Shown piece after piece: positions 1-64,000 of a stretch of DNA of 64,000 nt. Within the stretch, counting starts at the first letter, position 1; the number at the start of each line of letters is the position of its first letter. The DNA lies in assembly GCA_964489065.1 (NCBI GenBank), contig CAZAXH010000001.1, positions 21,106 to 85,105 on the forward strand, given 5' to 3'. The notes under the pieces were generated by a model that was not told the DNA's origin, ran no database searches, and saw nothing but the letters and a program-made list of their open reading frames with translations. Source of the DNA: an uncultured Planctomycetales bacterium. GTDB lineage: Bacteria > Omnitrophota > Gorgyraeia > Zapsychrales > JANLHA01. The position numbers and the translations under genes were made by a program.

Positions 1-279
1 TACGGAGGAGAAGAGTTCGCCGTTATTTTATGCGGGGCGAATTTGGATCAGGGCTGGGATATTGCCGAGCGTCTTAGAAAACGCATTGAAGAATTCAAAT
101 TCCCATCTCCTGACGGGCAGAATTCAATCCCCCTCACCATCAGCGTCGGATTAGCGAATTTCCCGGATGACGCCGCGAACAAAGAAGAACTTATCGCCAT
201 GGCGGATAAAGCGATGTACATCGCCAAATTCAGCGGGAAGAACAAGACCTGTTTTGCTAACCATTATAAAGAAGGCTGA
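1..279 (+). CDS. Diguanylate cyclase (GGDEF domain), C-terminal fragment; 5' end outside window
   Basis: Frame 1 from base 1 reads YGGEEFAVIL..., containing the GGEEF active-site motif. The ORF continues to a TGA stop at 277-279. This is the only plus-strand gene. Confidence 0.75.
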   Translation, partial: YGGEEFAVILCGANLDQGWDIAERLRKRIEEFKFPSPDGQNSIPLTISVGLANFPDDAANKEELIAMADKAMYIAKFSGKNKTCFANHYKEG

Positions 280-328
280 AAACACGCCGTTCCCCTCAAA
301 GGCGGTTCTCAACCAAAGACATATTCGA

Positions 329-3300
329 TTATACGCCGGCAGGAACTTCCTGCAGCTTTTCTGAGGAAGGGTCTTCCTTGGAAGCGAATTTCACGGACAC
401 AATTTTGGACACACCTGTCTCCTGCATTGTGATGCCGTACATCACTTTAGCGGAAGCAATCGTTTTCTTGTTGTGAGTGATGACAATAAACTGGGCGATC
501 TGCGCGAAGTCTTTCAGCAAATAGCTGAACCGCCCCACGTTTGATTCATCCAAAGCCGCATCGATCTCATCCAGGACACAGAAGGGGCTGGGATTCACCT
601 TAAACACGCCGAAAATAAGCGCGATCGCCGTCAAGGTCTTCTCCCCCCCGGACAACAGGCTGATATTCTGCAATTTCTTACCCGGAGGCCTCGCGATAAT
701 TTCAATACCGGATTCCAGGACATTTTCCGGGTCTATCAGAACAAGCTGGGCTTCCCCACCGCCGAACAACATCCGGAAATAAATGCGGAACTCTTCGCTG
801 ACCTTCGTAAACGTTTCCATAAACATTTGGCGGGTCTGGCGGTTAATCTTGACGATTGTCTGCTGCAACGAATGCTTGGCCGAAATTAAATCGCTCTGCT
901 GCGTGGTTAAAAACTCGAATCTTTGTTTAAGTTCTTCAAACTCCTCGATGGCAACCAAATTCACCGAGCCGAAAGCATCGCACCGTTTACGCAGACGAGC
1001 AATCATATCCTGCAATTCCTCCCGCCCCAAAGCCGCCTCCGGGGCTGCGCTCTCCTGTCCTTCGGCCGGGGAAGGGAGAACATAATTTTCGAAATCAATT
1101 TTATAGGCCTGCATTAACCGATCCCTGATTTCTTTCATTTTAAAAGAAATCTCCTGCTCCCGGAACTGGTCCTGATGCATATGATTACGTAATTCTTCCA
1201 GATCAGAGTTATGGGCCGTGATGTTCATACGGGCGCTGTTGATCCGGCGGCAGACATCGTCTTTCTGCCGCTCATAATCCCCCAGGACATGCCGCAAAGA
1301 ACCCTTACGTTCTTTAATAGACGCAATGGCGTCTTTCAGGGTGGTGATTTCCGCCTCAAACTGCCCGCGTTTCGATAAAAGATCTGATTCTTCCTGCTCC
1401 AGGCGGGCCATTTCCTTGGCACTGTTCTCCAGCGTTTCTTTATACAGGCTTAAATTCTCGTGATAACTGTGTTTCTTTTCCTGCTCCGCATTAATCGTCG
1501 ACTGAATCTGAGCTATGGCGATCGTGGTGCTTTCCCGCTGTTGCGCGTTCTCTGCCACAAGCGCCTGGCATTCCTGGATGCGGATCTGGCATAAAGAAAG
1601 CTCCTGGGACAGCGAATCCAGGGTCACTGTTAATTCCTCCTCCGATTTCTTGAGCGACAACAACGTCCCGGCGACCTCCTCCAATTCTATCCGGACAAGA
1701 TCCAGTTCCTCCTTGAGCTTGCTGGTCTCCTGCAGGACATCATTCTTCTGAGCCTCAAAGATGGACAAAATCTTCTCCTGCTCCTGAATCTCCGTCTCAA
1801 TCTGTTCCATGGCCCGCTGCATCCCTCCGAGTTCCCTCAGCAAAACATGGCGCTCCGAGGTCCGGGACTCAATGTCCCGTTCCAGCTCAACAATTTTGCT
1901 TGAAATCTGCTGCGGATCCAATTCTATAAATTTCGCTTCACAAATAATCTCGTAAACGCGCTCGCAATCCTCCCCAAGGCAGGATCTCATCTGCGCCAGC
2001 CTTTCCCCCTCGGAAATGGATACTTCTTTAACCTTCCCAATAATTCCCGTGTGCTGCTGAGACGGGGCGCTGGACGTTATAAAACGGCCCGGCACGACCG
2101 GATCCGGAATATCCTGATACTGGACACGCAGCTTCTCTATAAATTCCCGCTGGGATATTAAAAACAATTTCTTTTTCTCAAGCTCATTAATCGTGGCATC
2201 CAAAGAGTCCATCTGTTCCTGAAGGGCTTTTAACTGCCCATGCTGCGTTTCTCTCCGTCCCCGCAAATTTTGAATAACCTGATTCGCCGTTTCGGTCTTC
2301 TGGCAAATATCGGAAAACTTATGGTCCACCAACTCCTTTTCCTGCGTCACTTTCGTATCTTCCATCTCCAGCCGGCGTTTCCGCGCCAAGCCCCCCTGAA
2401 CTTCCTTCATTACTTCTGTTAAACGGTTGCGCACCTGGACCTGGTTGGCGGTGATCACAAGGATTTTCTCTTCTTCCCTCCTCATCGTATCACGGGCCGA
2501 ACCGATAGCGTCGGCCACACTATTTAAATAAGTTTTTTTAGCCTCCAGTTCCACCGTTTTCTCCTGAAGCACATGTTCCAGCCGGGATAATGATTGGCGC
2601 AAATCCGTCAGCTTCTCTTCCTGAATCCGGCGCCGCTCCTCAATCTGGCCTTTCTGCTGAGCGATCCGGCCCTGACTCGCCATCGCGTTCGCGATCCGCT
2701 CTTCATTAAACTCAATCTGCCGTTGCTGCAAGTCGACCTGGCCGTCGAGCTTAATAGCTTCCGCTGTCAACTCGTTCACCTTTTCATCGAGCTCTTCCAT
2801 AAACTGTGTTTCATTGTCCAGCCGTTCAGTCATCTCCCGGATTGTTTCATTTAAACGGGATTCCTGTTCTTTCTTCTCGACCATGTGCCGGGAAAGCTCC
2901 TGAAATTGCCGGGCCAAGTCGTTAATTTCCAGCCCCGCGTAACGAACCTCCAACTCCTTTAATTTTTCAAACTCTTCTTTATACTTTCTGGCCTTATTAG
3001 CCTGACGTTCCAAAGAAGAAATCTGGCGTTTAACTTCCGTGATAATATCATTGATCCTCAGTAAATTATTCTCCGTATCCCGTAACTTATTTAAAGCTTC
3101 CTTGCGTTTGGATTTATATTTGGTAATTCCCGAAGCCTCATCCAAGATGATCCGGCGGTCTTCGGGTTTAGCGCTGACCACAAGATCCACCTTGCCCTGC
3201 TGGACCAGGGAATACGCCTCCGCCCCGACCCCTGTTCCCATAAAAAGCTCAGTGATGTCCTTCAGACGTACAGGAGTCTTGTTAAGCAGATATTCGCTCT

Positions 3301-3625
3301 CACCCGAGCGGAAAAGCCGGCGGGTGACCGTGACCTCATTATAATCCACCGGCAAAGAATGGCTGTCATTCGAGAAGCTCAGGCTGACTTCCGCAAATCC
3401 GAGGGAAGGTTTTTTCTCCGTCCCGTTGAAAATCACATCTTCCATGGAAGCCCCGCGCAGATCCTTAACACTCTGCTCTCCCAGCACCCAACGAATGGCA
3501 TCAAAGACATTACTCTTCCCGCACCCGTTGGGTCCCACTACGGCCGTAATACCCGGGCCGAAATTCATGACAGTCTTATCGGCAAAAGATTTAAATCCAA
3601 AGATTTCCAATCTTTTAAGAAGCAC
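329..3625 (-). CDS. smc: Chromosome segregation ATPase SMC
   Basis: 1098 aa. The N-terminus FGFKSF...GPNGCGKSN is a Walker A motif. There is a long coiled-coil middle with a hinge, and a C-terminal LSGGEKTLTAIALIFG...VLDEID signature/Walker B. Confidence 0.9.
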   Translation of the reverse strand: MLLKRLEIFGFKSFADKTVMNFGPGITAVVGPNGCGKSNVFDAIRWVLGEQSVKDLRGASMEDVIFNGTEKKPSLGFAEVSLSFSNDSHSLPVDYNEVTVTRRLFRSGESEYLLNKTPVRLKDITELFMGTGVGAEAYSLVQQGKVDLVVSAKPEDRRIILDEASGITKYKSKRKEALNKLRDTENNLLRINDIITEVKRQISSLERQANKARKYKEEFEKLKELEVRYAGLEINDLARQFQELSRHMVEKKEQESRLNETIREMTERLDNETQFMEELDEKVNELTAEAIKLDGQVDLQQRQIEFNEERIANAMASQGRIAQQKGQIEERRRIQEEKLTDLRQSLSRLEHVLQEKTVELEAKKTYLNSVADAIGSARDTMRREEEKILVITANQVQVRNRLTEVMKEVQGGLARKRRLEMEDTKVTQEKELVDHKFSDICQKTETANQVIQNLRGRRETQHGQLKALQEQMDSLDATINELEKKKLFLISQREFIEKLRVQYQDIPDPVVPGRFITSSAPSQQHTGIIGKVKEVSISEGERLAQMRSCLGEDCERVYEIICEAKFIELDPQQISSKIVELERDIESRTSERHVLLRELGGMQRAMEQIETEIQEQEKILSIFEAQKNDVLQETSKLKEELDLVRIELEEVAGTLLSLKKSEEELTVTLDSLSQELSLCQIRIQECQALVAENAQQRESTTIAIAQIQSTINAEQEKKHSYHENLSLYKETLENSAKEMARLEQEESDLLSKRGQFEAEITTLKDAIASIKERKGSLRHVLGDYERQKDDVCRRINSARMNITAHNSDLEELRNHMHQDQFREQEISFKMKEIRDRLMQAYKIDFENYVLPSPAEGQESAAPEAALGREELQDMIARLRKRCDAFGSVNLVAIEEFEELKQRFEFLTTQQSDLISAKHSLQQTIVKINRQTRQMFMETFTKVSEEFRIYFRMLFGGGEAQLVLIDPENVLESGIEIIARPPGKKLQNISLLSGGEKTLTAIALIFGVFKVNPSPFCVLDEIDAALDESNVGRFSYLLKDFAQIAQFIVITHNKKTIASAKVMYGITMQETGVSKIVSVKFASKEDPSSEKLQEVPAGV

Positions 3626-3679
3626 CCTGAACTCCTCTCTTGAGTGAGATTGGCTTAAAGAAAGGCTCGAGAAAATTCC

Positions 3680-3943
3680 TCACGACTTCTTCCCCAGCAG
3701 CTCCTCGACAATTTTAATAGTGGCGTTAAGGTTAACGAATTTCGCCAAAGTATCCTCTGGGATGACAATACGATACTTCTTTTCCAAACCGGCCAGAATT
3801 TCCAACGCCATCATAGAATCCATCCCCAGATCCTGCACAAACCTGGCGTTCCCGTCAATGTCCTCCGCTTCGGTTTCCAGAATATCAGCGACAAGTTTTC
3901 GTATATCCTGTTCAACATTGCCCCTAGCCCCTGAATCCGTCAT
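3680..3943 (-). CDS. Acyl carrier protein
   Basis: 87 aa, acidic. It has a DLGMDSMMALE phosphopantetheine-attachment motif with the conserved Ser. Confidence 0.75.
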   Translation of the reverse strand: MTDSGARGNVEQDIRKLVADILETEAEDIDGNARFVQDLGMDSMMALEILAGLEKKYRIVIPEDTLAKFVNLNATIKIVEELLGKKS

Positions 3944-4175
3944 TCAAATCTCCCTTTTCGTGATTTTTTTCAACTCGAATTTGATTTATAAAACGCTGTT
4001 GCGCTTCAAGCCATGAATCGATCATTTCTTTTTTGAACCGCCATTGCCCCACAGTTTTAATGGCCGGGATTTTATCCTTTTTCAGCCAATCATAAACTGT
4101 TCTCTTTTTTACCCTTAAATACAAGGCCACTTCATCAATGGTCATTAACTGATTCGGGTCCATAATTTTTTCCAT
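3924..4175 (-). CDS. Helix-turn-helix DNA-binding protein (excisionase/MerR-like HTH family)
   Basis: 83 aa. MTIDEVALYLRVKKRTVYDWLKKDKIPAIKTVGQWRFKKEMIDSWL matches the excisionase-family DNA-binding domain pattern. It overlaps the ACP start by 20 nt. Confidence 0.55.
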   Translation of the reverse strand: MEKIMDPNQLMTIDEVALYLRVKKRTVYDWLKKDKIPAIKTVGQWRFKKEMIDSWLEAQQRFINQIRVEKNHEKGDLNDGFRG

Positions 4176-4330
4176 TCCATTATTATTTTAATTATTTAAT
4201 TTCAATGTATTAGAACATTAATCCGTTGTCAATCTTTAAATAAAATTTTTAACTAGAAACAAACAACAGCAACCAGGCGAAGGATGTCGCTTTTTGCTGT
4301 TTTATAACAATATTTACCAACGAAATGCTG

Positions 4331-4360
4331 GTTTCCCAAAATAAAAACCGGCCGGCCAAC
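4331..4360 (-). terminator. Possible intrinsic terminator after fabV
   Basis: On the minus strand, immediately after the fabV stop: a GC palindrome (ggccggccgg) followed by a TTTTTATTTT run. Confidence 0.35.
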
Positions 4361-4363
4361 CTA

Positions 4364-5575
4364 TCAAGGCTGGATGGATACAGAATTATAATCCGGGAAC
4401 GGGAGATCGATCTCTACATCGGCCTGATAATCCACCCCAGCCAATCCGAAACCAAATAATTTCAGAAAATCCTTGTGATACCCGGTCAAATCCGAGCATT
4501 GCGCAATGTTAGAATCCGACACTTTTTCCCAAAGCGCCCTGACTTCACTTTGTATGTCCGGACGCATCTCCCAATCATCGATACGGATGCGGCCTTCCTC
4601 GTCAATGGGAATGTCCCCGCCGGTATACAGGCGATCCTTGAATAACCGGGCCATCTGGTGGATGCAATCTTCATGCACCCCTTTCTCTTTCATCACTTTC
4701 ATCAGGATCGTAAAATAAAGAGGAATAAATGGGATTGCGGAACTTGACTGCGTGATGAGCGCTTTATTCACAGAAACAAAAGCCCGCCCCCCTTGGGATC
4801 TCAGGCGCTTATCCATCTGCCGGGCCGTCTCTTCCAAATGGTCCTTGGCCGCCCCGATGGTGCCATTACGGTACACCGGCATCGTTACCTCCGGCCCGAC
4901 ATAAGAATAGGCCAAAGTCAAAAAGCCGCTCGCCGTCAAATGCGACTCTTCCAACGCCTTCACCCACATGTCCCAGTCCTCCCCCCCCATAACGTCAACG
5001 GTCTGCCGGATTTCCTCCTCTGTCGCCGGGGGAAGCGTCACCGTGATGACCCTATCAGCGGAAAAATCAATGGATTTATTGGTGTAGGGGATCCCTTTGG
5101 GTTTTAAGGTGGATTTCGACACCTGCCCGGTCCGGGGATGCTGCCTTCTCGGGGAAGCCAGGCTATAAATCAAGAGGTCAACACCTCCCCAGTCTTCACG
5201 GATGGTCTCCAAAACCCGGCTTTTCATCTCATCACTAAACGCGTCTCCGTTAAAACTTTTGGCATATAAACCCTCTGCCAGAGCGGCCCGGTCAAAGGCG
5301 ACCGAGTTATACCAGCCGGCCGTCGCCGTCCGCTTCCCTTCCGCAGGCTTCTCGTAAAAAACCCCGATCGTCTTGGCTTGATATCCAAATGCGGCCACGA
5401 TGCGGCTGGCTAGTCCGTACCCGGTTGAAGATCCCACAACGAGCACACGCTGAACGCAGCACGGCCCAAAGCCCTGCCGCTTGACATAATCAATCTGGTC
5501 CTGTACGTTCCGGGCGCACCCGACAGGATGGGCGGTCGTACAGATAAACCCTTTAATTTTCGGCTGTACAATCAT
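4364..5575 (-). CDS. fabV: Trans-2-enoyl-CoA/ACP reductase FabV
   Basis: 403 aa. The N-terminus MIVQPKIKGFICTTAHPVGC is the hallmark of the FabV/Ter family, and the length is typical. Confidence 0.85.
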   Translation of the reverse strand: MIVQPKIKGFICTTAHPVGCARNVQDQIDYVKRQGFGPCCVQRVLVVGSSTGYGLASRIVAAFGYQAKTIGVFYEKPAEGKRTATAGWYNSVAFDRAALAEGLYAKSFNGDAFSDEMKSRVLETIREDWGGVDLLIYSLASPRRQHPRTGQVSKSTLKPKGIPYTNKSIDFSADRVITVTLPPATEEEIRQTVDVMGGEDWDMWVKALEESHLTASGFLTLAYSYVGPEVTMPVYRNGTIGAAKDHLEETARQMDKRLRSQGGRAFVSVNKALITQSSSAIPFIPLYFTILMKVMKEKGVHEDCIHQMARLFKDRLYTGGDIPIDEEGRIRIDDWEMRPDIQSEVRALWEKVSDSNIAQCSDLTGYHKDFLKLFGFGLAGVDYQADVEIDLPFPDYNSVSIQP

Positions 5576-5605
5576 ATCCGTCCTTTCTCTTTAAATCTTA
5601 TTTCT

Positions 5606-6832
5606 TCAATCCTGGATCAAAACCCTTTTGGGCACAATGACGATGCCTGACGTCGTCACATCAAATCTTTTCCGGTCTTTCGCCAAATCATACCCGATCT
5701 GCGCTCCCGACGGGATGCAGACTTCTTTATCAACAATGGCGTTTTTAATTTTCGCCCGAGCGCCAATCGTCACGCCCTCCATAATCACTGAATTCACGAC
5801 ACAGGCACGGGCGCTGATATTGACGTTGGGGGAAAGAATCGACCCCATAATTTTGGCCCCCTCGATGATGCAACCCCCCGCGATGAGCGAATCAACAACT
5901 TCCCCGTGTATCGGCTTCCCGTCTTCTTCAGCATGAATCAGCTTAATGGGCGGGAACTGCTCATGCAGGGTCCTAACCGGCCAAGACCGGTCAAATAAAT
6001 TGAAATCCGGGGTCCTCCGGACCAAGTCCATATTCGCCTGGTAATAAGCGTCACGCGTTCCTATATCCCGCCAATAACCAGGCTTATTATCCTTGTCCAC
6101 GAAATTATAAACCACGATCTTTTTGCCGTTTTTCAACATCTGCGGGATCACATTTTTCCCGAAATCATGTTCGGACGTCAAAGAACGGGCGTCTATTTCC
6201 AGTTCCTGCAACAAAACATCTTTTTTAAAAAGATAAATCCCCATCGAGGCAAAAACACGATCCGGATCGCTGGGAATTGTTTTGGGGTTCTTCGGCTTTT
6301 CCCGGAACCCGCAAATAAGGCCTGCCTGATCGACTTCTATGACACCGAAGCTAACCGCGCTCTCCACCGGCATAGGAATGCAGGAAACGACCATATCCGC
6401 ATCTGTTGCTTTTTGATACGCAATCATTTTTTCATAGTTCATTTTATACACATGATCCCCGGCCAGGATCAGGATCAGGTCCGGGTTGTGGTCCTGGATC
6501 GTATACACATTCTGATGAATCGCGTCGGCCGTGCCCCGGTACCAATCCGAGCTGATCCGCTGCTGAGCGGGAATCACGTCGATAAATTCTCCCAGCTGGC
6601 TGGAAACGATATCCCCCCAACCAGCCAGCACATGCTTTTGTAAAGAAAAAGATTTATATTGAATCAGAATATAAATTCTTCTCAGGCCGGAATTGATACA
6701 GTTACTCAAGGTAAAATCAATAATCCGGTAAATGCCGCCAAACGGGACAGCCGGTTTCGCCCGGTCACGCGTCAAAGGGTTCAACCGCTCCCCCTTGCCA
6801 CCCGCCAGAATATACGTTAAAATTCCCCGCAT
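5606..6832 (-). CDS. glgC: Glucose-1-phosphate adenylyltransferase
   Basis: 408 aa. ILAGGKGERLNPLTRDRAKPAVPFGG nucleotidyltransferase N-terminus, and a left-handed beta-helix C-terminus typical of GlgC. Confidence 0.85.
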   Translation of the reverse strand: MRGILTYILAGGKGERLNPLTRDRAKPAVPFGGIYRIIDFTLSNCINSGLRRIYILIQYKSFSLQKHVLAGWGDIVSSQLGEFIDVIPAQQRISSDWYRGTADAIHQNVYTIQDHNPDLILILAGDHVYKMNYEKMIAYQKATDADMVVSCIPMPVESAVSFGVIEVDQAGLICGFREKPKNPKTIPSDPDRVFASMGIYLFKKDVLLQELEIDARSLTSEHDFGKNVIPQMLKNGKKIVVYNFVDKDNKPGYWRDIGTRDAYYQANMDLVRRTPDFNLFDRSWPVRTLHEQFPPIKLIHAEEDGKPIHGEVVDSLIAGGCIIEGAKIMGSILSPNVNISARACVVNSVIMEGVTIGARAKIKNAIVDKEVCIPSGAQIGYDLAKDRKRFDVTTSGIVIVPKRVLIQD

Positions 6833-6883
6833 ACGAGAAAGTCCTTCCTTCCCAACCTGATTTTCAAAATATTTAATGACCTG

Positions 6884-9268
6884 TTATTCGGATTCCCCTG
6901 CCCGGCTTCCTGTCAAGGGACCAGGGGCATCCGGAGCGGCCAGCCGGTTCTCCGCGATAACCTTTTGCTCTTCCTGAAAATGCAGTTCCGTGTTTTTTTC
7001 ATCCCCGAGAGCCTGATAAACCAGTCCAATTTGATGATGCACCTCTGCTAATTTCAAACCTGTCTCCAGGCCAAGCTGAAAAACTTCCAGCGCCCGGGTA
7101 TGCTGCTGTTGGGCCTCCAGCATTTCACCGAGACTCAAAAGATCTTTTATGTTCTTAGGTTGCAGCTCATGAGCGACCCGGATAAACTCCATCGCGATAT
7201 CATACTGTTCCATCCTGATAAGACAGCGGGCCATCAAGAAATGCGCCTTAGGGTTTTTCGGCCATTGATTAATAATACGCTGATACTGGTCGGCCGAATA
7301 TTTAAACTCACCCAAATCGTAGTAGGCCAAGGCAAGGTTATGCCGCATGTCTTGGTCATAATGGTCAAACAGCACCGCGATCCGGAAATTCTCAAACGCC
7401 TGCTGATATTGTTTATGTTTCGCAAAAATTTTTCCCATCAGTTTATACGGTTCCTTGTAAACAGGGGTCACTTTAAGAGCAGCTTGAATCTCCCTCATAG
7501 CCGCTTTGTCGTACCCCAGAGACTCCAGCGTATAAGCCCGGTTCATATTTTGATAAGGCACCACCTTCTTGGAGCCCAAACGATAAAGATCCAAGCTCTT
7601 CCCTTCCCAGGAAGAAAAATCAATGGCAAATTTTTCAATAACCTCCCGGTTTTGCGGAACATCCTTAAGATAAATAACACCGTCATAGTCAAAATAAACC
7701 GGGACCCATTCTTTATGATCTTCCAGATAATTAATGATCCGGGGCGGAATCGGCTGCTGCACACAGTTCAATAAAGCCCCGGTAATATTAAATTTTTCCA
7801 AAGCCTCCGCAAACACCTCCGGGGTATCTTTTTCCCAAAGCTGGACATAATAATTAAAGAAACCCGGGCCGTACACTTCCGTCCTCCCGTCGATAAATAC
7901 TTTAATGTCCGGGAAGCAACGCCCCACCAGATAAGCCCCGGTGTTAAAATCATTGAAGAAATTCCCCTTCACCTTGTTTTCCACAAGAAAATCAACCGCT
8001 TTGATGGGATAGGAGCGCAGGGAAATTCCTCCAAACTCGCTTTTACGTTCATACGCATCAAAATCAAAATATCCGTTTTTGGAAATATCAGACCAATACT
8101 GCATCACCCAAACCAAAAGAAAAACCTTAAGCAAGATGGCCGTCAGATAAAAGAATTTCTTATCCATAACCCGGATAGGAACAATGTCGCGCATGGTTAA
8201 CATGTGGGCATTGCTCATGAACACAATATAAGCGGCAAAACCGAAAAAGATCAGGTTCCGGACCGCCGCCAGGGAAAAGAAAAGGAAAATAAGCCAGAAG
8301 ATCAGGCCGGCGATATCGAGCCGGAAACGGTTAAAAAACAGACTGACAAAGGACAACAAAAGCAACAATTTATAATAAGGATACACGGAGGGAGAAAACA
8401 GGGACTCCGCCTCAATCGGTTTTTGTAGTTCAATGATCTTATCGAAGAAAACCCGGTGCTCGCCGGAAATTTTAAAAAAGACCCCTATCGGATACCATGC
8501 CCCCTCAAATGTCAGGGGGTTCAGGAGACACGCCAAGACGACAGTGACGAAAACCCAGGCCATGCGGCCGTATTCGTCATCTGAGAGCCGGCCGATTTTA
8601 TTCCATTCATACGGTAAGGGGATATGCCGTTTTATCCACTCTGAAATCAGCCCGATAAAAACAAAAAGCGGGCCAAAAAAGAAAAATCCATGCAAATTCG
8701 TCCACAGGATCTGCGCAATAAATAAAACATACAATGACCACTTTCTGTCTATATAAAACGAAAGTATAAAAAGATAGAACGCAAAGAAGAACAGGCTGTA
8801 AAGATCCGGGCGAATCGTAAAACGGTTTTCATAAACCAAAGAAACAAGCAGCAGCATGAAAATTGAACCCAACTGCCGTTTTTTGCTATAACCCATAAGC
8901 AGAAGAATGGTCATCGTGAGGGTAACGATGACCACCTGCATATTAATGAGCCCTTCCGGTCCCCAGCGCGAAAAAATCAAGTACACGATAACCTGAAAAA
9001 GCCATTCATGATTAACCCAGGGGACCCCGGCAAAGGTACAGGACAAAATATCCGCGGCAGGAACTTTAAAACCATTTTCCAAGAGATAACGCCCCATCCC
9101 CAGATGAAGCCAAAGATCAAGGTCTTTAATCTCCAGATTAGCGACAAAAATCAATAATCCGAAAATAAAGCCGATGACAAACAGGCCGCAAATAATATTT
9201 AAACGTTTCCAGAACGCATTACTCATTGTTTTCTCCGGGCAAGGGGGATTAATATTCCGCATGAACAC
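6884..9268 (-). CDS. Polytopic membrane protein with C-terminal TPR repeats (function unknown)
   Basis: 794 aa. It has more than 10 predicted transmembrane helices in the first ~520 aa, then TPR-like repeats (ALAYYDLGEFKYSADQYQRI..., AHFLMARCLIRMEQYDIAMEF...). The start may be the internal MSNAFW at 9226. Confidence 0.5.
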   Translation of the reverse strand: MFMRNINPPCPEKTMSNAFWKRLNIICGLFVIGFIFGLLIFVANLEIKDLDLWLHLGMGRYLLENGFKVPAADILSCTFAGVPWVNHEWLFQVIVYLIFSRWGPEGLINMQVVIVTLTMTILLLMGYSKKRQLGSIFMLLLVSLVYENRFTIRPDLYSLFFFAFYLFILSFYIDRKWSLYVLFIAQILWTNLHGFFFFGPLFVFIGLISEWIKRHIPLPYEWNKIGRLSDDEYGRMAWVFVTVVLACLLNPLTFEGAWYPIGVFFKISGEHRVFFDKIIELQKPIEAESLFSPSVYPYYKLLLLLSFVSLFFNRFRLDIAGLIFWLIFLFFSLAAVRNLIFFGFAAYIVFMSNAHMLTMRDIVPIRVMDKKFFYLTAILLKVFLLVWVMQYWSDISKNGYFDFDAYERKSEFGGISLRSYPIKAVDFLVENKVKGNFFNDFNTGAYLVGRCFPDIKVFIDGRTEVYGPGFFNYYVQLWEKDTPEVFAEALEKFNITGALLNCVQQPIPPRIINYLEDHKEWVPVYFDYDGVIYLKDVPQNREVIEKFAIDFSSWEGKSLDLYRLGSKKVVPYQNMNRAYTLESLGYDKAAMREIQAALKVTPVYKEPYKLMGKIFAKHKQYQQAFENFRIAVLFDHYDQDMRHNLALAYYDLGEFKYSADQYQRIINQWPKNPKAHFLMARCLIRMEQYDIAMEFIRVAHELQPKNIKDLLSLGEMLEAQQQHTRALEVFQLGLETGLKLAEVHHQIGLVYQALGDEKNTELHFQEEQKVIAENRLAAPDAPGPLTGSRAGESE

Positions 9269-9332
9269 CGGCCTTACCGCCCTGCCAAACCGGACATCGG
9301 TTTTACCTGGCCGGGTTTACCTATAATTTTTG

Positions 9333-10199
9333 TTAGTTTATCACAAAATGACCGTTTCCAAGATCATTTAAATAAGAATTTTTATCAAACTCTATTTCTA
9401 ATTCCGTTGCGGAAGCCTCATAGTTCACCGCCGCGGCCAGCAATGCGCGTGTATAAGAGTGCTGCGGATTATTAAAAATGGCTTCACTCGGTGCCAGTTC
9501 CACGATTTTTCCTTTATACATCACCGCGATCCGTTTACACAATTTTCTGACCACTCTCAGATTATGGGTTATAAATAAATAGGTAACATCGTACCTTTTC
9601 TGCAAGTCTTTCAATAATGCCAGGATCTGTTCCTGAACCAGCACATCCAGAGAAGACACAGCTTCATCAAGGATCAGCAGCCGCGGATTCATTAAAAGGG
9701 CACGGGCGATCGCCACCCGCTGTCGTTCCCCCCCGCTGAACTCATGGGGGAAACGGTTGAGGCTTTCTCCCGGAAGCCCCACCGCCTTCAGCATTTCAAT
9801 CATTTTAAGTTCCTGCGCGTTCCGGCCCGGATAAGGAGTCAAAGGCACAAATGCTTCTTTTAGAATATCCCGGACCGTAAAACGGGGATCCAAACTGCTG
9901 TAAGGATCCTGGAAAACCATCTGCACTTTCTTTCTCAGCAAGCGCCGGACCCGTTTGCTCCGGAGGGAAACGTCCTCCCCCTCCAAGAGGATGCGGCCTT
10001 TATCCAAGGGATACAATTGAACCACAAGCCGCCCCAGCGTCGTCTTCCCTGACCCGGATTCCCCCACCAGCCCCAGGTCCTCTCCGGCTTCCATGCTCAG
10101 ATCAATCCCATCCACGGCCCGGATAAATTTCCGATGCCAGCCCCCCCAGCCGTGCTTTAACGGGAAATATTTTTTGGCTTTCTGTATTTCCAACAACAT
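9333..10199 (-). CDS. Peptide ABC transporter ATP-binding protein (OppF/DppF-like)
   Basis: Walker A GESGSGKTTLGR, LSGGERQRVAIARAL signature, and an oligopeptide-type C-terminal extension. The start is taken at the internal MLLEIQK (10199), which abuts the upstream stop. Confidence 0.85.
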   Translation of the reverse strand: MLLEIQKAKKYFPLKHGWGGWHRKFIRAVDGIDLSMEAGEDLGLVGESGSGKTTLGRLVVQLYPLDKGRILLEGEDVSLRSKRVRRLLRKKVQMVFQDPYSSLDPRFTVRDILKEAFVPLTPYPGRNAQELKMIEMLKAVGLPGESLNRFPHEFSGGERQRVAIARALLMNPRLLILDEAVSSLDVLVQEQILALLKDLQKRYDVTYLFITHNLRVVRKLCKRIAVMYKGKIVELAPSEAIFNNPQHSYTRALLAAAVNYEASATELEIEFDKNSYLNDLGNGHFVIN

Positions 10200-10200
10200 A

Positions 10201-10977
10201 TTACTTCGCCGCCTCCAGAAGCTGCTGTGTATAACTATGGCGGGGATGCTGCAAGACCTCTTCCACAGGGCCTCCTTCCACGACTTCCCCCGAGGAAAGA
10301 ACCACCATGTGGTCCGCCAGGCTCCGCACCAGCCCCAAGTCATGGGTAACAATCAAAACCGTCAACCCCAGTTCATCACGGAGTTTCTTAAATAACATCA
10401 AAATCCTAGCCTGGACAGTCACATCCAGATTGCTCGTGGGCTCATCGGCAATAACGAGCTTGGGGCTGGCCGCGATCGCCTGGGCCAGCATCGCCCGCTG
10501 ACGCAACCCCCCGCTCAACTGGTAAGGATAGGACTGGGCCACACGCCCCGGGTCCCTGATTTCCACCTGCCTTAAAAGCTCCTCCACCCGCTCTTGGCGC
10601 TGCACCTTGGTCAAACCCGTATGGAACTGCAGGACTTCCTCGATCTGAGCGCCGATACGGAACACAGGGTTAAACGCATACAAGGGTTCCTGAAAAACCA
10701 TCGCCATCTGTTTCCCCCGATACCCCCGGAGGGCTTCCTCCGGCAAAGATAAAATATCCTGTCCCCCAAAATAAATCCGCCCCGAAACGACGCGGAGCCC
10801 CGGAGACAGCAGACGCATGATCGCCAGCCCGGTCGTGGTTTTCCCACTCCCGGAGCCCCCGACCAATGCGGTAATATTTTTCTCCGGCACCGAAAAACTG
10901 ACATGATTGACGATTGTTTTACAACCCTGTCCGGCTTTCGCGTCAATAGTCAAATTCTGAATATCCACCAGCGCCAT
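10201..10977 (-). CDS. Peptide ABC transporter ATP-binding protein (OppD/DppD-like)
   Basis: Walker A GGSGSGKTTTG and LSGGLRQRAMLAQAIA signature. The ORF opens at 11082, but the plausible start is MALVDIQNL at 10977. Confidence 0.8.
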   Translation of the reverse strand: MALVDIQNLTIDAKAGQGCKTIVNHVSFSVPEKNITALVGGSGSGKTTTGLAIMRLLSPGLRVVSGRIYFGGQDILSLPEEALRGYRGKQMAMVFQEPLYAFNPVFRIGAQIEEVLQFHTGLTKVQRQERVEELLRQVEIRDPGRVAQSYPYQLSGGLRQRAMLAQAIAASPKLVIADEPTSNLDVTVQARILMLFKKLRDELGLTVLIVTHDLGLVRSLADHMVVLSSGEVVEGGPVEEVLQHPRHSYTQQLLEAAK

Positions 10978-11023
10978 CGGTCCGTCATCTCCTCCCCGGC
11001 TGAAATCCAAGGTTATCGTGAAT

Positions 11024-12124
11024 TTACAGAGTGTCATCCACCCGGAAATGCGGGTCCAGGCAATCCCGCAGGGTGTCGCCAAGCACGTTAAAACACATGA
11101 CAGCCAAAAAAATAAAAAAGCCGGGCAGCAAAATCCACGGCGAAAAATTAATCTGGATGATCCCCATGGCTTCAGACAACAGGTTCCCCCAAGACGCGTA
11201 CGGATCCTGAATGCCTAACCCGATCAGGCTGAGCGCGGATTCAGCCAGAATATACCCCGGGATGGACAGCATAATCGCAATAATAGAATAAGAAAGCGTG
11301 TGCGGCAAGACATGCCTGACAATGATGCGAAAATCCGAAAGCCCCATCACCTTCGCGGCGAGGACAAATTCCCGCTCCCGGATGGAAAGGCACATCCCGC
11401 GGATAATCCTGGCCAGGCTCGCCCAGCCGATAAAAGACAGGATCACAACGATGGAAAAATAAACCTGAACGGAATTGAAATCCGCCGGCACCATGGCCCG
11501 CAGGGCCAGCAAAAGATAAAACCCGGGAATCATCATAAACATTTCGCAGACCCTCATGAGGATATCGTCGACGCGGCCCCCATAATAACCGGCAATGCCT
11601 CCGACAAGCAACCCGATTGAGAACGAAATCGCCACCCCCAATAAGCCGATAGAAAGAGAAACCCTCCCGCCGTAAACGATGCGGGAGAACAAGTCCCGTC
11701 CGCGCGCATCCGCCCCCCAAAGCATCAGGCGACCCGGCGCGTCAACCCCGAACAAATGCCGGGACGCCGGGATCAAGCCGAGGAATTGATAGCTGTCCCC
11801 TTTAACCCAAAATTTCAAAGGATATTTCTCCTCTGTGTTTATGACATGGCTCCTCTTATGATATTCATCGAACGCAATCTTCACCCCATACACAAACGGC
11901 CGGGTCAGCCGCCCCTGCTCATCCAGAACATGGATTGTCATCGGAGGGCAGTAAGAGTAATTCCGGTCCTCGTTCTGATACGAGTACGGACTGACCAGGT
12001 CGGCCAGCAAAGCGCCGGCGTAAAACACCCCTAAAATAATCAAACAGCAGGCCGCCCAGGGATTTTTTTGAAAACTCCGTAGGCCGCCGGGCTGCAAAGC
12101 CAGGGATTGTTTATCTTTACTCAT
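11024..12124 (-). CDS. Peptide ABC transporter permease (OppC/DppC-like)
   Basis: BPD-transport permease with an EAA-like loop region. The start is chosen at the internal MSKDKQ (12124), giving an ATGAGTAA-type overlap with the upstream stop. Confidence 0.8.
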   Translation of the reverse strand: MSKDKQSLALQPGGLRSFQKNPWAACCLIILGVFYAGALLADLVSPYSYQNEDRNYSYCPPMTIHVLDEQGRLTRPFVYGVKIAFDEYHKRSHVINTEEKYPLKFWVKGDSYQFLGLIPASRHLFGVDAPGRLMLWGADARGRDLFSRIVYGGRVSLSIGLLGVAISFSIGLLVGGIAGYYGGRVDDILMRVCEMFMMIPGFYLLLALRAMVPADFNSVQVYFSIVVILSFIGWASLARIIRGMCLSIREREFVLAAKVMGLSDFRIIVRHVLPHTLSYSIIAIMLSIPGYILAESALSLIGLGIQDPYASWGNLLSEAMGIIQINFSPWILLPGFFIFLAVMCFNVLGDTLRDCLDPHFRVDDTL

Positions 12125-13085
12125 ACCGAATCCTCGGGTCCATGCGGGCCAGGAGAATGTCCGCCAGCAGATTTCCCAGCAAAAACAAAACACTGCCCAT
12201 CATAAAACTGGCCATCACCAGATAAATGTCCTTAGACCGGACCGCCGTCAGCATCAGTGCCCCCAGCCCGGGCCAGCTGCAGATAATCTCCAGTAAAGCC
12301 GCCCCGCTTAAAAGATTGGCAAATTCATACCCCAGAAGGGTGATGAGTGGGTTGACCGCGTTGCGCAGCGCGTGCCGGTAAATCACCCGGCTTTCCGGCA
12401 AGCCTTTGGCCCGGGCCGTGAGAATATACTGCTGGCGCAGGACCTCAAGCATATTCCCCCGCATGATCCTTTGCAAAGCCCCGATGGACCCGACGGACAA
12501 AGTGACCGCCGGGATCGCCAGGTGCCGCAGCAAATCCCAGACCTTCCCGGCAAAACCCAGGTCATCATACTGCGCGCTATGCATCCCTCCCAAAGGGAAA
12601 AATCCGGTCCGGCTGGCCCAAAACAACAACAGCATCGCCAGAAAAAAACTGGGTGTCGCTAGTCCTATGTACGACAACAATTGAATGACACGGTCGAACC
12701 AGCGGTTGTGATGAACCGCGGCGATAATCCCCAGGGGAATCGCGATGACCCAAGTCAAGACGATACTGCAAAACGAAAGGACAAACGTGTTCCAGAGACG
12801 GCCGGTGATCAGATTCACCACGGGTACGTTGTAATAAAAAGAATAGCCGAATTCCCCCCGCAACAGGTTCCACACCCACTGTTTATATTGGACCAACACC
12901 GGCTTGTCCAACTGATACATCTGAATATAACGGTTAATCGTTTCCTCGGAAATCTGGGGATCAAGCCGAAGCATGTCATAAAAACTCCCGGTCGTCTTCT
13001 GCATGAGAACAAAAGTCAAAAGGGTCATCATCAGCAGCAAGGGCAAGGACACGATAAGGCGCCGGATGACGTAACGAAGCATCAT
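12117..13085 (-). CDS. Peptide ABC transporter permease (OppB/DppB-like)
   Basis: 322 aa. MMLRYVIRRLIVSLPLLLMMTLLTF is the typical OppB/DppB N-terminus, with six transmembrane segments. Confidence 0.85.
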   Translation of the reverse strand: MMLRYVIRRLIVSLPLLLMMTLLTFVLMQKTTGSFYDMLRLDPQISEETINRYIQMYQLDKPVLVQYKQWVWNLLRGEFGYSFYYNVPVVNLITGRLWNTFVLSFCSIVLTWVIAIPLGIIAAVHHNRWFDRVIQLLSYIGLATPSFFLAMLLLFWASRTGFFPLGGMHSAQYDDLGFAGKVWDLLRHLAIPAVTLSVGSIGALQRIMRGNMLEVLRQQYILTARAKGLPESRVIYRHALRNAVNPLITLLGYEFANLLSGAALLEIICSWPGLGALMLTAVRSKDIYLVMASFMMGSVLFLLGNLLADILLARMDPRIRYE

Positions 13086-14857
13086 GGCCGGCCCTCCTTT
13101 AAAATATAAATCTCTTCAATGTTATGAAAAGCTCCCGCATAACTCGACGGCTTTAAATTCCCGAATTTATTGCGCACGGCGAAGATATTACTCCCCAGGA
13201 TCGTGTAAATAAACGGCAATTCCTCCGCCACGATTTTCTGCCATTCATCATAAAGAATTTTACGTTTGTGATCATCCAATTCCTGCACACCCGCGGCGAA
13301 GATTTCGTCAATCCTTTCTTCCCATTCCGTGGCGGGAGTTTCCTGCCCCGGATACCACATGTGTAACTGCCCGCTGGAATCCCAGACATTTTTCCCGAAA
13401 TGCGGCTCCACCCCGCCGGTCAGCCCCAGGATGATGGCGTCCCAGTCATACGTGGCGTTCAGCTTGCTGACCAGGGAATTAAATTCAAGGGCCAAAAAAT
13501 TCACCTTCATCCCCAGCGACTGCAAATCATGCCGGATAATCGCCGCGATTTGAACCCGTTCCGCGTTATTCGAATTCGTAAAAAGGTTGAACTGGACGGG
13601 ATTCCCGGACGTGTCTTCCAAAACCCCGTCAGCATCCCTGTCGATAAAGCCGTTTTTCGACAGAAGCTCCCTCGCCTTGTCAAGATTATAATCATACCGG
13701 GTGACCTCGGGATTATAAAAGAACCCCGCGCTGGGGCTCAAGGCTCCGTCCTGCGGATAGCCGAGCTGATTTTTGAGAATATCAATCATCCGCGCCTTGT
13801 CAATGGCATGAGCCACCGCCCGCCTGAAATCCGGGTTCCTGAACCAGGACAGCTTAACAGGATCGACAAACGGGGACCCTGTTTCGGGGTTCGTGCCCTG
13901 GTTCTGGTTGAAAACCAAAAAATTGGTTCCGAAATTCGGCCCCGCCTCATAAATCGTAAAATCCTTCTCGGCCTCCAGGGGCTTCAGCAAAGGATAATCA
14001 TTGCCCCGGCTTATCACACAATAATCTATTTCACCATCAAAAAATTTAAGGATTTCCACATCCTGGTTCTGAACAATCAAAAAAATGATCCGGTCTAAAT
14101 AAGGCAAGGCGTCCCCCTCGGCCGACCGCTGCCAATACCGTTCGTTCCGCTGCAAAACAATCCTTTCCCCCGGGCGGTATTGTGCAAGCTTAAACGGCCC
14201 GGTTCCGACAATATCTTCCGGAGGCGTATCAATGCCCCAGGTAAAATTGAACTTGCCGTCCCTTACCGCATGGAGAAGCCGGTGCTTCGGCAGGATCGGC
14301 TGCCCCATGGCCCGCAGGAAAGGAGCGAACTTCACCGGGAGATGGAACTGCACGGTATAGTCATCAAGTTTCAGGACGTCAAACGGTTTATCCTCAATCG
14401 TAAAAATATCCCGCGAAGAGGTGGGCACCGTGTCATTGTATATCAGATCATTAAAGGTAAAAACCACATCGTCCGCGGTAAAAGGGTAACCGTCATTCCA
14501 AAGGACGTCTTCGCGCAGATAAAACGTCCAGGTCAAGCCGTCTTCGCTGACTGCCCAGTCCCGGGCTAAAAAGGGTTCCACCTGAAGAGTAAATGCGTTG
14601 GTTTTGGTGAGCCCCTCAAAAATAAGAGAGGTGACAAGAGAAGAGGAGGTTTCTTTCGCGACGATATCATTAAAAGATTTCGGATCAGACACGGTGGACA
14701 AAACCAGCGTCCCCCCGTGTTTTTCCGTTAAAGGAGGGTCTGCGGCAGGGATTAAGCCGGGGCAAGCCAAGAGAAAAAAACAGCAAAACAGGAAACGCCC
14801 TATCCTTTTCAGGAAAGCAGTCGAAAAAAAACACGTTGTGAATGAGTATTTTTTCAA
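13082..14857 (-). CDS. ABC transporter substrate-binding protein, family 5 (peptide/nickel)
   Basis: 591 aa with an N-terminal signal peptide. The size and the position at the head of the oppBCDF-ordered operon fit a family-5 solute-binding protein. Confidence 0.75.
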   Translation of the reverse strand: MKKYSFTTCFFSTAFLKRIGRFLFCCFFLLACPGLIPAADPPLTEKHGGTLVLSTVSDPKSFNDIVAKETSSSLVTSLIFEGLTKTNAFTLQVEPFLARDWAVSEDGLTWTFYLREDVLWNDGYPFTADDVVFTFNDLIYNDTVPTSSRDIFTIEDKPFDVLKLDDYTVQFHLPVKFAPFLRAMGQPILPKHRLLHAVRDGKFNFTWGIDTPPEDIVGTGPFKLAQYRPGERIVLQRNERYWQRSAEGDALPYLDRIIFLIVQNQDVEILKFFDGEIDYCVISRGNDYPLLKPLEAEKDFTIYEAGPNFGTNFLVFNQNQGTNPETGSPFVDPVKLSWFRNPDFRRAVAHAIDKARMIDILKNQLGYPQDGALSPSAGFFYNPEVTRYDYNLDKARELLSKNGFIDRDADGVLEDTSGNPVQFNLFTNSNNAERVQIAAIIRHDLQSLGMKVNFLALEFNSLVSKLNATYDWDAIILGLTGGVEPHFGKNVWDSSGQLHMWYPGQETPATEWEERIDEIFAAGVQELDDHKRKILYDEWQKIVAEELPFIYTILGSNIFAVRNKFGNLKPSSYAGAFHNIEEIYILKEGRP

Positions 14858-14929
14858 AACCTGTCAAAGGGCTTAAAATAACGGTTTCAGCTGCGGCACG
14901 CAGAACACATCCGGGGCCAAAAAGGCAAT

Positions 14930-15274
14930 TTATTGAGCCGTCGCCGGCCCCGGTTTTTGCGGGACCGCCGCCTGGGGTTCGCTCTTCTCCATAGGGATAT
15001 TCATCGTCTTCATCCGGCCGACGTCCTGCATCAAGGAGCGCTCTTTCTTCGAGTTCACATACGCCAGGCTTAAATTGGTCACAAGAAAAATAGCCGCCAG
15101 GATAGTTGTGGCGCGCACCATAAACTCGTTGGTCCGCGCTCCAAACATGGACTCGGCAGAAGCAAAACTTTCGGTCAATCCCCCTCCCCTCCCGGACTGC
15201 ATCAGAATAACCGTAATCAAAAGAACCGCCGTCAAAACATGAATCACAATTAGTAACACACCCATAATCAGCAC
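14930..15274 (-). CDS. secG: Preprotein translocase subunit SecG
   Basis: MLIMGVLLIVIHVLTAVLLITVILMQSGRGGGL is the SecG signature, with an extended Pro/Ala-rich C-terminal tail. Confidence 0.8.
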   Translation of the reverse strand: MLIMGVLLIVIHVLTAVLLITVILMQSGRGGGLTESFASAESMFGARTNEFMVRATTILAAIFLVTNLSLAYVNSKKERSLMQDVGRMKTMNIPMEKSEPQAAVPQKPGPATAQ

Positions 15275-15275
15275 C

Positions 15276-16043
15276 TCATTTTTTTATATCAATACTATTT
15301 TTTACAATCAAAGAAAAAGAATCGCTTTTCAGGCTGGCTCCCCCCACAAGCGCACCGTCAATATCCGGTTGGGACATTAAGTCCTTGGTGTTTTCTGGCT
15401 TAACGCTCCCGCCGTATTGAATGCGTATGCCCGCGGCACACTCTGCCCCGAACATCTTGGCGAGCAGGTCCCGAATAAACTTGTGAACCTCCTGGGCCTG
15501 CTGAGGCGTCGCTGTTTTGCCCGTCCCGATCGCCCAAACCGGCTCGTAAGCGATAATAATTTTCCGCATCTCGTCTTTGGTTAACCCTTTCAAAGACCCC
15601 TCACACTGAGTCCGGATGACGTCCATCGTGCGGTTCTGCTCCCGCTCTGCGAGGCTCTCCCCGATGCAAACAATAGGCAGCAAGTCATGTTTAAGGGCCG
15701 CCCGAATTTTCTTATTGACCGTTTCATCGGTTTCCCCGAAAAACTGCCGCCGCTCGGAATGGCCGATAATAACATACGTTGCCCTCAAATCTTTCAACAT
15801 GGGGGCTGACACTTCCCCGGTAAAAGCACCGCTGTCTTCCCAATAGAGATTCTGTGCCCCAATCCTGATATTGGACTCATCCAGGGTATCGCGGACGTCC
15901 GCCAAAGCGGTAAAAGGCGGACAAACAACCATATCCACCTCGGTTACATCGGCAACCGCCCTTTTCAGCAAATTAACCAATTCAATAGCCTCCAAGGAGG
16001 TTTTATACATTTTCCAGTTTCCAGCAATAATAATTTTTCTCAT
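15276..16043 (-). CDS. tpiA: Triosephosphate isomerase
   Basis: 255 aa. The N-terminus IAGNWKMYKT, the IGHSERR motif and the AYEPVWAIGTG active-site loop are present. Confidence 0.9.
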   Translation of the reverse strand: MRKIIIAGNWKMYKTSLEAIELVNLLKRAVADVTEVDMVVCPPFTALADVRDTLDESNIRIGAQNLYWEDSGAFTGEVSAPMLKDLRATYVIIGHSERRQFFGETDETVNKKIRAALKHDLLPIVCIGESLAEREQNRTMDVIRTQCEGSLKGLTKDEMRKIIIAYEPVWAIGTGKTATPQQAQEVHKFIRDLLAKMFGAECAAGIRIQYGGSVKPENTKDLMSQPDIDGALVGGASLKSDSFSLIVKNSIDIKK

Positions 16044-16078
16044 AAGATTATCCTTTAGTTCCCTGTCGAATAAGATGT

Positions 16079-17269
16079 TTACGCATTGTTTAAGACCGCC
16101 ACCCCGGGGAGTTCCTTCCCTTCCAGAAATTCCAGGGAAGCGCCGCCACCTGTCGAGATATGCGTCATACCGGCTTCAACGTTAAATTTGGCCACGGCGG
16201 CCGCCGAGTCCCCGCCCCCGATAATGGACGTGACTCCTTTAAGCCCGGCGATATATTCCGCAATACATTTAGTCCCTTCCGCGTAAGCATCAATTTCAAA
16301 AACCCCCAACGGACCGTTCCACACGATCGTCTTGGCTTTTGCCAGCACTTCTTTGAACTTCCGGCGGCTTTCCGGTCCGATATCGACCCCCTGCCATCCG
16401 TCCGGAATTTCACCCGCAACCGTCTTTCGTCCTTCAGGTTTATCAAAATCTTCCACCACAATAAAATCAGATGACAGGACCATCTGCACCCCCGTCGCCT
16501 TGGCTTTGTCCAAAACCGCCTTGGCGGTAGAAATCTTATCCTCTTCCAAAAGGGAATGGCCGATATTCTTCCCCTGGGCCTTCAGGAACGTATACACCAT
16601 GCCCCCGCCGATAATAAAAGCGTCCGCCTTGGGCAACAGGTTTTCAATAAGGGCGATCTTATCGGAGACCTTCGCTCCGCCAAGAATAATCACAAAAGGC
16701 TTCTCCGGGTTCTGCACGGCTTTCCCAAGATAAGTGATCTCTTTCTCAAGCAGGAACCCGGCCACTGACGGGAGATAGGCTGTTATCCCCGCGGTCGAAG
16801 CATGGGCGCGGTGCGCGGAACCGAAGGCATCATTCACATACACGTCCGCCAGAGAGGCGAGTTGTTTGGAAAATTCAGGATCATTTTTCGTTTCTTCCTT
16901 ATGGAAACGCAAATTTTCAAGCAGGATCACCGGCTCAGAGCTCGTGTTCACGGCCGCTTGGACCTTCGGGCCGACACAATCATCCAACTTCAAGACCTTT
17001 TCGCCCAAAAGTTCCGCCAATCGCTTCCCCACCGAAGTTAACCGCATAGATTCAATCACTTCCCCTTTAGGCCGGCCCAAATGGCTCATAAGAATCATTC
17101 TTGCAGGCTTTTGTTGCAGAATATATTGCAAAGTAGGCAAAGCGGCCCTGATGCGACGGTCATCAGTGATTTTAAGATCCTTATCCAAAGGGACATTAAA
17201 ATCCACGCGGACAATGACTTTCTTCCCTTTAAGCGCAACATCTTTGACCGTTTGTTTTTTCATCCCCAA
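16079..17269 (-). CDS. pgk: Phosphoglycerate kinase
   Basis: 396 aa. RVDFNVP N-terminus, with GGGASLE and GKELPGV C-terminal motifs. Confidence 0.9.
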   Translation of the reverse strand: MGMKKQTVKDVALKGKKVIVRVDFNVPLDKDLKITDDRRIRAALPTLQYILQQKPARMILMSHLGRPKGEVIESMRLTSVGKRLAELLGEKVLKLDDCVGPKVQAAVNTSSEPVILLENLRFHKEETKNDPEFSKQLASLADVYVNDAFGSAHRAHASTAGITAYLPSVAGFLLEKEITYLGKAVQNPEKPFVIILGGAKVSDKIALIENLLPKADAFIIGGGMVYTFLKAQGKNIGHSLLEEDKISTAKAVLDKAKATGVQMVLSSDFIVVEDFDKPEGRKTVAGEIPDGWQGVDIGPESRRKFKEVLAKAKTIVWNGPLGVFEIDAYAEGTKCIAEYIAGLKGVTSIIGGGDSAAAVAKFNVEAGMTHISTGGGASLEFLEGKELPGVAVLNNA

Positions 17270-17370
17270 CCCTCTTTCTTTAAAGATACTATAGATTATT
17301 TAACTAAAATAACTTATATATTATACTCACCAAAGCTAATTTGTCAATGAACTGGTTCCGAATGGACAGA

Positions 17371-18852
17371 TCAGTCCTGGCCGACTTCCCCCACGTGGAT
17401 GGAAACGATAACCATACCCATGACAAACCAAAACAGCGTATTCAGCTGAACCGAATACAGATTCGTGTCAAAAAAACTCTGCACGAGAAACCCCGAAAGC
17501 CCGGTCAGCCCCCCCATCGCCAAAGACAATAAAAACCGGTCCTGCACCTTCATGATCCGGGACCAACTCCACCACAGGAAAACCAAAAGCAGCCACAGGA
17601 AGCTGGCCAGTCCGACAAGCCCGGTTTCAGCGGCCATGTGCAGATAACAATTATGCGGATATCCTCCCCAATTAATCCGGTAGCGGGGAGCAACCTCAGA
17701 GTAAGTATTGAGCCCGGCCCCAAACAGCGGGTAATCCTGAATAATCAAAAGCGCTTCCTTCCAAAAATTAAACCGCCCCATGCTCTTGCCCACGATAACT
17801 TCAAACGCTGTCATAACCTTATTAAACACAGACCAACACCGTGTTGTCTCCCGTTCCTCTTCATGAGCAGGAACAGACAGCGCTGCAGGGGAAGGTTTGC
17901 TTTCATCCGCAGGCAAAATGATTGTTTTCACATCCTTCGGCTGCATGACAATTCCTTTTGTGTCATATACTCTCAAATTTTTTCCCCGGACTTTATACAG
18001 TTGAGGATGGAAAATAACAATAAAAAGCACACACACGCACAACAACAGGAAGAAAGCCCTGCGCCGGAAAAAAGACAAACCTAACGTCGCCACGATAAAT
18101 CCCAGCCAGGCGCCCCGGGAAAACGTCAATCCCAGGCTCCATAGCACAGTCACGAACAAAAAACCCAACCAAACCCACACAAAAACACACCGGGGCAGAG
18201 AATGTCCTGAAGAGGCGCCCTTTTGACCGCGCCGCAAAAGCAGGTCAAAAATTCCGGCAAGGATAAAAGATAATATAATGCTGCTGGCCACAACAAGAAA
18301 CCCGCCAAAATCGTTGGGGTGCTTAAAAGAGGATGTCACCCGGGCCTGTTCCACGATCTCGAAGCCGCGCACGAAGCCGCGCCCCGTCCAGGATTGGTAT
18401 AATGCGTCAAGGGAGGTCAGGGTGACGGACAGGAAAAAAGCGGTCACCACCATTTTTAAATGCTTCCGGGTGGCCATCGTCGCGCAAAAGGCAAACAAAA
18501 GAATTAACCCCTCACTCAATTTAAAAAATAATGCCTCAAAACTTTTCAGGGGATACTGGCTTGTCACGGTCGATACAACATTCGCCGCCAGGAAAATTCC
18601 GCAGGCATAGATAAAAGCCCTTCCGGGGAACGGAACCATTCCAGGGAGAGACATCCCCGGGGGAAGCCCGGGACCGTTGCCCTTCCGGGATCTTAATAAC
18701 CGGACATACTCTCTCCCCGCCAGGAACAAATAGCCCCATATAATTAAAGTCGCAAAAATCTCCACTAAACTGATCGATATTGGAAGAAAATACGCCAGGG
18801 CATAAAAAGAATAAGGGATCCCCCGTTCGCACCATCCCGGGAATTTCTGCAT
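17371..18852 (-). CDS. O-antigen ligase / polymerase family (Wzy_C domain) membrane protein
   Basis: 493 aa, polytopic. Conserved motif ...LFGAGLNTYSEVAPRYRINWGGYPHNCYLHMAAETGLVGL... characteristic of the WaaL/Wzy_C family. Confidence 0.7.
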   Translation of the reverse strand: MQKFPGWCERGIPYSFYALAYFLPISISLVEIFATLIIWGYLFLAGREYVRLLRSRKGNGPGLPPGMSLPGMVPFPGRAFIYACGIFLAANVVSTVTSQYPLKSFEALFFKLSEGLILLFAFCATMATRKHLKMVVTAFFLSVTLTSLDALYQSWTGRGFVRGFEIVEQARVTSSFKHPNDFGGFLVVASSIILSFILAGIFDLLLRRGQKGASSGHSLPRCVFVWVWLGFLFVTVLWSLGLTFSRGAWLGFIVATLGLSFFRRRAFFLLLCVCVLFIVIFHPQLYKVRGKNLRVYDTKGIVMQPKDVKTIILPADESKPSPAALSVPAHEEERETTRCWSVFNKVMTAFEVIVGKSMGRFNFWKEALLIIQDYPLFGAGLNTYSEVAPRYRINWGGYPHNCYLHMAAETGLVGLASFLWLLLVFLWWSWSRIMKVQDRFLLSLAMGGLTGLSGFLVQSFFDTNLYSVQLNTLFWFVMGMVIVSIHVGEVGQD

Positions 18853-18857
18853 ACAAA

Positions 18858-19886
18858 TTATCCTTGCTTTTTATGGAAACTCTTTTGCCCGTAAAGCTGC
18901 CGTTCCACCAGCTTCAGATCCGCATCCACCATCATGCGGACCAATTGTTTAAAATTAACGCGCGGCTTCCATTTAAGCTGACGCCGGGCTTTAGAACTGT
19001 CGCCGACAAGAAGATCCACTTCCGTCGGACGGAAATATTTCTTATCGATCACCACATATTTTTTCCAGTCCAGCGCCTGATAAGAAAACGCTTCGTCCAG
19101 GAATTCCCGGACCGAACGGGTTTCCCCTGTGGCGATCACATAATCATCCGGCTTATCCTGCTGCAACATGAGCCACATCGCTTCCACATAGTCCCCGGCA
19201 AACCCCCAATCCCGTTTGGCATCCAGGTTCCCCAGATACAGTTGATCCTGCACGCCGTGCTTGATCCTGGCCAGGGCCATGGTAATTTTCCGGGTTACGA
19301 ATGTTTCTCCCCGGCGAGGGGATTCATGATTGAACAGGATGCCATTACAGGAAAAAATATTATAAGCCTCCCGGTAGTTTACCGTCATCCAGTACGCATA
19401 GACTTTTGCGGCCGCATAAGGGCTCCGCGGATAAAAAGGAGTTTTTTCCGTCTGGGGAACCGCCTGAACTTTTCCGAACATCTCACTGCTGGAGGCCTGG
19501 TAAAAACGGGTTTTAATCCCGGAATCCCGGATCGCTTCCAAAAGCCGGGTCGTTCCCAGGCCCACGATTTCCCCGGTATATTCCGGGACCTCGAAACTCA
19601 CTTTCACGTGGCTCTGCGCTCCCAGGTTATACACTTCATCCGGCCGGACCGTGCGCATGATGCGGTTCAAAGAACTGGCGTCATTCAAGTCACCATATAA
19701 CAATCGCAGCTGCACGTTTTTTTCATGGGGGTCCTGATAAAGGTGATCTATTCTGGACGTATTAAAGGTACTGGAACGGCGGATCAGCCCGTAAACTAAA
19801 TACTTCTTTTTTAATAAAAATTCCGATAAATACGCCCCGTCCTGCCCGGTAATTCCGGTAATAAGAGCGACTTTCTTCCTCGCCAT
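18858..19886 (-). CDS. gmd: GDP-mannose 4,6-dehydratase
   Basis: 342 aa. [34 protein letters not shown]-terminus, a [19 protein letters not shown] catalytic region, and C-terminal features typical of Gmd. Confidence 0.88.
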
Positions 19887-19901
19887 AAGTTCCCTCCTGG
19901 T

Positions 19902-21341
19902 TCAGGCGTCCTTCATCCCGGGGACGCCAGCCCCGCCATGAAGAAGCCGAATTATAGACATTAGTATACCGGCAATAAGCCAAAAGTAAACGGATAGTTG
20001 CAAAGAATAAAAATGCACGTCGAAAAAGCTGTGCACAAGAAAGGCCGTCACCCCGGACAGGGTCCCTAGCAAAAGAACCACAAGCGCCTGAGCCTCCGGG
20101 GCAGGACAAAATCGCCGGAGTGTTTTAAACGCCGCCCCTGCCAGCGCCCCCAAAACCCACAAGAATCCGGCCAGCCCGGCCAGCCCCGTTTCCACCAAAA
20201 CCTGGACAAAACAGTTATGCGCGTAAATCGGATATTGCCCCGCCGGCGTACGCTGAATCACATCCATATACGTATTCAACCCGTACCCAAACCAGGGCTT
20301 CCCCTTGACCAGAGAGAAGCTTTCTTTCCATACGTGTGTTCGCCACCGGACATCATCCAGCACAATTTCCGGGCGGGTCCGGGTGCGCTTACGCACTTCT
20401 AAAGGCGAAAATTTTACAAAACACCACGAACACACGAGAGCCACGAGGACAAGTCCCGTTAGAATCCTCCTGTTCCGGAAAGACAAAAAAACCAGTATCC
20501 CCACCAACGCCGCCAGCCAGCCGGCCCGGGAAAAAGTCAAGATCAAGGTCCCGGCAACAAGGTTCCATAAAAGGATCAAAATAAAACGGTGCCACGGCTT
20601 TCTCAAAGGAAGGAAACATAAGGCGAAAAAAAACGGGACAGCAATCACACAATACCCCGCTAAACTATTAGGGTGCGGGAAAGCCGCCGTAACCCCGTCC
20701 CGCAGCATGGCGCGGTTTCTAAAGATATCGTGCCCCAGCCAAAAAAATTGCAGGAAAGCATCCATGGCGGTCACCAGCGTGGTGAACGCATAAACTTTAA
20801 CCACCCTATAAATATGCTTGCGGTCCGAATAAAGTCCTGTCACCAGATAGAAAACAACAAACCATTCTAAGGTCTTTGTGACGAAACCCCGCAGAGATTT
20901 GGCCGGGTCCACGCTAAAGACGACCGAGAGAAAACAAACAGACAAAAAAAACAAAACCGCTTTGTCAATAGGCGTCCGCGGGATAAAATCCCACCCCAAG
21001 AACCGGGGGGCCGGGGAAAACGTCGGCGGCCTCCGGGAAGAACAGGAATGAATCCGGGTCAAGGGAAAAGTCCACAACACAAGCGCCCCGATAACACAAA
21101 TTTCAATCACCGCTTTACTGTAGGGCAAAAAAAAGACAAGAATTAACAGTAAAACCCGCGCCGCAGCCGTCACCTTGTTCCCTCCGGCCGGCGGAGTATC
21201 TTTTTCCCAATCATCAATACGCCCCTTTTCCTTTAATAACAGCCGGGACGGTCCAAAGCATAATCCGCAAATCCAATCCAAAAGACCAATTATTGATATA
21301 CCACAGATCCCATTTAACCCACCGCTTGAAGGAAAGGTCAC
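19902..21341 (-). CDS. O-antigen ligase / polymerase family (Wzy_C) membrane protein, start uncertain
   Basis: WFGYGLNTYMDVIQRTPAGQYPIYAHNCFVQVLVETGLAGL motif. The ORF as drawn overlaps the upstream WbaP-like gene by 128 nt and has no internal ATG for 190 codons. The true start is probably a downstream GTG/TTG. Confidence 0.6.
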   Translation of the reverse strand: MTFPSSGGLNGICGISIIGLLDWICGLCFGPSRLLLKEKGRIDDWEKDTPPAGGNKVTAAARVLLLILVFFLPYSKAVIEICVIGALVLWTFPLTRIHSCSSRRPPTFSPAPRFLGWDFIPRTPIDKAVLFFLSVCFLSVVFSVDPAKSLRGFVTKTLEWFVVFYLVTGLYSDRKHIYRVVKVYAFTTLVTAMDAFLQFFWLGHDIFRNRAMLRDGVTAAFPHPNSLAGYCVIAVPFFFALCFLPLRKPWHRFILILLWNLVAGTLILTFSRAGWLAALVGILVFLSFRNRRILTGLVLVALVCSWCFVKFSPLEVRKRTRTRPEIVLDDVRWRTHVWKESFSLVKGKPWFGYGLNTYMDVIQRTPAGQYPIYAHNCFVQVLVETGLAGLAGFLWVLGALAGAAFKTLRRFCPAPEAQALVVLLLGTLSGVTAFLVHSFFDVHFYSLQLSVYFWLIAGILMSIIRLLHGGAGVPGMKDA

Positions 21342-22623
21342 TGCGGCCGCGCACCTGGGAGAGGCAGGTCACGCCAGGGCGGATCGATAAACGCTGAAGG
21401 TCCTGCTGATTATACTGCTCCACTTCATCCGGTGTCGGCGGACGCGGCCCCACCAGGCTCATGTCGCCCTTAAAAACATTATAAAGCTGCGGAAGTTCAT
21501 CCAGGCTGAAACGGCGCAGCACCCGGCCCACCCTTGTCACGCGAGGATCTTTCTTCATTTTAAAAATCACCCCGTCCTTAACTTCATTGTTGTTCAGCAG
21601 GCTGGATTTCAGTTGCTCGGCGTTGTTCATCATGGAACGGAACTTAAACAGCCTGAAGCGTTTCCCCTTTAATCCCACCCGTTCCTGGACATAAAAAACC
21701 GGGCCCGGGGAATCGAGCCGGACCAGGATGGCGATCAAAAGGAAAACCGGAGAAAGAAGGGCCAGAAGGGCCGAGGACAAAAGGATATCGGAAAACCGCT
21801 TCAGGGCGAACTCGGTCGGATGATGTTTCCTCTGTTTATAAGTTAAAAGAGGAATGATCCCCATATAACTGATCTCAATGAAAGACAGCGGGCCCTCAAA
21901 ATTTTCAGGGACGATCCTCACCCCTAAATGCATCGTTTGGGCTTTTTTGATAATATCACCGATCAATTCTCGCTCCGATGGGATCGTTACGACAATCTCA
22001 TCTACAAAATGTCTCCGGGCCACATAGGGGAAATCCCTCACCTTGCCCAGCACCGGGAACCCGTCGATCTCCTCCTTATGATCATCGAGGAACCCGACGA
22101 CATGAAACCCCCATTGCGGGTTCTGGCAGACTTCTTCCAGGACAACCCCTCCGACCTTCCCCGCCCCTACAATCAGGACATTAATATTATGGAACCCCCC
22201 GGCGATGAGCTTGCGGACAATCAGCCGTTTAATCACCCTCCAGCCGCTCAAAAACAGGCACAACAGCAGGAAATTCTCTCCGAAAACTTCACGGGAAAAA
22301 AATTTGTATTGGGCGAAAAAGATAATCGCGGCCATAAGGACACTTACGTAAAAAAGGTTCAGAATGACCCGGGCGATTTCTTTCGGAATCGGGAGACTCC
22401 GGTCCGTAGCATACAGGCCTTTGCGGTGAAGAAACCCCATGATAAAAATCGCCCACAGCACAAAAATAAAAATATATTGATCCGAATTAGGCAGGGTGAC
22501 GCTCTGGAAAATATCCGCCAGAGCGTTATACTTCAAATAATAAGGGACCAAAAAACCGATCCAGATAAAAATAAAATCGATAAAAAGATACAGCGGATAG
22601 ACTTTCCTGATGGAGGTAATCAT
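21214..22623 (-). CDS. Undecaprenyl-phosphate sugar phosphotransferase (WbaP/exopolysaccharide polyprenyl glycosylphosphotransferase family)
   Basis: 469 aa. N-terminal transmembrane segments and a central Rossmann-like region. C-terminal bacterial sugar-transferase domain: DSPGPVFYVQERVGLKGKRFRLFKFRSM...DELPQLYNVFKGDMSLVGPRP. Confidence 0.85.
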   Translation of the reverse strand: MITSIRKVYPLYLFIDFIFIWIGFLVPYYLKYNALADIFQSVTLPNSDQYIFIFVLWAIFIMGFLHRKGLYATDRSLPIPKEIARVILNLFYVSVLMAAIIFFAQYKFFSREVFGENFLLLCLFLSGWRVIKRLIVRKLIAGGFHNINVLIVGAGKVGGVVLEEVCQNPQWGFHVVGFLDDHKEEIDGFPVLGKVRDFPYVARRHFVDEIVVTIPSERELIGDIIKKAQTMHLGVRIVPENFEGPLSFIEISYMGIIPLLTYKQRKHHPTEFALKRFSDILLSSALLALLSPVFLLIAILVRLDSPGPVFYVQERVGLKGKRFRLFKFRSMMNNAEQLKSSLLNNNEVKDGVIFKMKKDPRVTRVGRVLRRFSLDELPQLYNVFKGDMSLVGPRPPTPDEVEQYNQQDLQRLSIRPGVTCLSQVRGRSDLSFKRWVKWDLWYINNWSFGLDLRIMLWTVPAVIKGKGAY

Positions 22624-22695
22624 ATTTTAAAACCAACGGCCCTCTTGCGGCACCTGATTCCAAAGTTTTTTTCTTTAATTCTACCCGTGGATAAA

Positions 22696-22709
22696 ATATT
22701 GCGCAATAT
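22696..22709. promoter_or_regulatory. Perfect 14-bp palindrome ATATTGCGCAATAT, candidate operator upstream of the WbaP-like gene
   Basis: Exact inverted repeat seen directly in the sequence, ~70 nt upstream of the 22623 start codon, inside an AT-rich 235-nt intergenic region. Confidence 0.35.
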
Positions 22710-22858
22710 CAAATACAGGCGCGGCACTTCCTGTCTCCAGCCCTGTGGGGGCTCATCGTTGTCCAGGAACTCCCTTCCCGGCCCGGTCTCTCATCCCCGC
22801 CTTAAATAAAAGCGGGGAATTCCCGCCAGGACTTAAAAATCCCCGTGGGGGAAAATCT

Positions 22859-23626
22859 TTAAGGAACCCGTGATTTCCTGAGCCTGGCCCCCACGAATTC
22901 CCGGACCACCAGCCTGATAAAAGAGGTGTTCCCGATCAGATACCTCTTCCACATCCGTTTCGGTTCCTGAAAAAAACGGAACAGCCACTCCAGCCCCCAA
23001 CGCTGCATCCACCGTGGTGCCCGGCGCGTTTTTCCCGCCACGACGTCAAAACTTCCGCCGACGCCCATGACAAAAGGCACACCCAGCTGCGACCGATAGC
23101 GGCTTAAGAAAATCTCTTTCTGCGGGGACCCCATGGCCACGAAAAGGATATCCGCCGAAGAACGTCTGATCTGCCGAACAAGCCCGGCTTCTTCCTCCGG
23201 GGTCCAGTAGCCGTTGCGGTATCCGGCGATCTTTAACCCCGGGAACCGGACCCGATAGATATCAGCGACCGCCTCCACAACCGGCTGGCGGGCCCCCAGG
23301 AAAAAGACCGAGTATTCCCGCCGAGCCGCGAGCGCGACCAAATCTTCCATTAAATCAATCCCCGTCACGCGCTCTTTCAGCGGAAGGCCAAACCAACGGG
23401 ATACCCAAACCAAAGGCATACCGTCCGCATTAATAATGTCGCAGGCCGAAATGATATCATAAAATGCCGGATCCTTGCGGACCTTTAAAAGCTTATCCAC
23501 ATTGACCACGACATGCTGACAGGACCGGCGCTCTTTGATCCACCGGTCAATACGGTCAACGGTTTCGGCCCGGCTCAAGTTGTCGATCGGGCAACCGAAA
23601 AGATAAATACGTTCCGAAGGGGTCAT
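22859..23626 (-). CDS. WecG/TagA/CpsF-family glycosyltransferase (N-acetylmannosaminyltransferase-like)
   Basis: DKLLKVRKDPAFYDIISACDIINADGMPLVWV...FFLGARQPVVE...FVAMGSPQKEIF...WLFRFFQEPKRMWKRY matches the family. The start is taken at the internal MTPSERIY (23626), giving an ATGA overlap with the wecB stop. The ORF extends to 23827. Confidence 0.8.
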   Translation of the reverse strand: MTPSERIYLFGCPIDNLSRAETVDRIDRWIKERRSCQHVVVNVDKLLKVRKDPAFYDIISACDIINADGMPLVWVSRWFGLPLKERVTGIDLMEDLVALAARREYSVFFLGARQPVVEAVADIYRVRFPGLKIAGYRNGYWTPEEEAGLVRQIRRSSADILFVAMGSPQKEIFLSRYRSQLGVPFVMGVGGSFDVVAGKTRRAPRWMQRWGLEWLFRFFQEPKRMWKRYLIGNTSFIRLVVREFVGARLRKSRVP

Positions 23627-24729
23627 GAAAACGCCCTCACCAGTATTCGGATAATCCGTTTCGAAGCTTTCCCATCCCATAAAGCAGGAACACGTCCCTG
23701 CCGGGCCTGCCCCCGGAGAATCCGACGGACAAGCCCCGGCACGCGGGCGATTTTGTCCCCGACAAGAATATTGGTCCCCTCCCGTAGGGTGACCGGCCGC
23801 TCCGTGCTGGACCGCAAGGTCAAGCACGGAACATGCAGAAACGTCGTCTCCTCCTGGATGCCGCCGCTGTCCGTTAACACAAATTTCGCGTCCCGGCAGA
23901 GAGACAAAAACTCAAGATATCCCAACGGTTCAAGGCAATGCATCCGCGCCGGGATCCGGATGCGGAAGGTTTCCATAGTCTTCCGGGTCCGCGGATGTGC
24001 GGGAAAAACAACCGGAACCTGTTGGGCCACGTCGGCGATCATCGAGATCAGCCGTTTTAACTGCCGTTTATCATCAACATTCACGGGGCGGTGTAGGGTC
24101 AGGACACCGTATGTTTTCAAAAATTCCGTTAAAGGGGCGCTCGCCCAAGAACTTTTGTCCGCCTCACGGATTTTTTCAAGCCCCACGATAAGGCTGTCAA
24201 TCATCGTGTTACCGACGAAGTGAATCGTATCCGCCGCATGCCCTTCTCTCCGGAGATTGTCCACCCCGCTTGCTTCTGTCACAAACAGAAAATCCGAAAT
24301 GCTGTCCGTAACGATACGGTTCACTTCTTCCGGCATCGTCCGGTCAAAGCTTCTCAAGCCGGCCTCGACATGCGCGACCGGGATATTCAACTTTTTCGCC
24401 GCCAGGCACGCGGCCACGGTGGAGTTAACGTCCCCGACCACCACCACAACCGCAGGTTTTTCTTTAAGACAAACACGTTCGAAAGCGGTCAGGACCTTTG
24501 CCGTTTGTTCAGCGTGAGAGCCGGAACCAGCCTCCAGACAATACTGCGGGGCCGGGATGTCCAAGTCTTTAAAAAACCTGTCCGACATCGCCGCGTCATA
24601 ATGCTGGCCGGAATGCACCAGGACAGGGCGGACCGCCGGCTGGCAGCGGCATTCTTTGAGCAGACAGGCAATTTTCATAAAATTCGGCCTGGCCCCGGCG
24701 ACAAAAACAATCTTTTGTTTCCTTTTCAT
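23623..24729 (-). CDS. wecB: UDP-N-acetylglucosamine 2-epimerase (non-hydrolysing)
   Basis: 368 aa. KIVFVAGARPNFMKIA...VHSGQHYD...VVGDVNSTVAACLAAKKLNIPVAHVEAGLRSFDRTMPEEVNR. Confidence 0.88.
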   Translation of the reverse strand: MKRKQKIVFVAGARPNFMKIACLLKECRCQPAVRPVLVHSGQHYDAAMSDRFFKDLDIPAPQYCLEAGSGSHAEQTAKVLTAFERVCLKEKPAVVVVVGDVNSTVAACLAAKKLNIPVAHVEAGLRSFDRTMPEEVNRIVTDSISDFLFVTEASGVDNLRREGHAADTIHFVGNTMIDSLIVGLEKIREADKSSWASAPLTEFLKTYGVLTLHRPVNVDDKRQLKRLISMIADVAQQVPVVFPAHPRTRKTMETFRIRIPARMHCLEPLGYLEFLSLCRDAKFVLTDSGGIQEETTFLHVPCLTLRSSTERPVTLREGTNILVGDKIARVPGLVRRILRGQARQGRVPALWDGKASKRIIRILVRAFS

Positions 24730-24732
24730 AGC

Positions 24733-25926
24733 TTAGCGTCCTTCATCCTTCTGGGAGGCCAGCCCGGATCTCTGCAAATAATGAAAATAATAACTCAACG
24801 CGAAAAACATCCACGCCTGCGACCAGCGCATATAAGGGATCGTTATCCGGTAGAACCGTTTCTGCTGATAGCAAAAAAATCCGCTGGCCGTTTGCATGTG
24901 GCAGACCGTCCAGCCGATGACCTTTTCAATCAAAGCGGCGTAATCTTCCACCAAACCGGCAGTGACCGCCAGCGAAAGCAAACTGGCGGTGGCATGCACA
25001 TCCACCGGATAAACCCGGTTATTATAATACTTCGGAATGCCTTCCGGACTAAAAAAATGTTTAAAATAATAATCCAGCCCTGCCGAAAAATATTTTTGAA
25101 AACGAGTGTCTTGACTCCAGAGCTGATACCGATAGAGCGCTTCCAGGTTATAGGCCGTATGGAAGCTGTCGATCCACTGCTGATTCGGCTGTGTCCCATA
25201 AAACCAGCTCCCGTCGGGATTTTGCAGCCGGCAGCAAAAGGCCACCGAGCTCTGCGCCGCCTTAAGAAGCGCCGGATCTTTTTTATGGCAAGAAACCCGC
25301 GCCAGGAACGCGGACGCCAGCAAAGACGCGTTAATAATCCGCGAGCGGTCCACGGGCGTATAGGAAAAACAAACGTTGCCGGCGTCGTCCTCACTGCGAT
25401 TCAGGTCGTTTTGGATAAAATCCGCGACCGACAGGGCAGTACGGCACAGATCGTCCTCCCCGGTCAGTTCGTAAGCGTCCAACAACGCGTGCCCGGAAAA
25501 AGTCGAAACGATGACGTTGGGCACCCCCTGGGGGACAAAAAACGCGCGCGACTGCCAGTCAAAAGGGTATCCCCAGCAGGCGCCCGCATACCCCGTCGAT
25601 TGCCGGTCCTTGAGTATCCGGCTCAGGGTCTTTATATATTGATACGCCGGTCCCTCGGCAAACGCACGATACAGATACGTATACCCGCTCAAGAATAACG
25701 CCACGCCCTTCGGATTGTAATCCTTGGGCACCTGCAAAAACAAACGCAGGTTGACCGGGCACCGCTTGAAAAACTGCAGCCAAGCGATCCTGGCCCAGGC
25801 GTGTTCCCTTAAAAAGCTACGCTGAAAAATCCGGGAACGTAAACCGTCAAAAGGGTCCCACCCCTGAAAATTTTCCGCCTCGCAGGCCCCCCTCAAACGG
25901 TTCAAAGAATCAAGGATATAATTCAT
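24733..25926 (-). CDS. Heparinase II/III-like (alpha/alpha toroid) family protein, function unknown
   Basis: 397 aa, rich in W/Y/F. The call rests on its position next to a bi-domain oxidoreductase and asnB, a recurring neighbourhood for this family in polysaccharide loci. Confidence 0.4.
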   Translation of the reverse strand: MNYILDSLNRLRGACEAENFQGWDPFDGLRSRIFQRSFLREHAWARIAWLQFFKRCPVNLRLFLQVPKDYNPKGVALFLSGYTYLYRAFAEGPAYQYIKTLSRILKDRQSTGYAGACWGYPFDWQSRAFFVPQGVPNVIVSTFSGHALLDAYELTGEDDLCRTALSVADFIQNDLNRSEDDAGNVCFSYTPVDRSRIINASLLASAFLARVSCHKKDPALLKAAQSSVAFCCRLQNPDGSWFYGTQPNQQWIDSFHTAYNLEALYRYQLWSQDTRFQKYFSAGLDYYFKHFFSPEGIPKYYNNRVYPVDVHATASLLSLAVTAGLVEDYAALIEKVIGWTVCHMQTASGFFCYQQKRFYRITIPYMRWSQAWMFFALSYYFHYLQRSGLASQKDEGR

Positions 25927-28066
25927 GGAGATCGATATCTTGAGGAGCCCGGGTTTCCAGACTTTTTAAAATTTTTAATGTCGTCAAAGAAACAAGCAGG
26001 ATGTCCTCAAGGGGAATCGGGCTCCCGCCTCCTTTATGAACCGCATCGATAAACGCCCGCACCTCTTCCCGGTGCCCCTTTCCCGGGAAACGGGCTGTTT
26101 CTTCCCGCCCCTGGATATATCCCGTTCCCTGGCGGAAATCCTGAATCACAAAACTGTTACCGGCGGTAAATATTTCGCAGCGCTCTTTGGGCATCCGTCC
26201 GGAGCCCATAGCTGTATATAAAATATGGCCTGCCGAACCGTTTTTAAAGGCCAGTTGAACAAGCAGATTATCTTCCGGTTGCCATTTCCCGCTCCTAGAG
26301 GTGACTCCCGTCGCCATGACCCGGACCGGTTCTGCCCCGGCCCAATAAAGCATCAAGTCCACGAAATGGCACATCTCCCCCAGTACCCGCCCGCCTCCGA
26401 TGTCCGGAAGCTGAATCCAGGAATCCGCCGGAATGTACCCGGCGTTAACCCGGATGTCCATCATGACCGGGCAGGCCTGCGGCTCAAGATGACTTTTCAC
26501 CCAGGTGCTTAGCGGCGCGAACCGCCGGTTATACCCGACCATCAGCCCCGGGTTCTCACGCCCCAGGGCGGCCGTCATTTTCAATTCCTCCATCGTCAGG
26601 CACAACGGTTTTTCCACAAAAACCCGTTTCCCCGCCTTAAGACAGGCGTTGGTATACAACCCGTGCGTATTGTGGCGGGTCGCGATAAAAACGGTATTCA
26701 GGACTTCCGATGCGATAATGGCGTCCGGATCGGTAGACGCGGTGTTAAACCCGAATTTCTCCGCCACGTTCCGGGCGGATATCCCTTTCGTGGTGACGAC
26801 AGTATCCAGCGACACGTTCAAATCTTTCAAGGCCGGGAGCAAATACCCCTGGGCAAAACTGCCCGCCCCGATAAATCCGACATTCACCGCCTTGAGCGGC
26901 TCCGATCCGACGGGAACCGAACGCCTGGCCAAAGGCCCGGGCGCGCGCTCGTAGGTCAGGAGAATCCCGATATAGGGCTCTCTTCGGGTCATCATCAGGT
27001 CATACGCGCCTAAGGCGTCTTTAAAATCAAACACCTGGGTTATCAGGGGTTCAACCTTCACCATGCCACGGGCGATCATTTGCACAACCACATCCATGTT
27101 CCGGTTCTCGGTGAACCGCACATACGGATAGGGATAATCCTGCCCGCGCTCCTCATAAAGCGGATCATAACGTCCCGGGCCGTAGGAGGTCGCCATCTTA
27201 ATCTCAAGTTCCTTCCGGTAAAAATGGGGCTCCCGGGGCACCGCAACCGGGACATCCCCAACGATAACAATAAGGCCTTTCTTGCGCAGGATTTCCGTCG
27301 CCAGAAGGACAGGATCATTATCCGCAGAGGACGCGGTGATGATGACCTTATCAAACCCGTGCGGCCCGGCAAACGAATCAAGCGCGCGCGAAAGCCCGGA
27401 AGACGTCCGGTTCTCCGCCGCGTGAATCCCCATCTCCCTCGCCTTGGCCACCGTATAATCGGAAACATCGATACCGAACACAAAACAGCCGTTGGCTTTT
27501 AAAATCTGGGCAACGAGTTGCCCGATCAGACCCAACCCGACCACACAGACATTATCTCCTATTTTAACGTCCGCCTGCCGCACCCCCTGCAGGGCGATCG
27601 CTCCAACGGTGGTAAAGCACGCCTCCCGGGGGGAAACCCCCGCCGGCACTTGAACGGCAAGGTTCCGGGGCACGCAAACGACTTCGGCGTGCGAGGCGTA
27701 ATCCTGCCCGGCGCAAGCCACCAGGTCGCCGGGGCGAAACCGTTCCCCTTCTGCGGCCTCCAGGACAACCCCGCAGCTGCTGTACCCCAGCGCCTTGGGC
27801 CAGTCCAGCTTATTCTTCACTTTATGAATGGTCGACAACAGCCCTTCCTTGCGGATATTGTCCATCACCTGCTTAACAAGGTCCGGCCTTTTCTTCGCCT
27901 TCCCCAGCAAAGACAGTTTCCCGGTATGAACCGTTGAACGCTCCGTCCCGGCGCTAATCAGCGACACATGGTTCTGCACCAGCACCGCTGCAGGCAAAAG
28001 GGCCGGAACCGGCACCTCCTGCAGATTTAAATCACCGGTTTTTAAATTCTGCACCAATTGTTTCAT
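25910..28066 (-). CDS. Bi-domain oxidoreductase (N-terminal Zn-type medium-chain dehydrogenase domain fused to Gfo/Idh/MocA domain)
   Basis: N-terminus ...LVQNHVSLISAGTERS..., then GxGxxG (VVGLGLIGQL). A second Rossmann domain VNVGFIGAGSFAQGYLLPAL...EKPLCLT has the Gfo/Idh/MocA EKP motif. The start is taken at MKQLVQNL (28066). Confidence 0.75.
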   Translation of the reverse strand: MKQLVQNLKTGDLNLQEVPVPALLPAAVLVQNHVSLISAGTERSTVHTGKLSLLGKAKKRPDLVKQVMDNIRKEGLLSTIHKVKNKLDWPKALGYSSCGVVLEAAEGERFRPGDLVACAGQDYASHAEVVCVPRNLAVQVPAGVSPREACFTTVGAIALQGVRQADVKIGDNVCVVGLGLIGQLVAQILKANGCFVFGIDVSDYTVAKAREMGIHAAENRTSSGLSRALDSFAGPHGFDKVIITASSADNDPVLLATEILRKKGLIVIVGDVPVAVPREPHFYRKELEIKMATSYGPGRYDPLYEERGQDYPYPYVRFTENRNMDVVVQMIARGMVKVEPLITQVFDFKDALGAYDLMMTRREPYIGILLTYERAPGPLARRSVPVGSEPLKAVNVGFIGAGSFAQGYLLPALKDLNVSLDTVVTTKGISARNVAEKFGFNTASTDPDAIIASEVLNTVFIATRHNTHGLYTNACLKAGKRVFVEKPLCLTMEELKMTAALGRENPGLMVGYNRRFAPLSTWVKSHLEPQACPVMMDIRVNAGYIPADSWIQLPDIGGGRVLGEMCHFVDLMLYWAGAEPVRVMATGVTSRSGKWQPEDNLLVQLAFKNGSAGHILYTAMGSGRMPKERCEIFTAGNSFVIQDFRQGTGYIQGREETARFPGKGHREEVRAFIDAVHKGGGSPIPLEDILLVSLTTLKILKSLETRAPQDIDLHELYP

Positions 28067-29964
28067 GAATCCAGGAACCTCCTCATCCATAATTCACAGG
28101 TCAAAAACTGATAAATCCGGTAAGCGTTATCCTCCCGGCCGCAGCGGTCGGCATCAATCAAGGCGCGCACCCTATCCGGATTCAATAAGCCGCGCTTTTT
28201 TATATTACCATAAGATAAAACATCGTCCACTAATTCGCGTAAATCTCCGGCCATCCACGCGCGCAGGGGCATCCCGAAAGACGCTTTCGGACGGTATACA
28301 ATCCGCTTCGGCAGCACATCTTCCGCGGCCTTTTTAAGCAGATACTTCGCCGTGCGGTCTTTAATCTTAAACCGGCCCGGCAGAGCCATCGCCCATTCAA
28401 CCACGGTTTTATCGATAAAAGGAACCCGCACTTCCACCGAAGCCGCCATGGAAGCCCGGTCCGTGTACGTCAGATTCAAGCCGGTCATAAACATATGGAT
28501 ATCCGTAAAACACATCCGGTTAATATCATCCCGATCCGGATTCTTATAAAAAAGCTCATCATGCTGGGCGAAGAGAGCATCGACCTGGGAATCAAACTGC
28601 CGGTTGAAGAGATCGCACAATTCCAACCGGCCGTAATAGGAATAGCTCCGCATATACGCCTCCCCCCAGGGCATGTCCGCAAAAGAGAAAAACCGTTTCG
28701 CCCAACGGACCGGCCGCAAGCCCCAGCGGCCCAGCCGCACCGGCATCCCTGACAGGGCGGTGGAACACGTCGCCTTGACCGGCCCCGGCCAGCGGCGGAT
28801 TTTCCGACTCAAAAGCGTGGCATAATGGCGCCGATACCCGGCAAAAATCTCATCCGCGCCCATACCCGAAAGCAGCACTTTCAGTCCCCGCTGGCGGGCG
28901 CATTGACAGATCAGATACGTATTGATGGCCGCCGGATCCCCGATAGGCTCATCCAGGATGGAGACCATATCCTGGAGAGAATCCACCACCGAGGGCGTGA
29001 CCGGGATATCCGTGTGTCGGACTCCCAAAACCCGCGCGATATCAGCCGCGTATATATTATCGGCCGGCATGCGCTCGACCCGCTGGTCCCGGCGGGACAC
29101 AGTGATGGTAAACGTGGAAAGATCCGGGTTTCCTTGTTTGGCCAAAGCCGTGATATACGAAGAATCAAGCCCTCCGCTCAAGAACGCCCCCACCGGCACG
29201 TCCGCAACAAGATGCCTTTTTACGCTCTCTTTCATGACCTGGCGCAAATCTTCGATCAGTTTTTTTTCCGGCAGAACGGCTGGCGGCCCGCTAGGCAATT
29301 CCCAGTAGCGGTGCTGGCTTAAAGAAACGTCTCCCGCGGCCAACCGGACTTTCAAGAAATGCGCCGGCGGGACCTTATACACATCCTTGAATATGGATTC
29401 GTTTCCCGACGGCCAAAGATAATTCAGGCAGGACACCAGCACAGAGGGGTTCACCTCTTTCCGGATCCCGGGGAGCCCCAAAAACGCTTTCAATTCCGAA
29501 GAAAAAATAAAGCACCCCGGGATCCCCCTGGAGTAAAAAAGCGGCTTGATCCCGAAATAATCCCGAACCAAATACAATTCGTTTTTGAAACGGTCCAGCA
29601 GCCCGAACGCGAACATCCCCTGCAGCATGGCGAAACTGTTCTGGCGATAACAGCGGAACAGCTCAAGCACCACCTCGGTATCGGAACCCGTTTGAAAGCG
29701 GACTCCCCGCCGTTCAAGCGCAGACCGCAGGTCCCGGTAATTATAAATTTCTCCATTATAAACAATCACCAGCCCCTCCTTTTCCATGGGCTGGTTCGCG
29801 TTTTCAGAAAGGTCAATAATCGCCAGCCGCCGGTGGCCCAGCGCCAGACCGCCGTCCTGCCAAAGGCCCTGCGCATCAGGGCCCCGGTGCCGCAGAACCT
29901 GATTCATCGCTTTCACGTGTTCGTGGGCGTCCGGCAGGCCGAAAATCCCGTTTATCCCGCACAT
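28063..29964 (-). CDS. asnB: Asparagine synthase (glutamine-hydrolysing) family amidotransferase
   Basis: Ntn glutaminase start MCGINGIF (Cys2), RGPD motif, and a PP-loop SGGLDSS in the synthetase domain. The start is at the internal Met-Cys (29964). Confidence 0.88.
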   Translation of the reverse strand: MCGINGIFGLPDAHEHVKAMNQVLRHRGPDAQGLWQDGGLALGHRRLAIIDLSENANQPMEKEGLVIVYNGEIYNYRDLRSALERRGVRFQTGSDTEVVLELFRCYRQNSFAMLQGMFAFGLLDRFKNELYLVRDYFGIKPLFYSRGIPGCFIFSSELKAFLGLPGIRKEVNPSVLVSCLNYLWPSGNESIFKDVYKVPPAHFLKVRLAAGDVSLSQHRYWELPSGPPAVLPEKKLIEDLRQVMKESVKRHLVADVPVGAFLSGGLDSSYITALAKQGNPDLSTFTITVSRRDQRVERMPADNIYAADIARVLGVRHTDIPVTPSVVDSLQDMVSILDEPIGDPAAINTYLICQCARQRGLKVLLSGMGADEIFAGYRRHYATLLSRKIRRWPGPVKATCSTALSGMPVRLGRWGLRPVRWAKRFFSFADMPWGEAYMRSYSYYGRLELCDLFNRQFDSQVDALFAQHDELFYKNPDRDDINRMCFTDIHMFMTGLNLTYTDRASMAASVEVRVPFIDKTVVEWAMALPGRFKIKDRTAKYLLKKAAEDVLPKRIVYRPKASFGMPLRAWMAGDLRELVDDVLSYGNIKKRGLLNPDRVRALIDADRCGREDNAYRIYQFLTCELWMRRFLDS

Positions 29965-31094
29965 AACTCCTCCTCGCCAGCGGTACCCCGGGATGTCCAT
30001 TCCTTCAAAAAGCGCCGCATACGGCCGTCAAAAACTTCAAAAGTGTATTCCCGCAAGAACTTGAGCCTGGCCTGTTCTCCCATATTCCACCGCCACGCGT
30101 CCTCCTGCATCAAAAATTCAATCTTTTCCGCCAACGCCGGAGCGTCCCCAGGAGGGATCACAAATCCCGTTTGATTAACATCAACAATATCCGGAATCGC
30201 CCCCTCGTCGGTCGTCACCACCGGCAAGCCATACTGCATGGCCTCCAGCAGGACAAGAGGAAAGGTGTCGTTCTGCGTCGGATAAACAAAAATGTCCGCC
30301 GACCTGAAGGCAGCGGCCTTGTCCGCCCCGCCCAGGAAACCAGGAAACGAAACCTCGCGCATCATCCCCTTTTCCTTTGCCCAAAGAGACAAATCCTTTC
30401 GGCTGACGTCAAAATCGCCTCCGGCGATACAAAGACGGAAGGGCAGTCCCTTCTCTTTCAGGTTGAAAGCAGCCTCCATCACGGTCCCTATCCCCTTGCT
30501 CCTCACCAAATTTCCCAAGAACAGAATCGTGAAAAGATGCGGCCTTTTCCTTTCTTCCCGGAGCTCCTCCCATTCCTCCTCCGGACAGGCCAAAGCCACC
30601 CCGTTGGGAACGACAGCCACCTGCGAACGGGAAACATAAGCTTGAATATCCGGATAAAGGCTCTCCGAAAGAAGAATCACCCGGGTGGCGGAAAAACAGT
30701 TTTTATATAAAAACCTCCACAACACACCCTGCCGGGAACGGACTCCCTTCCCGTGTAAATGATAGACCAGCCTCGCCCGGAAGGCCTTCACGACAAAAAC
30801 CAAAAACAGATCTTTCAAGAATCCGATTCCCGTCGGGGTAAGCGTCATATAAACGAGAGCGGGCCGTTTTCTCCGCATCATCCGTGCCAGTCTTGCGGCT
30901 AGAAGGATCGCGCCAATGGCCTTGCGCCAGGAAAAACGGTTGATCTCTTTCATCCGGGAAGATGTGTTGAGCGGCAAGACCTCGCAAGAAAATTCCGTTT
31001 GAAGGCCAGGGCTGGCCAAGAGGGCCTCATTCACCGCCGCCGGACCTATCCAGGGAGGAGGCAGGTGAACCAAAAAAAGGATTAACGGTTTCAT
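29952..31094 (-). CDS. Glycosyltransferase family 4
   Basis: GT-B with C-terminal ...FVYPTQNDTFPLVLLEAMQYGLPVVTTDEGAIPDIV... (E-x7-E motif). The start is taken at MKPLILFLV (31094). Confidence 0.8.
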   Translation of the reverse strand: MKPLILFLVHLPPPWIGPAAVNEALLASPGLQTEFSCEVLPLNTSSRMKEINRFSWRKAIGAILLAARLARMMRRKRPALVYMTLTPTGIGFLKDLFLVFVVKAFRARLVYHLHGKGVRSRQGVLWRFLYKNCFSATRVILLSESLYPDIQAYVSRSQVAVVPNGVALACPEEEWEELREERKRPHLFTILFLGNLVRSKGIGTVMEAAFNLKEKGLPFRLCIAGGDFDVSRKDLSLWAKEKGMMREVSFPGFLGGADKAAAFRSADIFVYPTQNDTFPLVLLEAMQYGLPVVTTDEGAIPDIVDVNQTGFVIPPGDAPALAEKIEFLMQEDAWRWNMGEQARLKFLREYTFEVFDGRMRRFLKEWTSRGTAGEEELCAG

Positions 31095-33049
31095 CGCGTT
31101 TCGCCGGGTTGTCCCAACGGCCGTGTCTCCGATGGACGAGAGACAAGGGACCACAATCCGGCCAGGTTCCCGGCCAACCGGTCAAAATAAATTCTCTTGT
31201 TCCGGGACAGCGCCATATACAGATTTTCCAACATCTGCCCGAAAGAAGACCACAAAAAAAGAAGTTTAGAAAATTCCTTAAATTTCCTGACGATATAAAA
31301 ACGGTTCACGATCTGCATTTTCCCGAAAAGGACATGGTCATTGCCTTCGGTATAATCCTTAATATGCTGCACCCGGGCCTCCGCAATCACAGCGAGCTTA
31401 TACGCCTTGCCCACATTATAACTGAAATCCAGGTCCTCCCCGTATCCGTAGCCTTCAAACCATTCGTCAAACCGGTACCGCTGAAAGATCTCCCGGCGCC
31501 AGACCGTCGCCCCCCCGAAAATCCAATCCGTAAAGATACTGTCATCCACCGGAGACAGCATGGCGCCGTAGCCGGACCGCATAATCCGACCTTTGGCTTC
31601 GCTTCCGGTCAAAAAAATCTTTTTCATAAAAGACGTCTTCCTCTTTTCCACATTGATAATGTTAAAAGCCGCCCCGCCCACCTCTTCCCCATTCTCTTCC
31701 CAGAACTGCAGCATATTTCGCAGGGCGCCGTCTTCCAGAATAATGTCATCGTCAAAAAAGCAGACCAGATTCACATCGGCCGCGACATGAGCCAGCCCCT
31801 GATTTTTCTGCTTGGTCAGGCAGGCATGGGAAGCCCGGACATAATAAATGGATAACTGGGGGAATCCCTCCACAAGATCTGCCACAGGTACATTCCCTCC
31901 GTCCACAATAATAATCTGCGCGATCAAATCTTTCTGAGGCACCGCACTCTCCAGAAAACGCGCGAGCACACGGCTCCGGTCGGCGGTAGGAATAATCAGG
32001 GCCATCCGCAAGGGAGCGGGCTTGCGGCCGTTATAATGCAGGCACACCGCCAGTGAGGGCGGTTTCGGGTTCAGATAAAACATGCGGGACGTGATCAACC
32101 GCAGTTTTAAATACTGGGTAAACCGTGAAGGGTATTTATGAAAAATCAACACCCCGAAGAAGCACCCCCAGGTCCTTAAGTTAAGCGGAAAAACCCGCAA
32201 GGACTGAAGAAATTCCCGGACAGCCAGCCGATAATTATCCTGCTGCCAGAGGCGCATCGCCTGCTGGCTGATTGACTGGGCCCGGAATTTCCGGTCATAC
32301 CAGAACGCGTAACGCCGCAACTTGGTTTTGACCTGCGCCAAGCCGACCGGATGGCTGCGGATCTTTTTACGGTGGACCTGGTTGGCGATCCAAAAATATT
32401 GCAGCTGCTCGACGGAACGTTCCGAGCTGATCCGCCCCCAACGGTAATCCAACAAAATTTCCTCCACCACCCCGACCCGGCCTTTCTGCTGGAGGCGCAG
32501 CCAGCAGTCATAGTCCTGGCTCACCGGGAAGTCAGGGGAATATCCGCCGATGCTTCTCAAGGCCTCCATGCGCCCGCACCAGGCTGAATGAGCCGGACGG
32601 GACCAGGGGCGATTAAAATAATCTGCGGGACAGGAGGAATGAATCGGCTGACCATCATTATTGATAATCCGGATCCAGGTCCCGACCAAAACCGTTGTCG
32701 GATACCGCAAGAGATATTCCACTTCTTTCATAATCCTCTCGGGATAAGCCCGGTCATCGCTGTCCATGCGGGCAAAGAAAACCCCCCGGGCCTGCGGGAT
32801 CAACGTGTTGAGCGCCCGGGCCAGGCCCACCCCGGGCCCCCGGAAGACTCTGATCCGGCTATCCGCCCGGGCCTGCTGAAGCAGCCATTCATAATTAGCG
32901 CAAGACAGAGAGCCGTCATCCATAATCAGGAATTCCCAATGCGTGTATATCTGACGGCAGATGCTCTCCACCGCTTCTTTCAGGTAAAGAGGGTTTTCAT
33001 CCCTGGTCGCCATCAGGACGCTCACCAAAGGCCAATCTCTCTTCGTCAT
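31091..33049 (-). CDS. Tandem two-domain family-2 glycosyltransferase
   Basis: Two GT-A modules. The first is VSVLMATRDE...MDSDD; the second is ALIIPTADRSRVL...IIIVDGG...FFDDD. The ORF extends to 33163, but the likely start is MTKRDW (33049). The upstream part lies in a repeated non-coding element. Confidence 0.75.
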   Translation of the reverse strand: MTKRDWPLVSVLMATRDENPLYLKEAVESICRQIYTHWEFLIMDDGSLSCANYEWLLQQARADSRIRVFRGPGVGLARALNTLIPQARGVFFARMDSDDRAYPERIMKEVEYLLRYPTTVLVGTWIRIINNDGQPIHSSCPADYFNRPWSRPAHSAWCGRMEALRSIGGYSPDFPVSQDYDCWLRLQQKGRVGVVEEILLDYRWGRISSERSVEQLQYFWIANQVHRKKIRSHPVGLAQVKTKLRRYAFWYDRKFRAQSISQQAMRLWQQDNYRLAVREFLQSLRVFPLNLRTWGCFFGVLIFHKYPSRFTQYLKLRLITSRMFYLNPKPPSLAVCLHYNGRKPAPLRMALIIPTADRSRVLARFLESAVPQKDLIAQIIIVDGGNVPVADLVEGFPQLSIYYVRASHACLTKQKNQGLAHVAADVNLVCFFDDDIILEDGALRNMLQFWEENGEEVGGAAFNIINVEKRKTSFMKKIFLTGSEAKGRIMRSGYGAMLSPVDDSIFTDWIFGGATVWRREIFQRYRFDEWFEGYGYGEDLDFSYNVGKAYKLAVIAEARVQHIKDYTEGNDHVLFGKMQIVNRFYIVRKFKEFSKLLFLWSSFGQMLENLYMALSRNKRIYFDRLAGNLAGLWSLVSRPSETRPLGQPGETR

Positions 33050-33080
33050 AACTCTTTTTCTCCCTGACAAGGGAACCCCC

Positions 33081-33240
33081 CGCCCATAGGCGTGGCCCCC
33101 AGAAACAATGCGCTCCGCGGAATAATCTGCTTCGTAACATACGCGCGGAGATCCCCGGAGCAACAGACCTTATTAACCTCCCGCGTTCATCCACGGGCAT
33201 GCCCGTGGTCGTCTGCAAAGGCGGATAAAAATCCATGTCA
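33081..33240. repeat. Copy A of a ~150-nt repeated leader element (second copy at 59929-60080)
   Basis: Direct alignment of the two regions shows long identical runs (caat.cgct.cgcggaat.atc..gcttc.taaca.acg.g......ccccg.a...aga.gaccttattaacct..cgc.ttcatcc.cgggcat.ccc). Identity is about 72% over ~150 nt. The core contains an 18-nt perfect palindrome ccacgggcatgcccgtgg (33191-33208). Confidence 0.6.
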
Positions 33241-35650
33241 GAAAAGCCATGGAAATAACCATTCCCCATTTAAAAACCGCGGGCCGAAAAACAAACCGGA
33301 CCGTATGCTCTCCAGCCGGGACGCCCACCGCCCACATGCACCCGTTGGCTTTCAGTAAATTTTCCCGCCGGCCGTCCACATAACAGGCCCACCCCGGATA
33401 CCACGTATTGCTGACGACCAGAAACCCGGCCCGCGGGCTGCTGACGCGATAAGCGATTTCTTCCGGAGCGTAACGCTCCGGAAGAATGCTGCTTGTCCCG
33501 GGTGCACCCTCTTTTTCCGCAGGATAAACATGTTGCCCTGGCTCCGGGGATAAAAACACCTTGTTTCCGGGGCAGACCCGGCCGTCATAAAAACCAGCCC
33601 AAAAATCCCTCTCCGGCATAACGCCGGAATCATATCTGAAAAAAGCCCGCGAGACAAAAAGATCATTCCGGTATATCCTGATCCCTCCCTCTCCTTCCCA
33701 CACCAAATGGAAATGCGCGTCATGAAGAGGGGTGTCTTCGTGAGTCAAAATATATTTCACGTTACACAGCCCTAACACTTCCGGGTCAAGCCCGCGCGCC
33801 AGGCTGCGGACCGTTCTGGGCTCCACGCTTTCATAGCCGTTGATCGTTTCAATCCCATACATAGAAAGGATATTCGGGGAATAAATCGGCTTATAATTTC
33901 TACTCATGTTATAAATCAAAACTCGGTATAAATCCTGATCTTTTTTCAAAAAATGCACGGATGAAGTCGATGGGTACAACGGGGACTCCCGGGAATCCGT
34001 CATCGGAAGCCAGTCCCGGGCGAAAAACGCGAGCTGCAACACGTTAAGAACAAGAATACCGGCCATAAAAGCCGGGTTCCTCAGGCGGCCCTGAAGATGG
34101 CCCCAAAGCAAAGCCAATCCCAGGAACATCGTTATTAACGGAAATAACATGTGCGGCGATGAAAAACGGAAATGCTCCAGGAGCTTCTCCACCCGGCTGA
34201 AATACCACGGTTGGTTTCCGGCTTGCAGGTTCGCCATCTGCATATGATTTTTCACGTAATCCATGGCCAGGTTATGCACCTGACCATAGTGCGTCAGAAG
34301 TAAAAAATTGGCGACCCCCAGTGCCGTGACCACTCCCAAAAAGACGGCAAAAAACTTTTTGACAAAAGGGCGGAACACTCCGCGGTCTTTTTGACCCAAA
34401 TAAAAAGACAGGCCAAAGGCAGACAGCACGCTCATGGCGAAAATATAAACGATAAAGAACCGATGATAAACATATTTGAGAAACGGAGTCAGCAACGGGA
34501 CGCCGATCCCCAGGGTCGCGATTCCCCAATAAACGAGAATCCTTTTATCTTGCCGGATCCCTTTGACGCTGAACACACCGAAAACAAACGGCAAAAACCC
34601 GATAAACCCGTTATAAAACATCATCGTCGTGGAGGCCAGTTTAGTTAAATCAAACGCGCGGACGTTCCCGGCCAACTGGGGAAAAACAAAACTTATCAAC
34701 CCGACAATACCCCAAAACCTCTGACTCAAAGGGACCGGCCCCTGCCCGACCTGCGCCCACTGTCCGTTTTGAAAAACATCGTAATAAAACAGCTCCAGAG
34801 TCGGAGCCAGCATCACCGCCGCGCTCCCCACGGCCAGGGCAGAAATCATCACAAACCGTTTGAGTACCGTCCTTGCCGGCGGGCGCGGCCCGCCGGCAAG
34901 CCACCCCAGGACCGCATACGCCAAAGTCAAAAACACCAAAAAACTCATCGTCTGAACAGAAGACGCCAACATCGCTATTCCCAGAAACAAACCGCATGCG
35001 GCGATATCCCTCTCCCTTCCCTCTCCCGGCTTGAGACTCCGATCCAAAAACAGGATCACCAGCGGCATCCAACAAAACGGGCCCAGAATCCAGGGGAAAA
35101 AAGCCGTGGTGACAAACATGCTATTCAGCATATAGGAAAGGCCGCCCATCAGAGCCGCTTCCCAGACAAGACCGTAATGCCTGAGCAGACCGGACATCGA
35201 CAAACCGGCGATCAGAAGCAGCGAGAAAATCTGCCAGAAATAAGCCCGTTCGACCGGGAAACCCAGCAGATAGATAATATTCGTCACATCAAAATTCCCG
35301 GCCATCGTCAGCGCATATTGCGGAAATCCCCCCAGGATAAACGGATTCCAGTAGGCGCCGCGGCCTGACTGCCAGGCGGTTTGCATGAATTTCTTATACG
35401 GCAAATACTGCACCACCACATCATTTAGAAAATGATTATACACCTGGGTGGATTTGGCCTGGGCGTACGGGAGGATCAGGGTGTTCAGCAAATCTCCGGG
35501 GAAAAGATTCTTGTCCCCTTTGAGGACAGGGACAAACAGGAGGGCCAGCATCAACACGAAAAACGTGAAAGCGCCCGGCCAGCCCCGCAATTTTTTGTCA
35601 AAAAAAACATTCTCTCTCATGAATAAATCAAACGCTCTCTTTAGTTTCAT
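33173..35650 (-). CDS. YfhO-family membrane glycosyltransferase (GT-C)
   Basis: 825 aa, with the typical YfhO N-terminal region (FVPVLKGDKNLFPGDLLNTLILPYAQ...QYLPYKKFMQTAWQSG) and more than 12 transmembrane helices. Its last ~22 codons lie within repeat copy A. Confidence 0.75.
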   Translation of the reverse strand: MKLKRAFDLFMRENVFFDKKLRGWPGAFTFFVLMLALLFVPVLKGDKNLFPGDLLNTLILPYAQAKSTQVYNHFLNDVVVQYLPYKKFMQTAWQSGRGAYWNPFILGGFPQYALTMAGNFDVTNIIYLLGFPVERAYFWQIFSLLLIAGLSMSGLLRHYGLVWEAALMGGLSYMLNSMFVTTAFFPWILGPFCWMPLVILFLDRSLKPGEGRERDIAACGLFLGIAMLASSVQTMSFLVFLTLAYAVLGWLAGGPRPPARTVLKRFVMISALAVGSAAVMLAPTLELFYYDVFQNGQWAQVGQGPVPLSQRFWGIVGLISFVFPQLAGNVRAFDLTKLASTTMMFYNGFIGFLPFVFGVFSVKGIRQDKRILVYWGIATLGIGVPLLTPFLKYVYHRFFIVYIFAMSVLSAFGLSFYLGQKDRGVFRPFVKKFFAVFLGVVTALGVANFLLLTHYGQVHNLAMDYVKNHMQMANLQAGNQPWYFSRVEKLLEHFRFSSPHMLFPLITMFLGLALLWGHLQGRLRNPAFMAGILVLNVLQLAFFARDWLPMTDSRESPLYPSTSSVHFLKKDQDLYRVLIYNMSRNYKPIYSPNILSMYGIETINGYESVEPRTVRSLARGLDPEVLGLCNVKYILTHEDTPLHDAHFHLVWEGEGGIRIYRNDLFVSRAFFRYDSGVMPERDFWAGFYDGRVCPGNKVFLSPEPGQHVYPAEKEGAPGTSSILPERYAPEEIAYRVSSPRAGFLVVSNTWYPGWACYVDGRRENLLKANGCMWAVGVPAGEHTVRFVFRPAVFKWGMVISMAFLTWIFIRLCRRPRACPWMNAGG

Positions 35651-35681
35651 CCATTTTGATTCCAGAGGATCAAATTTCAGG

Positions 35682-37256
35682 TCAACGCCGAACCCAAGAC
35701 ACGTCCTTACCGTAGGCCCACGTCAGCCCTAAAAGACACCAAAACGGGATGGCAAAGAAAGGAAGTTCCAGCGTAACGAGGAAGTTCGCGACCACAATCC
35801 AATACACTAAAATGGCCACTAAAAAAAAACCGGTCGTGTCACTGGCCCGGCTGAACCGCAATGTCAGATAGATCACCGCCCACAGAAGCAAGGAAATCAT
35901 CCCCAGCCCCAGCCACCCCGCCCGGTAAAAAATGTGCACATAAGAGTTGTGCGGCTCCATCCAGCCGACACTTTCTAACTCCATCCTGTTCCAGCCCATA
36001 ATTTCAATGCTGGAGGAACGGAAGGGTTTCCCAAAATGCATGCCGAAAACCGGCTGCGTCCGGGACACATCCCTCAACATGTCCCGCCACACCAATAACC
36101 GCCACAGGATGTTATTCGTCGGCTCATTGGAAAAAGGCCGCTTTTCTTCATGAACGCCCTCTCCCTCTGCCGTCAGAGCAGCCAGTGTTTCCGGTGAATC
36201 GGGGACCGCAGAAGAAGCCGAATCCGGAACCGCAGAAGAAGCCGCAACCAAGACGGGCTCCCCGGAATCCTTGACCGGAACAGGCGCAACTATCTCTTGT
36301 TTTATCTTTTTCAACATGACGACCGTGTCTGTTTCTAAAATCCTACCGTCATCATTCATAAAATCCACCGTCGTATCTTTAGCATATAATTGGACAGGAA
36401 CATCCCGCATGACATAACCTGACTGCTGCTCCCGGATGTACTGGTCAGCTTCCTTAAACTGCGCCACCAGGGATTTGATCCGCGTCACGCTGGCGATTTC
36501 TTCCGGGCGGCTGAACGTTCCCACTAAAAGCACAGCCACGGCCACAAAAATTATGCCTCCCAGAACAATCCTTAAAAAACGGACTTTGGTCATGTGCTGA
36601 ATCAGCTTTAAGCCCGAAAAGACCCCCAGCCCGATGAAACAGGCCAAGATGTTAGCCCGGGAACTGCTCAAAAGCGTCAAGTATGGCAGAAACAGCAGCA
36701 AAAAACCTACCAGGAACCACCGGATTTCGGCAAACCGCACACGAGAGATCAGGACCAGGCTTAAAAAAACATAGCTGAACATAAAATATGTGTAACAGTG
36801 CATAGAGCGGATGACTAAGAAGGTCAACAGAAAAATCAGCAGTATCGTATTGATAACCGGATTAAAAAATTTCTTATTATAAAAAGATGCGGCAAACCAG
36901 GAAAAAAACGCATAATAAAATAACGCCGCGTTCCGCAAAGCCAACGCACCGTGTTCCTGATATCCGATAAAAACCTTCAGAAAGATGAAAATCCCGAGAA
37001 CGGCAGCCCCCCCCCTATACAAAGAGAGCGGGGGACGGAAATCCGGGAACCCCCGGACGGCTTCCTTTCCTATCCAGAGCAGAAAACAGAAAACGAGCAG
37101 AACCTCGCCGACAAAAACAGGAAAAGGGAGAAAAGGAAGTTGAAGGTGAAGCTGCGCAAAGGACCGATTAAAAAGGGAATACCCGGCGGCGAAAAAACAC
37201 AGCGCGCTCAGCGCAACATAATCCAGGATATCCAAAAAAGAAGCCCGATTATTCAT
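35682..37256 (-). CDS. O-antigen ligase / polymerase family (Wzy_C) membrane protein
   Basis: 524 aa, polytopic. It has ...WMEPHNSYVHIFYRAGWLGLGMISLLLW... and a long periplasmic loop. Confidence 0.6.
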   Translation of the reverse strand: MNNRASFLDILDYVALSALCFFAAGYSLFNRSFAQLHLQLPFLPFPVFVGEVLLVFCFLLWIGKEAVRGFPDFRPPLSLYRGGAAVLGIFIFLKVFIGYQEHGALALRNAALFYYAFFSWFAASFYNKKFFNPVINTILLIFLLTFLVIRSMHCYTYFMFSYVFLSLVLISRVRFAEIRWFLVGFLLLFLPYLTLLSSSRANILACFIGLGVFSGLKLIQHMTKVRFLRIVLGGIIFVAVAVLLVGTFSRPEEIASVTRIKSLVAQFKEADQYIREQQSGYVMRDVPVQLYAKDTTVDFMNDDGRILETDTVVMLKKIKQEIVAPVPVKDSGEPVLVAASSAVPDSASSAVPDSPETLAALTAEGEGVHEEKRPFSNEPTNNILWRLLVWRDMLRDVSRTQPVFGMHFGKPFRSSSIEIMGWNRMELESVGWMEPHNSYVHIFYRAGWLGLGMISLLLWAVIYLTLRFSRASDTTGFFLVAILVYWIVVANFLVTLELPFFAIPFWCLLGLTWAYGKDVSWVRR

Positions 37257-37291
37257 TCAAATAGCCATCCGGAGGCAAGACACAAGAAGCA

Positions 37292-37978
37292 TCATCGGAC
37301 ACGCATCTTGAGCATCAGCCCCATAATTTTAAAACCGTCTTTTAACGCGCTTAATTTAGACCGGCTCCCTTCCGGCCGCTTGCGATAAATAACTGGAGGC
37401 TCCTCGACACGAAGGCTGTTCTTAACGGCCTTCGCCGTAATTTCGGTTTCTATTTCAAAACCTTTGCTGGTAAAATTCATTTTTCGCGCCGCCTCAGAGG
37501 ACAGGGCGCGATAGCCGGACAGGATATCGGAAAACCTGGTCCCATACAATAAATTGAAAAAAGAACAAATCATCTTGTTCCCCAAAACACGATGCTGACG
37601 CCAGACCTCGCTGTTGGCCGCGTTCAAACGGTTTCCCACGACCATATCGGCCCGGCCTGCCAAAATGGGGTCAATGATCTTTCGGATATCAGACGCGCTG
37701 TACGTCGCGTCGCCGTCAACCGTAACATAAACATCCGCTTCAATTTTTTCAAACGCAATCTGCATGACACTCCCTTTTCCCTGGGTATGTTCACGCATCA
37801 CCGTCGCGCCCGCAAGCTCGGCCACATCGCACGTGCGGTCTGTAGAACAATTATCTACAACAAAAACCTCGGCCTCAGGTAGAGTGTCTTTAAAATCCCG
37901 AACCACGTCCCCGATGGTCAATTCTTCGTTAAAACAAGGAACAATGATCGCTATGCGCGGCGAGGGCGAACGCTTCAT
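37292..37978 (-). CDS. Family-2 glycosyltransferase, polyprenol-phosphate sugar transferase-like (DPM1/CsbB/GtrB type)
   Basis: 228 aa. IAIIVPCFNEELTIGDVVRDF...VFVVDNCSTD...VTVDGDATY matches the GT-A polyisoprenyl-phosphate glycosyltransferase pattern. Confidence 0.7.
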   Translation of the reverse strand: MKRSPSPRIAIIVPCFNEELTIGDVVRDFKDTLPEAEVFVVDNCSTDRTCDVAELAGATVMREHTQGKGSVMQIAFEKIEADVYVTVDGDATYSASDIRKIIDPILAGRADMVVGNRLNAANSEVWRQHRVLGNKMICSFFNLLYGTRFSDILSGYRALSSEAARKMNFTSKGFEIETEITAKAVKNSLRVEEPPVIYRKRPEGSRSKLSALKDGFKIMGLMLKMRVR

Positions 37979-38690
37979 CCGTCTTTTCCTTTCTTGCTTC
38001 CCGGCCGACAGCAGCCAGGCAGTAAAGTTCCCCGAATTTCCTCTCGCATATCAGGATATCCAGTCCCACCGCTTTCAATTCCGCGGCAAGGGTTTCATCC
38101 GTATATTCAATCTCATGCGTCGGATCCAGCCGCCACTCCAACCCGGCTTCCCTTTTATACAAAGTAATCCAATCCCGGTCAATGACCGGCACCCGGATTA
38201 AAAGCCGTGTCGTTCTTCGCAAAAGGGCCTGCAGAAAAGCCGGCCGGTCAACAATATGTTCCAGGACATTCGACAGCACAACCGCGTCAAAAACCCTGTC
38301 CCCCAGGCAGTCCGGCGCCTTCCCCACAACATATTCAATGTTGCCCAAATCATAATGCGCCCGGGCTTCCGCGATATTGGCCGGGTTTTTATCGACCGCG
38401 ACAATCTGATGACAAGAGCAGGCCAGGTCGTAGGTCAAGGCCCCGTTGCCGCACCCGACATCCAAGACAATCCAGTCTTTCTGAACATGATCAACAAACC
38501 ACTTATGGTAATTAATAAGCCGGTGCTTGGGGTGAAGGCCGCCCGGCTCCAGGCAACAGGAGAACCGTCCGGCATACCGGTAAGCAAGGTTATGCAGCTG
38601 CAAGGACCGGCGGACGATAAACCGGGCAAAAGGCTTATGGCAAAAAACAGCGATGAGTATCTTCTTAACAACCTGACTTAATGTTCGCAT
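37929..38690 (-). CDS. Class I SAM-dependent methyltransferase
   Basis: Motif I VLDVGCGNGALTYDL and post-I VDKNP. The start is taken at MRTLSQ (38690). Confidence 0.75.
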   Translation of the reverse strand: MRTLSQVVKKILIAVFCHKPFARFIVRRSLQLHNLAYRYAGRFSCCLEPGGLHPKHRLINYHKWFVDHVQKDWIVLDVGCGNGALTYDLACSCHQIVAVDKNPANIAEARAHYDLGNIEYVVGKAPDCLGDRVFDAVVLSNVLEHIVDRPAFLQALLRRTTRLLIRVPVIDRDWITLYKREAGLEWRLDPTHEIEYTDETLAAELKAVGLDILICERKFGELYCLAAVGREARKEKTDEAFALAAHSDHCSLF

Positions 38691-39792
38691 AAATCTCTTT
38701 CTCCTGCTGTAAAATAGCATCCAGGCTATGCGTTTCTTCAATATATTTCCGGGCCGCCTGCCCCAGGCAGGACTGAAGGGCGGAGTCCACCATAACCGTA
38801 CAGATCGCCTTCAGAATCGACGCTTCGTCCGTACGGCATAAATAACCGGTTGCCTCATGTCGAATGATATTATTGATCCCTTCAATATCGCTTCCGATCA
38901 CCGCCAAGCCGCAAGCCATGGCCTCCAGCAACGTCTTGGGCATCCCTTCACAAAATGACGGTAAAATATAGACCCCATACCGGTTGTAAACCTTCGGCAA
39001 TTCGCTATTGGACACCTTCCCCAACAGGTTGGCCTTTATATTATTTTTTTTAATATAACTTGTCAACTCCTCTTTTAACCGCCCTCCCCCCACCACATCC
39101 AGAGTGTATGGCGTCTGGCGCACCGCATCCAGCAGAGTGAAAAGGTTTTTTTCTTTTTCCAGCCGTCCAACAAACAAAATCCGGTCCGAAGCCCGCGTTT
39201 GAGTCAACGGCTTAAACCGGTCTGTCTCCACATAATTATATTGCACTTTGATCTTTTTTCCCGGAACTTTAAAATATTTTTTTATGAACTCTTTGCCGAT
39301 CTCGTTGGATATCACGACAACGTCGGCGATCCAATACGATAAAAGCGCATTGAAATAGGTAAAAATCTTAAAAGACCAGGACATGTTCATCAGCAACGCG
39401 AACCGGAACTGCTCATACCCGCAGCGGATGATCAGCGGTTTTTTATAAAGAAATTTGGCAAGCCCCGGCACCCAGCTGCCCCACATCTGATTGGTTTTGT
39501 AAATATCCGGAGCCGTAAAATCCTCCTTAAGGCGGAAGGGGAGCGTAAAGCTGTGCAGATACCGGAGCAGCGAACGCCGGGGATTCTTAAGATATGCGTA
39601 CATGGGCACAATCCGGACCCGCCCGCATTTCTCCTGATAATCATAGTCTGAACGGTCCCCGTACGTAAAAAAAATGACCTCATGCCCATCCTCGGCCAGT
39701 TGCCGGTACAGCGCGACCTCCCGATCGATCATGCCGTATTCATGCCATTTTTTTAAAGAAGTATTAAAGGTAAAAAAAACACCGATCTTCAT
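38665..39792 (-). CDS. Glycosyltransferase family 4
   Basis: 375 aa, GT-B. C-terminus ILFVGRLEKEKN...YILPSFCEGMPKTLLEAMACGLAVIGSDIEG. Confidence 0.8.
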   Translation of the reverse strand: MKIGVFFTFNTSLKKWHEYGMIDREVALYRQLAEDGHEVIFFTYGDRSDYDYQEKCGRVRIVPMYAYLKNPRRSLLRYLHSFTLPFRLKEDFTAPDIYKTNQMWGSWVPGLAKFLYKKPLIIRCGYEQFRFALLMNMSWSFKIFTYFNALLSYWIADVVVISNEIGKEFIKKYFKVPGKKIKVQYNYVETDRFKPLTQTRASDRILFVGRLEKEKNLFTLLDAVRQTPYTLDVVGGGRLKEELTSYIKKNNIKANLLGKVSNSELPKVYNRYGVYILPSFCEGMPKTLLEAMACGLAVIGSDIEGINNIIRHEATGYLCRTDEASILKAICTVMVDSALQSCLGQAARKYIEETHSLDAILQQEKEIYANIKSGC

Positions 39793-40607
39793 GGCGACTC
39801 CGCGGGGGCAACGACAGGTTTTTCAAATTCGATAAAAACTTGGGTGGCGAACAAATGGATAAGGGGCCAATAGTCCAAACCAGCAAACCCGAAACGGGAA
39901 CGCCATCTTCTCGGGAAATACCGTTCCCCCCGGAATGAAAAAGAAAAAAAAGTCGTCATCTTTAAACCGCTAGCCCTGGCCAAAACACGGGCTTCAGACA
40001 GGGTCAAAAAATGATGCGTCCCTAGATTACCCCGATTCATCCACCATGTTTTCTTATGATAAGTCTTTAGATATTTCTTTAAAAGCTGTATGACCCTCCA
40101 TAGGCCATGTTTAGGTTCAATCACCACAACCCGGCCCCCGGGATTAAGCAAAGCCGCGCATTTCTTAAAATAATCCTCCCGGTCCGGGATATGGTGAAGA
40201 GAGGAAACAAAAAGGATAAGGTCAAAAGTTTGCCCCAAAGGATGTTCAAGGAACGATCCACAGACGACCGCGGCCTTCAAACCCGAACGCCCCGGGAACA
40301 CATTCTCTTTTATATATTCGACGAACGGACGGACGATGTCAATCCCTAAATACCGTTTGAGTGCAGGCTGTTTGAGAATGAGGCGGGTATAAAATCCGTT
40401 GCCCGGCCCGATTTCCAGCACCGATGACGGCGCTTGACTCCGGAGAATATCGAACAGGATTTTCCCTTCTTTCGTTTGTCCCGCATCCGTCTGCCTCTTA
40501 TGGGCGGCATCATAATCTTCCGGCCTCCTATAATGAGCATTATTATGGGCATGACAGGACCGTAATACTATTTGCCTCTCGTCTTTACTGAGCAGACGCC
40601 AGACCAT
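39789..40607 (-). CDS. Class I SAM-dependent methyltransferase
   Basis: Motif I VLEIGPGNGFYT, and motifs LNPGGRVVVIEP. The start is probably MVWRLL (40607); the ORF extends to 40658. Confidence 0.75.
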   Translation of the reverse strand: MVWRLLSKDERQIVLRSCHAHNNAHYRRPEDYDAAHKRQTDAGQTKEGKILFDILRSQAPSSVLEIGPGNGFYTRLILKQPALKRYLGIDIVRPFVEYIKENVFPGRSGLKAAVVCGSFLEHPLGQTFDLILFVSSLHHIPDREDYFKKCAALLNPGGRVVVIEPKHGLWRVIQLLKKYLKTYHKKTWWMNRGNLGTHHFLTLSEARVLARASGLKMTTFFSFSFRGERYFPRRWRSRFGFAGLDYWPLIHLFATQVFIEFEKPVVAPAESP

Positions 40608-40795
40608 GTAATTTGGCAGTAAATAATATAAGAGAATCCCACACGGATGATTTAACATACACGAACCTACTAAATATATTTTCAGGTTATTATTCGGCGA
40701 AAAGAACGGATGACATGAAAACCCGTTTGTTTTTGAAACTTAACGAGGCAAAACCTTACATCTTCCTTAAAATTTATTATCCGGTGAAATAAGCA

Positions 40796-41451
40796 TCAGG
40801 ATTTTTTTCTCACAATGGCATCTTGGAATGCGTTGCCGAATTTATTATAATATATAAGTTCTCCCGGGAACAACTTCATTGTATCAGAGAGACCAATGTT
40901 GCCTACCACCCCCACATGTGACGGATCGATTTTTTCCCCCGGGGATCCCAAGATCAAATATCCTCCTGCAGCCAGAACCCGGCACCATTCTTTCGCCGCA
41001 CGGTAAGGATCTTGCGCATGATCTAAGAAATTTGAATAAACAATTTGAAATATCCCTATCCACTCCGAAGGAAGTTCATCAAAACTGACCGTCAGGACAT
41101 CGCGACGCTTCCCGGAACAATATGCTCAACACAACTCATCCCGAATGTTTCGATAGGCCTAAAACGGGAAGAGAAGGCGTATTTTCTTTGTTCAAGAAGT
41201 CTTATGCATGCGATCCTCAAAGGATTACTAAAGAAAACATTGCGGAACAAATCAATTTCTCTCCCGTTACGTGTCCCCAAACACAAAATCGGGCCTTTGA
41301 TAGGGATATTCCTCTCGCACCGGGTGATTACTTTCTTCCATTGCTGTACACACGCAACGCTCACCTTACAAAAAGCGAATTTTTTACGCGAGTGCGCAAT
41401 CTGAGTTGCAAAATACTCCGCACGAGACTGTTCTTGATTGTAAATATGCAT
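40796..41451 (-). pseudogene. Frameshifted class I SAM-dependent methyltransferase (paralog of the 46187-46858 methyltransferase)
   Basis: Minus-strand ORF 41451-41092 carries the N-terminal half with motif I ILCLGTRNGREIDLF and then stops. I hand-translated a different minus-strand frame from 41125 down to ~40798. It gives AYCSGKRRDVLTVSFDELPSEWIGIFQIVYSNFLDHAQDPYRAAKEWCRVLAAGGYLILGSPGE..., the C-terminal half of a methyltransferase. The two halves are joined only by a frameshift near 41095-41125. Confidence 0.5.
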
Positions 41452-41463
41452 ATTAAGTCCTCT

Positions 41464-42432
41464 TTAGATAAAATCCAAAACTTCCCGGAGTACTTTTTCA
41501 TATTGCCGGCACATGGCCGCGGCGTTAAACGGGAACGTCCGCATCCCGGGTTGAAGCCGCGCGTACTGGTCCCGCATTTTAAATAAAGCGACCGGGAAAG
41601 ACCCGGCCGTGTATTCAATCCCCGCCTCCCGGCACGTTTCCACGACCCCGCCCCCTTCGTTGATATACAACACCGGCAGCCCGCAACAGGCCCCTTCCAA
41701 CTGGTGCATCCCGCAAGATTCCCAACGCGCGGCCGTCAAATACACGTGATGAGACCGCAACTCCTGCGCCAGTTCGGTGCCGAAAAGTGGGGGCACAGTG
41801 CGCGTATACCGGAACTCGGTTCCAGCCGGATATCTACCGACATACGTGAACTGGAACTGGCCCTGCATCCAAGAATCCTCAAGCAGTTTATCAAAATAAC
41901 GGTAAACATCAATGCCTTTCATGGGATTATTCGACCAGTGATGCGTGACGATTTTCATCGGCTCCCCGTTGTGCCAAGGCCGATACCCCTGAGCATGAAA
42001 TATATTTTCATCCGGGCCGTTGCGCACCACGTAGGCAGGCACCAGGGGATCCAGTCCTTTCTGCCTGTAATATTCCCTCACCCATTCGCTGATAAACACA
42101 AAGGCATCAGCCACTTTATTCGCCTCCAGCCGCAGGCGGTCGATGTGGCGGGTGTTTTTTGCCCGGTCAGTTTCGTTAATCCGATGAATCACCTTGACAC
42201 GCGGATGAGTCTTTTTATATCTTTTGATGTCCTTGTGCGTGAACGTCCCGCTTCCGGGGTGAGGATTGATCAGGATAATCACATCCAGCCCTTCCTCTAA
42301 ATGATGGACAACGCGCGCGCCCTTCCCTTCAAAATATTTCTTAAACGAGATCAAGAATTGGTTCCCCCCGCCCCAGGGGCCGTCTGTAATCTCATTGCCT
42401 AAAGCGATCTTTAACTCTTTAAAAGTGTCCAT
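41464..42432 (-). CDS. Putative GT-B-fold glycosyltransferase (family unclear)
   Basis: 322 aa. The C-terminal GLPVLYINEGGGVVE resembles the GT1/GT4 donor-binding region. The N-terminus is not recognisable. Confidence 0.4.
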   Translation of the reverse strand: MDTFKELKIALGNEITDGPWGGGNQFLISFKKYFEGKGARVVHHLEEGLDVIILINPHPGSGTFTHKDIKRYKKTHPRVKVIHRINETDRAKNTRHIDRLRLEANKVADAFVFISEWVREYYRQKGLDPLVPAYVVRNGPDENIFHAQGYRPWHNGEPMKIVTHHWSNNPMKGIDVYRYFDKLLEDSWMQGQFQFTYVGRYPAGTEFRYTRTVPPLFGTELAQELRSHHVYLTAARWESCGMHQLEGACCGLPVLYINEGGGVVETCREAGIEYTAGSFPVALFKMRDQYARLQPGMRTFPFNAAAMCRQYEKVLREVLDFI

Positions 42433-42521
42433 AGTTATAGTTATTAATCACATTCCCGGTTCAAAAGTATGTGTTTCTATCCGTATGGGGCTAGCGTTTA
42501 ATGCGTACGATCAAAGCCGTT

Positions 42522-44021
42522 TTAACTCATCTCCGGGACTTGCTTGCGGATGCGGTAATAATAAAAATCTAACAGATAAAACTCGAACGGAAGCCGGTAA
42601 AAAAGCCAGCGCAGGCGCAGTTTGGAAATGATCGTCAAGAAGAGGAGCCACAACCCTTTAAAAGGGTTTTTCCGGATTTTCTCCCAGACAAAAGCATAGG
42701 TGTTGGTAGCGGCTTTTGTACTGGTCCACAAATACTTATTGAAGGTCATGTTCTTAATCCAGGGAGGTTCGGCGCCGCCTAAGATTTCGGCGTGCTCCCA
42801 TTCCTCCAGCGTCTCCGGCATCTTGAGGCCGTAATCGCGCACGCACATATCGTACAATTCTCCCCCCGGATACGGCCGGTAATTTGCCGGGCCGTTAATA
42901 AAAGCCCGGGGCTGAATCCGCAAAATCTCCCGGATGAGCCTTAACGTCTGCATCTGTTCAGCTTTCGTTTCGGTGGGAATGCCGGTCATAAACGCGACCA
43001 AAGGGATGATGTTGAATTTCTTGGTCCGCCGGACAAAATTCAAGATATCCTCAACCTTGATGCCTTTACGCAAAAGATCCAGGATCCGTTGGGACCCCGA
43101 TTCCCCCCCGCATTGCAGTTTGTTGCACCCCGAGTCAGCCAGCAGCTTAAGATAATCATCACCGACATAGGACTCCCGCAGATATTCAACCCGCGGATTA
43201 GCGAGCCAGGTAATGCGGATGTTACGGTCCAGCAGGCCCTGCGCGATCTCCCGGACCTGCTGCTTGTTCGACATAAACACTTCATCCCGGAACCCGACGC
43301 GCTGGATATTAAATTCCCGGAATAAGAATTCAATCTCGTTCAAAACGTTTACGGGGTCCCGGTAACGCATCTTCCGATTCTTGGTCAGCACGTTAATACA
43401 AAACGCGCAGCGGTACGGGCAGCCCCGGCTGGCCTGCACCCGGATAATACTCCGCTTGACGACAGACAGCACTTCGGGTTTAAGCATGGACCAGTCCAGG
43501 ATCGGAAGTTTATTCACATCAACAAACGGCCGGGCCGGCGTCGTGACGACGCCCCCGTTTTCCTTAAAGCAAATCCCATCCACCTTATGCAGATCAAGCG
43601 TGCCTGATTCGATCCGGCGGACGATATCCAGCATGACATCTTCCCCTTCCCCGGGGACAACGATATCCGCCAGCGGGCTCCGCGCGGTTTGCTCCGTGAA
43701 CAGAATTGCGTGAGGCCCCCCCCAGATAATCTTAACCCGAGGATTCTTTTGCCGAAGCCGCCGCAGTTCCGGCAGAAGGTAACGGATATGGACGCTCATC
43801 GCATACACGCCCAAAAGATCCGTATCGACAATTTCCCGGTCCAGGATATCCTGATATTCCGGCTCTACGGAACAATCCACCAGCTTAACCCTATATCCTT
43901 GCTGTTTAAGGACGGTCGCAATATAGAGAAGGCCGGTCGGAGTATTATAGGTGCCGATCGTGCCGGTCGGCGGGTAAATCAACAAGACCTTGACCGTATC
44001 TTTCTTAATCGCTGGCTTCAA
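42522..44021 (-). CDS. B12-binding domain radical SAM protein (class B radical SAM)
   Basis: N-terminal Rossmann-like cobalamin-binding region (VLLIYPP...IIWGGPHA), then a CxxxCxxC cluster ASRGCPYRCAFCIN and a radical SAM TIM-barrel core. 499 aa. Confidence 0.8.
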   Translation of the reverse strand: MKPAIKKDTVKVLLIYPPTGTIGTYNTPTGLLYIATVLKQQGYRVKLVDCSVEPEYQDILDREIVDTDLLGVYAMSVHIRYLLPELRRLRQKNPRVKIIWGGPHAILFTEQTARSPLADIVVPGEGEDVMLDIVRRIESGTLDLHKVDGICFKENGGVVTTPARPFVDVNKLPILDWSMLKPEVLSVVKRSIIRVQASRGCPYRCAFCINVLTKNRKMRYRDPVNVLNEIEFLFREFNIQRVGFRDEVFMSNKQQVREIAQGLLDRNIRITWLANPRVEYLRESYVGDDYLKLLADSGCNKLQCGGESGSQRILDLLRKGIKVEDILNFVRRTKKFNIIPLVAFMTGIPTETKAEQMQTLRLIREILRIQPRAFINGPANYRPYPGGELYDMCVRDYGLKMPETLEEWEHAEILGGAEPPWIKNMTFNKYLWTSTKAATNTYAFVWEKIRKNPFKGLWLLFLTIISKLRLRWLFYRLPFEFYLLDFYYYRIRKQVPEMS

Positions 44022-44037
44022 ACCTATCCCCTTTCCT

Positions 44038-45381
44038 TTATCGATACGGGGTCTCTTCGTATAAACGTAAACCCTTTATCTCCTTATACGCCGATCCATA
44101 CCGTTTCTTAAACTGCGCGAAAAAATCCTGGACCGCTTGGTCACGCAAGTAACGATATTTTTCATTATCCAAACAGCGGACGATCCGATATTCCCGGGAA
44201 CGGCACAGCCGACAGATGAGGTTGGGATGCGAGGAATTCACCGTCTCCCTTAAAAACTGAAACACTTTATGATTCCAAATATCGTTAAAATTGTTGTCAG
44301 GGTCAGAAAAAAACTCCTTATAATTGAGCAATAACGGCTCCAGCCGGTTGCAAACCGAAACATAATGGGAATCCGGATAATCCAACGCGCCTTTAAACTG
44401 GATCAGGCGCCAAGGTTGCAGGCAACAGCGGTCGCCTTCCGATGTTAAATGGTCCAAGTCAACCGCATTGACATCCTCCATGGCATGATAATAACATGGC
44501 TGGGAAGGAGTCAATGTGACATTCCGCTCCCGGGCATAATGATAAATCTCGTCCAGCAGGTGGTTCCCCTCGGCCGGATCAAAGTAATATGACACGTCAC
44601 GGCTTAATTTGTTCCTTACATCATAGTAACTATTAACCGAAACGTAATCCAATTTGTGTTCGCAAGCGAAGTCAATAATCCTGCGCGTATTGTGGGCGTT
44701 AAGCCGGTTCAACATAAAATTAATGCCCAACCGGTTTCTTCGGCCCTTACGGGTGGTATAATAACGGATATTAGCCACGACCCGGTCAAAATCCCCGCCC
44801 AACAGCTTCTTATACGTTTCCTTGTCCGCGGCGTGCAGCGAAACAAGAATATTATCGAACCCGCAACGGATCAAAGCGTCGGCCGTCTCCGGCACCAAAA
44901 AAAAACCGTTGGTGTTCACGCTCAAATTCAACTGTGGATATTTTTCTTTAAGAGAGCTGGCGATCTCAACAAAATGGGGATTGATCATCGGCTCCCCCAC
45001 AGACCCATAAAAGCTCAAACTCGACACATGGCGAATCCATGCTTCGTATTTCTTAATCATATCCAGATCAATGATGTTTTTATATTTGACCGGGATTTTT
45101 TCATGCACGTGGTGAATCTCGCAAAAGGCGCAACGGTAATTGCAGATATCGGTGAGATTCAAGACCCCCTGGGTGGGCATGCAACCCGTGCAAGCCGTCC
45201 CGCGGCAGGCATCACGGATCGCGTGAACGGTCTTGAGGGGCCCGGGGTAGAACTTCTCAAACAAAGACGCGGATTTATACAAAACCTCATGCCCCGCCAC
45301 ATAGGCCATGACCCTTTTTTTATTCTCCGGGGATATTGGCGAGGTAAACCCTAACATAATGATTTCTCCATCACCTGACAT
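44038..45381 (-). CDS. Radical SAM protein with Cys-rich C-terminal (SPASM/twitch-like) domain
   Basis: CNYRCAFCE CxxxCxxC motif, then the GSVGEPMINP glycine-rich SAM motif. C-terminal cysteines CCLQPW...CNRL...CRLCRS are consistent with an auxiliary Fe-S domain. Confidence 0.7.
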   Translation of the reverse strand: MSGDGEIIMLGFTSPISPENKKRVMAYVAGHEVLYKSASLFEKFYPGPLKTVHAIRDACRGTACTGCMPTQGVLNLTDICNYRCAFCEIHHVHEKIPVKYKNIIDLDMIKKYEAWIRHVSSLSFYGSVGEPMINPHFVEIASSLKEKYPQLNLSVNTNGFFLVPETADALIRCGFDNILVSLHAADKETYKKLLGGDFDRVVANIRYYTTRKGRRNRLGINFMLNRLNAHNTRRIIDFACEHKLDYVSVNSYYDVRNKLSRDVSYYFDPAEGNHLLDEIYHYARERNVTLTPSQPCYYHAMEDVNAVDLDHLTSEGDRCCLQPWRLIQFKGALDYPDSHYVSVCNRLEPLLLNYKEFFSDPDNNFNDIWNHKVFQFLRETVNSSHPNLICRLCRSREYRIVRCLDNEKYRYLRDQAVQDFFAQFKKRYGSAYKEIKGLRLYEETPYR

Positions 45382-46190
45382 CCGGCGGTAGGACCCCCGT
45401 CATCCAGCAGCAAGTCTTTTATGAACACGATATCCCGATCGGCGTAGGAGTTCAGCAAGGCCTTAAACCAAGGCACTCCGCCGCGGATAATATTCCAATC
45501 ATGAAAAAGGAAGACGTTGGGATCTCCCACATAAGTCAAGCCATTATTCTTTCTCCCCGTAGGGGATAACGCTTCAGTGGAGGATAGATATCGAAGCCCG
45601 GATTCGCAGGCGAACCGTTCTGTGTCCGCAGTCCACACGTTCCCCGGAGGGATAAAGGTCACCACCTCGCAGCCGAAATACTCTTTCAAATACCGCTGGG
45701 ACACCCGCAGATGGTCCCGGTGAGTTTCCGCCGGAAGCCAATCCCAGAACTCCCGATGAGCGAGACGGTTAGGCTCCCGCCAGCGCGGCCGGTGCTGTCC
45801 AACGACACAATGGGTCAGCCCGTGATTGGCGATCTCCAAGACCCCCTGTGCAACTCCTTGTTTCAAAACCGCGGCGGCTTCCGGAAACTTCTGAAAAAAA
45901 GGGACCAGTTCTCCGGAGTACTCTACCCACGCGGCAGTCACGCCGACGGTCAATTTCGCGTTATGGGACACCAGCAGCTTTATAATCTGCTCCCACTCTC
46001 CGGCCCTTAATTCCCGATAGGGCAGGCGCTTCCGTAAGCCCGGGCAATATTTCATCCATAAAAAATTTGATATCCGGGTCACCGGCCAAACGCGGCCCAG
46101 GAACTTAACGGTATCCTTCCCGTAAATTTCAAACTTTTTCGTGGAAGCAAAGACATCATCCATGCGTAAAGCTATGCGTTCTTTGGTCAT
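45351..46190 (-). CDS. Polysaccharide deacetylase-like (NodB/CE4 superfamily) protein
   Basis: LRMDDV (a TFDDG-like Asp-Asp motif) and ANHGLTHC (HxxxH-like). 279 aa. Assignment is tentative. Confidence 0.45.
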   Translation of the reverse strand: MTKERIALRMDDVFASTKKFEIYGKDTVKFLGRVWPVTRISNFLWMKYCPGLRKRLPYRELRAGEWEQIIKLLVSHNAKLTVGVTAAWVEYSGELVPFFQKFPEAAAVLKQGVAQGVLEIANHGLTHCVVGQHRPRWREPNRLAHREFWDWLPAETHRDHLRVSQRYLKEYFGCEVVTFIPPGNVWTADTERFACESGLRYLSSTEALSPTGRKNNGLTYVGDPNVFLFHDWNIIRGGVPWFKALLNSYADRDIVFIKDLLLDDGGPTAGCQVMEKSLC

Positions 46191-46858
46191 AATCCTTTTC
46201 GCAAACGTGTCTCACACACAAACAAATACCCCATGGGGAACCGGGAGTTCTGGTCCCTCCGATCCAATCCAAGGACTAATAATTTCGTACAATACAAAAA
46301 CGGCAACATAAAAAGCTTCCCCCATCGCCCGTAAGTGTTTCTGACCTTTTCAAAAAAGAAATCCCATATGACCGTGTACCGTCCGCCCAGGAGGATCCGT
46401 TCCCGCACATAAAAATGAACCTCAAGGAAAATCCGCCAGGATTTTTCCGTATACCGGACATTATCTACATCCCCATGCACAGGATCAAGGAAAGGCACGG
46501 AAAAAAGGAAAACCCCATCGGGCTTCAAAACCCTGGCTATTTCTTTTAGAACCCGCGGTGTCTCTAAAACATATTCCATGACCTCAAAAGAAACAACCGC
46601 ATCAAAAACTTCAGGCCCAAACGGCAGCGCCCGCGCGTCCGCCGCGATCACGTCTTTCCCCTTTTCCGGCTTAAGGTCAACGGCAATCATGTCCCGCGCC
46701 CCTGGGAAAAAAGAATCGTAACGGCGGTTACGCGACCCCACATCCAAAACGCGCCCCCGGACCGCAGGCGCACACCGACGGATCGCCTCGTTGAGCAACT
46801 GGCGATGCAGGGAACAGCCGTAAAAACCGCCGATTTTCTTTTGAATGACCTTCAACAT
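46187..46858 (-). CDS. Class I SAM-dependent methyltransferase
   Basis: Motif I VLDVGSRNRRYDSFF, motifs DAVVSFEVMEYV and LKPDGVFLF. The start is taken at MLKVIQ (46858). Confidence 0.75.
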   Translation of the reverse strand: MLKVIQKKIGGFYGCSLHRQLLNEAIRRCAPAVRGRVLDVGSRNRRYDSFFPGARDMIAVDLKPEKGKDVIAADARALPFGPEVFDAVVSFEVMEYVLETPRVLKEIARVLKPDGVFLFSVPFLDPVHGDVDNVRYTEKSWRIFLEVHFYVRERILLGGRYTVIWDFFFEKVRNTYGRWGKLFMLPFLYCTKLLVLGLDRRDQNSRFPMGYLFVCETRLRKGL

Positions 46859-46878
46859 ACAATTTTGGCAACCAGCTT

Positions 46879-47835
46879 TCAAGTCAGAGACACGGCTTTC
46901 GGGTGTGGCCAAGGCGCCGTATTCTTAAGTTTTCTAGTGATGGCGGCAACGACCTCTTCAACTTGAATAGACGCCAGGCACTTCTTATGAAAAGGGCATT
47001 GAACCCTTAATCCACAAGGAGCGCAATCAACATGATGGTAAATATTAATATTATTGTGGTAGGCCGTTAGTTCAAGGGGCGTGTATCCGCCGTATAAAAT
47101 AACACTGTCTATGCCCACGGCCTGCGCGGCGTGCATCAGCCCGCCGTCCGTACCCACAAAAAGCTTCGCGCCTTTCAACAGGCAGGCCGTATCACGGAAG
47201 GAACCCAACCCCCGGAAATCCACCACGCGTTTCAACAAGGCCTTCCCCGGCAACCCCACCTGGACAACCGTGATCAATTCGGAAACCTGATCCACCACCG
47301 CCTGCCATCTTTCAAAAAACCAGCTCTTATTGGGCGTGTAATCATCTTTGGCGTGTGGCTCGAGCGCGATGAAATCATCAAGCCCCTCCATCCAGCGTGC
47401 CACCCGCCGGAGTTCTTCTTCCGTAAAAAACAACTCCGGCCGGGGAGGCGAAGTCACATCGCAACCGAAACGCTTACACAGCATGGTGATCGCGTTCCCG
47501 GATTTAAAGACAAGCTTCTCCGGCGTGCAGGAAACGGCATAGGAGTTTTGATTATCGTTACAGTCTATAATAATGGCCCTCTTTCTCTGTCGCCGGTCTA
47601 AGGCGTCCGCCGGGATAAGATGCGGATTGTTCGTGAAGATTTCATCCAGAGGTTTGGTTTCCCAAAACAGCCTTTTATTGACCTTATGGAAAACCGGATT
47701 CTGTTTCAAGCCCACCGGAGCACACCGCTCCAAGGGAGTCGGGATGGTGTGTTTAAAAATAACCGGCCGGGCGGGATAGCGCCGTTTTAATTCCCCTATC
47801 ACCGCCGTCCAGATTAAAGATCCGCCGTAGCCCAT
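46879..47835 (-). CDS. Glycosyltransferase family 9 (heptosyltransferase-like)
   Basis: C-terminal GTDGGLMHAAQAVGIDSVILYGG is the GT9 donor-site signature. 318 aa. Confidence 0.75.
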   Translation of the reverse strand: MGYGGSLIWTAVIGELKRRYPARPVIFKHTIPTPLERCAPVGLKQNPVFHKVNKRLFWETKPLDEIFTNNPHLIPADALDRRQRKRAIIIDCNDNQNSYAVSCTPEKLVFKSGNAITMLCKRFGCDVTSPPRPELFFTEEELRRVARWMEGLDDFIALEPHAKDDYTPNKSWFFERWQAVVDQVSELITVVQVGLPGKALLKRVVDFRGLGSFRDTACLLKGAKLFVGTDGGLMHAAQAVGIDSVILYGGYTPLELTAYHNNINIYHHVDCAPCGLRVQCPFHKKCLASIQVEEVVAAITRKLKNTAPWPHPKAVSLT

Positions 47836-47868
47836 AAATATCTCTTCCTTAATTTAATGGAATCCATT

Positions 47869-48735
47869 TCACACAATCACGATTTCGCGGTCCCCACTGA
47901 ACACCGGCCCCGGGATTTTCCGGCACCCATCCCTGGGCAGGCAGATCATATTCGTCTGTTCGCGCCGGCAGTCATACGCGAAGCGTTTAAACTGTTCCAG
48001 CAGAAAAGGCAGCCCCTGCCCGGCCGGATAATACATCGGATGGATTTCAAAAACGATCACCGGCCGGTGCTTCTCTAAATACCCCGCCGCCGCGAAATCG
48101 GCGAAAACGTCCCGTTCGAATCCTTCTATATCCATAAAAATATAATCCGGGACAAAATTAATGTCCCGCAAAAATTCAGTCACCTTAATCGCCTTGACCC
48201 CGGTCATCCCCCCTGTCGGGCCTTCTTGTTGTTTCATACGACGAATAGCGTCATAAGGGTGTTTTTCATGATCATAAAAATGCACCTGCCGGGCCTCCGA
48301 ACTAATAAAAGCGTTATAAATCCGCACATTCTTAAGCCCGTTTAAAGCCACATTCTCCGAAAGAATTCGGAAATTATTGGGAGTCCCTTCGATAGAAACA
48401 ACCTGCCCGGACGCTCCCGCGCAGAAGGCCATGATGGTCGTAAAATAGCCGTAACATCCTCCCAATTCCAACACCCGGGCTCCGGGATGGACCAACGCTT
48501 TGATGATAGCGGTCGTGGTGGGTTCGCGGACGCCTTCAATGCGCTCCACGATAGGATGGTCCAACTTATAATCCTGGAACGACATACGGAACCGCATGTC
48601 ATCGACCGTAATATTAAAAATGTGGCCCGGCGGGTATTTTGAATATTTCCAAATACCATAACGTTGCGTCCCAAGCCTCATCAAGCGGCGGGCACGTCTC
48701 CCGACGGCCTTTTTTATTTGCGCTAAAGCTTTCAT
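47869..48735 (-). CDS. FkbM-family methyltransferase
   Basis: LELGGCYGYFT...VVSIEGTPNNF...IFMDIEGFE matches the FkbM domain pattern. The start is probably MKALAQ (48735). Confidence 0.7.
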   Translation of the reverse strand: MKALAQIKKAVGRRARRLMRLGTQRYGIWKYSKYPPGHIFNITVDDMRFRMSFQDYKLDHPIVERIEGVREPTTTAIIKALVHPGARVLELGGCYGYFTTIMAFCAGASGQVVSIEGTPNNFRILSENVALNGLKNVRIYNAFISSEARQVHFYDHEKHPYDAIRRMKQQEGPTGGMTGVKAIKVTEFLRDINFVPDYIFMDIEGFERDVFADFAAAGYLEKHRPVIVFEIHPMYYPAGQGLPFLLEQFKRFAYDCRREQTNMICLPRDGCRKIPGPVFSGDREIVIV

Positions 48736-48739
48736 AAAA

Positions 48740-50626
48740 TCACACCTCAACCAGATCTTTCTGCATCTCAAATTGCAGTTGATAAAGCTTCCGGTACAAG
48801 GGGCTGATCGCAAGCAACTCGGTATGCCGGCCCATAGCCTCGATCCGCCCTTTATTCAAAACCACAATCTTGTCAGCGTGCAGGATCGTGGAAAGCCGGT
48901 GGGCGATGACCACGGCGGTGGAACATTCCAGCACGCTGTCAATGGCTTTCTGCACCTGTTGTTCCGACTGCGTGTCCAGAGCGCTGGTCGCCTCATCGAA
49001 AATCAGGATGTCCGGCTTGGCCACAATCGCCCGGGCGATGGCGATTCGTTGCCGCTGTCCGCCGGAGAGACGCACCCCCCGGTCCCCGATAAACGTATGG
49101 TAACCATCGGGCAAATCACAAATAAATTCGTGGGCATTGGCGAGCTTGGCCGCGGCGATAACATCACTCTGGGAAACCCCCTCCCGGCCGAAGACAATGT
49201 TGTTCGCCACGGTGTCATTGAACAACAAACTTTCCTGGGGCACAACTCCAAAAATTTTCCGGTAAGGAGATATCTGGACATCTTTTAAATCAACCCCATC
49301 AATCGTGATCGTACCCTGCTGCGGGTCATAAAAACGCAGCAACAGATCTGTTAAAGTTGACTTACCCGCTCCGCTGGGGCCGACAAAAGCAATGACCTCC
49401 CCTTTCTTAAGCTCAAAATTGATCCGATCAAGGGAAAAGTCTTCGTTGGGCAAATAGCGGAACAGAACATCCCGTACCTGAATCCTGTCTTCAAAGTCTC
49501 TCTTCATAATGGTGCCATCGGGCACTTGGGAGCGTTCCTTGAACAATTCGTCCAGACGCTCATAAGAAGCTAAGAGCGCTTGAGTCCAAGTCAGGCACAC
49601 GGCAAATTTATTCACGGGTTCAATCAAAAGCCGGCCGACGTAAATATAGAGCAAAAACCCCTGCAGGGAGAGGCTCCCTTTCATAAGCTGAAAGGCGGCG
49701 ACCAGGAATATTCCCACAAACGCCGTGGCATCAAGAAACTCGCGGGCATAGGGCTCAACTTGACGGATAAGGCCTTCCCTAAAATCAGCCTTGCTCACTT
49801 CCGCCAGGTCATGGTCAAGCTGACGCAGTTCAAAGGACTCGACCCCGAAAGATTTTATCGCACGGATGTTCGTCATCATTTCCTGCAAAGTAGACGTAAA
49901 ATCCGCAATCCTGTCGAAGAAACACCGGGTCGTCCGGCGAATAGGTCGTTTGATGACTTCCGTCAGCCCGAACTGTAGCATGATCATCCCGAAAGCACAC
50001 AGCGTCATCCAGACACTTGTACTGATGAGATACATACTGTACATGGCAATCAAAATTCCATGATGGATATAGCCTCGCACAAGCGGGCCCAAGCCCTGAC
50101 CGGTGTTCTGGGCGTCCTGGACGACGCGGGAAATCAACTCCCCGGATTTCTGCCGGTTGTAAAACCCGATATTCAGGCTCAAAAGGTGCTGAAGGACGTC
50201 TTTTCGTAGTTTTTCCGTTGAGCGAACACGGATCCAGCGAGTCATCACCAACGCCAGATAATTGATAAGGGCCGACAAAAAAACGCTCACCAGAAAAAGC
50301 GACAGCATAAAAATCAGCATATTCCAGAAATCAGTCCCTTCAAAAGGCACGAACCGGGCCAACAACGCTTTAACCTTGGTGCCAATGTTATTCAGGTTGA
50401 AAACATTGGTCTGTGGCAATGCCTCCGCCGCTTCCATGGCCGCCCCGCCCTTATAGTCCGAGATAAGCTGCACGACCCCCGACACAATAACCGGCTGGAC
50501 CACCGTAAAAAAATTGCCCACAAGAGTAATTACGATCAGCGCGCAGATCTGTTTCCAGAGCGGACGGGCGTAGTCCTTCAACAATTTGGCAAAAGACACC
50601 TTCCGGATAAATTTTTTTTTCTTCAT
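48740..50626 (-). CDS. ABC transporter, fused permease/ATPase (type I exporter, MsbA-like)
   Basis: 628 aa. Six transmembrane helices with Walker A GPSGAGKST, signature LSGGQRQRIAIARAI and Walker B ILIFDEATSALD. Confidence 0.85.
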   Translation of the reverse strand: MKKKKFIRKVSFAKLLKDYARPLWKQICALIVITLVGNFFTVVQPVIVSGVVQLISDYKGGAAMEAAEALPQTNVFNLNNIGTKVKALLARFVPFEGTDFWNMLIFMLSLFLVSVFLSALINYLALVMTRWIRVRSTEKLRKDVLQHLLSLNIGFYNRQKSGELISRVVQDAQNTGQGLGPLVRGYIHHGILIAMYSMYLISTSVWMTLCAFGMIMLQFGLTEVIKRPIRRTTRCFFDRIADFTSTLQEMMTNIRAIKSFGVESFELRQLDHDLAEVSKADFREGLIRQVEPYAREFLDATAFVGIFLVAAFQLMKGSLSLQGFLLYIYVGRLLIEPVNKFAVCLTWTQALLASYERLDELFKERSQVPDGTIMKRDFEDRIQVRDVLFRYLPNEDFSLDRINFELKKGEVIAFVGPSGAGKSTLTDLLLRFYDPQQGTITIDGVDLKDVQISPYRKIFGVVPQESLLFNDTVANNIVFGREGVSQSDVIAAAKLANAHEFICDLPDGYHTFIGDRGVRLSGGQRQRIAIARAIVAKPDILIFDEATSALDTQSEQQVQKAIDSVLECSTAVVIAHRLSTILHADKIVVLNKGRIEAMGRHTELLAISPLYRKLYQLQFEMQKDLVEV

Positions 50627-50634
50627 CAGGGCCT

Positions 50635-51249
50635 CTATTTATGTTTATCTGTCACCGAATTCCCGTGCTTCACATAATTATACAGCGGCACAGGCAAATG
50701 ATATATTTTATCCTTATCAATCCGTTTGAAAAGGTCTGTATCTTCAAATATTTTCTTCTCTGAATTATAGGACCCAATAATCTCCAGATACGATGTGCGG
50801 AACATCAGCCCGCAGGCAATCCCGTTCTCCTGAAAGGATTCTTTGGATAAAATGCGTTCCTCATTGTCGGTGATAAAATAATCGCAGGATACCGCCACGT
50901 ATTTCGGGTTAAATTTCAGAAAATTATACAGCATATACAAAAACGGCGGCTGGACATAATCGTCCGAATCCACCCGGATGAAATATTTCCCCCGGGAATT
51001 GGCCACTCCGATCTGGGCACTGGCGCCGATTCCCAGGTTTTCTTCATTTTTAATAATCCGGATATCCCCCGCCTTAATGAATGTGTCCAGCGCCTTAATG
51101 GAGTCATCCGTGCTACAGTCATCCACCACCACGATCTCATAATGGGATCTATCCAGGTCCTGATTGAGAAGTGACCGGATACACCGGCGGATCAAAGTGC
51201 CGTAATTATGATTCACCACAATCACAGAGATATCAATAAGTCGCATCAT
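50635..51249 (-). CDS. Glycosyltransferase family 2
   Basis: ISVIVVNHNYGTLIRRCIRSLLNQ...EIVVVDDCSTD...VDSDD. 204 aa. Confidence 0.8.
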   Translation of the reverse strand: MMRLIDISVIVVNHNYGTLIRRCIRSLLNQDLDRSHYEIVVVDDCSTDDSIKALDTFIKAGDIRIIKNEENLGIGASAQIGVANSRGKYFIRVDSDDYVQPPFLYMLYNFLKFNPKYVAVSCDYFITDNEERILSKESFQENGIACGLMFRTSYLEIIGSYNSEKKIFEDTDLFKRIDKDKIYHLPVPLYNYVKHGNSVTDKHK

Positions 51250-51276
51250 AGCACTCCTTAAAAAGAATCGGCCGTG

Positions 51277-51999
51277 TCAATCCTCGGCCACATTAATAAA
51301 CTTTTCCATCTCCCGGGACTGCTGGCAGAGGGTGCGCAATTCTTCCGGCGTGGCGCTGCAGACGTGATCCGGCCCCACCAGCCCCTTATTAAGAGTAAAG
51401 TGCTTTTCGATAATCCTGGCACCCCGGGCCACGGCCACCAGAGCCGCCTCAATGCCGATCGTGTGATCGCTGAAGCCGTCGTAAGGAGTGGCTTTAAACG
51501 AAACCGGCAAATGAATATCCTTATACTCCGCGGGATATTTCGCCACGCAATAAAGGTATTTCGCTTTATCATAGGCGTAGGGGACATCATTATCCTCCCA
51601 GAAACCCAATGAAATAAAAACCTCTTTGCCGGTCGCGAATATTTTTTTACACAACTTTTTCTCCTGCACGGTGCGGCTCGCGATTTTATAACGTTTCACT
51701 TGCAGCCGCTCCATCCATTCAAAGCGATCTTCATCAAATACCGAAGCCATAAACTCGATGCCTTCTTCGTCACACCAGGTCTTAAGCCGCCGGGCGTCCT
51801 CAAACCCAAACTGCACGGTCAGGGCAAACCGGTAATTTTCCTCGTCCGGATAGCTCCCCTGCGGCCCGAAGATCTTCGCCGGGTCGTAAAACTGGAACTT
51901 GGCGACATCGGCCCCGCACTGTTTGGCCTGTTTGATCAACTCGTGGGCCAGATGAATACTGCCGTTATGGTTAATTCCAATTTCCGCGATGATAATCAT
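51277..51999 (-). CDS. NeuB-family (N-acetylneuraminate synthase-like) TIM-barrel protein lacking the C-terminal SAF domain
   Basis: MIIIAEIGINHNGSIHLAHELIKQAKQCGADVAKFQ is the NeuB/PseI N-terminal signature. At 240 aa it is ~100 aa shorter than full NeuB homologs. Confidence 0.7.
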   Translation of the reverse strand: MIIIAEIGINHNGSIHLAHELIKQAKQCGADVAKFQFYDPAKIFGPQGSYPDEENYRFALTVQFGFEDARRLKTWCDEEGIEFMASVFDEDRFEWMERLQVKRYKIASRTVQEKKLCKKIFATGKEVFISLGFWEDNDVPYAYDKAKYLYCVAKYPAEYKDIHLPVSFKATPYDGFSDHTIGIEAALVAVARGARIIEKHFTLNKGLVGPDHVCSATPEELRTLCQQSREMEKFINVAED

Positions 52000-52085
52000 A
52001 TTTGTTACCCCTTATTACAAAAATCACTAACCCCATTATTTATATAATTTACACTGAAAACCTTCTATTCCCATCATTTTCTTTT

Positions 52086-52784
52086 CTAAAGCACTTTTCT
52101 GTCGCCTGCCGGAGCATTAATCACATAAAGATAATAAAAAGGGCCTAAAGATGCGGCATGCAACCACAAGGGTTTCTTGGTCCAAGGAACATTCATTTTA
52201 TCGAGTATCTTATCGTAATTCCAAATATACGAGTGCCGGGCAAATTTCTTGTCCGGCCGCTCCAACCCTTTCTTAACCTCTTCCCTCGTTTTGCCAGAAA
52301 CATCACCGTGAATGCCTTCAATAAACGGTTCAAGCAATAATGTCATATTTGAAACACGTACAAGTTCCTGCATCGTCCATTCCACAACGCTTCCATCCGG
52401 GATATGATCCAGCACCGATAAAGTAAATGCCACATCAAAACTCTTCTCGCCAAACTGCCGCAGGCTTTGCTCATCCCCCACAATCCCGCGGAATGTCGGA
52501 TATTGTCCCGACAAGGTCAAAACACACTCATTGACTTCTATGCCAACAGTATGAACAGCCGGAAGTCTATCCATAAAATATTTCAAATTTCCACCGCTGG
52601 CACACCCGAGTTCCAAAATATTGGAAAGAGATTGGGGATCCCGGGACTGGATCACTTTTTCATATATAATATGGGCATTACGCGCTGGGATTGTTAAATT
52701 TTGCCAATAGGTTTTGGCATCTTTAACTTTCCTGTGCATATAGGCTTTTTTAAGCCCCTCGAAGACCTGCATGCCCGCCTCCAT
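52086..52784 (-). CDS. Class I SAM-dependent methyltransferase
   Basis: Motif I LELGCASGGNLKYF and post-II FDVAFTLSVLDHIPD. Confidence 0.75.
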   Translation of the reverse strand: MEAGMQVFEGLKKAYMHRKVKDAKTYWQNLTIPARNAHIIYEKVIQSRDPQSLSNILELGCASGGNLKYFMDRLPAVHTVGIEVNECVLTLSGQYPTFRGIVGDEQSLRQFGEKSFDVAFTLSVLDHIPDGSVVEWTMQELVRVSNMTLLLEPFIEGIHGDVSGKTREEVKKGLERPDKKFARHSYIWNYDKILDKMNVPWTKKPLWLHAASLGPFYYLYVINAPAGDRKVL

Positions 52785-52829
52785 TATAAAAGATATGAAT
52801 CTATAATAGCCCTAATATCCTGAATATTT

Positions 52830-54062
52830 TCACACGAGACGTTTATATTGGATTTCTTTCGCCTCAAAAAAATCCGTGGCTAACATATTCGTATTTAAAT
52901 CAATGTTCTTGCTGACCTTATGAATTTTAATATAATCCCCGGCTGACCGGACCTCAATGTGATTCCGAAAATATGCGTTCAGGTACCGGCACATCCCTGC
53001 CGGGTCATCTTCCCGTTTATAATTCACGAAATTTTTCCTGACACGATGCATGCCGTCAAAAAACCATTTATCAAAACCCAGCCAAGGGGGAAGAAACCCC
53101 CAAATCGGCTCTAGGGCTGTTCCGGAAAAAGGAATGTCCAGAACGTCATAAAGCTGGCGTGCTTCCAGTTTCGCCGAAAATTTTTCCAAAAACGTCCGGC
53201 TGACCAGATGCTGGCAGGAACAGCCGAACCACTCTAAATCATCATCTTCATGAAAAATAATTTTGTCTTTCTCTATAAATTCCGGGACGACTTTTTTCAA
53301 AGAACGCCGGTACGTGTTTTCATAAATGACCTTACCGGATATCGGGAACTCCCGCAAATGACGTAAAGAGCGCAGGCTCTGCCGCAGCCTTTTAAAAACC
53401 GGGTCAAAGACATCCGGGACATGATCCTGGGTGACAAAAGAACAATCCTGGCTCCAGGAAGAAAAAAGTCTTTTAAATTCCGGGTCCCGGCAGAAGACGT
53501 CGTAAACTTCCCTAATTCTCTCATTATGATAAAAATCCAGTTCGGTAGGGTCAGGGTCCCGTGTATTGTAGTTTAAGAAAAGCCCCCGGGAGATCCGCCG
53601 TTTTTCATGGCCGGACGACAGAAAATGGATCCCCTTCTCTTTTAAGAAAGCCAGCGCTGTAGATAAAACATTGGCGCGGGTTAAAAGGGTGCCTTCCTGG
53701 ATCATAAAAGTATAATCGTAGGCCCGCCATTTTCCCGTGCGGATGAATTTATACCACGCGCCGGAATCCAAGGCATGATCATTTTCAAAATGCATCTCCG
53801 TCACGGCTTTGCCTTTCACCTGCCGAAGAATATTTAAGACGCGATCATCCGCCGGGCTAAGCTGAACGTTAATGCCGTATTTTTCCGCCAGGCGGAAATA
53901 CGCCGCGTAAGATGTCTTCTTAAGACACTGGCCGTCCCCGTCTTGAAAAAGGGAAAAAATATCATAGTCCTGAAAATCCTGCAAAGCCAAAGTCAACAGC
54001 GTTGACATGATGAGCCAGGGTTTATGATGACAGCATAACGCTATGGCCACGCGTGCGCTCAT
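52830..54062 (-). CDS. Hypothetical protein (possible novel glycosyltransferase)
   Basis: I recognise no motifs. ATGA overlap with the upstream gene. The start is taken at MSARVAIAL. Confidence 0.4.
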   Translation of the reverse strand: MSARVAIALCCHHKPWLIMSTLLTLALQDFQDYDIFSLFQDGDGQCLKKTSYAAYFRLAEKYGINVQLSPADDRVLNILRQVKGKAVTEMHFENDHALDSGAWYKFIRTGKWRAYDYTFMIQEGTLLTRANVLSTALAFLKEKGIHFLSSGHEKRRISRGLFLNYNTRDPDPTELDFYHNERIREVYDVFCRDPEFKRLFSSWSQDCSFVTQDHVPDVFDPVFKRLRQSLRSLRHLREFPISGKVIYENTYRRSLKKVVPEFIEKDKIIFHEDDDLEWFGCSCQHLVSRTFLEKFSAKLEARQLYDVLDIPFSGTALEPIWGFLPPWLGFDKWFFDGMHRVRKNFVNYKREDDPAGMCRYLNAYFRNHIEVRSAGDYIKIHKVSKNIDLNTNMLATDFFEAKEIQYKRLV

Positions 54063-55417
54063 GCGGCCTGCCTCTCTTTCGATTTTTTCCGGACCGCGGT
54101 TTTCACCGCATCCCAGACGCGCCGGCTGCACAGGCCGTCGCCATACCCCATATAATTCCGGATAAATTCCTGATTCTTCTCTCGGTCCATCTCAAACCTC
54201 TTCAAATGCATTTGCGGAAGCCGCTCAATCACATCCTCAATCTCCCAGGTTTCGATCACCCCGGGATAATTAAACTGCGACCCTTCCTCGGCGGAAAACC
54301 AGAAACGATGCGCCTCGTTGATAAAAAATTCCTTAGGGACGTTAATATTCAGGCAATACACCCCCGCGTAAATAGCGGCCAAAGAGGCGAAACTGTAATA
54401 CATGACGCACATACGACTGACAGTCAGTAATTCTTTCAGCATGGGCGGATTCTGCCGTTTTTCATCATCCCAGACCACCAAATCGGCCTGTTCTTTGACA
54501 TAGTCCGCGACCGGGAATTTCATCCTCGGTTTCACCACAAGATACAGATTATTCCGGGAGCAAAACTGCCGGATCGATTCAAAAACTTTCGCTTCATTCA
54601 TGCCCCGCGCCAAAAACCGGCAGCTTAAGGGGTCCTGTATAATACGCAACAAATTCCAACTTTTTTGAACAAAATCTCTAATGATATAATTTTTTTTATC
54701 ATGCGCATACGAACCGTCCGCAGCCATCGCTGTATTTGCGTAAAGCCCGCAAAAGGCTCTCTCCCATGCGGAGGAACGGTTACGGTTGCAATACGGGAAC
54801 GGCAGATAAAGAAGGACACCTTTCCCTGATGGCAACCCGTATTTCACCCGCACGGCGTCCGGATCAATGGTTTTAAACGCGTCAAACTCCGCATTCCCGG
54901 AGACCAGAATACGGGTCTTATCCGGATAAAGATAGTCCGTATATTCCGGGTGAAAATTTTTCAGGAACGCCTCCCCTTTTTCCGCGTAACTCTCGCTGTG
55001 GACAAGAAAAAGTTCTTTATTCCGCCGTTTTTTCAAAAAACCCAATTTCGGTATATAAAAAAAGTTGTCCGGTCCCGTCATCAGCGTCACCCAGGTGAAA
55101 GGAAATTCATCTAAAGACGCATCCGGGAGAGAAAATTTAAAGGGACAAATAGAAACGACCACGTCAATATTTCTTCCCTCTCTTAGTTTCTTTTCCAAAT
55201 CCTCCGGCCCCTCGAAAACGATCCCCGGCGGCCGCCCCAATCCCGGGAATTCAGGGATATGCTCGGTATCCGGGAAAGAAAAACTTTTGCTCCCCAAACG
55301 GGGAACGCTGTAGTCGTGCCAGCATTCCACACCATAGCCCCGCCGCAACGCCTCCTGAATGACCGGCGTGTAATAACGGTAATAATTCGTCCTATAAACT
55401 AAAAATACGACCCGCAT
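54059..55417 (-). CDS. Hypothetical protein (GT-B-like / capsule-synthesis-like?)
   Basis: 452 aa, soluble. Weak resemblance to TagF/Capsule_synth-type two-domain transferases. No secure motif. Confidence 0.4.
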   Translation of the reverse strand: MRVVFLVYRTNYYRYYTPVIQEALRRGYGVECWHDYSVPRLGSKSFSFPDTEHIPEFPGLGRPPGIVFEGPEDLEKKLREGRNIDVVVSICPFKFSLPDASLDEFPFTWVTLMTGPDNFFYIPKLGFLKKRRNKELFLVHSESYAEKGEAFLKNFHPEYTDYLYPDKTRILVSGNAEFDAFKTIDPDAVRVKYGLPSGKGVLLYLPFPYCNRNRSSAWERAFCGLYANTAMAADGSYAHDKKNYIIRDFVQKSWNLLRIIQDPLSCRFLARGMNEAKVFESIRQFCSRNNLYLVVKPRMKFPVADYVKEQADLVVWDDEKRQNPPMLKELLTVSRMCVMYYSFASLAAIYAGVYCLNINVPKEFFINEAHRFWFSAEEGSQFNYPGVIETWEIEDVIERLPQMHLKRFEMDREKNQEFIRNYMGYGDGLCSRRVWDAVKTAVRKKSKERQAA

Positions 55418-56078
55418 GATCCCTCCACATGTTTTGTGCGATCAAAAAATCTTCTTCCGTATCAATATCAAACAACTCCAGTTTATCATTCAACTCCACC
55501 AGATGAACTTCCTGCCAGTCCCAGTAACGGCCGTGCTGAAAAAAATAGTCCTTGGGAAAAAAATACAAAGCGTGGGCGAACTCATAGACCGGCTCCACGG
55601 TCTTGGTATTGATCGTCTGAAGCGACAAAGAAAAATTCAAAGGGTTCCGCTTCATGTCGAAATAAAAATTATGGCGTTTCACGACGCCAAACGCCGATTC
55701 CCAATTATGGTCACAGCATTGTTCCAGGAAATCAGCAATGGTTTTGACTTTTAAGAAGGGCAAACACCCGTTGATAATCAAAAAATATTGATAAGGAAGC
55801 TCCTTTAAAAAAGACAAAATCTCCGTGATGGGGCCGTCGATCATCACCGACTCCCGGCTGCGCTGGACAAACGGCACGCCGTGCGCCCGGCATTTGTCCG
55901 CGAAATCCTGTTCGTACCCGGCGAAAAACGTGTTGTCCCCCAAGGCCCGCAGCTTTTTCAGCACGATATCGGTGAGGGTCGTGTCCCCGAACGGCCGGGT
56001 CATCTTTTGAGGACAGCGCTGGCTCTGTTTCCGGCCGAAGGAAAAGACCCCGATTGTTTGCCGCTCAACGCGCGCCAT
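55392..56078 (-). CDS. Cytidylyltransferase-family protein (acylneuraminate cytidylyltransferase-like)
   Basis: N-terminal IGVFSFGRKQSQRCPQKMTRPFGDTTL resembles the ArGGSKgipkKN.r.l.g.pL motif of CMP-sugar synthetases. 228 aa. Confidence 0.5.
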   Translation of the reverse strand: MARVERQTIGVFSFGRKQSQRCPQKMTRPFGDTTLTDIVLKKLRALGDNTFFAGYEQDFADKCRAHGVPFVQRSRESVMIDGPITEILSFLKELPYQYFLIINGCLPFLKVKTIADFLEQCCDHNWESAFGVVKRHNFYFDMKRNPLNFSLSLQTINTKTVEPVYEFAHALYFFPKDYFFQHGRYWDWQEVHLVELNDKLELFDIDTEEDFLIAQNMWRDHAGRIFSL

Positions 56079-57027
56079 TCAAAAACTCCTTGAAAGATAT
56101 GTTAGGAATTCCATCGACAGGCAAAGAATATTCAAACGGTTCATAAATATTGACAAAATTCATGCCCTGGTACTTCAGGACTTTTTCCAAAGCGGCAAAC
56201 TCATGCGGCGGCCTCATAAAAGGGCGCTTGTTTTCTTTAAAATTGCCGCTAAACGCCCGCCGCGCCTTTTTAAAAAATTTCCGGTAATGCGCCATGGATT
56301 TAAACGTATAACAGGCGGCATACTCCATACTGCCCAGCATGGACATGTCCATCCCGAGGAAAAACACGGTCCGGAACCCCAAAAAATTCAAAACCGGAAA
56401 AAGGGCGATCGCCGCGGAATTCAGGAAACTGTAGTCCTTGACCCGGGGGATATCCCCGCTCTCATCCAAAGTGAAGTAGTCCCCGAGATCGAACTCCGCG
56501 TCCGCAGGCCCGATCCCGCAGGTATAAACCGGATTGGCGCCGTGGAAGCTCTCCCGGTAAGCCAAAAAATTATCTCGAAAAGCCAAGCAGGCCGTTTCCG
56601 GGAACCGGGATAATAAGTCCAGCGGGGAATCACGCAAAAAGACTTCCGTCTTGTAACGAAACCGCTTGTGCACACCGCGTTCCGGCCGGAAATCCTCGAA
56701 GAACATCCGAAAATTCTCTTTCAGGAACTGGTACTCATCCTGGTATTCATCCCGTATGAGGCCGGTCAAATCAATATCCGCCAAAAACGACTGGAAGACC
56801 ACATGCTGAAACGCGTTGGATTTGCATTTTTCCAAATAAAACATAATATAAAAATCCGGCATTAAACCGGCCTTGATGAAATACGGCGTCAGGGCCTTGC
56901 TTTCCAAAAACACCGTATAACGCGCACGGTCCACCCGTTCCAAAGGCAGCTGGTTTTCAACGATCGAAGGCCCGCCGAAGAACATCAGCGCGTCGCGCCC
57001 CGCATAAGTATTTTTCAGCCGTTTCAT
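56065..57027 (-). CDS. DUF115 / MptE-like (Maf, motility-accessory-factor-type) putative nonulosonate transferase
   Basis: GRDALMFFGGPS, the GxGPS motif near the N-terminus that defines DUF115/6-hydroxymethylpterin-diphosphokinase MptE-like proteins. Confidence 0.55.
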   Translation of the reverse strand: MKRLKNTYAGRDALMFFGGPSIVENQLPLERVDRARYTVFLESKALTPYFIKAGLMPDFYIMFYLEKCKSNAFQHVVFQSFLADIDLTGLIRDEYQDEYQFLKENFRMFFEDFRPERGVHKRFRYKTEVFLRDSPLDLLSRFPETACLAFRDNFLAYRESFHGANPVYTCGIGPADAEFDLGDYFTLDESGDIPRVKDYSFLNSAAIALFPVLNFLGFRTVFFLGMDMSMLGSMEYAACYTFKSMAHYRKFFKKARRAFSGNFKENKRPFMRPPHEFAALEKVLKYQGMNFVNIYEPFEYSLPVDGIPNISFKEFLNGAR

Positions 57028-58076
57028 GACGCAGCAATCAACTCCTTTGCCAAAGGGGTGCCGCGGCGGATATCCTTCACGGCCCTGCGCCCCAAAATCT
57101 TGTCCAGGGCTTTCGGCGGCAGCCCATAGCCCGGGCGGATCGACCGGACATTATCCGGCGTTAAACGCTCCCCGCGTTTAATATCCTGAACGGCAAAAAG
57201 AGAGCGGCGGAACACCCGGCTCTTTTTTTCCCTGTTGGTTTTCATATACGTCGCTGTCCCCAGCGCCTGTTCCGTGATCCGGATATTCTCCACCAGCATT
57301 TTAAACTCCCCCGGCTCGGTGGAAAAAAAACTGTCCGGTGTTTTGTGTTTCCGGGTCAAAGTAAAATGTTTTTCGATCATAACCGCGCCCAGGCACACCG
57401 CGGCCACTGACGCGGCCAAAGTCAGCGTGTGGTCCGAGAGCCCCACCGGGACTTTAAACCGCCTGGCCATGTCCGGGAGGACCTTCAAATTCATCTCCTG
57501 CGGTTGCGCCGGATAATTGCTGACGCATTTAAGTAAAAGAAGATCGCGACTGCCTGCCCGGCGGGCGGCCGCGACCGCATCCTCAATCTCTTCTCTCTCC
57601 GCCATCCCCGTTGACAAGATAAGCGGTTTACCGGTCCGGGCGGCGTACGCGATCAAAGGGATATCCACCAGCTCAAAAGAAGCGATCTTGTGCACCGGGA
57701 CAGCGAGCGTTTCCAGAAAATCAACGGAGGAAGCGTCAAAAGCGGTGACAAAAAACCCGAGGCCGAGGTCATCCGCCACCGTTTTCAATCTTTTAAGCCA
57801 GGACCAGGGGGTATACGCTTTCTGATAAAGCTGATACAGGGTCTGTCCGCCCCATTCCGGATGATGCACGCGAAAATATTTATTACGGGCATCGAGCGTC
57901 ATAGTGTCGGGAGTGTACGCCTGAAACTTCACCGCGTCCGCCCCGCATTCTTTTGCCTTGCGGATCATGGCCGCCGCGCGGGTAAAACTCTGCCCGTGGT
58001 TCGCGGAAATCTCCGCTACGATATACACCGGACATTGGTCTCCCACCAGTCTGTTCCCAATCTTAAACGGTTTCAT
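57024..58076 (-). CDS. pseI: Pseudaminic acid synthase / N-acetylneuraminate synthase family (full length with SAF domain)
   Basis: KIGNRLVGDQCPVYIVAEISANHGQS, and C-terminal SAF/antifreeze-like region RRSLFAVQDIKRGERLTPDNVRSIRPGYGL. 350 aa. Confidence 0.8.
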   Translation of the reverse strand: MKPFKIGNRLVGDQCPVYIVAEISANHGQSFTRAAAMIRKAKECGADAVKFQAYTPDTMTLDARNKYFRVHHPEWGGQTLYQLYQKAYTPWSWLKRLKTVADDLGLGFFVTAFDASSVDFLETLAVPVHKIASFELVDIPLIAYAARTGKPLILSTGMAEREEIEDAVAAARRAGSRDLLLLKCVSNYPAQPQEMNLKVLPDMARRFKVPVGLSDHTLTLAASVAAVCLGAVMIEKHFTLTRKHKTPDSFFSTEPGEFKMLVENIRITEQALGTATYMKTNREKKSRVFRRSLFAVQDIKRGERLTPDNVRSIRPGYGLPPKALDKILGRRAVKDIRRGTPLAKELIAAS

Positions 58077-58088
58077 CTCATTTCCCTT

Positions 58089-58550
58089 TTAGAAATCCCC
58101 ATCATAAGCATACGTTACCACCTCTTTGTCCTCGGAAAAACACCGGTACCCGGCTTTCCTGAATGCTTTGACAGACGCCTCGTTCCTTTTGATAATCCTG
58201 GCGATAACCGTGACCGCCCCGATCTCCTTCAAAAACTGTTCTGTCCCGGCCCGGATGACCCGGGATCCCAGCCCCTGCCCCAGACAGGCGGGATTGAGAT
58301 GAACGCTCACCTGCGCGCCCTGCCCCTCCGGCTCAAAACGGATGACCCCGACTTTTTCTTCCCCCCGGCGGGCGATGTAAATCCGGCAACGGGAATCGGA
58401 CATTTTCTGTTCAAACCACCGCTGATGTTCATCCCAGGGGACCACGGCGGTGTTAAAAAAGTTTTTACGGACGTCCGGGTGATTACGCCACTCCCAGATA
58501 TCCCGCATGTCCTCTTCCCAAGCCAAAGATATAACAATGTCTTCCTTCAT
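58089..58550 (-). CDS. pseH: GNAT N-acetyltransferase, PseH-like (UDP-4-amino-4,6-dideoxy-N-acetyl-beta-L-altrosamine N-acetyltransferase)
   Basis: Small GNAT (..VGVIRFE...LGQGLGSRVI..). Its position between pseI and an LmbE deacetylase in a pse cluster supports the call. The start is taken at MKEDIV (58550). Confidence 0.6.
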   Translation of the reverse strand: MKEDIVISLAWEEDMRDIWEWRNHPDVRKNFFNTAVVPWDEHQRWFEQKMSDSRCRIYIARRGEEKVGVIRFEPEGQGAQVSVHLNPACLGQGLGSRVIRAGTEQFLKEIGAVTVIARIIKRNEASVKAFRKAGYRCFSEDKEVVTYAYDGDF

Positions 58551-59227
58551 CGGACCGCCCTCACCACCTGAAAAGCTTCCGCGTACATGCATCCAGAAAC
58601 GCTTCCCCACCGCTGCGCGATGGCCAACAAACTCTTTACAGAACGGGGATGCGGCGCCGGCCGCATTTCCGATCGGTAACACCGCATCGCTTTTATTTTC
58701 TGCATAATAGTCCTCTCGACATCCATGTAAAGCGTCGGGTCAAAACTCCGGGGATACGCCCACTCCGAAGAAGACGGGACTTCGAATGCGTAAATGTCCC
58801 TGACCGGCTCTCCCTTCAGGGGCCGGCAGGCGGTCATCACCGCGTTATACGTGATACGGTGGTCAATGTTCAAATCTCCCCAATGATGCGTAAAAACCGT
58901 GTCGGGCCGGACCCGCCGTTTGATCTCTTCCAGACGCTGGACAATCCCCAAAAGGGAAACCGTGTCCAGTTTGTTGTCAGGAAGGTCGAGCTGATGCACA
59001 TCCTTCACGCCTAAGACCTGGTTGGCGGCCGTCATCTGCTCTTTCAATTTTTTCTTTTCCCGGGCCTGTTTCGCGGAAGCGCCGTCGCTGTAACGCGCGG
59101 TCACGCCTTCCCCCAGAATGACCGTGGTCACGCCATGCCCTTCTTGAACGAGCCGGGCGACCGCCGCCCCGCAGCCCAGCACCTCATCATCCGGGTGAGC
59201 CGCAACGACCAAGATTTTCTTTTTCAT
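58547..59227 (-). CDS. PIG-L/LmbE-family N-deacetylase
   Basis: ILVVAAHPDDEVLGCGAAVARL is the LmbE HPDDE zinc-binding motif. Confidence 0.8.
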   Translation of the reverse strand: MKKKILVVAAHPDDEVLGCGAAVARLVQEGHGVTTVILGEGVTARYSDGASAKQAREKKKLKEQMTAANQVLGVKDVHQLDLPDNKLDTVSLLGIVQRLEEIKRRVRPDTVFTHHWGDLNIDHRITYNAVMTACRPLKGEPVRDIYAFEVPSSSEWAYPRSFDPTLYMDVERTIMQKIKAMRCYRSEMRPAPHPRSVKSLLAIAQRWGSVSGCMYAEAFQVVRAVR

Positions 59228-59919
59228 GCCGCCTCCTTTAGGCCTATTTCGACCCGTGCGGTCAGCCGCCGGCCTTTCTTCTCCGCCGCAAAGAATTCAA
59301 ACCGCAACGCCCTGGTTTCCAGAAAAGCCCGGGGGTAACCTTCTGCGTCCAGCATGCGGATCCTATCATAGGCTTCCGGCACGGACGCCACCGGGATAAG
59401 GCTGCTTTCTTCCGGCGTCCTCCGGCGAAAAACGACCGCCTTGCCCTTCTGGGGCCGAAGGCGTATCTTGCCGCGGATAATTGCCGGCATCATACTGCCA
59501 AAAATAACAGCCGTGGCCCGCCGGTAAATTTCCTCGGCCGATCCCCGCAAACACAGCGCGCGCTTCAGATACACCGGCCCGGCGTCGAACTTTTCCGTAA
59601 CCCGGATCGCGGTGATTTTTGTCGACCGGTGTCCCCGGACAATCAGATTCTGCAAAGGGCTCCCTCCCCGTCCGTACGGCAAGTCTGTCATATGAAACGC
59701 GACGCACGGATACGCCGCATAAATATCCCGGGGGATCTTCCAGGACCAATGCGGGAAAAATATAAAATCCGGGTTGAACATTTTGACCGACGCGAGGCAT
59801 AAGTGCTCCCGGCCTGAAATCAAACGCATGGAAACGTCCGGGTTGTGTCTCCGGAAATTCCGTGCCGCTTCAATATTCCAACTTTTAACCGTCGCGATGA
59901 TAATCTTTTTCTTTTTCAT
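59224..59919 (-). CDS. Formyltransferase-family protein (Fmt N-terminal-domain-like)
   Basis: 231 aa. Formyl-transferase fold pattern (...FFPHWSWKIP..., HMTDLPYGRGGSPL). Commonly found in nonulosonate clusters. Confidence 0.55.
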   Translation of the reverse strand: MKKKKIIIATVKSWNIEAARNFRRHNPDVSMRLISGREHLCLASVKMFNPDFIFFPHWSWKIPRDIYAAYPCVAFHMTDLPYGRGGSPLQNLIVRGHRSTKITAIRVTEKFDAGPVYLKRALCLRGSAEEIYRRATAVIFGSMMPAIIRGKIRLRPQKGKAVVFRRRTPEESSLIPVASVPEAYDRIRMLDAEGYPRAFLETRALRFEFFAAEKKGRRLTARVEIGLKEAA

Positions 59920-59928
59920 GGAGCCTCG

Positions 59929-60080
59929 CGCCCACGGGCGTGTTGCCTATTAACAATTCGCTTCGCGGAATCATCCGGCTTCTTAACACACGTGCCGTCC
60001 CCGAAAGAGAAGACCTTATTAACCTTTCGCTTTCATCCCCGGGCATACCCCCGGTCTTCGGCGAAGAGGGATGAAAACTA
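59929..60080. repeat. Copy B of the ~150-nt repeated leader element (first copy at 33081-33240)
   Basis: Aligns to 33081-33240 at about 72% identity, including the shared block gaccttattaacct. Here it is fully intergenic, between the pseG stop (60078) and the formyltransferase start (59919). Confidence 0.6.
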
Positions 60081-61091
60081 CCGAAACTGCATCGCCCTCT
60101 TGTTAACCACCGCGTCCACGATCCGGAACGCGCCCTGGCCGTCCACGCAGGCTTGCCCGGCAGCGGCTAACCTTTGACGCGGCGCTTTATCTTTATGCTT
60201 TCTTAAAGCCTCCCGCAACCGGGCGGACACGCCGGGATCACCGATTCTACCGCAATCCTCAATAACGCCCTTATGCTTTAACCCGCGGATGTTCGCGGCC
60301 TGATTATCCGCCACACACACCGCCAAGGCCGGGACCCCGCACCGGGCCAATTCATACAAAGTCTGTCCACCCGCCGAAACCGCCAGATCCGCTTCCAGCA
60401 TGCGGGCCTTCATCTGTTGGGCATCCAGGGCCGCGATAAACTCGGTCTGCCCGTCCGCCTGTCCAAAAAAATCGGCGGCAGGCGCACAACCGTGTCCTAA
60501 AACAACCGTCTTCCTGGCAGAAGGATACTCCGCTTTGACCGTCTGATAACAAAGCGGCGTAGCCTGTTTCATATCGCTGCCGCCCAGCGTCAACAAAATA
60601 TGCCCGACACTTTCGCTAACAGACCTTGGGGGGACGTCCCAGAACACCAAGCGTAAAGGCACATAACCTTCCCCCAGCAAATAAACAGTCCCTTCCCGGG
60701 CTGGGTATGAAAACTGTTCCGGATAGGCCGCGGCGTTGACGACAAACCCGGACGGATAAGATAACCGCTCATAGTCATCCAGGAAAACAGCGACACGCAC
60801 GGCTTCCGACACCGTGCGGTAAACAGCTTCCGGCGCCCAATAGGAATCGATCACAACCACATCCGGCTCCGCGGCGGCCAGAAGCCTGCCCAAATGATTG
60901 CCTTCGAACCAGCATCCCACATCACTGTTCATGCCCTTCGTGAACGCTGCCACCGACCCATCACCGTTAATGACCAGGTGCGGGGTAAAATTCCTGGACG
61001 CAAAAGCCTGGTATAAAGCCGCACACCGGGCGATATGCCCGAACCCGAACTGCGCTCCCCCTTCCGTGAGGATCAAAACTTCGCTCTTCAT
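60078..61091 (-). CDS. pseG: UDP-2,4-diacetamido-2,4,6-trideoxy-beta-L-altropyranose hydrolase (PseG, GT28-like)
   Basis: MKSEVLILTEGGAQFGFGHIARCAALYQAF is the PseG N-terminal pattern. C-terminal GT-B domain. 337 aa. Confidence 0.75.
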   Translation of the reverse strand: MKSEVLILTEGGAQFGFGHIARCAALYQAFASRNFTPHLVINGDGSVAAFTKGMNSDVGCWFEGNHLGRLLAAAEPDVVVIDSYWAPEAVYRTVSEAVRVAVFLDDYERLSYPSGFVVNAAAYPEQFSYPAREGTVYLLGEGYVPLRLVFWDVPPRSVSESVGHILLTLGGSDMKQATPLCYQTVKAEYPSARKTVVLGHGCAPAADFFGQADGQTEFIAALDAQQMKARMLEADLAVSAGGQTLYELARCGVPALAVCVADNQAANIRGLKHKGVIEDCGRIGDPGVSARLREALRKHKDKAPRQRLAAAGQACVDGQGAFRIVDAVVNKRAMQFR

Positions 61092-61823
61092 TTATGGCGT
61101 CCTGGCCTCGCCGGCCATTTGATATTTCATGTAAAACTCTGCTTTCAGGAAATCCTGTTCATAATCAATTTCAGTGGCATAACGCTCGTCATGAACGAGA
61201 AGAGTCACCCGCTCTCCCATATAGGCGTGCACTTTTAAAACTCCGGCCGCCGCCAGCAATGTCTCTCTCTTTAAAACGATAACGGCCCCGTCCAATAAAT
61301 ACAGCGGGGGCAGATCCTGCATGCGGTAAGCGTGCGCCGACGGCATAAAAGGACGGACCAACCCGCTCTCGGGATCCAAGATTTTCATCCATTCCGGCCG
61401 CTGGCCAATTGTGTACGCAGTGGCCACGGCGGTGAAATCAGGGTGGGCCAGCAGTTTTTCCACCGCCTCATCAATCTCCCCCTCCTTGCGGATGGGAACA
61501 TTCGCCTGCAGGGCCACAACAACGTCAAAAATTTTTCCTGTCGCCTTTTCTTGCACTTGTAAGGCATGACGAAGAGCATCGTCGAACGGGGACGTGTCCC
61601 GGGCCAATTCCGCCGGCCGCATCACGACCGCCGCGCCACACTTTTGCGCGACCGCCGCAATCTGATCATTATCGGTGGATACAACCACCTTGTCACAAAG
61701 ACAGCTCTTGAGCGCCATCTCGACCGCATACGCCATAAGCGGCTTGCCGCAAAGGGGCCGCACATTCTTCATCGGCGCGCGTTGGCTGCCGCCCCGGGCG
61801 GGGATCACGCAAAGCACATTCAT
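61092..61823 (-). CDS. pseF: Pseudaminic acid cytidylyltransferase / CMP-nonulosonate synthetase family
   Basis: VIPARGGSQRAPMKNVRPLCGKPLMAYAV is the CMP-NeuAc synthetase-family N-terminal motif. The start is taken at MNVLCV (61823). Confidence 0.8.
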   Translation of the reverse strand: MNVLCVIPARGGSQRAPMKNVRPLCGKPLMAYAVEMALKSCLCDKVVVSTDNDQIAAVAQKCGAAVVMRPAELARDTSPFDDALRHALQVQEKATGKIFDVVVALQANVPIRKEGEIDEAVEKLLAHPDFTAVATAYTIGQRPEWMKILDPESGLVRPFMPSAHAYRMQDLPPLYLLDGAVIVLKRETLLAAAGVLKVHAYMGERVTLLVHDERYATEIDYEQDFLKAEFYMKYQMAGEARTP

Positions 61824-63190
61824 GAGCTCACCTGTTCGCAATGCTTCGTTTTATTCCATGCCCCCAACTCCGCGATCATTTCTTCCTGCGCGGCATAAAG
61901 CTGGGCATCCGACAAATCGGAAAAGTTAACCCGGATCTGTTCACCCTGTTCACCCAGGTTCAGGACATACTCCTCTTCATCCAGGATCTTACCCTGTGCC
62001 ATCGCCAGACGGTAAAGCTCCGTTCCCGGATAGGGGGTCGCAAAGAAAACAACTTCCGGAGCCAATTGAAGATCTTTACAGAAATCAACCGTCTCCCGGA
62101 TCGTTTCATGATTTTCTCCGGGGAGGCCGATCATAAAAGAACAGTCCGCCCATCCCATATGTTTCTGAGTCAGCCGGACAGCGGCTTTGGCGTCCTCAAC
62201 CCGTACCCCTTTCTTCATCACGTCCAGCATCCGCTGGCTCCCGGATTCTATGCCGTAGCAAAGCAATACGCAGCCCGCTTCCGCCATGGCTGCAATTAAA
62301 GATTCCGTCATAAGATTAACCCGCCCCGTACACCCCCACGTAACAGTTCCGCGAAACGTCCGGGTCATCAGGGCGCAGAAGTCCGCCACAAATTTTTTGT
62401 TCAGACAAAACTCGTCATCGATAAAATGGACGTACGGAACCCCGTAACGGCTCCTCAAATATTTTATCTCCTCAACAACATTCTCCGGAGAGCGGTGCCG
62501 GTACCCGTGCCCCATAAAATCGTGATAACAATAAATACATTGATACGGGCAGCCGCGGGTGGCGCTGATGTTCATGGAAAGGCCACCTGCGTCCTCTCCC
62601 CGGCCGTCACTCCATTTATGGCGGTTCGGAGCCCCGACAGGGTTTTTTAGATAAATATCCATCGGAAAAAGATCCCAGGCCGGGAAGGGGATTTCATCTA
62701 AATTTTTAATCGGCGGCCGTGCGGGGTTTTTCCGGATATTCCCGTCCGCCTCTCTAAACCATATTCCCGCCACCGTCCTTAGATCCCTCCTCCCTTCAAG
62801 CGCTGACAAAAGATCCACAAACGTTTCTTCCCCCTCCCCGATACAAACAATATCCGCCGGAGTATTACCCATGATGATATGCGGGATGGAGGTCCCGACA
62901 CTCCCCCCGACCATGATTTTTTTATCCGGCGCCGTGCTTTTAAGGAACTCGATCAGCCATTTGACATATTTATACACCGTAACGATCGCGCCGATACCGA
63001 CGGCATCAAATTCCGCCGCCCGGAGCTTTTCCTGAACGGTCTGACGGTCCCAACGGAAAGCGTTGATATCCATCACCTCCACCTCATGGCCGGCGTTTCT
63101 GGCGACCGCGGCTAAATACCCCAGCCCCAAGGGCAGGACATTAGGCCGGGACCATTCACGGATCGGAGGGTTGATTAATAATATTTTCAT
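61820..63190 (-). CDS. B12-binding domain radical SAM protein (class B)
   Basis: MKILLINPP...IMVGGSVGTS (B12-binding). CxxxCxxC ATRGCPYQCIYCYH and a radical SAM core. 456 aa. ATGA overlap with pseF. Confidence 0.8.
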   Translation of the reverse strand: MKILLINPPIREWSRPNVLPLGLGYLAAVARNAGHEVEVMDINAFRWDRQTVQEKLRAAEFDAVGIGAIVTVYKYVKWLIEFLKSTAPDKKIMVGGSVGTSIPHIIMGNTPADIVCIGEGEETFVDLLSALEGRRDLRTVAGIWFREADGNIRKNPARPPIKNLDEIPFPAWDLFPMDIYLKNPVGAPNRHKWSDGRGEDAGGLSMNISATRGCPYQCIYCYHDFMGHGYRHRSPENVVEEIKYLRSRYGVPYVHFIDDEFCLNKKFVADFCALMTRTFRGTVTWGCTGRVNLMTESLIAAMAEAGCVLLCYGIESGSQRMLDVMKKGVRVEDAKAAVRLTQKHMGWADCSFMIGLPGENHETIRETVDFCKDLQLAPEVVFFATPYPGTELYRLAMAQGKILDEEEYVLNLGEQGEQIRVNFSDLSDAQLYAAQEEMIAELGAWNKTKHCEQVSS

Positions 63191-64000
63191 GACACCGCCT
63201 CGATTAACATCCCCACAATCTGCCGCACGTCGCGTTTACGCAATTGGGGGTAAAGCGGCAGGGTCATCGCCCGTTTGTAATACCGTTCCGCCAACGGAAA
63301 CTGCCCGCGTTTATACCCAAAACGCTTCTGATAATACGGCTGAAGATGAATCGGGATATAATGAACCTGCGGGGAGACCCCCTTCCCCAGCAACGCCTGA
63401 AACGTCCGGTTTCTCAACGCGGCGTCTTTGAATTGAATCACAAAAATATGCCATGCGGCTTTCACGTCTTTCTTTTCCGCCGGGAGGATAAAACGCGGAT
63501 CCCGAGCCAATAAAGCGCGATACGTTTCCACGTGTCCCCTTCTCTGGGCGATGAACAGGTCCAGTTTCTTCATCTGGGACACCCCCAGCGCGCACTGCAG
63601 GTCGGTGATCCGGTAATTATATCCCAGCACCGGCATCTCGTAATACCACGGGCCGTCATTCCTGGTCAACAAATGCGGGGTTTTCGTTATCCCGTGCGTG
63701 CGGAAAATTTGCAGCCGCTCGTAAAGGTCTTTCCGGTTCGTCAGGACGGCCCCGCCCTCGCCGGTCGTGATGTTTTTGACCGGGTGAAAACTGAACACCG
63801 TCATATCCGCATACGCGCCGCCGCCGACCTTTTTCCCGCGGTATTCCGCCCCCAGGGCGTGACAGGCGTCCTCGATCACCAGCAGCTTGCGCTTCCGGGC
63901 GATACGCCGGATCGCCGCCATATCTGCAGGGTGCCCGGCGAAATGCACCGGGATCAGCGCTTTGGTCCTGGGGCTGATCTTTTTTTCAATCTCCGCAGGA
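63187..64000 (-). CDS. pseC: DegT/DnrJ/EryC1/StrS-family PLP aminotransferase (PseC-like), C-terminal portion; N-terminus beyond window end
   Basis: Minus-strand frame is open to the window edge (..PAEIEKKISPRPKALIPVHFAGHPADM..). The Schiff-base region FSFHPVKNITTGEGGAV matches the DegT family. Confidence 0.8.
   Translation of the reverse strand, partial: PAEIEKKISPRTKALIPVHFAGHPADMAAIRRIARKRKLLVIEDACHALGAEYRGKKVGGGAYADMTVFSFHPVKNITTGEGGAVLTNRKDLYERLQIFRTHGITKTPHLLTRNDGPWYYEMPVLGYNYRITDLQCALGVSQMKKLDLFIAQRRGHVETYRALLARDPRFILPAEKKDVKAAWHIFVIQFKDAALRNRTFQALLGKGVSPQVHYIPIHLQPYYQKRFGYKRGQFPLAERYYKRAMTLPLYPQLRKRDVRQIVGMLIEAVS

Follow-up and report, generated by a model that had tools for sequence, protein, structure and literature searches.

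Two copies of a short non-coding repeat at gene junctions of an Omnitrophota glycan operon are insertions, probably of a PATE-like mobile element

Short mobile repeats and their likeness to the glycan operon element

Bacterial MITEs of the terminal inverted repeat (TIR) type, such as Correia/NEMIS of Neisseria and ERIC/IRU of enterobacteria, are non-coding, 100-160 nt long and found at transcribed intergenic positions. Their presence varies among close relatives; they can change the expression of neighbouring genes and are defined by their TIRs together with a target duplication of fixed length (TA for Correia). The REP, BIME and REPIN sequences are G+C-rich hairpins located inside operons after stop codons. 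They are spread by an HUH enzyme related to the TnpA of IS200 and may stabilise the upstream mRNA; the REP units are palindromes of 20-40 nt, very numerous and often arranged as inverted pairs. Rickettsia palindromic elements (RPE) are read as parts of proteins, while the mycobacterial MIRUs lie in sense orientation at the stop/start junctions of operons.

For IS608, cleavage takes place 3' of TTAC, 19 nt 5' of the left hairpin, and on the right at TCAA, 10 nt 3' of the right hairpin (PMC3201880). No target duplication is formed, and it is the transposon end that recognises the target, through base pairing (PMC3201880, PMC5934647). Members of the IS200/IS605 family insert into the lagging-strand template (PMC5027513). 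For IS605-family elements of Geobacillus the TAMs TTTAT and TTCAT were reported, and gene-less, PATE-like derivatives exist there (PMC10055086).

The element described here was found twice, as copies A and B, in the window, i.e., the whole 64-kb stretch of DNA that was analysed; an orthologue of copy A, named A2, is carried by a sister species. With the TIR-type MITEs it shares its size, its non-coding nature, its transcribed intergenic site and its presence or absence among relatives, but no TIR was detectable in it. Like the REP sequences it possesses G+C-rich hairpins inside an operon just past a stop codon, whereas its 150 nt are mostly non-palindromic. Copy A is read into protein as a new C-terminal tail of YfhO, which is reminiscent of the RPEs; however, no conserved reading frame runs through the element. 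As for the MIRUs, the copies are sense-oriented at stop/start junctions of the operon, but they are not tandemly repeated and no small coupling ORF joins the flanking genes. The PATEs, gene-less derivatives of IS200/IS605, are likewise short and non-coding, lack TIRs, have hairpins near both ends and lie 3' of a short motif. The element differs from them in that its two hairpins are only loosely alike and that the pairing of a right-end guide with a cleavage motif was not recognised; a possible 3-bp duplication would not fit either. Judged by these sequence features, the PATE is the closest known kind, while the TIR-type MITE, the REP/BIME and the MIRU are each defined by a feature that our tests did not find in the element.

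Overall, the two stretches of about 150 nt are probably copies of a non-coding, non-autonomous mobile DNA element of an Omnitrophota lineage, PATE-like and moved by a TnpA of the IS200/IS605 type. For the broader statement, namely that mobile insertions and not a conserved leader were found, our confidence is high. The sequence family of the element appears to be undescribed; the kind of element is well known.

Extent, copy number and insertion history of the repeat

Using BLASTN with positions 33050-33240 against the window, a match at 59920-60077 was obtained, and copies A and B were found to be 74.5% identical over 161 columns (E = 6e-24). The similarity of two regions, reported by a first-pass annotation of the window, is therefore real, as are the long identical runs, which were recovered in a MAFFT alignment of both copies; GACCTTATTAACCT occurs exactly twice in the window (33166-33179 and 60012-60025). 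The perfect 18-nt palindrome noticed in copy A is also present. Almost every gene of the window belongs to one long block for glycan synthesis on the minus strand, and the GC skew of the plus strand is negative throughout. The element is therefore best read along with the operon, on the minus strand, which is the sense strand of all flanking genes. All features are summarized in Table 1. For copy A, whose right end is decayed in the window, this boundary was placed from alignments with its orthologue A2 and the empty sites. Both copies had been positioned directly after the stop codon of the upstream gene, with 10-30 nt left to the next start. This description required correction, as the YfhO ORF runs 52 nt into copy A and terminates at the element's own TAA, and as the final AT of copy B supplies the A and T of the ATG that starts the formyltransferase gene (59919-59917).

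Table 1. Coordinates of the element copies, their parts and the flanking genes in the window
Feature	Position	Strand	Description and basis
Copy A	33070-33224	-	155 nt; first base C33224; nhmmer, BLASTN and alignment of filled (L016) and empty (L017, L018) sites
Copy B	59918-60070	-	153 nt; alignment with empty sites L003, L006, L013, L015
Flank TTTAT of copy A	33225-33229	-	directly 5' of copy A; target-derived, TAM-like; in empty site L018 as TTTAT/GG (slash, boundary)
Flank TTCAT of copy B	60071-60075	-	directly 5' of copy B; empty-site alignment
HP1 of copy A	33191-33208	-	left subterminal hairpin; perfect 18-nt palindrome CCACGGGCATGCCCGTGG, 16 nt inside left end
HP1 of copy B	60037-60054	-	left subterminal hairpin; CCGGG-N6-CCCGG, 16 nt inside left end
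ATGAA box of copy A	33186-33190	-	directly 3' of HP1
Conserved block AGGTTAATAAGGTCT	33165-33179 (A), 60011-60025 (B)	-	A/B alignment
HP3 of copy A	33078-33095	-	right subterminal hairpin; core CGCC-N4-GGCG, about 8 nt before right end
HP3 core of copy B	59929-59940	-	CGCC-CGTG-GGCG, 11 nt before right end
YfhO-family gene	33173-35650	-	upstream of copy A; Pfam
Element-encoded YfhO tail	33173-33224	-	IRLCRRPRACPWMNAGG and stop TAA (33175-33173)
Tandem GT2 glycosyltransferase gene	31091-33049	-	downstream of copy A; ATG 33049-33047
PseG-like gene	60078-61091	-	upstream of copy B; stop TAG 60080-60078
Formyltransferase gene	59224-59919	-	downstream of copy B

A third copy was not found in the window, where all other BLASTN matches had E-values of at least 0.4 with the exception of the element's internal palindrome. 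Searching the window and 30 related loci by nhmmer with a three-sequence profile (A, A2, B) yielded the known copies only, with no additional ones in about 100 kb of window and sister species, nor in the ~35 kb of related sequence outside the 64-kb window. A strict exact-pattern scan of the GTDB representative genomes, with patterns that would miss A2, which is without the AGGTTAATAAGGTC block, gave one chance-like match among the matches listed, at about 5 expected by chance. It is GATGAAGCCTTAGGTTAATAAGGTC of the Akkermansiaceae bacterium UBA1518 (DCQM01000213.1; L001, 3438-3462), intergenic, 62 nt upstream of a gene start and following a terminator-like hairpin. As a family copy it was rejected, being at chance level and not extended in similarity by nhmmer. 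The strict pattern scan of the JGI metagenomes likewise gave one match among the matches listed, which lies inside an ORF of a low-GC contig and is attributed to chance; scans of viral contigs and a distant BLASTN search against plasmids gave nothing. The material consists of three distinct element sequences, A, A2 and B, from two independent insertion events. The blocks CCGCG[A/G]AGCG[A/C]ATTGTT and GGATGAA are common to all three, while in AGGTTAATAAGGTCT, the longest block common to A and B, A2 (GGTTAACAAAGCCGG) departs from them at 5 of 15 positions.

The window derives from a Candidatus Omnitrophota genome, and among named proteins those most similar to its formyltransferase and its YfhO carry this annotation. 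At site B, relatives with formyltransferases 88%, 84% and 74% identical to that of the window show the same gene order without the element. There, the PseG-like and formyltransferase genes overlap by ATGA or lie 4 nt apart, and the window carries 153 nt more, in a clean alignment gap. At site A, relatives with YfhO proteins of 70-74% identity have YfhO overlapping GT2 by 8 nt, and the window exceeds them by 155 nt. The sister species (L016, L021-L030), of about 92-94% DNA identity to the window, carries the element at site A, and its A2 copies are all identical to each other. On its contig Ga0116236_10000019 site A is filled (L022) and site B is empty (L006). A further contig from Logan (L019) is 99.98% identical to the window, represents the same strain and adds 3.8 kb. 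From these alignments, both copies are insertions at two junctions of translationally coupled genes of the glycan operon, resulting from independent events, and of the origins proposed in the first-pass annotation it was the small mobile repeat that was supported. As site A is filled and site B empty on one sister-species contig, A is older than the split of the two species, and B was inserted later, in the lineage of the window only. B is 76% identical to A, the orthologous A2 83%. Being less like A than A2 is and nevertheless inserted later, B cannot have been copied from A recently, but must derive from another, unseen source copy. That additional family members exist or existed is indirectly suggested by this divergence of B from A, the sole evidence on the point.

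Some observations on the gene content of the window were made along the way. A GT2 gene of 228 aa (37292-37978) is also present in L017 and L018 and missing from the sister species (L016, L021-L030), where the alignment shows a gap of 534 nt; this suggests a recent deletion of the gene in the glycan locus of that species. The only long ORF on the plus strand (24220-25698, 492 aa) matches no Pfam or NCBIfam family, its translation is oddly rich in R, H and K, and it is probably a spurious antisense ORF. In its place the sister species has two genes on the sense strand, one of 397 aa (no Pfam) followed by an Epimerase_2 gene (368 aa), and the genes in this part of the window deserve re-calling.

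Target flanks, ends and proposed route of transposition

By comparison with the empty sites, the left boundary was placed directly 3' of TTTAT (A, A2) or TTCAT (B). The sequence TTTAT/G was found in empty sites at both loci (L018, L013), and at site B the empty sites read TTTAT/G (L013), TCTAT/G (L003) and ATTAT/G (L015). TTYAT makes up 0.46% of the positions on the minus strand, so that its occurrence at both sites by chance has a probability of about 2e-5 to 2e-4, the latter figure applying when the boundary register is allowed to vary. The window copy A, and only this copy, is bracketed as a whole by a 9-nt inverted repeat, CTGACATGG at 33233-33241 and CCTTGTCAG at 33064-33072 (minus strand), which extends to the ribosome-binding region of GT2. 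This repeat is not found in A2, where the right flank is still like that of the empty sites.

In A, A2 and B the G+C-rich hairpin HP1 starts at a distance of 16 nt from the left end, and in A2 and B the core of HP3 is found 9-11 nt before the right end. The two hairpins resemble each other loosely. Their stability compared to shuffled sequences is modest, with z-scores of -1.5 to -2.9 on the left and -1.4 to +0.3 on the right. The ATGAA box, invariant among A, A2 and B, is TTCAT in reverse complement, and in B it forms base pairs with the flank GTTTTCATCC. In HP1 of A2 and in the helix of flank and ATGAA box of A, G·T pairs are tolerated on the sense strand only. The tetranucleotide A(C/A)GA before HP1 can form three of four pairs with TYAT. 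A right-end guide tetranucleotide pairing with a cleavage motif was not recognised in the element.

The pentanucleotide target, the lack of inverted repeats, the hairpins of one strand near both ends and the fixed orientation on the G-rich strand form the basis for reading the element as a PATE. In this case it would be mobilised in trans as single-stranded DNA by a TnpA of the IS200/IS605 (HUH/Y1) type and would insert 3' of its TAM without target duplication. The distances of the hairpins from the ends are close to those of IS608, with 16 versus 19 nt on the left and 9-11 versus 10 nt on the right (PMC3201880), and the flanks TTTAT and TTCAT are the very TAMs reported for Geobacillus (PMC10055086). 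Both copies have the same strand orientation, and such strand specificity is consistent with a lagging-strand template as used by IS200/IS605. No gene for TnpA, TnpB or another transposase was found in the 64-kb window. By analogy, we infer peel-and-paste transposition of the IS200/IS605 type as the most likely mechanism; taking mobile insertion as given, we place this route slightly short of an even call. An extended form of the PATE reading is improbable: the right ~100 nt would represent a guide RNA scaffold of the TnpB/IscB type, used by TnpB in trans. With the element sense-oriented in an operon of high expression, read-through would then produce an omega-RNA with the start of the downstream gene as guide, and a TnpB encoded elsewhere would cut empty sites again and thereby keep the element in place. 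In a milder variant, a co-opted hairpin module inside the operon would reset the expression ratio of the glycan genes.

Among the other modes of transposition, cut-and-paste movement of a MITE-like element by a DDE transposase, with a 3-bp (YAT) target duplication in T-rich sequence and TIRs that are very short or decayed, is unlikely, although it retains some weight. The last three bases of the insert equal the three bases before its left end, with CAT...CAT around B and TAT...TAT around A2, i.e., they co-vary with the site. This boundary repeat could stem from duplication of 3 bp of the target, or else belong to a transposon-encoded motif (TEM) that resembles the target and ends there. A duplication would account for the co-variation more simply than a coincidence of TAM and TEM and, if real, would argue against IS200/IS605. 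A length of ~150 nt and an intergenic site are also typical of bacterial MITEs. However, the co-variation comprises one variable base in two events, the conserved 5' flank TTYAT is longer than 3 bp, and significant TIRs were absent from A, A2 and B: in local alignments of the first 45 nt with the reverse complement of the last 45 nt, the score was beaten by 188-330 of 500 shuffled sequences. A REP/BIME- or REPIN-like repeat, spread by a RAYT (TnpA-REP) and serving as a hairpin that stabilises mRNA or partitions expression in operons, would depend on an HUH enzyme just as IS200/IS605 does, and the G+C-rich hairpins within the operon just past a stop codon and the missing TIRs would suit it. We consider it quite improbable nevertheless, as the unit is neither a 20-40-nt palindrome nor an inverted pair but 150 nt of mostly non-palindromic sequence, has no conserved head of the GTAG type and no inverted-dimer organisation, and occurs just twice in 64 kb, a low number next to the usual great abundance of REPs.

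Function of the element and consequences for the operon

The first-pass annotation had considered a shared cis-regulatory leader. A functional RNA leader of two glycan sub-operons, be it an attenuator, a riboswitch or a protein-binding site, primary or acquired after insertion, has a low probability in the light of the present data, and the proposal is not supported. In its favour, the two copies lie in sense orientation and are transcribed as part of the operon, pairing in some stems is preserved through G·U changes, one pair has a compensatory change, and the sequence blocks common to all three copies would also agree with such a role. Against it, close relatives run the operon without the element at the same junctions, and the longest block common to A and B is not kept in A2. 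Between A and A2, substitutions are found at 27 of 159 aligned sites (17.0%) in addition to indels, compared to 218 of 2084 four-fold degenerate sites (10.5%) in nine flanking genes (Fisher p = 0.017); by this measure the element drifts at or above the neutral rate, with no sequence constraint. RNAalifold applied to A, A2 and B, a set of three sequences with low power, gave an unfavourable covariation term of +2.23 with 1 of 46 pairs compensatory and several broken. Folding z-scores versus shuffled sequences were -2.2 for copy A and -0.1 for copy B. Scanning the whole window with Rfam 15 at gathering thresholds gave no match, and with E-values up to 10 nothing at locus A and two chance-level matches at locus B (trpB motif, 20.9 bits versus a threshold of 59; CRISPR-DR37, 17.6 versus 40). 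Neither a sigma-70-like promoter nor an intrinsic terminator was found in the element, so that the promoter and terminator readings were rejected for want of a consensus; with the operon of close relatives also lacking the element, the internal promoter module suggested earlier was abandoned as well. A recombination scar, or a local duplication of a gene end from exchange of glycan cassettes, is very improbable. Glycan loci are hot spots of recombination, and the identity to the sister species shifts at site B from 87.9% upstream (60090-64000) to 92.4% downstream (55229-59922), where a recombination breakpoint may lie in the junction (~59920-60090). However, this reading is largely refuted by empty sites that are precise to the base. 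At two junctions unrelated to each other, the same foreign sequence follows the same pentanucleotide, and it is unlike either flanking gene or anything else in the window, which also disposes of the gene-end duplication that the first-pass annotation had named as the case against its own proposal.

Further candidates were tried and rejected. The first-pass annotation had judged the conservation over plus-strand ORFs covering the copies to lie at the RNA/DNA level; the non-coding reading was upheld, while the element reads on the minus strand. No frame is common to the copies: A and B are out of register in every frame owing to a 1-nt indel, and the frame concerned is interrupted by stops in A2. 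The six-frame translation of A, A2 and B, concatenated, had no match among 5.8 billion proteins, and the single frame open throughout copy B likewise had none among 1.84 billion representative proteins. A MIRU-like coupling ORF was dismissed, since the open stretch of copy B ending on ATGA has no start codon and the frames differ between the copies. The core motifs of integron attC sites and of JUMPstart/ops are absent.

For the mobile element favoured here, the consequences for the operon can be read from the junctions. At site A, the Pfam match of YfhO stops at residue 800 of 825, and the C-terminus of the window protein is ...IFIRLCRRPRACPWMNAGG, compared to ...IFTVMGKTGHA or similar in relatives with an empty site; the insertion would have exchanged the last nine residues of YfhO for 17 residues encoded by the element. 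At site B, GAGG is found five bases upstream of the formyltransferase ATG, a motif absent from the relatives, so that copy B would have placed a G-rich, SD-like stretch before this gene. Copy B with its 153 nt is a multiple of three, in contrast to copy A with 155 nt, and the old PseG-like frame therefore still runs through B to the original ATGA overlap. It is broken only by the upstream TAG, which is CAG in the relatives, and by one TGA within the element. With the insertions, the start/stop overlap would have been lost at two junctions and RNA hairpins added to the operon mRNA. As with REP or MITE insertions elsewhere, the expression ratios of the neighbouring glycan genes could be altered. 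These effects look like by-products and not like a selected function, there being no sign of selection for them.

With the riboswitch or leader struck from the list of candidates, the finding is a fairly ordinary one. In its place stands a dated insertion history, with A inserted before and B after the split of two Omnitrophota species of ~93% identity. For an uncultured phylum it illustrates that small mobile repeats can break the translational coupling of a glycan operon and rewrite the C-terminus of a protein without the genes being destroyed. If the link to IS200/IS605 were true, the element would be a marker of active transposition via single strands in Omnitrophota, perhaps accompanied by TnpB guide RNAs, and TTYAT would provide a compact definition of end and TAM for locating the autonomous partner.

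What the first reader, a model, noticed from the sequence alone, without database searches (positions are those of the whole stretch)
42522..45381. Two more radical SAM enzymes embedded in the glycan island with no room for a peptide substrate
A B12-binding radical SAM (CPYRCAFC) is separated by 16 nt from a second radical SAM (CNYRCAFC) with a Cys-rich C-terminal auxiliary-cluster domain. That architecture usually indicates RiPP peptide maturases. Here the neighbours are glycosyltransferases, methyltransferases and a deacetylase, and no unassigned intergenic space exists for a precursor peptide. The only gap, 40659-41463, is a frameshifted methyltransferase. The enzymes therefore most likely act on a sugar, nucleotide-sugar or lipid-linked glycan. 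A SPASM-like radical SAM acting in carbohydrate metabolism would be unusual.
Basis: partly seen in the sequence, partly recalled or inferred. Interest (0 to 1): 0.7.

Follow-up and report, generated by a model that had tools for sequence, protein, structure and literature searches.

The report
Radical SAM pair tailoring a surface glycan
Two adjacent iron-sulfur "radical" enzymes sit inside a cell-surface sugar-polymer gene cluster, and their relatives in other genomes are also tied to sugar-building genes rather than peptides, so they most likely modify a sugar, although their exact chemistry is untested.

Summary
Two radical SAM genes lie 16 nt apart on the minus strand. rSAM-A (42522-44021) carries a B12-binding domain. 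rSAM-B (44038-45381, probable true start 45357) has a Cys-bearing C-terminal domain. No space exists for a precursor peptide, and the 805-nt gap is a frameshifted methyltransferase that is intact in a close relative.

rSAM-B is not a full SPASM enzyme. Only four extra cysteines are invariant, and they flank a beta-hairpin and a helix, which is the one-cluster "twitch" layout. It belongs to a rare family with no curated model: 17 full-length homologs in 5.8 billion proteins, and 16 of 185,579 species genomes, all MAGs. In 23 non-redundant loci from bacteria and archaea it sits in glycan clusters. It is usually flanked by two GT4-type glycosyltransferases, and 12 of 23 loci carry a B12 radical SAM nearby. 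No member matched a PqqD-type peptide-recognition domain (RRE).

rSAM-A is a class-B radical SAM. Its closest structures are AprD4, MgmA, TsrM and CysS.

Best reading: a sugar-tailoring pair. rSAM-B probably oxidises a sugar carbon as BtrN does. rSAM-A probably C-methylates it, or less likely deoxygenates it. Twitch and B12 radical SAM enzymes acting on sugars are already known from aminoglycoside and nucleoside antibiotic pathways. Their conserved use in cell-envelope glycans is uncharacterised.

The parts
44038..45381 (-). rSAM-B: a radical SAM enzyme with a C-terminal twitch-type, single-auxiliary-cluster domain. The longest ORF is 447 aa; the probable true start is the ATG at 45357 (439 aa).
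42522..44021 (-). rSAM-A: a class-B radical SAM enzyme with a B12-binding domain, 499 aa, TTG start. It has a conserved hydrophobic/aromatic C-terminal helical tail (about residues 453-491).
44022..44037 (-). 16-nt spacer between the two radical SAM genes. It holds a purine-rich ribosome-binding site (AAGGAAAGGGGA) ahead of the TTG start of rSAM-A. The TTG start is also present in relative L173.
   Evidence: Sequences compared; gap measured.
41464..42432 (-). Divergent GT4-like glycosyltransferase ('GTweak', 322 aa). It is one of the two most constant genetic partners of rSAM-B.
   Evidence: Weak Pfam Glycos_transf_1 match, E 1e-4. Homologs (25-84% identity) are present in 17 of 23 rSAM-B loci, often directly downstream.
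45351..46190 (-). Polysaccharide-deacetylase-like gene (CE4/DUF2334). It overlaps the rSAM-B start by 7 nt.
   Evidence: Pfam Polysacc_deac_1 E 7.7e-8. Homologs at 42-72% identity occur near rSAM-B in L001, L002, L005, L012 and L173.
46187..46912 (-). Class-I SAM methyltransferase. It recurs next to the deacetylase in other loci.
   Evidence: Pfam Methyltransf_11 E 1e-13. It is adjacent to the deacetylase homolog in L002, L005 and L012 and present in 12 of 23 loci.
40805..41451 (-). Frameshifted methyltransferase-like pseudogene (or a sequencing error). It accounts for the only large gap in the island.
   Evidence: Three-frame translation. The intact 230-aa gene of L173 aligns in two frames at 67% and 79% identity.
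37929..39792 (-). A methyltransferase (37929-38741) and a GT4 glycosyltransferase (38665-39792) that co-occur with rSAM-B in other genomes.
   Evidence: Pfam. Homologs of each are present in 12 of 23 rSAM-B loci at 33-83% identity.

Best explanation
The two genes form a co-transcribed pair of sugar-tailoring radical SAM enzymes. They sit in a large cell-surface glycan island (O-antigen or capsule type, with nonulosonic-acid genes) of an uncultured bacterium, probably an Omnitrophota member.

Shown here: both are radical SAM enzymes. rSAM-B carries a twitch-type C-terminal domain with four invariant cysteines, enough to ligate one auxiliary Fe-S cluster fully. Its rare family is genetically tied to GT4-type glycosyltransferases, methyltransferases and often a B12 radical SAM, across bacteria and archaea, with no peptide-recognition domain and no precursor gene. 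rSAM-A is a class-B radical SAM whose N-terminal domain resembles genuine cobalamin-binding domains.

Inferred:
- rSAM-B abstracts a hydrogen from a sugar carbon of the growing glycan or of its activated precursor. The substrate radical is then oxidised through the fully ligated auxiliary cluster, giving a keto-sugar. This is the BtrN/SpeY-type two-electron dehydrogenation. The family has no eighth conserved cysteine that could return a hydrogen atom, as the epimerases HygY and NeoN do.
- rSAM-A most likely transfers a methyl group from methylcobalamin to a non-activated sugar carbon, as GenK and GenD1 do.
- The neighbouring deacetylase and methyltransferase probably expose and methylate an amino group on the same residue or an adjacent one.
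- The flanking GT4-like transferases install and extend that residue.
For: - Domains: Pfam hits. No curated family cutoff is reached (best for rSAM-B is 84 bits against 380; best for rSAM-A is BchE at 162 against 481).
- Glycan context: of 23 non-redundant loci, 18 have the GT4 'GT-up', 17 have GTweak, 12 each have the GT4_38665, MT_37929 and MT_46187 homologs, 5 have the deacetylase, and 12 have a B12 radical SAM (gene tables).
- Fusions in the wider clade: GT4+rSAM proteins (P0192, P0201) and B12-rSAM+SPASM-rSAM proteins (P0184, P0221, P0252).
- No peptide signature: no PqqD/RRE hit in any of the 17 family members at E<=1. The N-terminus is modelled as three helices with no beta-sheet. The window has no free intergenic space.
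Against: - No substrate, product or cofactor was observed. The chemistry is inferred by analogy.
- The closest structures include a decarboxylase (BlsE) and a peptide cross-linker (SuiB).
- The best structural match of rSAM-A is AprD4, a cobalamin-independent diol dehydratase.
- rSAM-A orthologs also occur without rSAM-B (L170, L171), and L170 is not an obvious glycan cluster.
- rSAM-B occurs without any B12 radical SAM in about half of the loci, so the two enzymes need not act on the same residue.
- L025 shows no glycan genes near rSAM-B, only c-di-GMP signalling genes.
Confidence: 0.6

Rival explanations
1. The target is still a glycan, but the chemistry differs. rSAM-A would be an AprD4-like, cobalamin-independent 1,2-diol dehydratase that deoxygenates a sugar. 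rSAM-B would be an epimerase or a BlsE-like uronic-acid decarboxylase rather than a dehydrogenase.
Against: The NCBIfam AprD4 model scores 70.5 bits against a cutoff of 500, and it matches the core only. The N-terminal domain of rSAM-A aligns to true cobalamin domains but not to that of AprD4. No invariant non-cluster cysteine exists in rSAM-B to act as the hydrogen donor used by HygY- and NeoN-type epimerases (HygY title cited). No UDP-glucose dehydrogenase was seen next to the pair in the window.
Confidence: 0.25
2. The enzymes modify a lipid rather than the sugar. The target could be the polyprenol carrier, a lipid A or glycolipid acyl chain, or a hopanoid-like anchor.
For: rSAM-A gives sub-threshold hits to lipid-acting class-B families: HpnJ 129.5 bits, the ladderane-lipid B12 radical SAM 115.7 bits, and HpnR. 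It has a conserved hydrophobic/aromatic C-terminal tail. An MsbA-like ABC exporter and a GT9 heptosyltransferase-like gene lie nearby. From my own knowledge, the hopanoid genes HpnI (glycosyltransferase), HpnK (deacetylase) and HpnJ (B12 radical SAM) follow the same gene logic on a lipid-linked glucosamine.
Against: All of these hits are far below the family cutoffs. The partners conserved across 23 loci are glycosyltransferases, methyltransferases and a deacetylase, not lipid-synthesis genes. The hydropathy of the tail peaks at 1.29, below the usual transmembrane threshold.
Confidence: 0.1
3. The two enzymes are RiPP maturases, and their precursor peptide is encoded elsewhere in the genome.
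For: SPASM/twitch radical SAM enzymes and B12 radical SAM C-methyltransferases are common in RiPP clusters. SuiB and SkfB are among the top structural matches. ApyD and rSAM_ocin_1 give sub-threshold hits.
Against: No RRE/PqqD domain was found in any of the 17 family members, and the modelled N-terminus has no beta-sheet. The window has no room for a precursor. No gene table for the 23 loci shows a RiPP signature (precursor, protease or RiPP transporter), and nearly all show glycan genes. GT-rSAM fusion proteins exist.
Confidence: 0.03

Closest known systems
BtrN (butirosin 2-deoxy-scyllo-inosamine dehydrogenase) and the twitch-domain sugar and cyclitol enzymes SpeY and HygY
   Same: It is a radical SAM core followed by a twitch domain. 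One cysteine lies before a beta-hairpin, one after it, and a CX2C follows a helix, so the single auxiliary cluster is fully ligated. The substrate is a carbohydrate or cyclitol. BtrN is the best PDB sequence hit for the rSAM-B family (E 1e-9), and the C-terminal IWN...R...CxxC stretch also aligns, though only weakly (3.7 bits, E above 100).
BlsE (cytosylglucuronate decarboxylase) and MoaA
   Different: Identity is 15-18%. MoaA leaves one iron of its auxiliary cluster open for GTP, whereas rSAM-B has four invariant cysteines. No uronic-acid or GTP context is evident.
SPASM RiPP maturases (SuiB, SkfB, PqqE, anSME)
   Different: rSAM-B has no RRE domain, no precursor gene and no second auxiliary-cluster motif (CX2CX5CX3C). 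Pfam SPASM gives E about 0.01 in 2 of 17 family members.
Class-B (cobalamin) radical SAM enzymes: MgmA, CysS, TokK, TsrM, and GenK/GenD1
   Different: Identity is 16-22%. No curated family cutoff is reached. rSAM-A has a conserved C-terminal hydrophobic helical tail and three further invariant cysteines (C50, C299, C393). Its substrate is unknown.
AprD4 (apramycin radical SAM 1,2-diol dehydratase)
   Different: The sequence similarity is confined to the radical SAM core. The NCBIfam AprD4 model scores 70.5 bits against a cutoff of 500. From my own knowledge, AprD4 does not use cobalamin.

Membership tests
Radical SAM superfamily (both proteins) | CX3CX2C cluster motif and a Pfam PF04055 match above the gathering score | tested here: met
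   C201/C205/C208 in rSAM-A and C80/C84/C87 in rSAM-B, invariant in their families. PF04055 scores 74.8 and 71.3 bits against a cutoff of 29.5.
Class-B (cobalamin-dependent) radical SAM (rSAM-A) | An N-terminal B12-binding (Rossmann) domain fused to the radical SAM core | tested here: met
Class-B (cobalamin-dependent) radical SAM (rSAM-A) | Actual cobalamin binding and cobalamin-dependent turnover | not testable with these tools
   AprD4 shares the fold without using cobalamin, so the fold alone is not proof.
SPASM domain (rSAM-B) | The seven-cysteine motif CX9-15GX4C-gap-CX2CX5CX3C-gap-C, which binds two auxiliary clusters (definition in PMC6231123) | tested here: not met
   Only four non-core cysteines are invariant: C320, C344, C390 and C393. 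There is no CX2CX5CX3C motif. Pfam SPASM gives E about 0.01 in 2 of 17 members.
Twitch domain (rSAM-B) | A truncated SPASM fold: a beta-hairpin followed by a helix, with one cysteine before the hairpin, one after it, and cysteines after the helix, ligating one auxiliary cluster (PMC6231123) | tested here: met
RiPP radical SAM maturase | An RRE/PqqD-like peptide-recognition domain and an associated precursor peptide gene | tested here: not met
   No PqqD/RRE hit in any of the 17 members at E<=1. The N-terminus is helical only. The window has no free coding space. No conserved small ORF appears in the gene tables of related loci.
BtrN family | Full-length homology to BtrN | tested here: not met
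AprD4 family (NF033070), BchE (TIGR02026), HpnJ (TIGR03471), MgmA type (TIGR04014) | A score above NCBIfam's curated cutoff | tested here: not met
   Scores are 70.5 against 500, 162.3 against 481, 129.5 against 578, and 94.3 against 360.

The most novel reading that the evidence does not exclude
A horizontally mobile cassette (GT4, twitch radical SAM, GT4, often with a B12 radical SAM, a deacetylase and methyltransferases) brings aminoglycoside-style radical tailoring into primary cell-envelope glycans. The products could be keto, C-methyl-branched, deoxy or even carbocyclic sugars. The cassette is found in uncultured anaerobic bacteria and archaea, including Asgard and Thermoplasmata lineages. 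rSAM-B would be the founding member of an undescribed family of glycan-modifying radical enzymes. A more radical variant follows from its close fold match to the cross-linker SuiB and its position between two glycosyltransferases: rSAM-B might forge a non-glycosidic C-C or C-O link within the glycan.
Probability: 0.45. Interest if true: 0.7.

Novelty: new variant of a known kind. Interest (0 to 1): 0.55.

Why it matters
Radical SAM genes are often annotated in capsule and O-antigen loci. To my knowledge, and in the literature searched here, none of this type has an assigned reaction in cell-surface polysaccharide assembly.

This work defines a rare, sharply bounded family with a clear genetic partner set. 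That makes a specific question testable: which radical modification do uncultured anaerobes install in their surface glycans? The lineages include Omnitrophota, Dehalococcoidia, Planctomycetota and Asgard archaea.

If the chemistry is C-methylation, oxidation or carbocycle formation on a lipid-linked glycan, it would add a new enzyme class to glycobiology. It would also provide biocatalysts for modifying non-activated sugar carbons.

Tried and rejected
- Sequence search of the rSAM-B C-terminal domain alone against the PDB gave no significant hit; the best E was 0.15, to unrelated Atg8.
- Pfam SPASM does not detect the domain directly.
- A metagenome scan with the single rSAM-A protein found nothing. 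The repeat scan with an alignment used generic motifs and returned mostly paralogs at about 30% identity, with only L090 at 51%. It was of little use for ortholog context.
- Five literature searches on radical SAM enzymes in polysaccharide, O-antigen or Omnitrophota contexts, or on sugar-acting twitch enzymes, found no paper that characterises such an enzyme.
- The HygY paper (PMC8611816) is not held.
- The afdb50 fold library was unavailable.
- Rfam found no cobalamin riboswitch or any other RNA family in the window.
- Hydropathy analysis of the rSAM-A tail does not support a transmembrane helix; the maximum is 1.29.
- The RiPP reading was rejected on context and the lack of an RRE.
- A full-SPASM, two-auxiliary-cluster reading was rejected on cysteine conservation.
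- Sulfur-sulfur distances in the model could not be measured, because coordinates are not exposed.
Full report
**Observation**

ORF 42522-44021 (minus strand, 499 aa, TTG start) contains GCPYRCAFC. ORF 44038-45381 (minus strand, 447 aa) contains CNYRCAFC. The two are 16 nt apart.

Pfam assigns a B12-binding domain (E 3.6e-17) and Radical_SAM (E 1.2e-20) to the first protein, here called rSAM-A. It assigns Radical_SAM (E 1.4e-19) to the second, rSAM-B.

The true start of rSAM-B is probably the ATG at 45357. GGAG lies 8 nt upstream of it, it overlaps the stop codon of the upstream deacetylase gene by 7 nt (ATGTTAG), and the closest homologs begin at that residue.

Every gene in the 64-kb window reads on the minus strand. 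Positions from about 17 to 60 kb form a glycan island. It includes:
- three Wzy_C-type genes, WecG, a UDP-GlcNAc 2-epimerase and AsnB;
- several GT2, GT4 and GT9 glycosyltransferases and six or more methyltransferases;
- an MsbA-like ABC exporter;
- two NeuB homologs, a cytidylyltransferase and a GNAT acetyltransferase.

Between 37.3 and 51.2 kb every gap is 89 nt or shorter, except 40659-41463. That gap is a frameshifted methyltransferase-like gene. The intact 230-aa gene of the syntenic relative L173 aligns to it in two frames. No room is left for a precursor peptide.

**What rSAM-B is**

No curated family claims it. The best NCBIfam score is 84 bits against a cutoff of 380, and all hits cover only the core, residues about 74-300.

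The family is rare:
- 17 full-length homologs among 5.8 billion clustered proteins;
- about 40 full-length representatives among 1.84 billion, with 193 representatives below E 1e-30 in a wider clade;
- orthologs in 16 of 185,579 GTDB species genomes, all of them MAGs.

Those MAGs are Omnitrophota, Dehalococcoidia, Chromatiales, Ratteibacteria, Pirellulales, Sedimentisphaerales, Desulfobacteraceae, a delta-proteobacterium, Flavobacteriales, Alphaproteobacteria, Thermoplasmata and Promethearchaeota.

The family alignment has seven invariant cysteines. Three form the CX3CX2C motif (C80, C84, C87). The other four are C320, C344, C390 and C393, spaced C-x23-C-x45-C-x2-C. The remaining cysteines of the window protein, including C296, C319 and C403, are not conserved.

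The AlphaFold model has mean pLDDT 88.2 and pTM 0.86. It places C320 before a beta-hairpin (strands 326-331 and 338-342), C344 just after it, and C390xxC393 after a helical segment (354-381). This is the canonical twitch layout. PMC6231123 defines twitch as a truncated SPASM domain that binds one auxiliary cluster. Its elements are a hairpin followed by helix alpha-2', with a cysteine before the hairpin, one after it, and cysteines after the helix. BtrN ligates its cluster fully with four cysteines.

Three further results agree:
- BtrN is the best PDB hit by sequence profile, at E 1e-9.
- The C-terminal domain alone finds nothing in the PDB by sequence. Its profile does align at 97.7% probability to residues 599-686 of the distant relative P0202, which Pfam calls SPASM, with the four cysteines in register.

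The seven-cysteine SPASM motif is absent. rSAM-B is therefore a twitch enzyme, not a full SPASM enzyme. Its N-terminus (residues 18-60) is modelled as three helices without a beta-sheet, and no member hits PqqD/RRE.

**Genomic context of rSAM-B**

I retrieved 23 non-redundant loci that encode orthologs and scored them by tblastn with the window's proteins. The counts were:

| Partner gene near rSAM-B | Loci (of 23) |
|---|---|
| Conserved GT4 ('GT-up') | 18 |
| Homolog of the window's divergent GT4-like gene 41464-42432 ('GTweak') | 17 |
| Homolog of GT4 38665-39792 | 12 |
| Homolog of methyltransferase 37929-38741 | 12 |
| Homolog of methyltransferase 46187-46912 | 12 |
| Homolog of the deacetylase | 5 |
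| Any B12 radical SAM within the held flanks | 12 |
| rSAM-A ortholog (51% identity or more) | 5 |

GT-up usually lies immediately upstream of rSAM-B. Its copies are 28-63% identical to one another, and it is absent from the window. GTweak homologs often lie immediately downstream of rSAM-B. The methyltransferase 46187-46912 lies next to the deacetylase homolog in L002, L005 and L012.

The remaining genes in these loci also belong to sugar metabolism. They include NeuB, DegT aminotransferases, SDR epimerases and dehydratases, flippases, ABC exporters and PMT_2-type transferases. Even the sparse Thermoplasmata locus L020 keeps the GT4 directly upstream. Two loci show no such genes: the Hyphomicrobiales locus L025 has c-di-GMP signalling genes instead, and L014 (3.2 kb) is too short to show neighbours.

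In the wider clade there are fusion proteins that join a GT4 domain to this radical SAM domain (P0192, P0201). Others join B12 radical SAM and SPASM radical SAM domains (P0184, P0221, P0252). A 2026 preprint on Omnitrophota also groups glycosyltransferase group 1 and radical SAM domains in a 'sugar metabolism' module of giant proteins.

Two close relatives share the window's gene order. L173 is 81% identical in nucleotides over the pair. The Omnitrophota chromosome OY759724.1 (L001/L010) is 54-89% identical in protein sequence across the shared genes. L001 additionally carries a second pair, a SPASM radical SAM and a B12 radical SAM, together with a DegT-family gene and a GT2. The window is therefore probably from an Omnitrophota bacterium; this is an inference.

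**What rSAM-A is**

It belongs to a much larger and strongly conserved family. Orthologs are 49-89% identical across Omnitrophota, Sedimentisphaerales, Ratteibacteria and Methanoperedens, and mean column identity in the alignment is 66%.

No curated family cutoff is met. The best scores are BchE 162 against 481, ApyD 135, BzaD 130, HpnJ 129.5, the MgmA type 94 and AprD4 70.5.

At sequence level, the N-terminal domain aligns to the cobalamin domains of MgmA, CysS, OxsB and TokK. AprD4 aligns only over the radical SAM core. This modestly favours a true cobalamin enzyme.

A conserved hydrophobic and aromatic C-terminal helical tail is present. It is not hydrophobic enough to be called a transmembrane helix.

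Ortholog contexts are as follows:
- next to rSAM-B in L001, L002, L015, L172 and L173;
- in a methyltransferase-rich glycan cluster with a SPASM radical SAM in L171;
- beside an SDR, an ADH and an unknown gene in L170.

**Mechanism**

Shown: this is a co-oriented and probably co-translated operon segment in the order methyltransferase, deacetylase, rSAM-B, rSAM-A, GT4-like. Both radical SAM cores are intact. rSAM-B has a predicted fully ligated single auxiliary cluster. The linkage to glycan genes, and not to peptide genes, is conserved across domains of life.

Inferred:
- rSAM-B abstracts a hydrogen from a sugar carbon. The radical is then oxidised through the auxiliary cluster to give a keto-sugar, as proposed for BtrN and anSME, whose fully ligated clusters are thought to oxidise the radical intermediate.
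- The absence of any further invariant cysteine argues against a HygY- or NeoN-type epimerase, which uses a cysteine as hydrogen donor. HygY becomes a dehydrogenase when that cysteine is mutated (title cited).
- rSAM-A most likely C-methylates a non-activated sugar carbon through methylcobalamin, as GenK and GenD1 do (from my own knowledge). An AprD4-like deoxygenation is the main alternative.
- The deacetylase and methyltransferase pair suggests that an amino sugar is N-deacetylated and then methylated.
- The gene set (GT4s, deacetylase, N- or O-methyltransferases, B12 radical SAM, twitch radical SAM) mirrors aminoglycoside tailoring logic. It also mirrors the hopanoid HpnI, HpnK and HpnJ logic. 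Both parallels come from my own knowledge and are analogies, not membership claims.

I put confidence at about 0.85 that the pair acts on a glycan or sugar. For each specific reaction the confidence is about 0.3.

**Rivals**

- A RiPP maturase role is very unlikely, at about 0.03.
- A lipid target is possible but poorly supported, at about 0.1.
- Alternative sugar chemistries (dehydratase, epimerase or decarboxylase) remain open, at about 0.25.

**Novelty and verdict**

The new elements are these:
- rSAM-B founds a rare family that no curated model covers.
- The family is locked between two glycosyltransferases in cell-envelope glycan clusters of uncultured bacteria and archaea.
- It is repeatedly paired with B12 radical SAM enzymes.

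This is a new variant of a known kind, of moderate interest (0.55). It offers a clear experimental path to a new type of glycan modification.

Noticed in passing
window 40805-41451 (-): A methyltransferase-like gene is split by a frameshift near 41107-41113. The syntenic relative L173 (13907-14599) has it intact at 230 aa. It could be a genuine pseudogene or an assembly error.
   Followed up: yes
L001 4849-9976 (Omnitrophota OY759724.1): The 54%-identical relative carries an extra inserted block that the window lacks: a SPASM radical SAM (359 aa), a second B12 radical SAM (475 aa), a 573-aa DegT-family protein and a GT2. This is a second 'SPASM + B12' radical SAM pair in the same glycan island.
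   Followed up: partly
proteins P0179, P0184, P0192, P0201, P0221, P0252, P0261, P0285: These are giant multidomain proteins of 1,100-2,400 aa. They fuse several radical SAM/SPASM modules with B12 radical SAM, GT2 or GT4 domains. About 600-aa relatives (P0195, P0197, P0199) carry an N-terminal domain of about 230 aa that has no Pfam match.
   Followed up: partly
window 51277-51999 (-) and 57024-58076 (-): There are two NeuB homologs. The first is a short 240-aa form without the SAF domain. It is conserved at the same length and position in L001 and L173, so it is probably a real truncated paralog and not a fragment.
   Followed up: partly
window 52830-54131, 54059-55417, 56065-57027, 24733-25926 (all -): Four ORFs of 320-452 aa inside the glycan island have no Pfam hit at E<=1e-4. 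The two at 52.8-55.4 kb have counterparts of 421 and 452 aa in L173, also without Pfam hits.
   Followed up: no
window 17371-18852, 19902-21341, 35682-37256 (all -): One island holds three separate Wzy_C (O-antigen ligase/polymerase-like) membrane proteins, together with a YfhO-like protein (33173-35650). This suggests that more than one glycan is assembled or attached.
   Followed up: no
window 25910-28090 (-): This is a 726-aa fusion of a zinc-ADH-type domain with a GFO/IDH/MocA oxidoreductase. It could serve as a sugar oxidoreductase or as a reductase partner for radical chemistry.
   Followed up: no
window 1-64000: Every ORF that is a credible gene lies on the minus strand, and GC skew is negative in every 2-kb bin. 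Rfam finds no RNA family at gathering threshold.
   Followed up: partly
rSAM-A residues C50, C299, C393 (window 42522-44021): Three cysteines outside the CX3CX2C motif are invariant in 22 orthologs. Their role is unknown; they could bind a metal, form a disulfide or donate a hydrogen atom.
   Followed up: no
L025 7098-15896 (Hyphomicrobiales MAG): This is the one locus of adequate length where the rSAM-B ortholog lies outside an obvious glycan cluster. It is flanked by GGDEF and EAL response regulators and preceded by a 368-aa ORF with no Pfam hit.
   Followed up: partly

Follow-up and report, generated by a model that had tools for sequence, protein, structure and literature searches.

An ABC half-transporter of nonulosonic-acid gene clusters as a candidate PglK/Wzk-like translocase in an Omnitrophota-like bacterium

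In an uncultured Omnitrophota-like bacterium, a large surface-sugar gene island, which extends from 17371 to beyond 64000 of the 64,000-nucleotide stretch of DNA analysed (the window), encodes a fused ABC exporter. With somewhat better than even confidence, it is assigned to a distinct type IV (ABCB-like) half-transporter subfamily of nonulosonic-acid glycan clusters, in which it would translocate a polyprenyl-linked glycan bearing nonulosonic acids, in the manner of PglK/Wzk. The sugars involved would be of the pseudaminic-acid type and of the NeuB type; we infer this role along with the substrate, lipid carrier, transport direction and acceptor.

The gene island and its membrane proteins

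The island is flanked by PGK and TIM genes (15276-17269). A six-frame hydropathy scan of the whole window revealed nine ORFs with at least four TM segments; those in the island are the following.

17371-18852, minus strand: Wzy_C membrane protein of the ligase/polymerase/O-oligosaccharyltransferase type (profile match)
19902-21341, minus strand: second Wzy_C membrane protein of the same type (profile match)
21214-22623, minus strand: polyprenyl glycosylphosphotransferase, which initiates lipid-linked synthesis (TIGR03025, 427.8 bits versus a cut-off of 295.55)
33173-35650, minus strand: YfhO-type GT-C-like membrane protein (profile and TM prediction)
35682-37256, minus strand: weak Wzy_C-like 10-TM protein (weak profile match and TM prediction)
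48740-50626, minus strand: fused ABC half-transporter of 628 aa (Pfam ABC_membrane, 98.2 bits, and ABC_tran, 119.3 bits)

The first two Wzy_C genes flank a GDP-mannose dehydratase gene (within 17371-21341), and the phosphoglycosyltransferase also gives a weak match to HepC. The YfhO-type and the weak Wzy_C-like proteins would both take flipped lipid-linked sugars as substrates at the periplasmic face. The gap at 40658-41464 contains a frameshifted 230-aa gene.

The original observation that the island lacks a Wzx flippase was borne out, in that none of the ORFs of the window with at least four TM segments gives a match to Wzx-type Pfam families at thresholds as loose as E<=10. A Wzx gene just past the window had been named as evidence against the proposed role of the exporter; the ~3.8 kb past the right end, available from a Logan contig of the same sequence (L008), encode no Wzx-type protein, and beyond the rest of a DegT gene they carry only two genes of the dehydratase/epimerase type and another gene for a B12 radical SAM enzyme. 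The window also contains no Wzm/Wzt, Wza/Wzc, KpsD/E or membrane-fusion protein and no lpx, kds or waa genes, while flagellin and flagellar genes are absent from both the window and nine Pfam-annotated related loci.

Family, fold and motifs of the ABC exporter

The exporter adopts the generic type IV exporter fold (AF2 model, pLDDT 83.6) and scores below every NCBIfam equivalog cut-off. The best-scoring curated family is HepA, annotated in NCBIfam as a heterocyst-formation ABC transporter (404.6 bits versus a cut-off of 725), and the MsbA-related model (398 versus 867) and the MsbA equivalog TIGR02203 (390 versus 602) are also among the top matches. The NdvA/ChvA glucan exporter models (295.8 and 239.3 bits) also stay under their cut-offs, and PglK (234.7 versus 1000) is lower than MsbA and HepA. 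Among structures, Foldseek places P. aeruginosa MsbA (9bd6, TM 0.79-0.85) at the top, with Sav1866, TM287/288, BmrCD, PCAT1 and HlyB as other close matches. The sequence is 23-30% identical alike to MsbA, Sav1866, HlyB, PCAT1 and TmrAB, with MsbA at 26-29% and no closer than Sav1866, HlyB or PCAT1, and neither sequence nor fold separates lipid, peptide and drug exporters. Thus, the description of the protein as MsbA-like holds at the level of the fold, but not at that of family scores and sequence identity.

The ATPase motifs are intact and invariant (Walker A at 416, LSGGQ at 520, Walker B/DE at 540-545, H-loop His at 576). There is no C39 peptidase domain in the exporter, TM1 of which begins at residue 12, and the bacteriocin and HlyB models score lower than those of HepA and MsbA, by small margins, so that the grouping with peptide or bacteriocin exporters that would have spoken against a lipid exporter is not what was found. 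Basic residues conserved in the subfamily (K226, R295 and R332) lie in TM4-TM6. The periplasmic loop between TM1 and TM2 forms a short helix in the AF2 model and includes a family-specific insert of ~40 aa with the motif FNLNNIG at residues 76-82. In the form [FL][DNS]LNxxG this motif is found in 30/30 context-linked exporters versus 0/72 other ABCB half-transporters, and in 96 of the top 120 exporter homologues; by neighbour joining, all 32 of 32 context-linked sequences fall in one clade, with the 72 other half-transporters outside it.

The downstream tailoring genes

Six genes follow the exporter on the same strand.

42522-44021, minus strand: B12-binding radical SAM enzyme (Pfam B12-binding, 62.7 bits, and Radical_SAM, 74.8 bits), probably a C-methyltransferase-type tailoring enzyme
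44038-45357/45381, minus strand: SPASM/twitch-like radical SAM enzyme (Radical_SAM, 71.3 bits), with CxxxCxxC at residue 72 and a Cys cluster at the C terminus
45351-46190, minus strand: CE4 (NodB-type) deacetylase (Polysacc_deac_1, 32.8 bits versus a cut-off of 23.1), with neither signal peptide nor TM segment predicted
46187-46882/46912, minus strand: class I SAM methyltransferase (Methyltransf_11, 52.1 bits)
46879-47835, minus strand: GT-B glycosyltransferase with a GT9-like C-terminal domain (Glyco_transf_9, 42.4 bits versus a cut-off of 22)
47869-48735, minus strand: FkbM-family SAM methyltransferase (TIGR01444, 72 bits versus 37.7)

By Pfam and NCBIfam matches, all seven genes of the block proved to be real minus-strand ORFs with the domains originally assigned to them. 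From the ABC gene downstream, the junctions measure +4, +33, -4, -4, -7 and +16 nt (gene calls on the identical public contig L001), the first being the distance from the ABC stop codon to the FkbM start. The seven genes are an operon-like block; the earlier description of them as mostly overlapping was right about the tight packing and slightly generous otherwise, three of the six junctions being overlaps and the others no longer than 33 nt. The enzymes of the module have no predicted TM segments, and their proposed location at the cytoplasmic face is consistent with this.

The GT9-like protein had been taken to extend a lipid-A-Kdo-type acceptor, and the exporter to be an MsbA-type flippase for the resulting glycolipid. 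In favour of this reading, which now appears very unlikely, are the place of both MsbA models among the top NCBIfam matches, the lead of MsbA in the Foldseek list, the position of the GT9-domain gene 900 nt downstream of the exporter and the fact that nonulosonic acids are chemical cousins of Kdo. However, the exporter misses both MsbA cut-offs and is equally similar to Sav1866, HlyB and PCAT1, and lpx, kds and waa were not found in the window. Moreover, it diverges fast and yet stays in nonulosonic-acid clusters, unlike a housekeeping MsbA. The GT9 link itself is weak: the Pfam match covers only the C-terminal half (profile positions 101-237), solved heptosyltransferases in the PDB match at E ~0.5, and the gene recurs at few related loci (see below). 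A heptosyltransferase equivalog identity of the protein was rejected (27-35 bits in NCBIfam, far under the cut-offs of 135-467).

The radical SAM pair, methyltransferases and glycosyltransferase next to an ABC protein could also suggest a RiPP/glycocin cluster exporting a modified peptide. The B12 enzyme weakly matches RiPP C-methyltransferase models and its partner SPASM maturase models (NCBIfam), and the structural neighbours of the exporter include PCAT1 and HlyB. The reading is nevertheless extremely improbable by taking into account the missing C39 domain, with TM1 starting almost at the N terminus, the absence of a membrane-fusion protein from the window and the neighbours, which are all sugar-nucleotide enzymes. 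Furthermore, no space is left for a precursor gene, since no junction exceeds 33 nt and the only gap is that of the frameshifted gene; just 2/7 relatives have the radical SAM pair together with the exporter, and the 44038 gene is found in 0/22 loci of a second set (see below).

The upstream nonulosonic-acid genes

Upstream of the exporter, the island continues with genes for nonulosonic-acid metabolism.

50635-51246, minus strand: short soluble GT2 protein of 203 aa, with DSD at 93-95
51277-51999, minus strand: short NeuB-type synthase of 240 aa, nearer to the NeuB/NnaB model than to PseI
52086-52772, minus strand: SAM methyltransferase, weakly matching a pseudaminic-acid-associated methylase model
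52830-54062, minus strand: uncharacterised 410-aa family (unk433), a consistent exporter partner by co-occurrence
54059-55417, minus strand: GT-B fold protein (unk452; AF2 pLDDT 93.1), nearest to TagF/TarL CDP-alcohol transferases
55392-56078, minus strand: cytidylyltransferase-like protein (NTP_transf_3/CTP_transf_3), a consistent exporter partner
56065-57027, minus strand: Maf/MptE-like protein of 320 aa (weak PF01973 match, E 0.0034), a consistent exporter partner
57024-58076, minus strand: pseudaminic acid synthase PseI (TIGR03586, 455.9 bits versus a cut-off of 340.25)
58089-63190, minus strand: rest of a pseudaminic-acid-type pathway by profile matches, with a GNAT, a PIG-L deacetylase, a formyltransferase, a GT28-like (PseG-like) protein, a PseF-like cytidylyltransferase and a B12 radical SAM enzyme
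63187-64000, minus strand: DegT/PseC-type aminotransferase, truncated where the window ends (full length in L008, 385 aa)

The stop of the short GT2 gene lies 8 nt upstream of the ABC start, and its product is 66-97% identical among relatives. The short NeuB lacks the SAF domain, and its length is kept in four related loci (L002, L003, L005 and L091). The 410-aa family found no Pfam or PDB match, profile search included, and its homologues form 203 clusters, every one named hypothetical. For unk452 only 23 homologues were found; the resemblance to TagF (Foldseek E 6e-8, TM ~0.5) makes it a candidate CMP-sugar-dependent transferase. Orthologues of the Maf-like protein in related loci are flagged MptE-like.

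Conservation of the gene neighbourhood

In relatives with exporters 42-81% identical, the conserved neighbours sit upstream of the ABC gene and comprise NeuB-type synthases, the cytidylyltransferase-like, Maf/MptE-like and TagF-like GT-B proteins and the 410-aa family, often with the short NeuB and short GT2 added. The 410-aa, Maf-like and cytidylyltransferase-like genes adjoin the exporter in each of the seven relatives that it served to find (42-69% identity); a NeuB-type match is present in all but one (L006), the short GT2 in 5/7 and an orthologue-level short NeuB (69-93% identical) in 4/7. A second set of 22 metagenome loci of at least 12 kb was collected with the 410-aa family as the starting point, independently of the exporter. 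In 18 of them the exporter gene lies on the same strand and no more than 10 kb away; NeuB-type and DegT genes are present in 19 and 18, respectively. The exporter also sits in NeuB/CTP_transf_3/DegT clusters in P0095 (44% identity) and at a locus of a Methylomirabilia genome (L010, 46%). The homologues lie in glycan clusters at every locus examined, which fits the original proposal of a role for the ABC protein in the export or flipping of a glycan intermediate.

The downstream genes behave differently. The GT9-like gene occurs in one of the seven exporter-found relatives and one of the 22 loci (L003 and L092), the FkbM gene in about three and none, respectively, and the CE4 deacetylase in two and nine. 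The GT9, FkbM and radical SAM genes are confined to the closest relatives, and the tailoring block (42522-48735) is lineage-specific; the module boundaries first drawn have to be moved, the conserved partners of the exporter being the upstream genes at 50635-57027.

It is disfavoured, as highly improbable, that the ABC gene encodes an efflux pump for drugs or metabolites which is unrelated to the island and sits in it by chance. Sav1866, TM287/288 and BmrCD are close structural matches, but the neighbourhood, strand and spacing included (8 nt after GT2, 4 nt before FkbM), is kept over the whole 42-81% range of exporter identity, and the exporters form one clade with their own loop motif.

Of 31 related loci, 17 have no ORF with at least four predicted TM segments other than the exporter. 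At one locus (L107), a PMT_2 GT-C enzyme passes the Pfam cut-off, and another (L126) gives a weak sub-threshold match; enzymes of this type use flipped polyprenyl-P-sugars. At L118/L151, a Polysacc_synt (Wzx-type) gene lies ~8.5 kb from the same gene set; therefore, the exporter is not necessarily the sole flippase, and the original contrast with Wzx fails as a general rule. No homologue of the phosphoglycosyltransferase, Wzy_C or YfhO proteins of the window was found in the 10-kb flanks of the relatives, a search that small PglC- or WecA-type initiators would escape, so that this window alone shows the exporter coupled to a lipid-carrier pathway.

The latter result would also agree with an unlikely, though not negligible, alternative, namely that the product is not polyprenyl-linked. 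It could be a diacylglycerol or lyso-phospholipid glycolipid, or a soluble oligo- or polysaccharide exported as by HepA or NdvA/ChvA, which the conserved periplasmic loop would pass to an unnamed partner. HepA is the top curated family, the NdvA/ChvA models score well too, and the TagF-like GT-B recalls polymerases building polymers on lipid anchors. However, all these scores are far under the family cut-offs, export partners of the Wza/Wzc, KpsD/E or membrane-fusion kinds are missing from the window, and the window does contain the phosphoglycosyltransferase, the Wzy_C proteins and YfhO.

Comparison with known systems

PglK has an external helix in its TM1-TM2 periplasmic loop, of which the short loop helix of the exporter is reminiscent. 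The conserved basic TM residues likewise resemble the arginines that line the outward-facing cavity by which PglK flips lipid-linked oligosaccharide (PMC5395944). In H. pylori, Wzk, which is homologous to PglK, takes the place of Wzx in O-antigen translocation (PMC2841628). Like both, the exporter is a single-gene fused TMD-NBD type IV half-transporter that would serve a glycan pathway without Wzx, where the flipped glycan would then be used by a Wzy_C-type ligase or oligosaccharyltransferase (PMC2841628). It differs in not being a PglK orthologue by score, in the 40-aa loop insert, marked by an invariant motif of its own, and in its partners, which are nonulosonic-acid genes, a Maf-like gene and two unannotated families.

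HepA, the cyanobacterial heterocyst envelope polysaccharide exporter, is an ABCB-type polysaccharide-pathway exporter working with a HepC-type phosphoglycosyltransferase; it is the closest curated family, but taxonomy and sugar chemistry differ. MsbA, the lipid A-core flippase, shares fold and size class, but not the nonulosonic-acid biosynthesis neighbourhood, which is without lipid A/Kdo genes. Wzx (MOP family) and Wzm/Wzt (ABC-2) would fill the same functional slot, moving lipid-linked glycans over the inner membrane, with folds unrelated to that of the exporter.

The gene content also resembles flagellin glycosylation islands (Pse/Leg and Maf) in PseI, PseF-like, PseG-like, PseH-like GNAT and DegT proteins and in the Pse-associated methylase-like and Maf/MptE-like proteins. 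Maf-type enzymes classically act in flagellin glycosylation in the cytoplasm, where no flippase is needed, a point against the translocase proposal. The window has no flagellar genes and its Maf-like protein is short; the presence of the ABC exporter, phosphoglycosyltransferase, Wzy_C and YfhO suggests extracytoplasmic glycan use, unlike in flagellin islands.

Proposed role

In the proposed PglK/Wzk-like pathway, a nonulosonic-acid glycan would be built and tailored on polyprenyl phosphate or pyrophosphate at the cytoplasmic face by soluble enzymes, namely the Pse pathway, the short NeuB and its cytidylyltransferase, the Maf-like and TagF-like GT-B proteins and the short GT2, joined in this lineage by the GT9-like transferase, methyltransferases, CE4 deacetylase and radical SAM enzymes. 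The homodimeric ABC exporter would then move the head group to the periplasmic face in an ATP-driven step, as modelled on PglK in Campylobacter and Wzk in Helicobacter, and the flipped intermediate would be consumed by Wzy_C-type ligases or oligosaccharyltransferases, or by GT-C enzymes such as YfhO. The phosphoglycosyltransferase, the three Wzy_C-type proteins and YfhO of the island all call for a flipped lipid-linked substrate. Thus, given an island without Wzx and an exporter linked to genes for sialic-acid-like sugars, the protein probably carries a lipid-linked sugar chain across the inner membrane of this bacterium.

The gene block and the surrounding glycan island

Annotation of every minus-strand open reading frame of at least 150 residues with Pfam and NCBIfam showed that the glycan island extends from position 17371 to past the end of the window, and that it is bordered by PGK and TIM genes at 15276-17269. 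Nearly all of the window is transcribed from the minus strand. The seven genes that the original prediction had combined into a module for lipid-linked glycan assembly were all recovered at 42522-50626.

Genes of the block (Pfam and NCBIfam annotation)
42522-44021, minus strand: B12-binding radical SAM enzyme
44038-45357, minus strand: second radical SAM enzyme, with CxxxCxxC at residue 72 and a C-terminal cysteine cluster
45351-46190, minus strand: CE4 deacetylase, no signal peptide
46187-46882, minus strand: Methyltransf_11 enzyme
46879-47835, minus strand: GT9-domain protein
47869-48735, minus strand: FkbM methyltransferase
48740-50626, minus strand: fused ABC_membrane/ABC_tran protein (the exporter), 628 residues

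Going downstream from the ABC gene, the junctions measure +4, +33, −4, −4, −7 and +16 nt (gene calls on an identical public contig), and the gene for a short GT2 protein stops 8 nt ahead of the ABC start. Transmembrane (TM) segments were predicted in none of the enzymes of the block, so that a cytoplasmic location is reasonable for them. The island holds three B12-binding radical SAM genes (42522-44021, 61820-63190 and, just past the window, 2051-3496 of the overlapping public contig L008) and one SPASM/twitch-like radical SAM gene, and some of these radical SAM genes adjoin DegT or dehydratase genes. The set suggests radical C-methylation or a similar tailoring of sugars, which is not known to have been documented in nonulosonic-acid clusters.

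Upstream of the exporter lies a pathway of the pseudaminic-acid type, with a DegT aminotransferase, a PseF-like cytidylyltransferase, a GT28-like (PseG-like) protein, a formyltransferase, a PIG-L deacetylase, a GNAT protein and PseI. The DegT/PseC-type gene (63187-64000, minus strand) is truncated by the window end and is complete, with 385 residues, on L008. Between this pathway and the exporter a methyltransferase gene and the following genes are found.

Genes between the pseudaminic-acid-type pathway and the exporter, with PseI
50635-51246, minus strand: short GT2 protein, 203 residues
51277-51999, minus strand: short NeuB without SAF domain, 240 residues
52830-54062, minus strand: 410-residue protein, no Pfam match
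54059-55417, minus strand: 452-residue protein, no Pfam match
55392-56078, minus strand: second cytidylyltransferase-like protein
56065-57027, minus strand: weakly Maf/MptE-like protein
57024-58076, minus strand: PseI equivalog (TIGR03586, 455.9 bits against a cut-off of 340.25)

Downstream of the seven genes there are more glycosyltransferases and methyltransferases, a weak Wzy_C-like protein, YfhO, an asparagine synthase, a UDP-GlcNAc 2-epimerase, a WecG/TagA protein, two clear Wzy_C proteins and a polyprenyl glycosylphosphotransferase (427.8 bits, cut-off 295.6). In the 825-residue protein with 13 TM segments at 33173-35650 (minus strand), YfhO is matched by the last 65 residues only, and in the adjoining gene (35682-37256, minus strand; 524 residues, 10 TM segments) the Wzy_C match stays under the gathering score; the role of these two divergent membrane enzymes is uncertain. 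The one sizeable apparent gap of the island (805 nt, 40658-41464) was examined as a possible site of a peptide precursor gene and was found to contain the orthologue of a 230-residue gene without Pfam matches (19226-19918 of the related locus L003). This orthologue (40805-41451, minus strand) is split across two frames near 41107-41113, which points either to a pseudogene with a frameshift or to an error of the assembly.

No tRNA or Rfam match was obtained in the window, and a promoter and terminator scan of the 40-58 kb region was uninformative, the listed sites being nearly all inside coding sequence. Outside the island, a 794-residue protein with about eight N-terminal TM segments without Pfam match and a C-terminal TPR array (6884-9268, minus strand) adjoins an Opp/Dpp-type peptide ABC importer (9333-14857), and housekeeping genes code for an SMC protein (329-3625, minus strand, 1098 residues) and a trans-2-enoyl-CoA reductase (4364-5575, minus strand).

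Sequence and fold of the exporter

The exporter is a type IV (ABCB-like) half-transporter, with an ABC_membrane domain (98.2 bits) and a C-terminal ABC_tran domain (119.3 bits). Its Walker A, Walker B, signature and H-loop motifs are intact, and the ATPase motifs are invariant across 56 homologues. The AlphaFold (AF2) model (pLDDT, 83.6; pTM, 0.75) has six long TM helices. With Foldseek, it matched MsbA, Sav1866, TM287/288, TmrAB, PCAT1 and HlyB with TM-scores of 0.7-0.83 at 23-30% identity, while the PDB sequence search returned Sav1866 (298 bits), HlyB (280), Pseudomonas aeruginosa MsbA (280) and PCAT1 (271-275). Neither the fold search nor the PDB sequence search discriminated between lipid, drug and peptide exporters. 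The exporter also scored below the cut-off of every curated equivalog.

Scores of the exporter against curated families (bits; cut-off in brackets)
HepA family (NF045513), best-scoring curated family: 404.6 (725)
MsbA-related: 398.5 (780)
MsbA (TIGR02203): 390.3 (602)
HlyB: 340 (725.6)
MsbA (NF008381): 327.3 (867)
NHLP bacteriocin exporter: 316 (709)
Further peptide-exporter/type I secretion model: 249 (524)
PglK (NF050066), below the score for orthology: 234.7 (1000)

The designation 'MsbA-like' is therefore adequate for the fold, but it does not hold for an equivalog, given the scores below TIGR02203 and NF008381 and the equal likeness to Sav1866, HlyB and PCAT1. The likeness to HlyB and PCAT1 would agree with export of a peptide. 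However, no C39 peptidase or C39-like domain was matched by Pfam in the exporter, whose TM1 begins at residue 12, and no gene for a HlyD-type membrane-fusion protein is present in the window, so that a role in bacteriocin or type I secretion is not indicated and a peptide exporter is an exceedingly improbable identity for the protein. An efflux pump unrelated to the glycan genes, with which the fold would be compatible, is at odds with the conserved gene neighbourhood described below and also appears highly improbable.

A loop signature in the exporter

From the alignment and the model, a segment of approximately 40 residues separates TM1 (helix 12-59) from TM2 (helix 100-150); in it, a disordered stretch precedes a short amphipathic helix (81-92). 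Residues P45, L78 and G82 do not vary among the homologues and N79 hardly does, and the window exporter has FNLNNIG at residues 76-82 of this TM1-TM2 loop. The corresponding motif, [FYLIM][DNESTQ]LNxxG (also given as [FL][DNS]LNxxG), was found in the loop of 30/30 ABC half-transporters linked by gene context and in none of 72 other ABCB half-transporters, a control set of mostly unrelated exporters (at most 43% identity) obtained from a genome scan keyed on generic nucleotide-binding-domain motifs. Among the top 120 homologues 96 carry it, and most of those lacking it are at most 44% identical. By neighbour-joining, the 32 context-linked sequences all fall into a single clade to which none of the 72 others belongs, a result that, for a tree without bootstrap or labelled references, shows only the cohesion of the group.

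The window protein has both features that characterize the proposed nonulosonic-acid-linked subfamily, namely the motif and, at 52830-57027, the partner genes for the 410-residue, the Maf-like and the cytidylyltransferase-like proteins. Across the subfamily the basic residues K226, R295 and R332 are conserved, for which the arginine-lined cavity of PglK (PMC5395944) offers a precedent.

Gene partners of the exporter

Among named sequences, the nearest homologues of the exporter (81-91% identity) are from metagenome-assembled Candidatus Omnitrophota, the phylum to which the named homologues of the 452- and 410-residue proteins also belong; the taxonomy is based on such named close homologues. 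For seven exporter homologues (42-69% identity), the flanking genes were compared with the window proteins by tblastn. The 410-residue family, the Maf-like and the cytidylyltransferase-like proteins adjoin the exporter in all seven; the short GT2 is directly upstream of it in five, four of which also have a short NeuB at orthologue level. With 69-93% identity, these two genes are better conserved than the exporter. The radical SAM pair and CE4 were found in two each, FkbM in three to four and the GT9-like gene in one. A second scan, of metagenomes, was anchored on the 410-residue family and was thus independent of the exporter; it yielded 22 loci of at least 12 kb.

Genes at the 22 loci of the scan anchored on the 410-residue family
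NeuB-type synthase: 19/22
Exporter, same strand, within 10 kb: 18/22
DegT: 18/22
Maf-like protein: 15/22
Cytidylyltransferase-like protein: 15/22
GT9-like gene: 1/22
FkbM: 0/22
Radical SAM gene as at 44038: 0/22

The exporters of a Methylomirabilia genome (46% identity) and of a further relative, P0095 (44%), also lie in NeuB/cytidylyltransferase/DegT clusters. With conserved partners upstream and variable genes downstream, the evolutionary unit is the exporter plus the upstream nonulosonic-acid genes rather than the exporter plus the downstream tailoring genes, and the module boundary first drawn has to be moved accordingly.

The rarity of the GT9-like gene also bears on the idea, part of the original prediction, that a GT9 heptosyltransferase extends a lipid-A-Kdo-like acceptor for an MsbA-type exporter. 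The protein belongs to PF01075 (42.4 bits, cut-off 22), with coverage of only profile positions 101-237 of 247. It was rejected as an equivalog of heptosyltransferase I, II or III or of RfaQ (26.8, 34.6, 31.8 and 32.1 bits against cut-offs of 185, 135, 170 and 467, respectively), and it matched solved heptosyltransferases with E of approximately 0.5. No lpx, kds or waa gene was annotated in the window. The lipid-A version, for which the MsbA-like fold and the GT9 domain would speak, is very improbable. Literature searches on Omnitrophota together with pseudaminic acid, LPS or lipid A yielded no useful paper.

The partner proteins

The 452-residue protein gave a confident model of a GT-B fold (pLDDT, 93.1), the best solved neighbours of which are TagF and TarL, CDP-glycerol-dependent teichoic acid polymerases (E approx. 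6e-8; TM approx. 0.5), and one of its homologues has a Glyphos_transf Pfam domain. That it is a transferase using a CMP-activated sugar is a reasonable inference from the model, and no more. For the 410-residue family, whose 203 homologue clusters all bear the name hypothetical, neither single-sequence nor profile searches gave a Pfam or PDB match, and the profile comparison with the short GT2 was also negative; five histidines (H12, H13, H214, H271 and H339) are invariant in the family, and some of its cysteines nearly so. The two proteins were compared as possible paralogues, which was ruled out. Both families are likely to be parts of nonulosonic-acid glycan assembly. The Maf-like protein had no PDB sequence match.

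The short GT2 and the SAF-less short NeuB are 66-97% identical in relatives in which the exporter is 42-69% identical, and by this comparison the pair is unusually constrained. Together with the cytidylyltransferase-like protein (55392-56078), it suggests a second sugar of the nonulosonic-acid type besides pseudaminic acid.

Search for a Wzx flippase

A six-frame hydropathy scan identified nine open reading frames with at least four TM segments in the whole window, those of the island being the phosphoglycosyltransferase, the Wzy_C proteins, YfhO and the ABC exporter. Even at E ≤ 10, the polytopic reading frames of the window had no match to the Wzx-type families PF01943, PF13440, PF14667 and MurJ. 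A plus-strand reading frame (24220-25698, 492 residues) was considered as a hidden Wzx and proved to be an antisense artefact, rich in Arg and devoid of TM segments. The approximately 3.8 kb past the window, read from the public contig of the same sequence, contain the remainder of DegT, a B12 radical SAM gene and two dehydratase/epimerase genes, and no Wzx. The absence of a Wzx from the island thus holds, by hydropathy and family matches, for the window and these 3.8 kb.

In two loci of one related lineage (L118:3-1487 and L151:3-1487) a Polysacc_synt (Wzx-type) gene is located approximately 8.5 kb from the gene set, so that the exporter may act beside a Wzx and not instead of it. A PMT_2 GT-C enzyme is encoded at another related locus (L107:18935-20239; 64.1 bits, cut-off 26.1), and a weak sub-threshold PMT_2 match (19.8 bits) is found at a further one (L126:3243-4742). 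Taken together, these loci indicate that the exporter can coexist with Wzx and with enzymes using polyprenyl phosphate sugars. No homologue of the phosphoglycosyltransferase or of a ligase lies within 10 kb of the exporter in the relatives.

Proposed function

We lean towards the view that the exporter is dedicated to translocating a lipid-linked glycan that bears nonulosonic acid, similar in role to PglK and Wzk, the latter a precedent for an ABC translocase (PMC2841628). This function is suggested by the conserved neighbourhood, by the presence of the phosphoglycosyltransferase, Wzy_C and YfhO in a window that has no further flippase or export machinery, by the finding that in 17/31 related loci the exporter is the only polytopic protein, by the PMT_2 enzymes of L107 and, weakly, L126, and by the conserved basic residues, seen beside the PglK cavity. 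On this view, the nonulosonic-acid glycan would be assembled and tailored on its lipid in the cytoplasm, flipped by the exporter at the expense of ATP, and then used by Wzy_C-type ligases/oligosaccharyltransferases or GT-C enzymes. The carrier may be a polyprenyl pyrophosphate-oligosaccharide or a polyprenyl phosphate-monosaccharide, the second being suggested by the adjacent short GT2 and the GT-C enzymes. Against the translocase assignment, no feature of sequence or structure ties the exporter to a particular substrate, the relatives lack a phosphoglycosyltransferase or ligase homologue within 10 kb of it, and a Wzx-type gene accompanies the gene set in L118 and L151. Transport of a non-polyprenyl glycolipid or of a free glycan would also fit the neighbourhood; in view of the phosphoglycosyltransferase and Wzy_C proteins of the island, it is considered unlikely.

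What remains of the original prediction is the exporter acting on a glycan, for which the conserved nonulosonic-acid neighbourhood and the island without another flippase speak. The practical outcome is a correction, by which the exporter is grouped with the nonulosonic-acid genes upstream of it and the argument from GT9 to lipid A is dropped. What emerges is a putative subfamily of ABCB-type glycan translocases, apparently separate from PglK, that has a loop signature and partner genes of its own. More tentatively, and as a possibility that we would not yet call probable, the exporter and its partners (the His/Cys-rich 410-residue family, the short Maf-like protein, the TagF-like GT-B protein, the cytidylyltransferase-like protein and the short-NeuB/short-GT2 pair) may form an undescribed mobile gene set that assembles and exports a nonulosonic-acid glycoconjugate. 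The set is distributed over Omnitrophota and other uncultured lineages, among them the Methylomirabilia genome and metagenomes of marine, soil and sludge origin; the conserved periplasmic loop would recognize or hand over the acidic sugar head group, and the ABCB protein would have been recruited independently of PglK/Wzk, alongside Wzx and not as its simple replacement.

To our knowledge, flipping of lipid-linked glycans has been demonstrated for few ABC half-transporters, with PglK and Wzk as the experimental precedents that can be cited. A separate clade recognizable from sequence and tied to pathways of sialic-acid-like sugars would, if real, widen the ABC flipping mechanism, and the loop motif provides a simple annotation marker for exporters that automatic pipelines now call 'MsbA'. 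The gene set also suggests how the uncultured Omnitrophota cells may decorate their surface.
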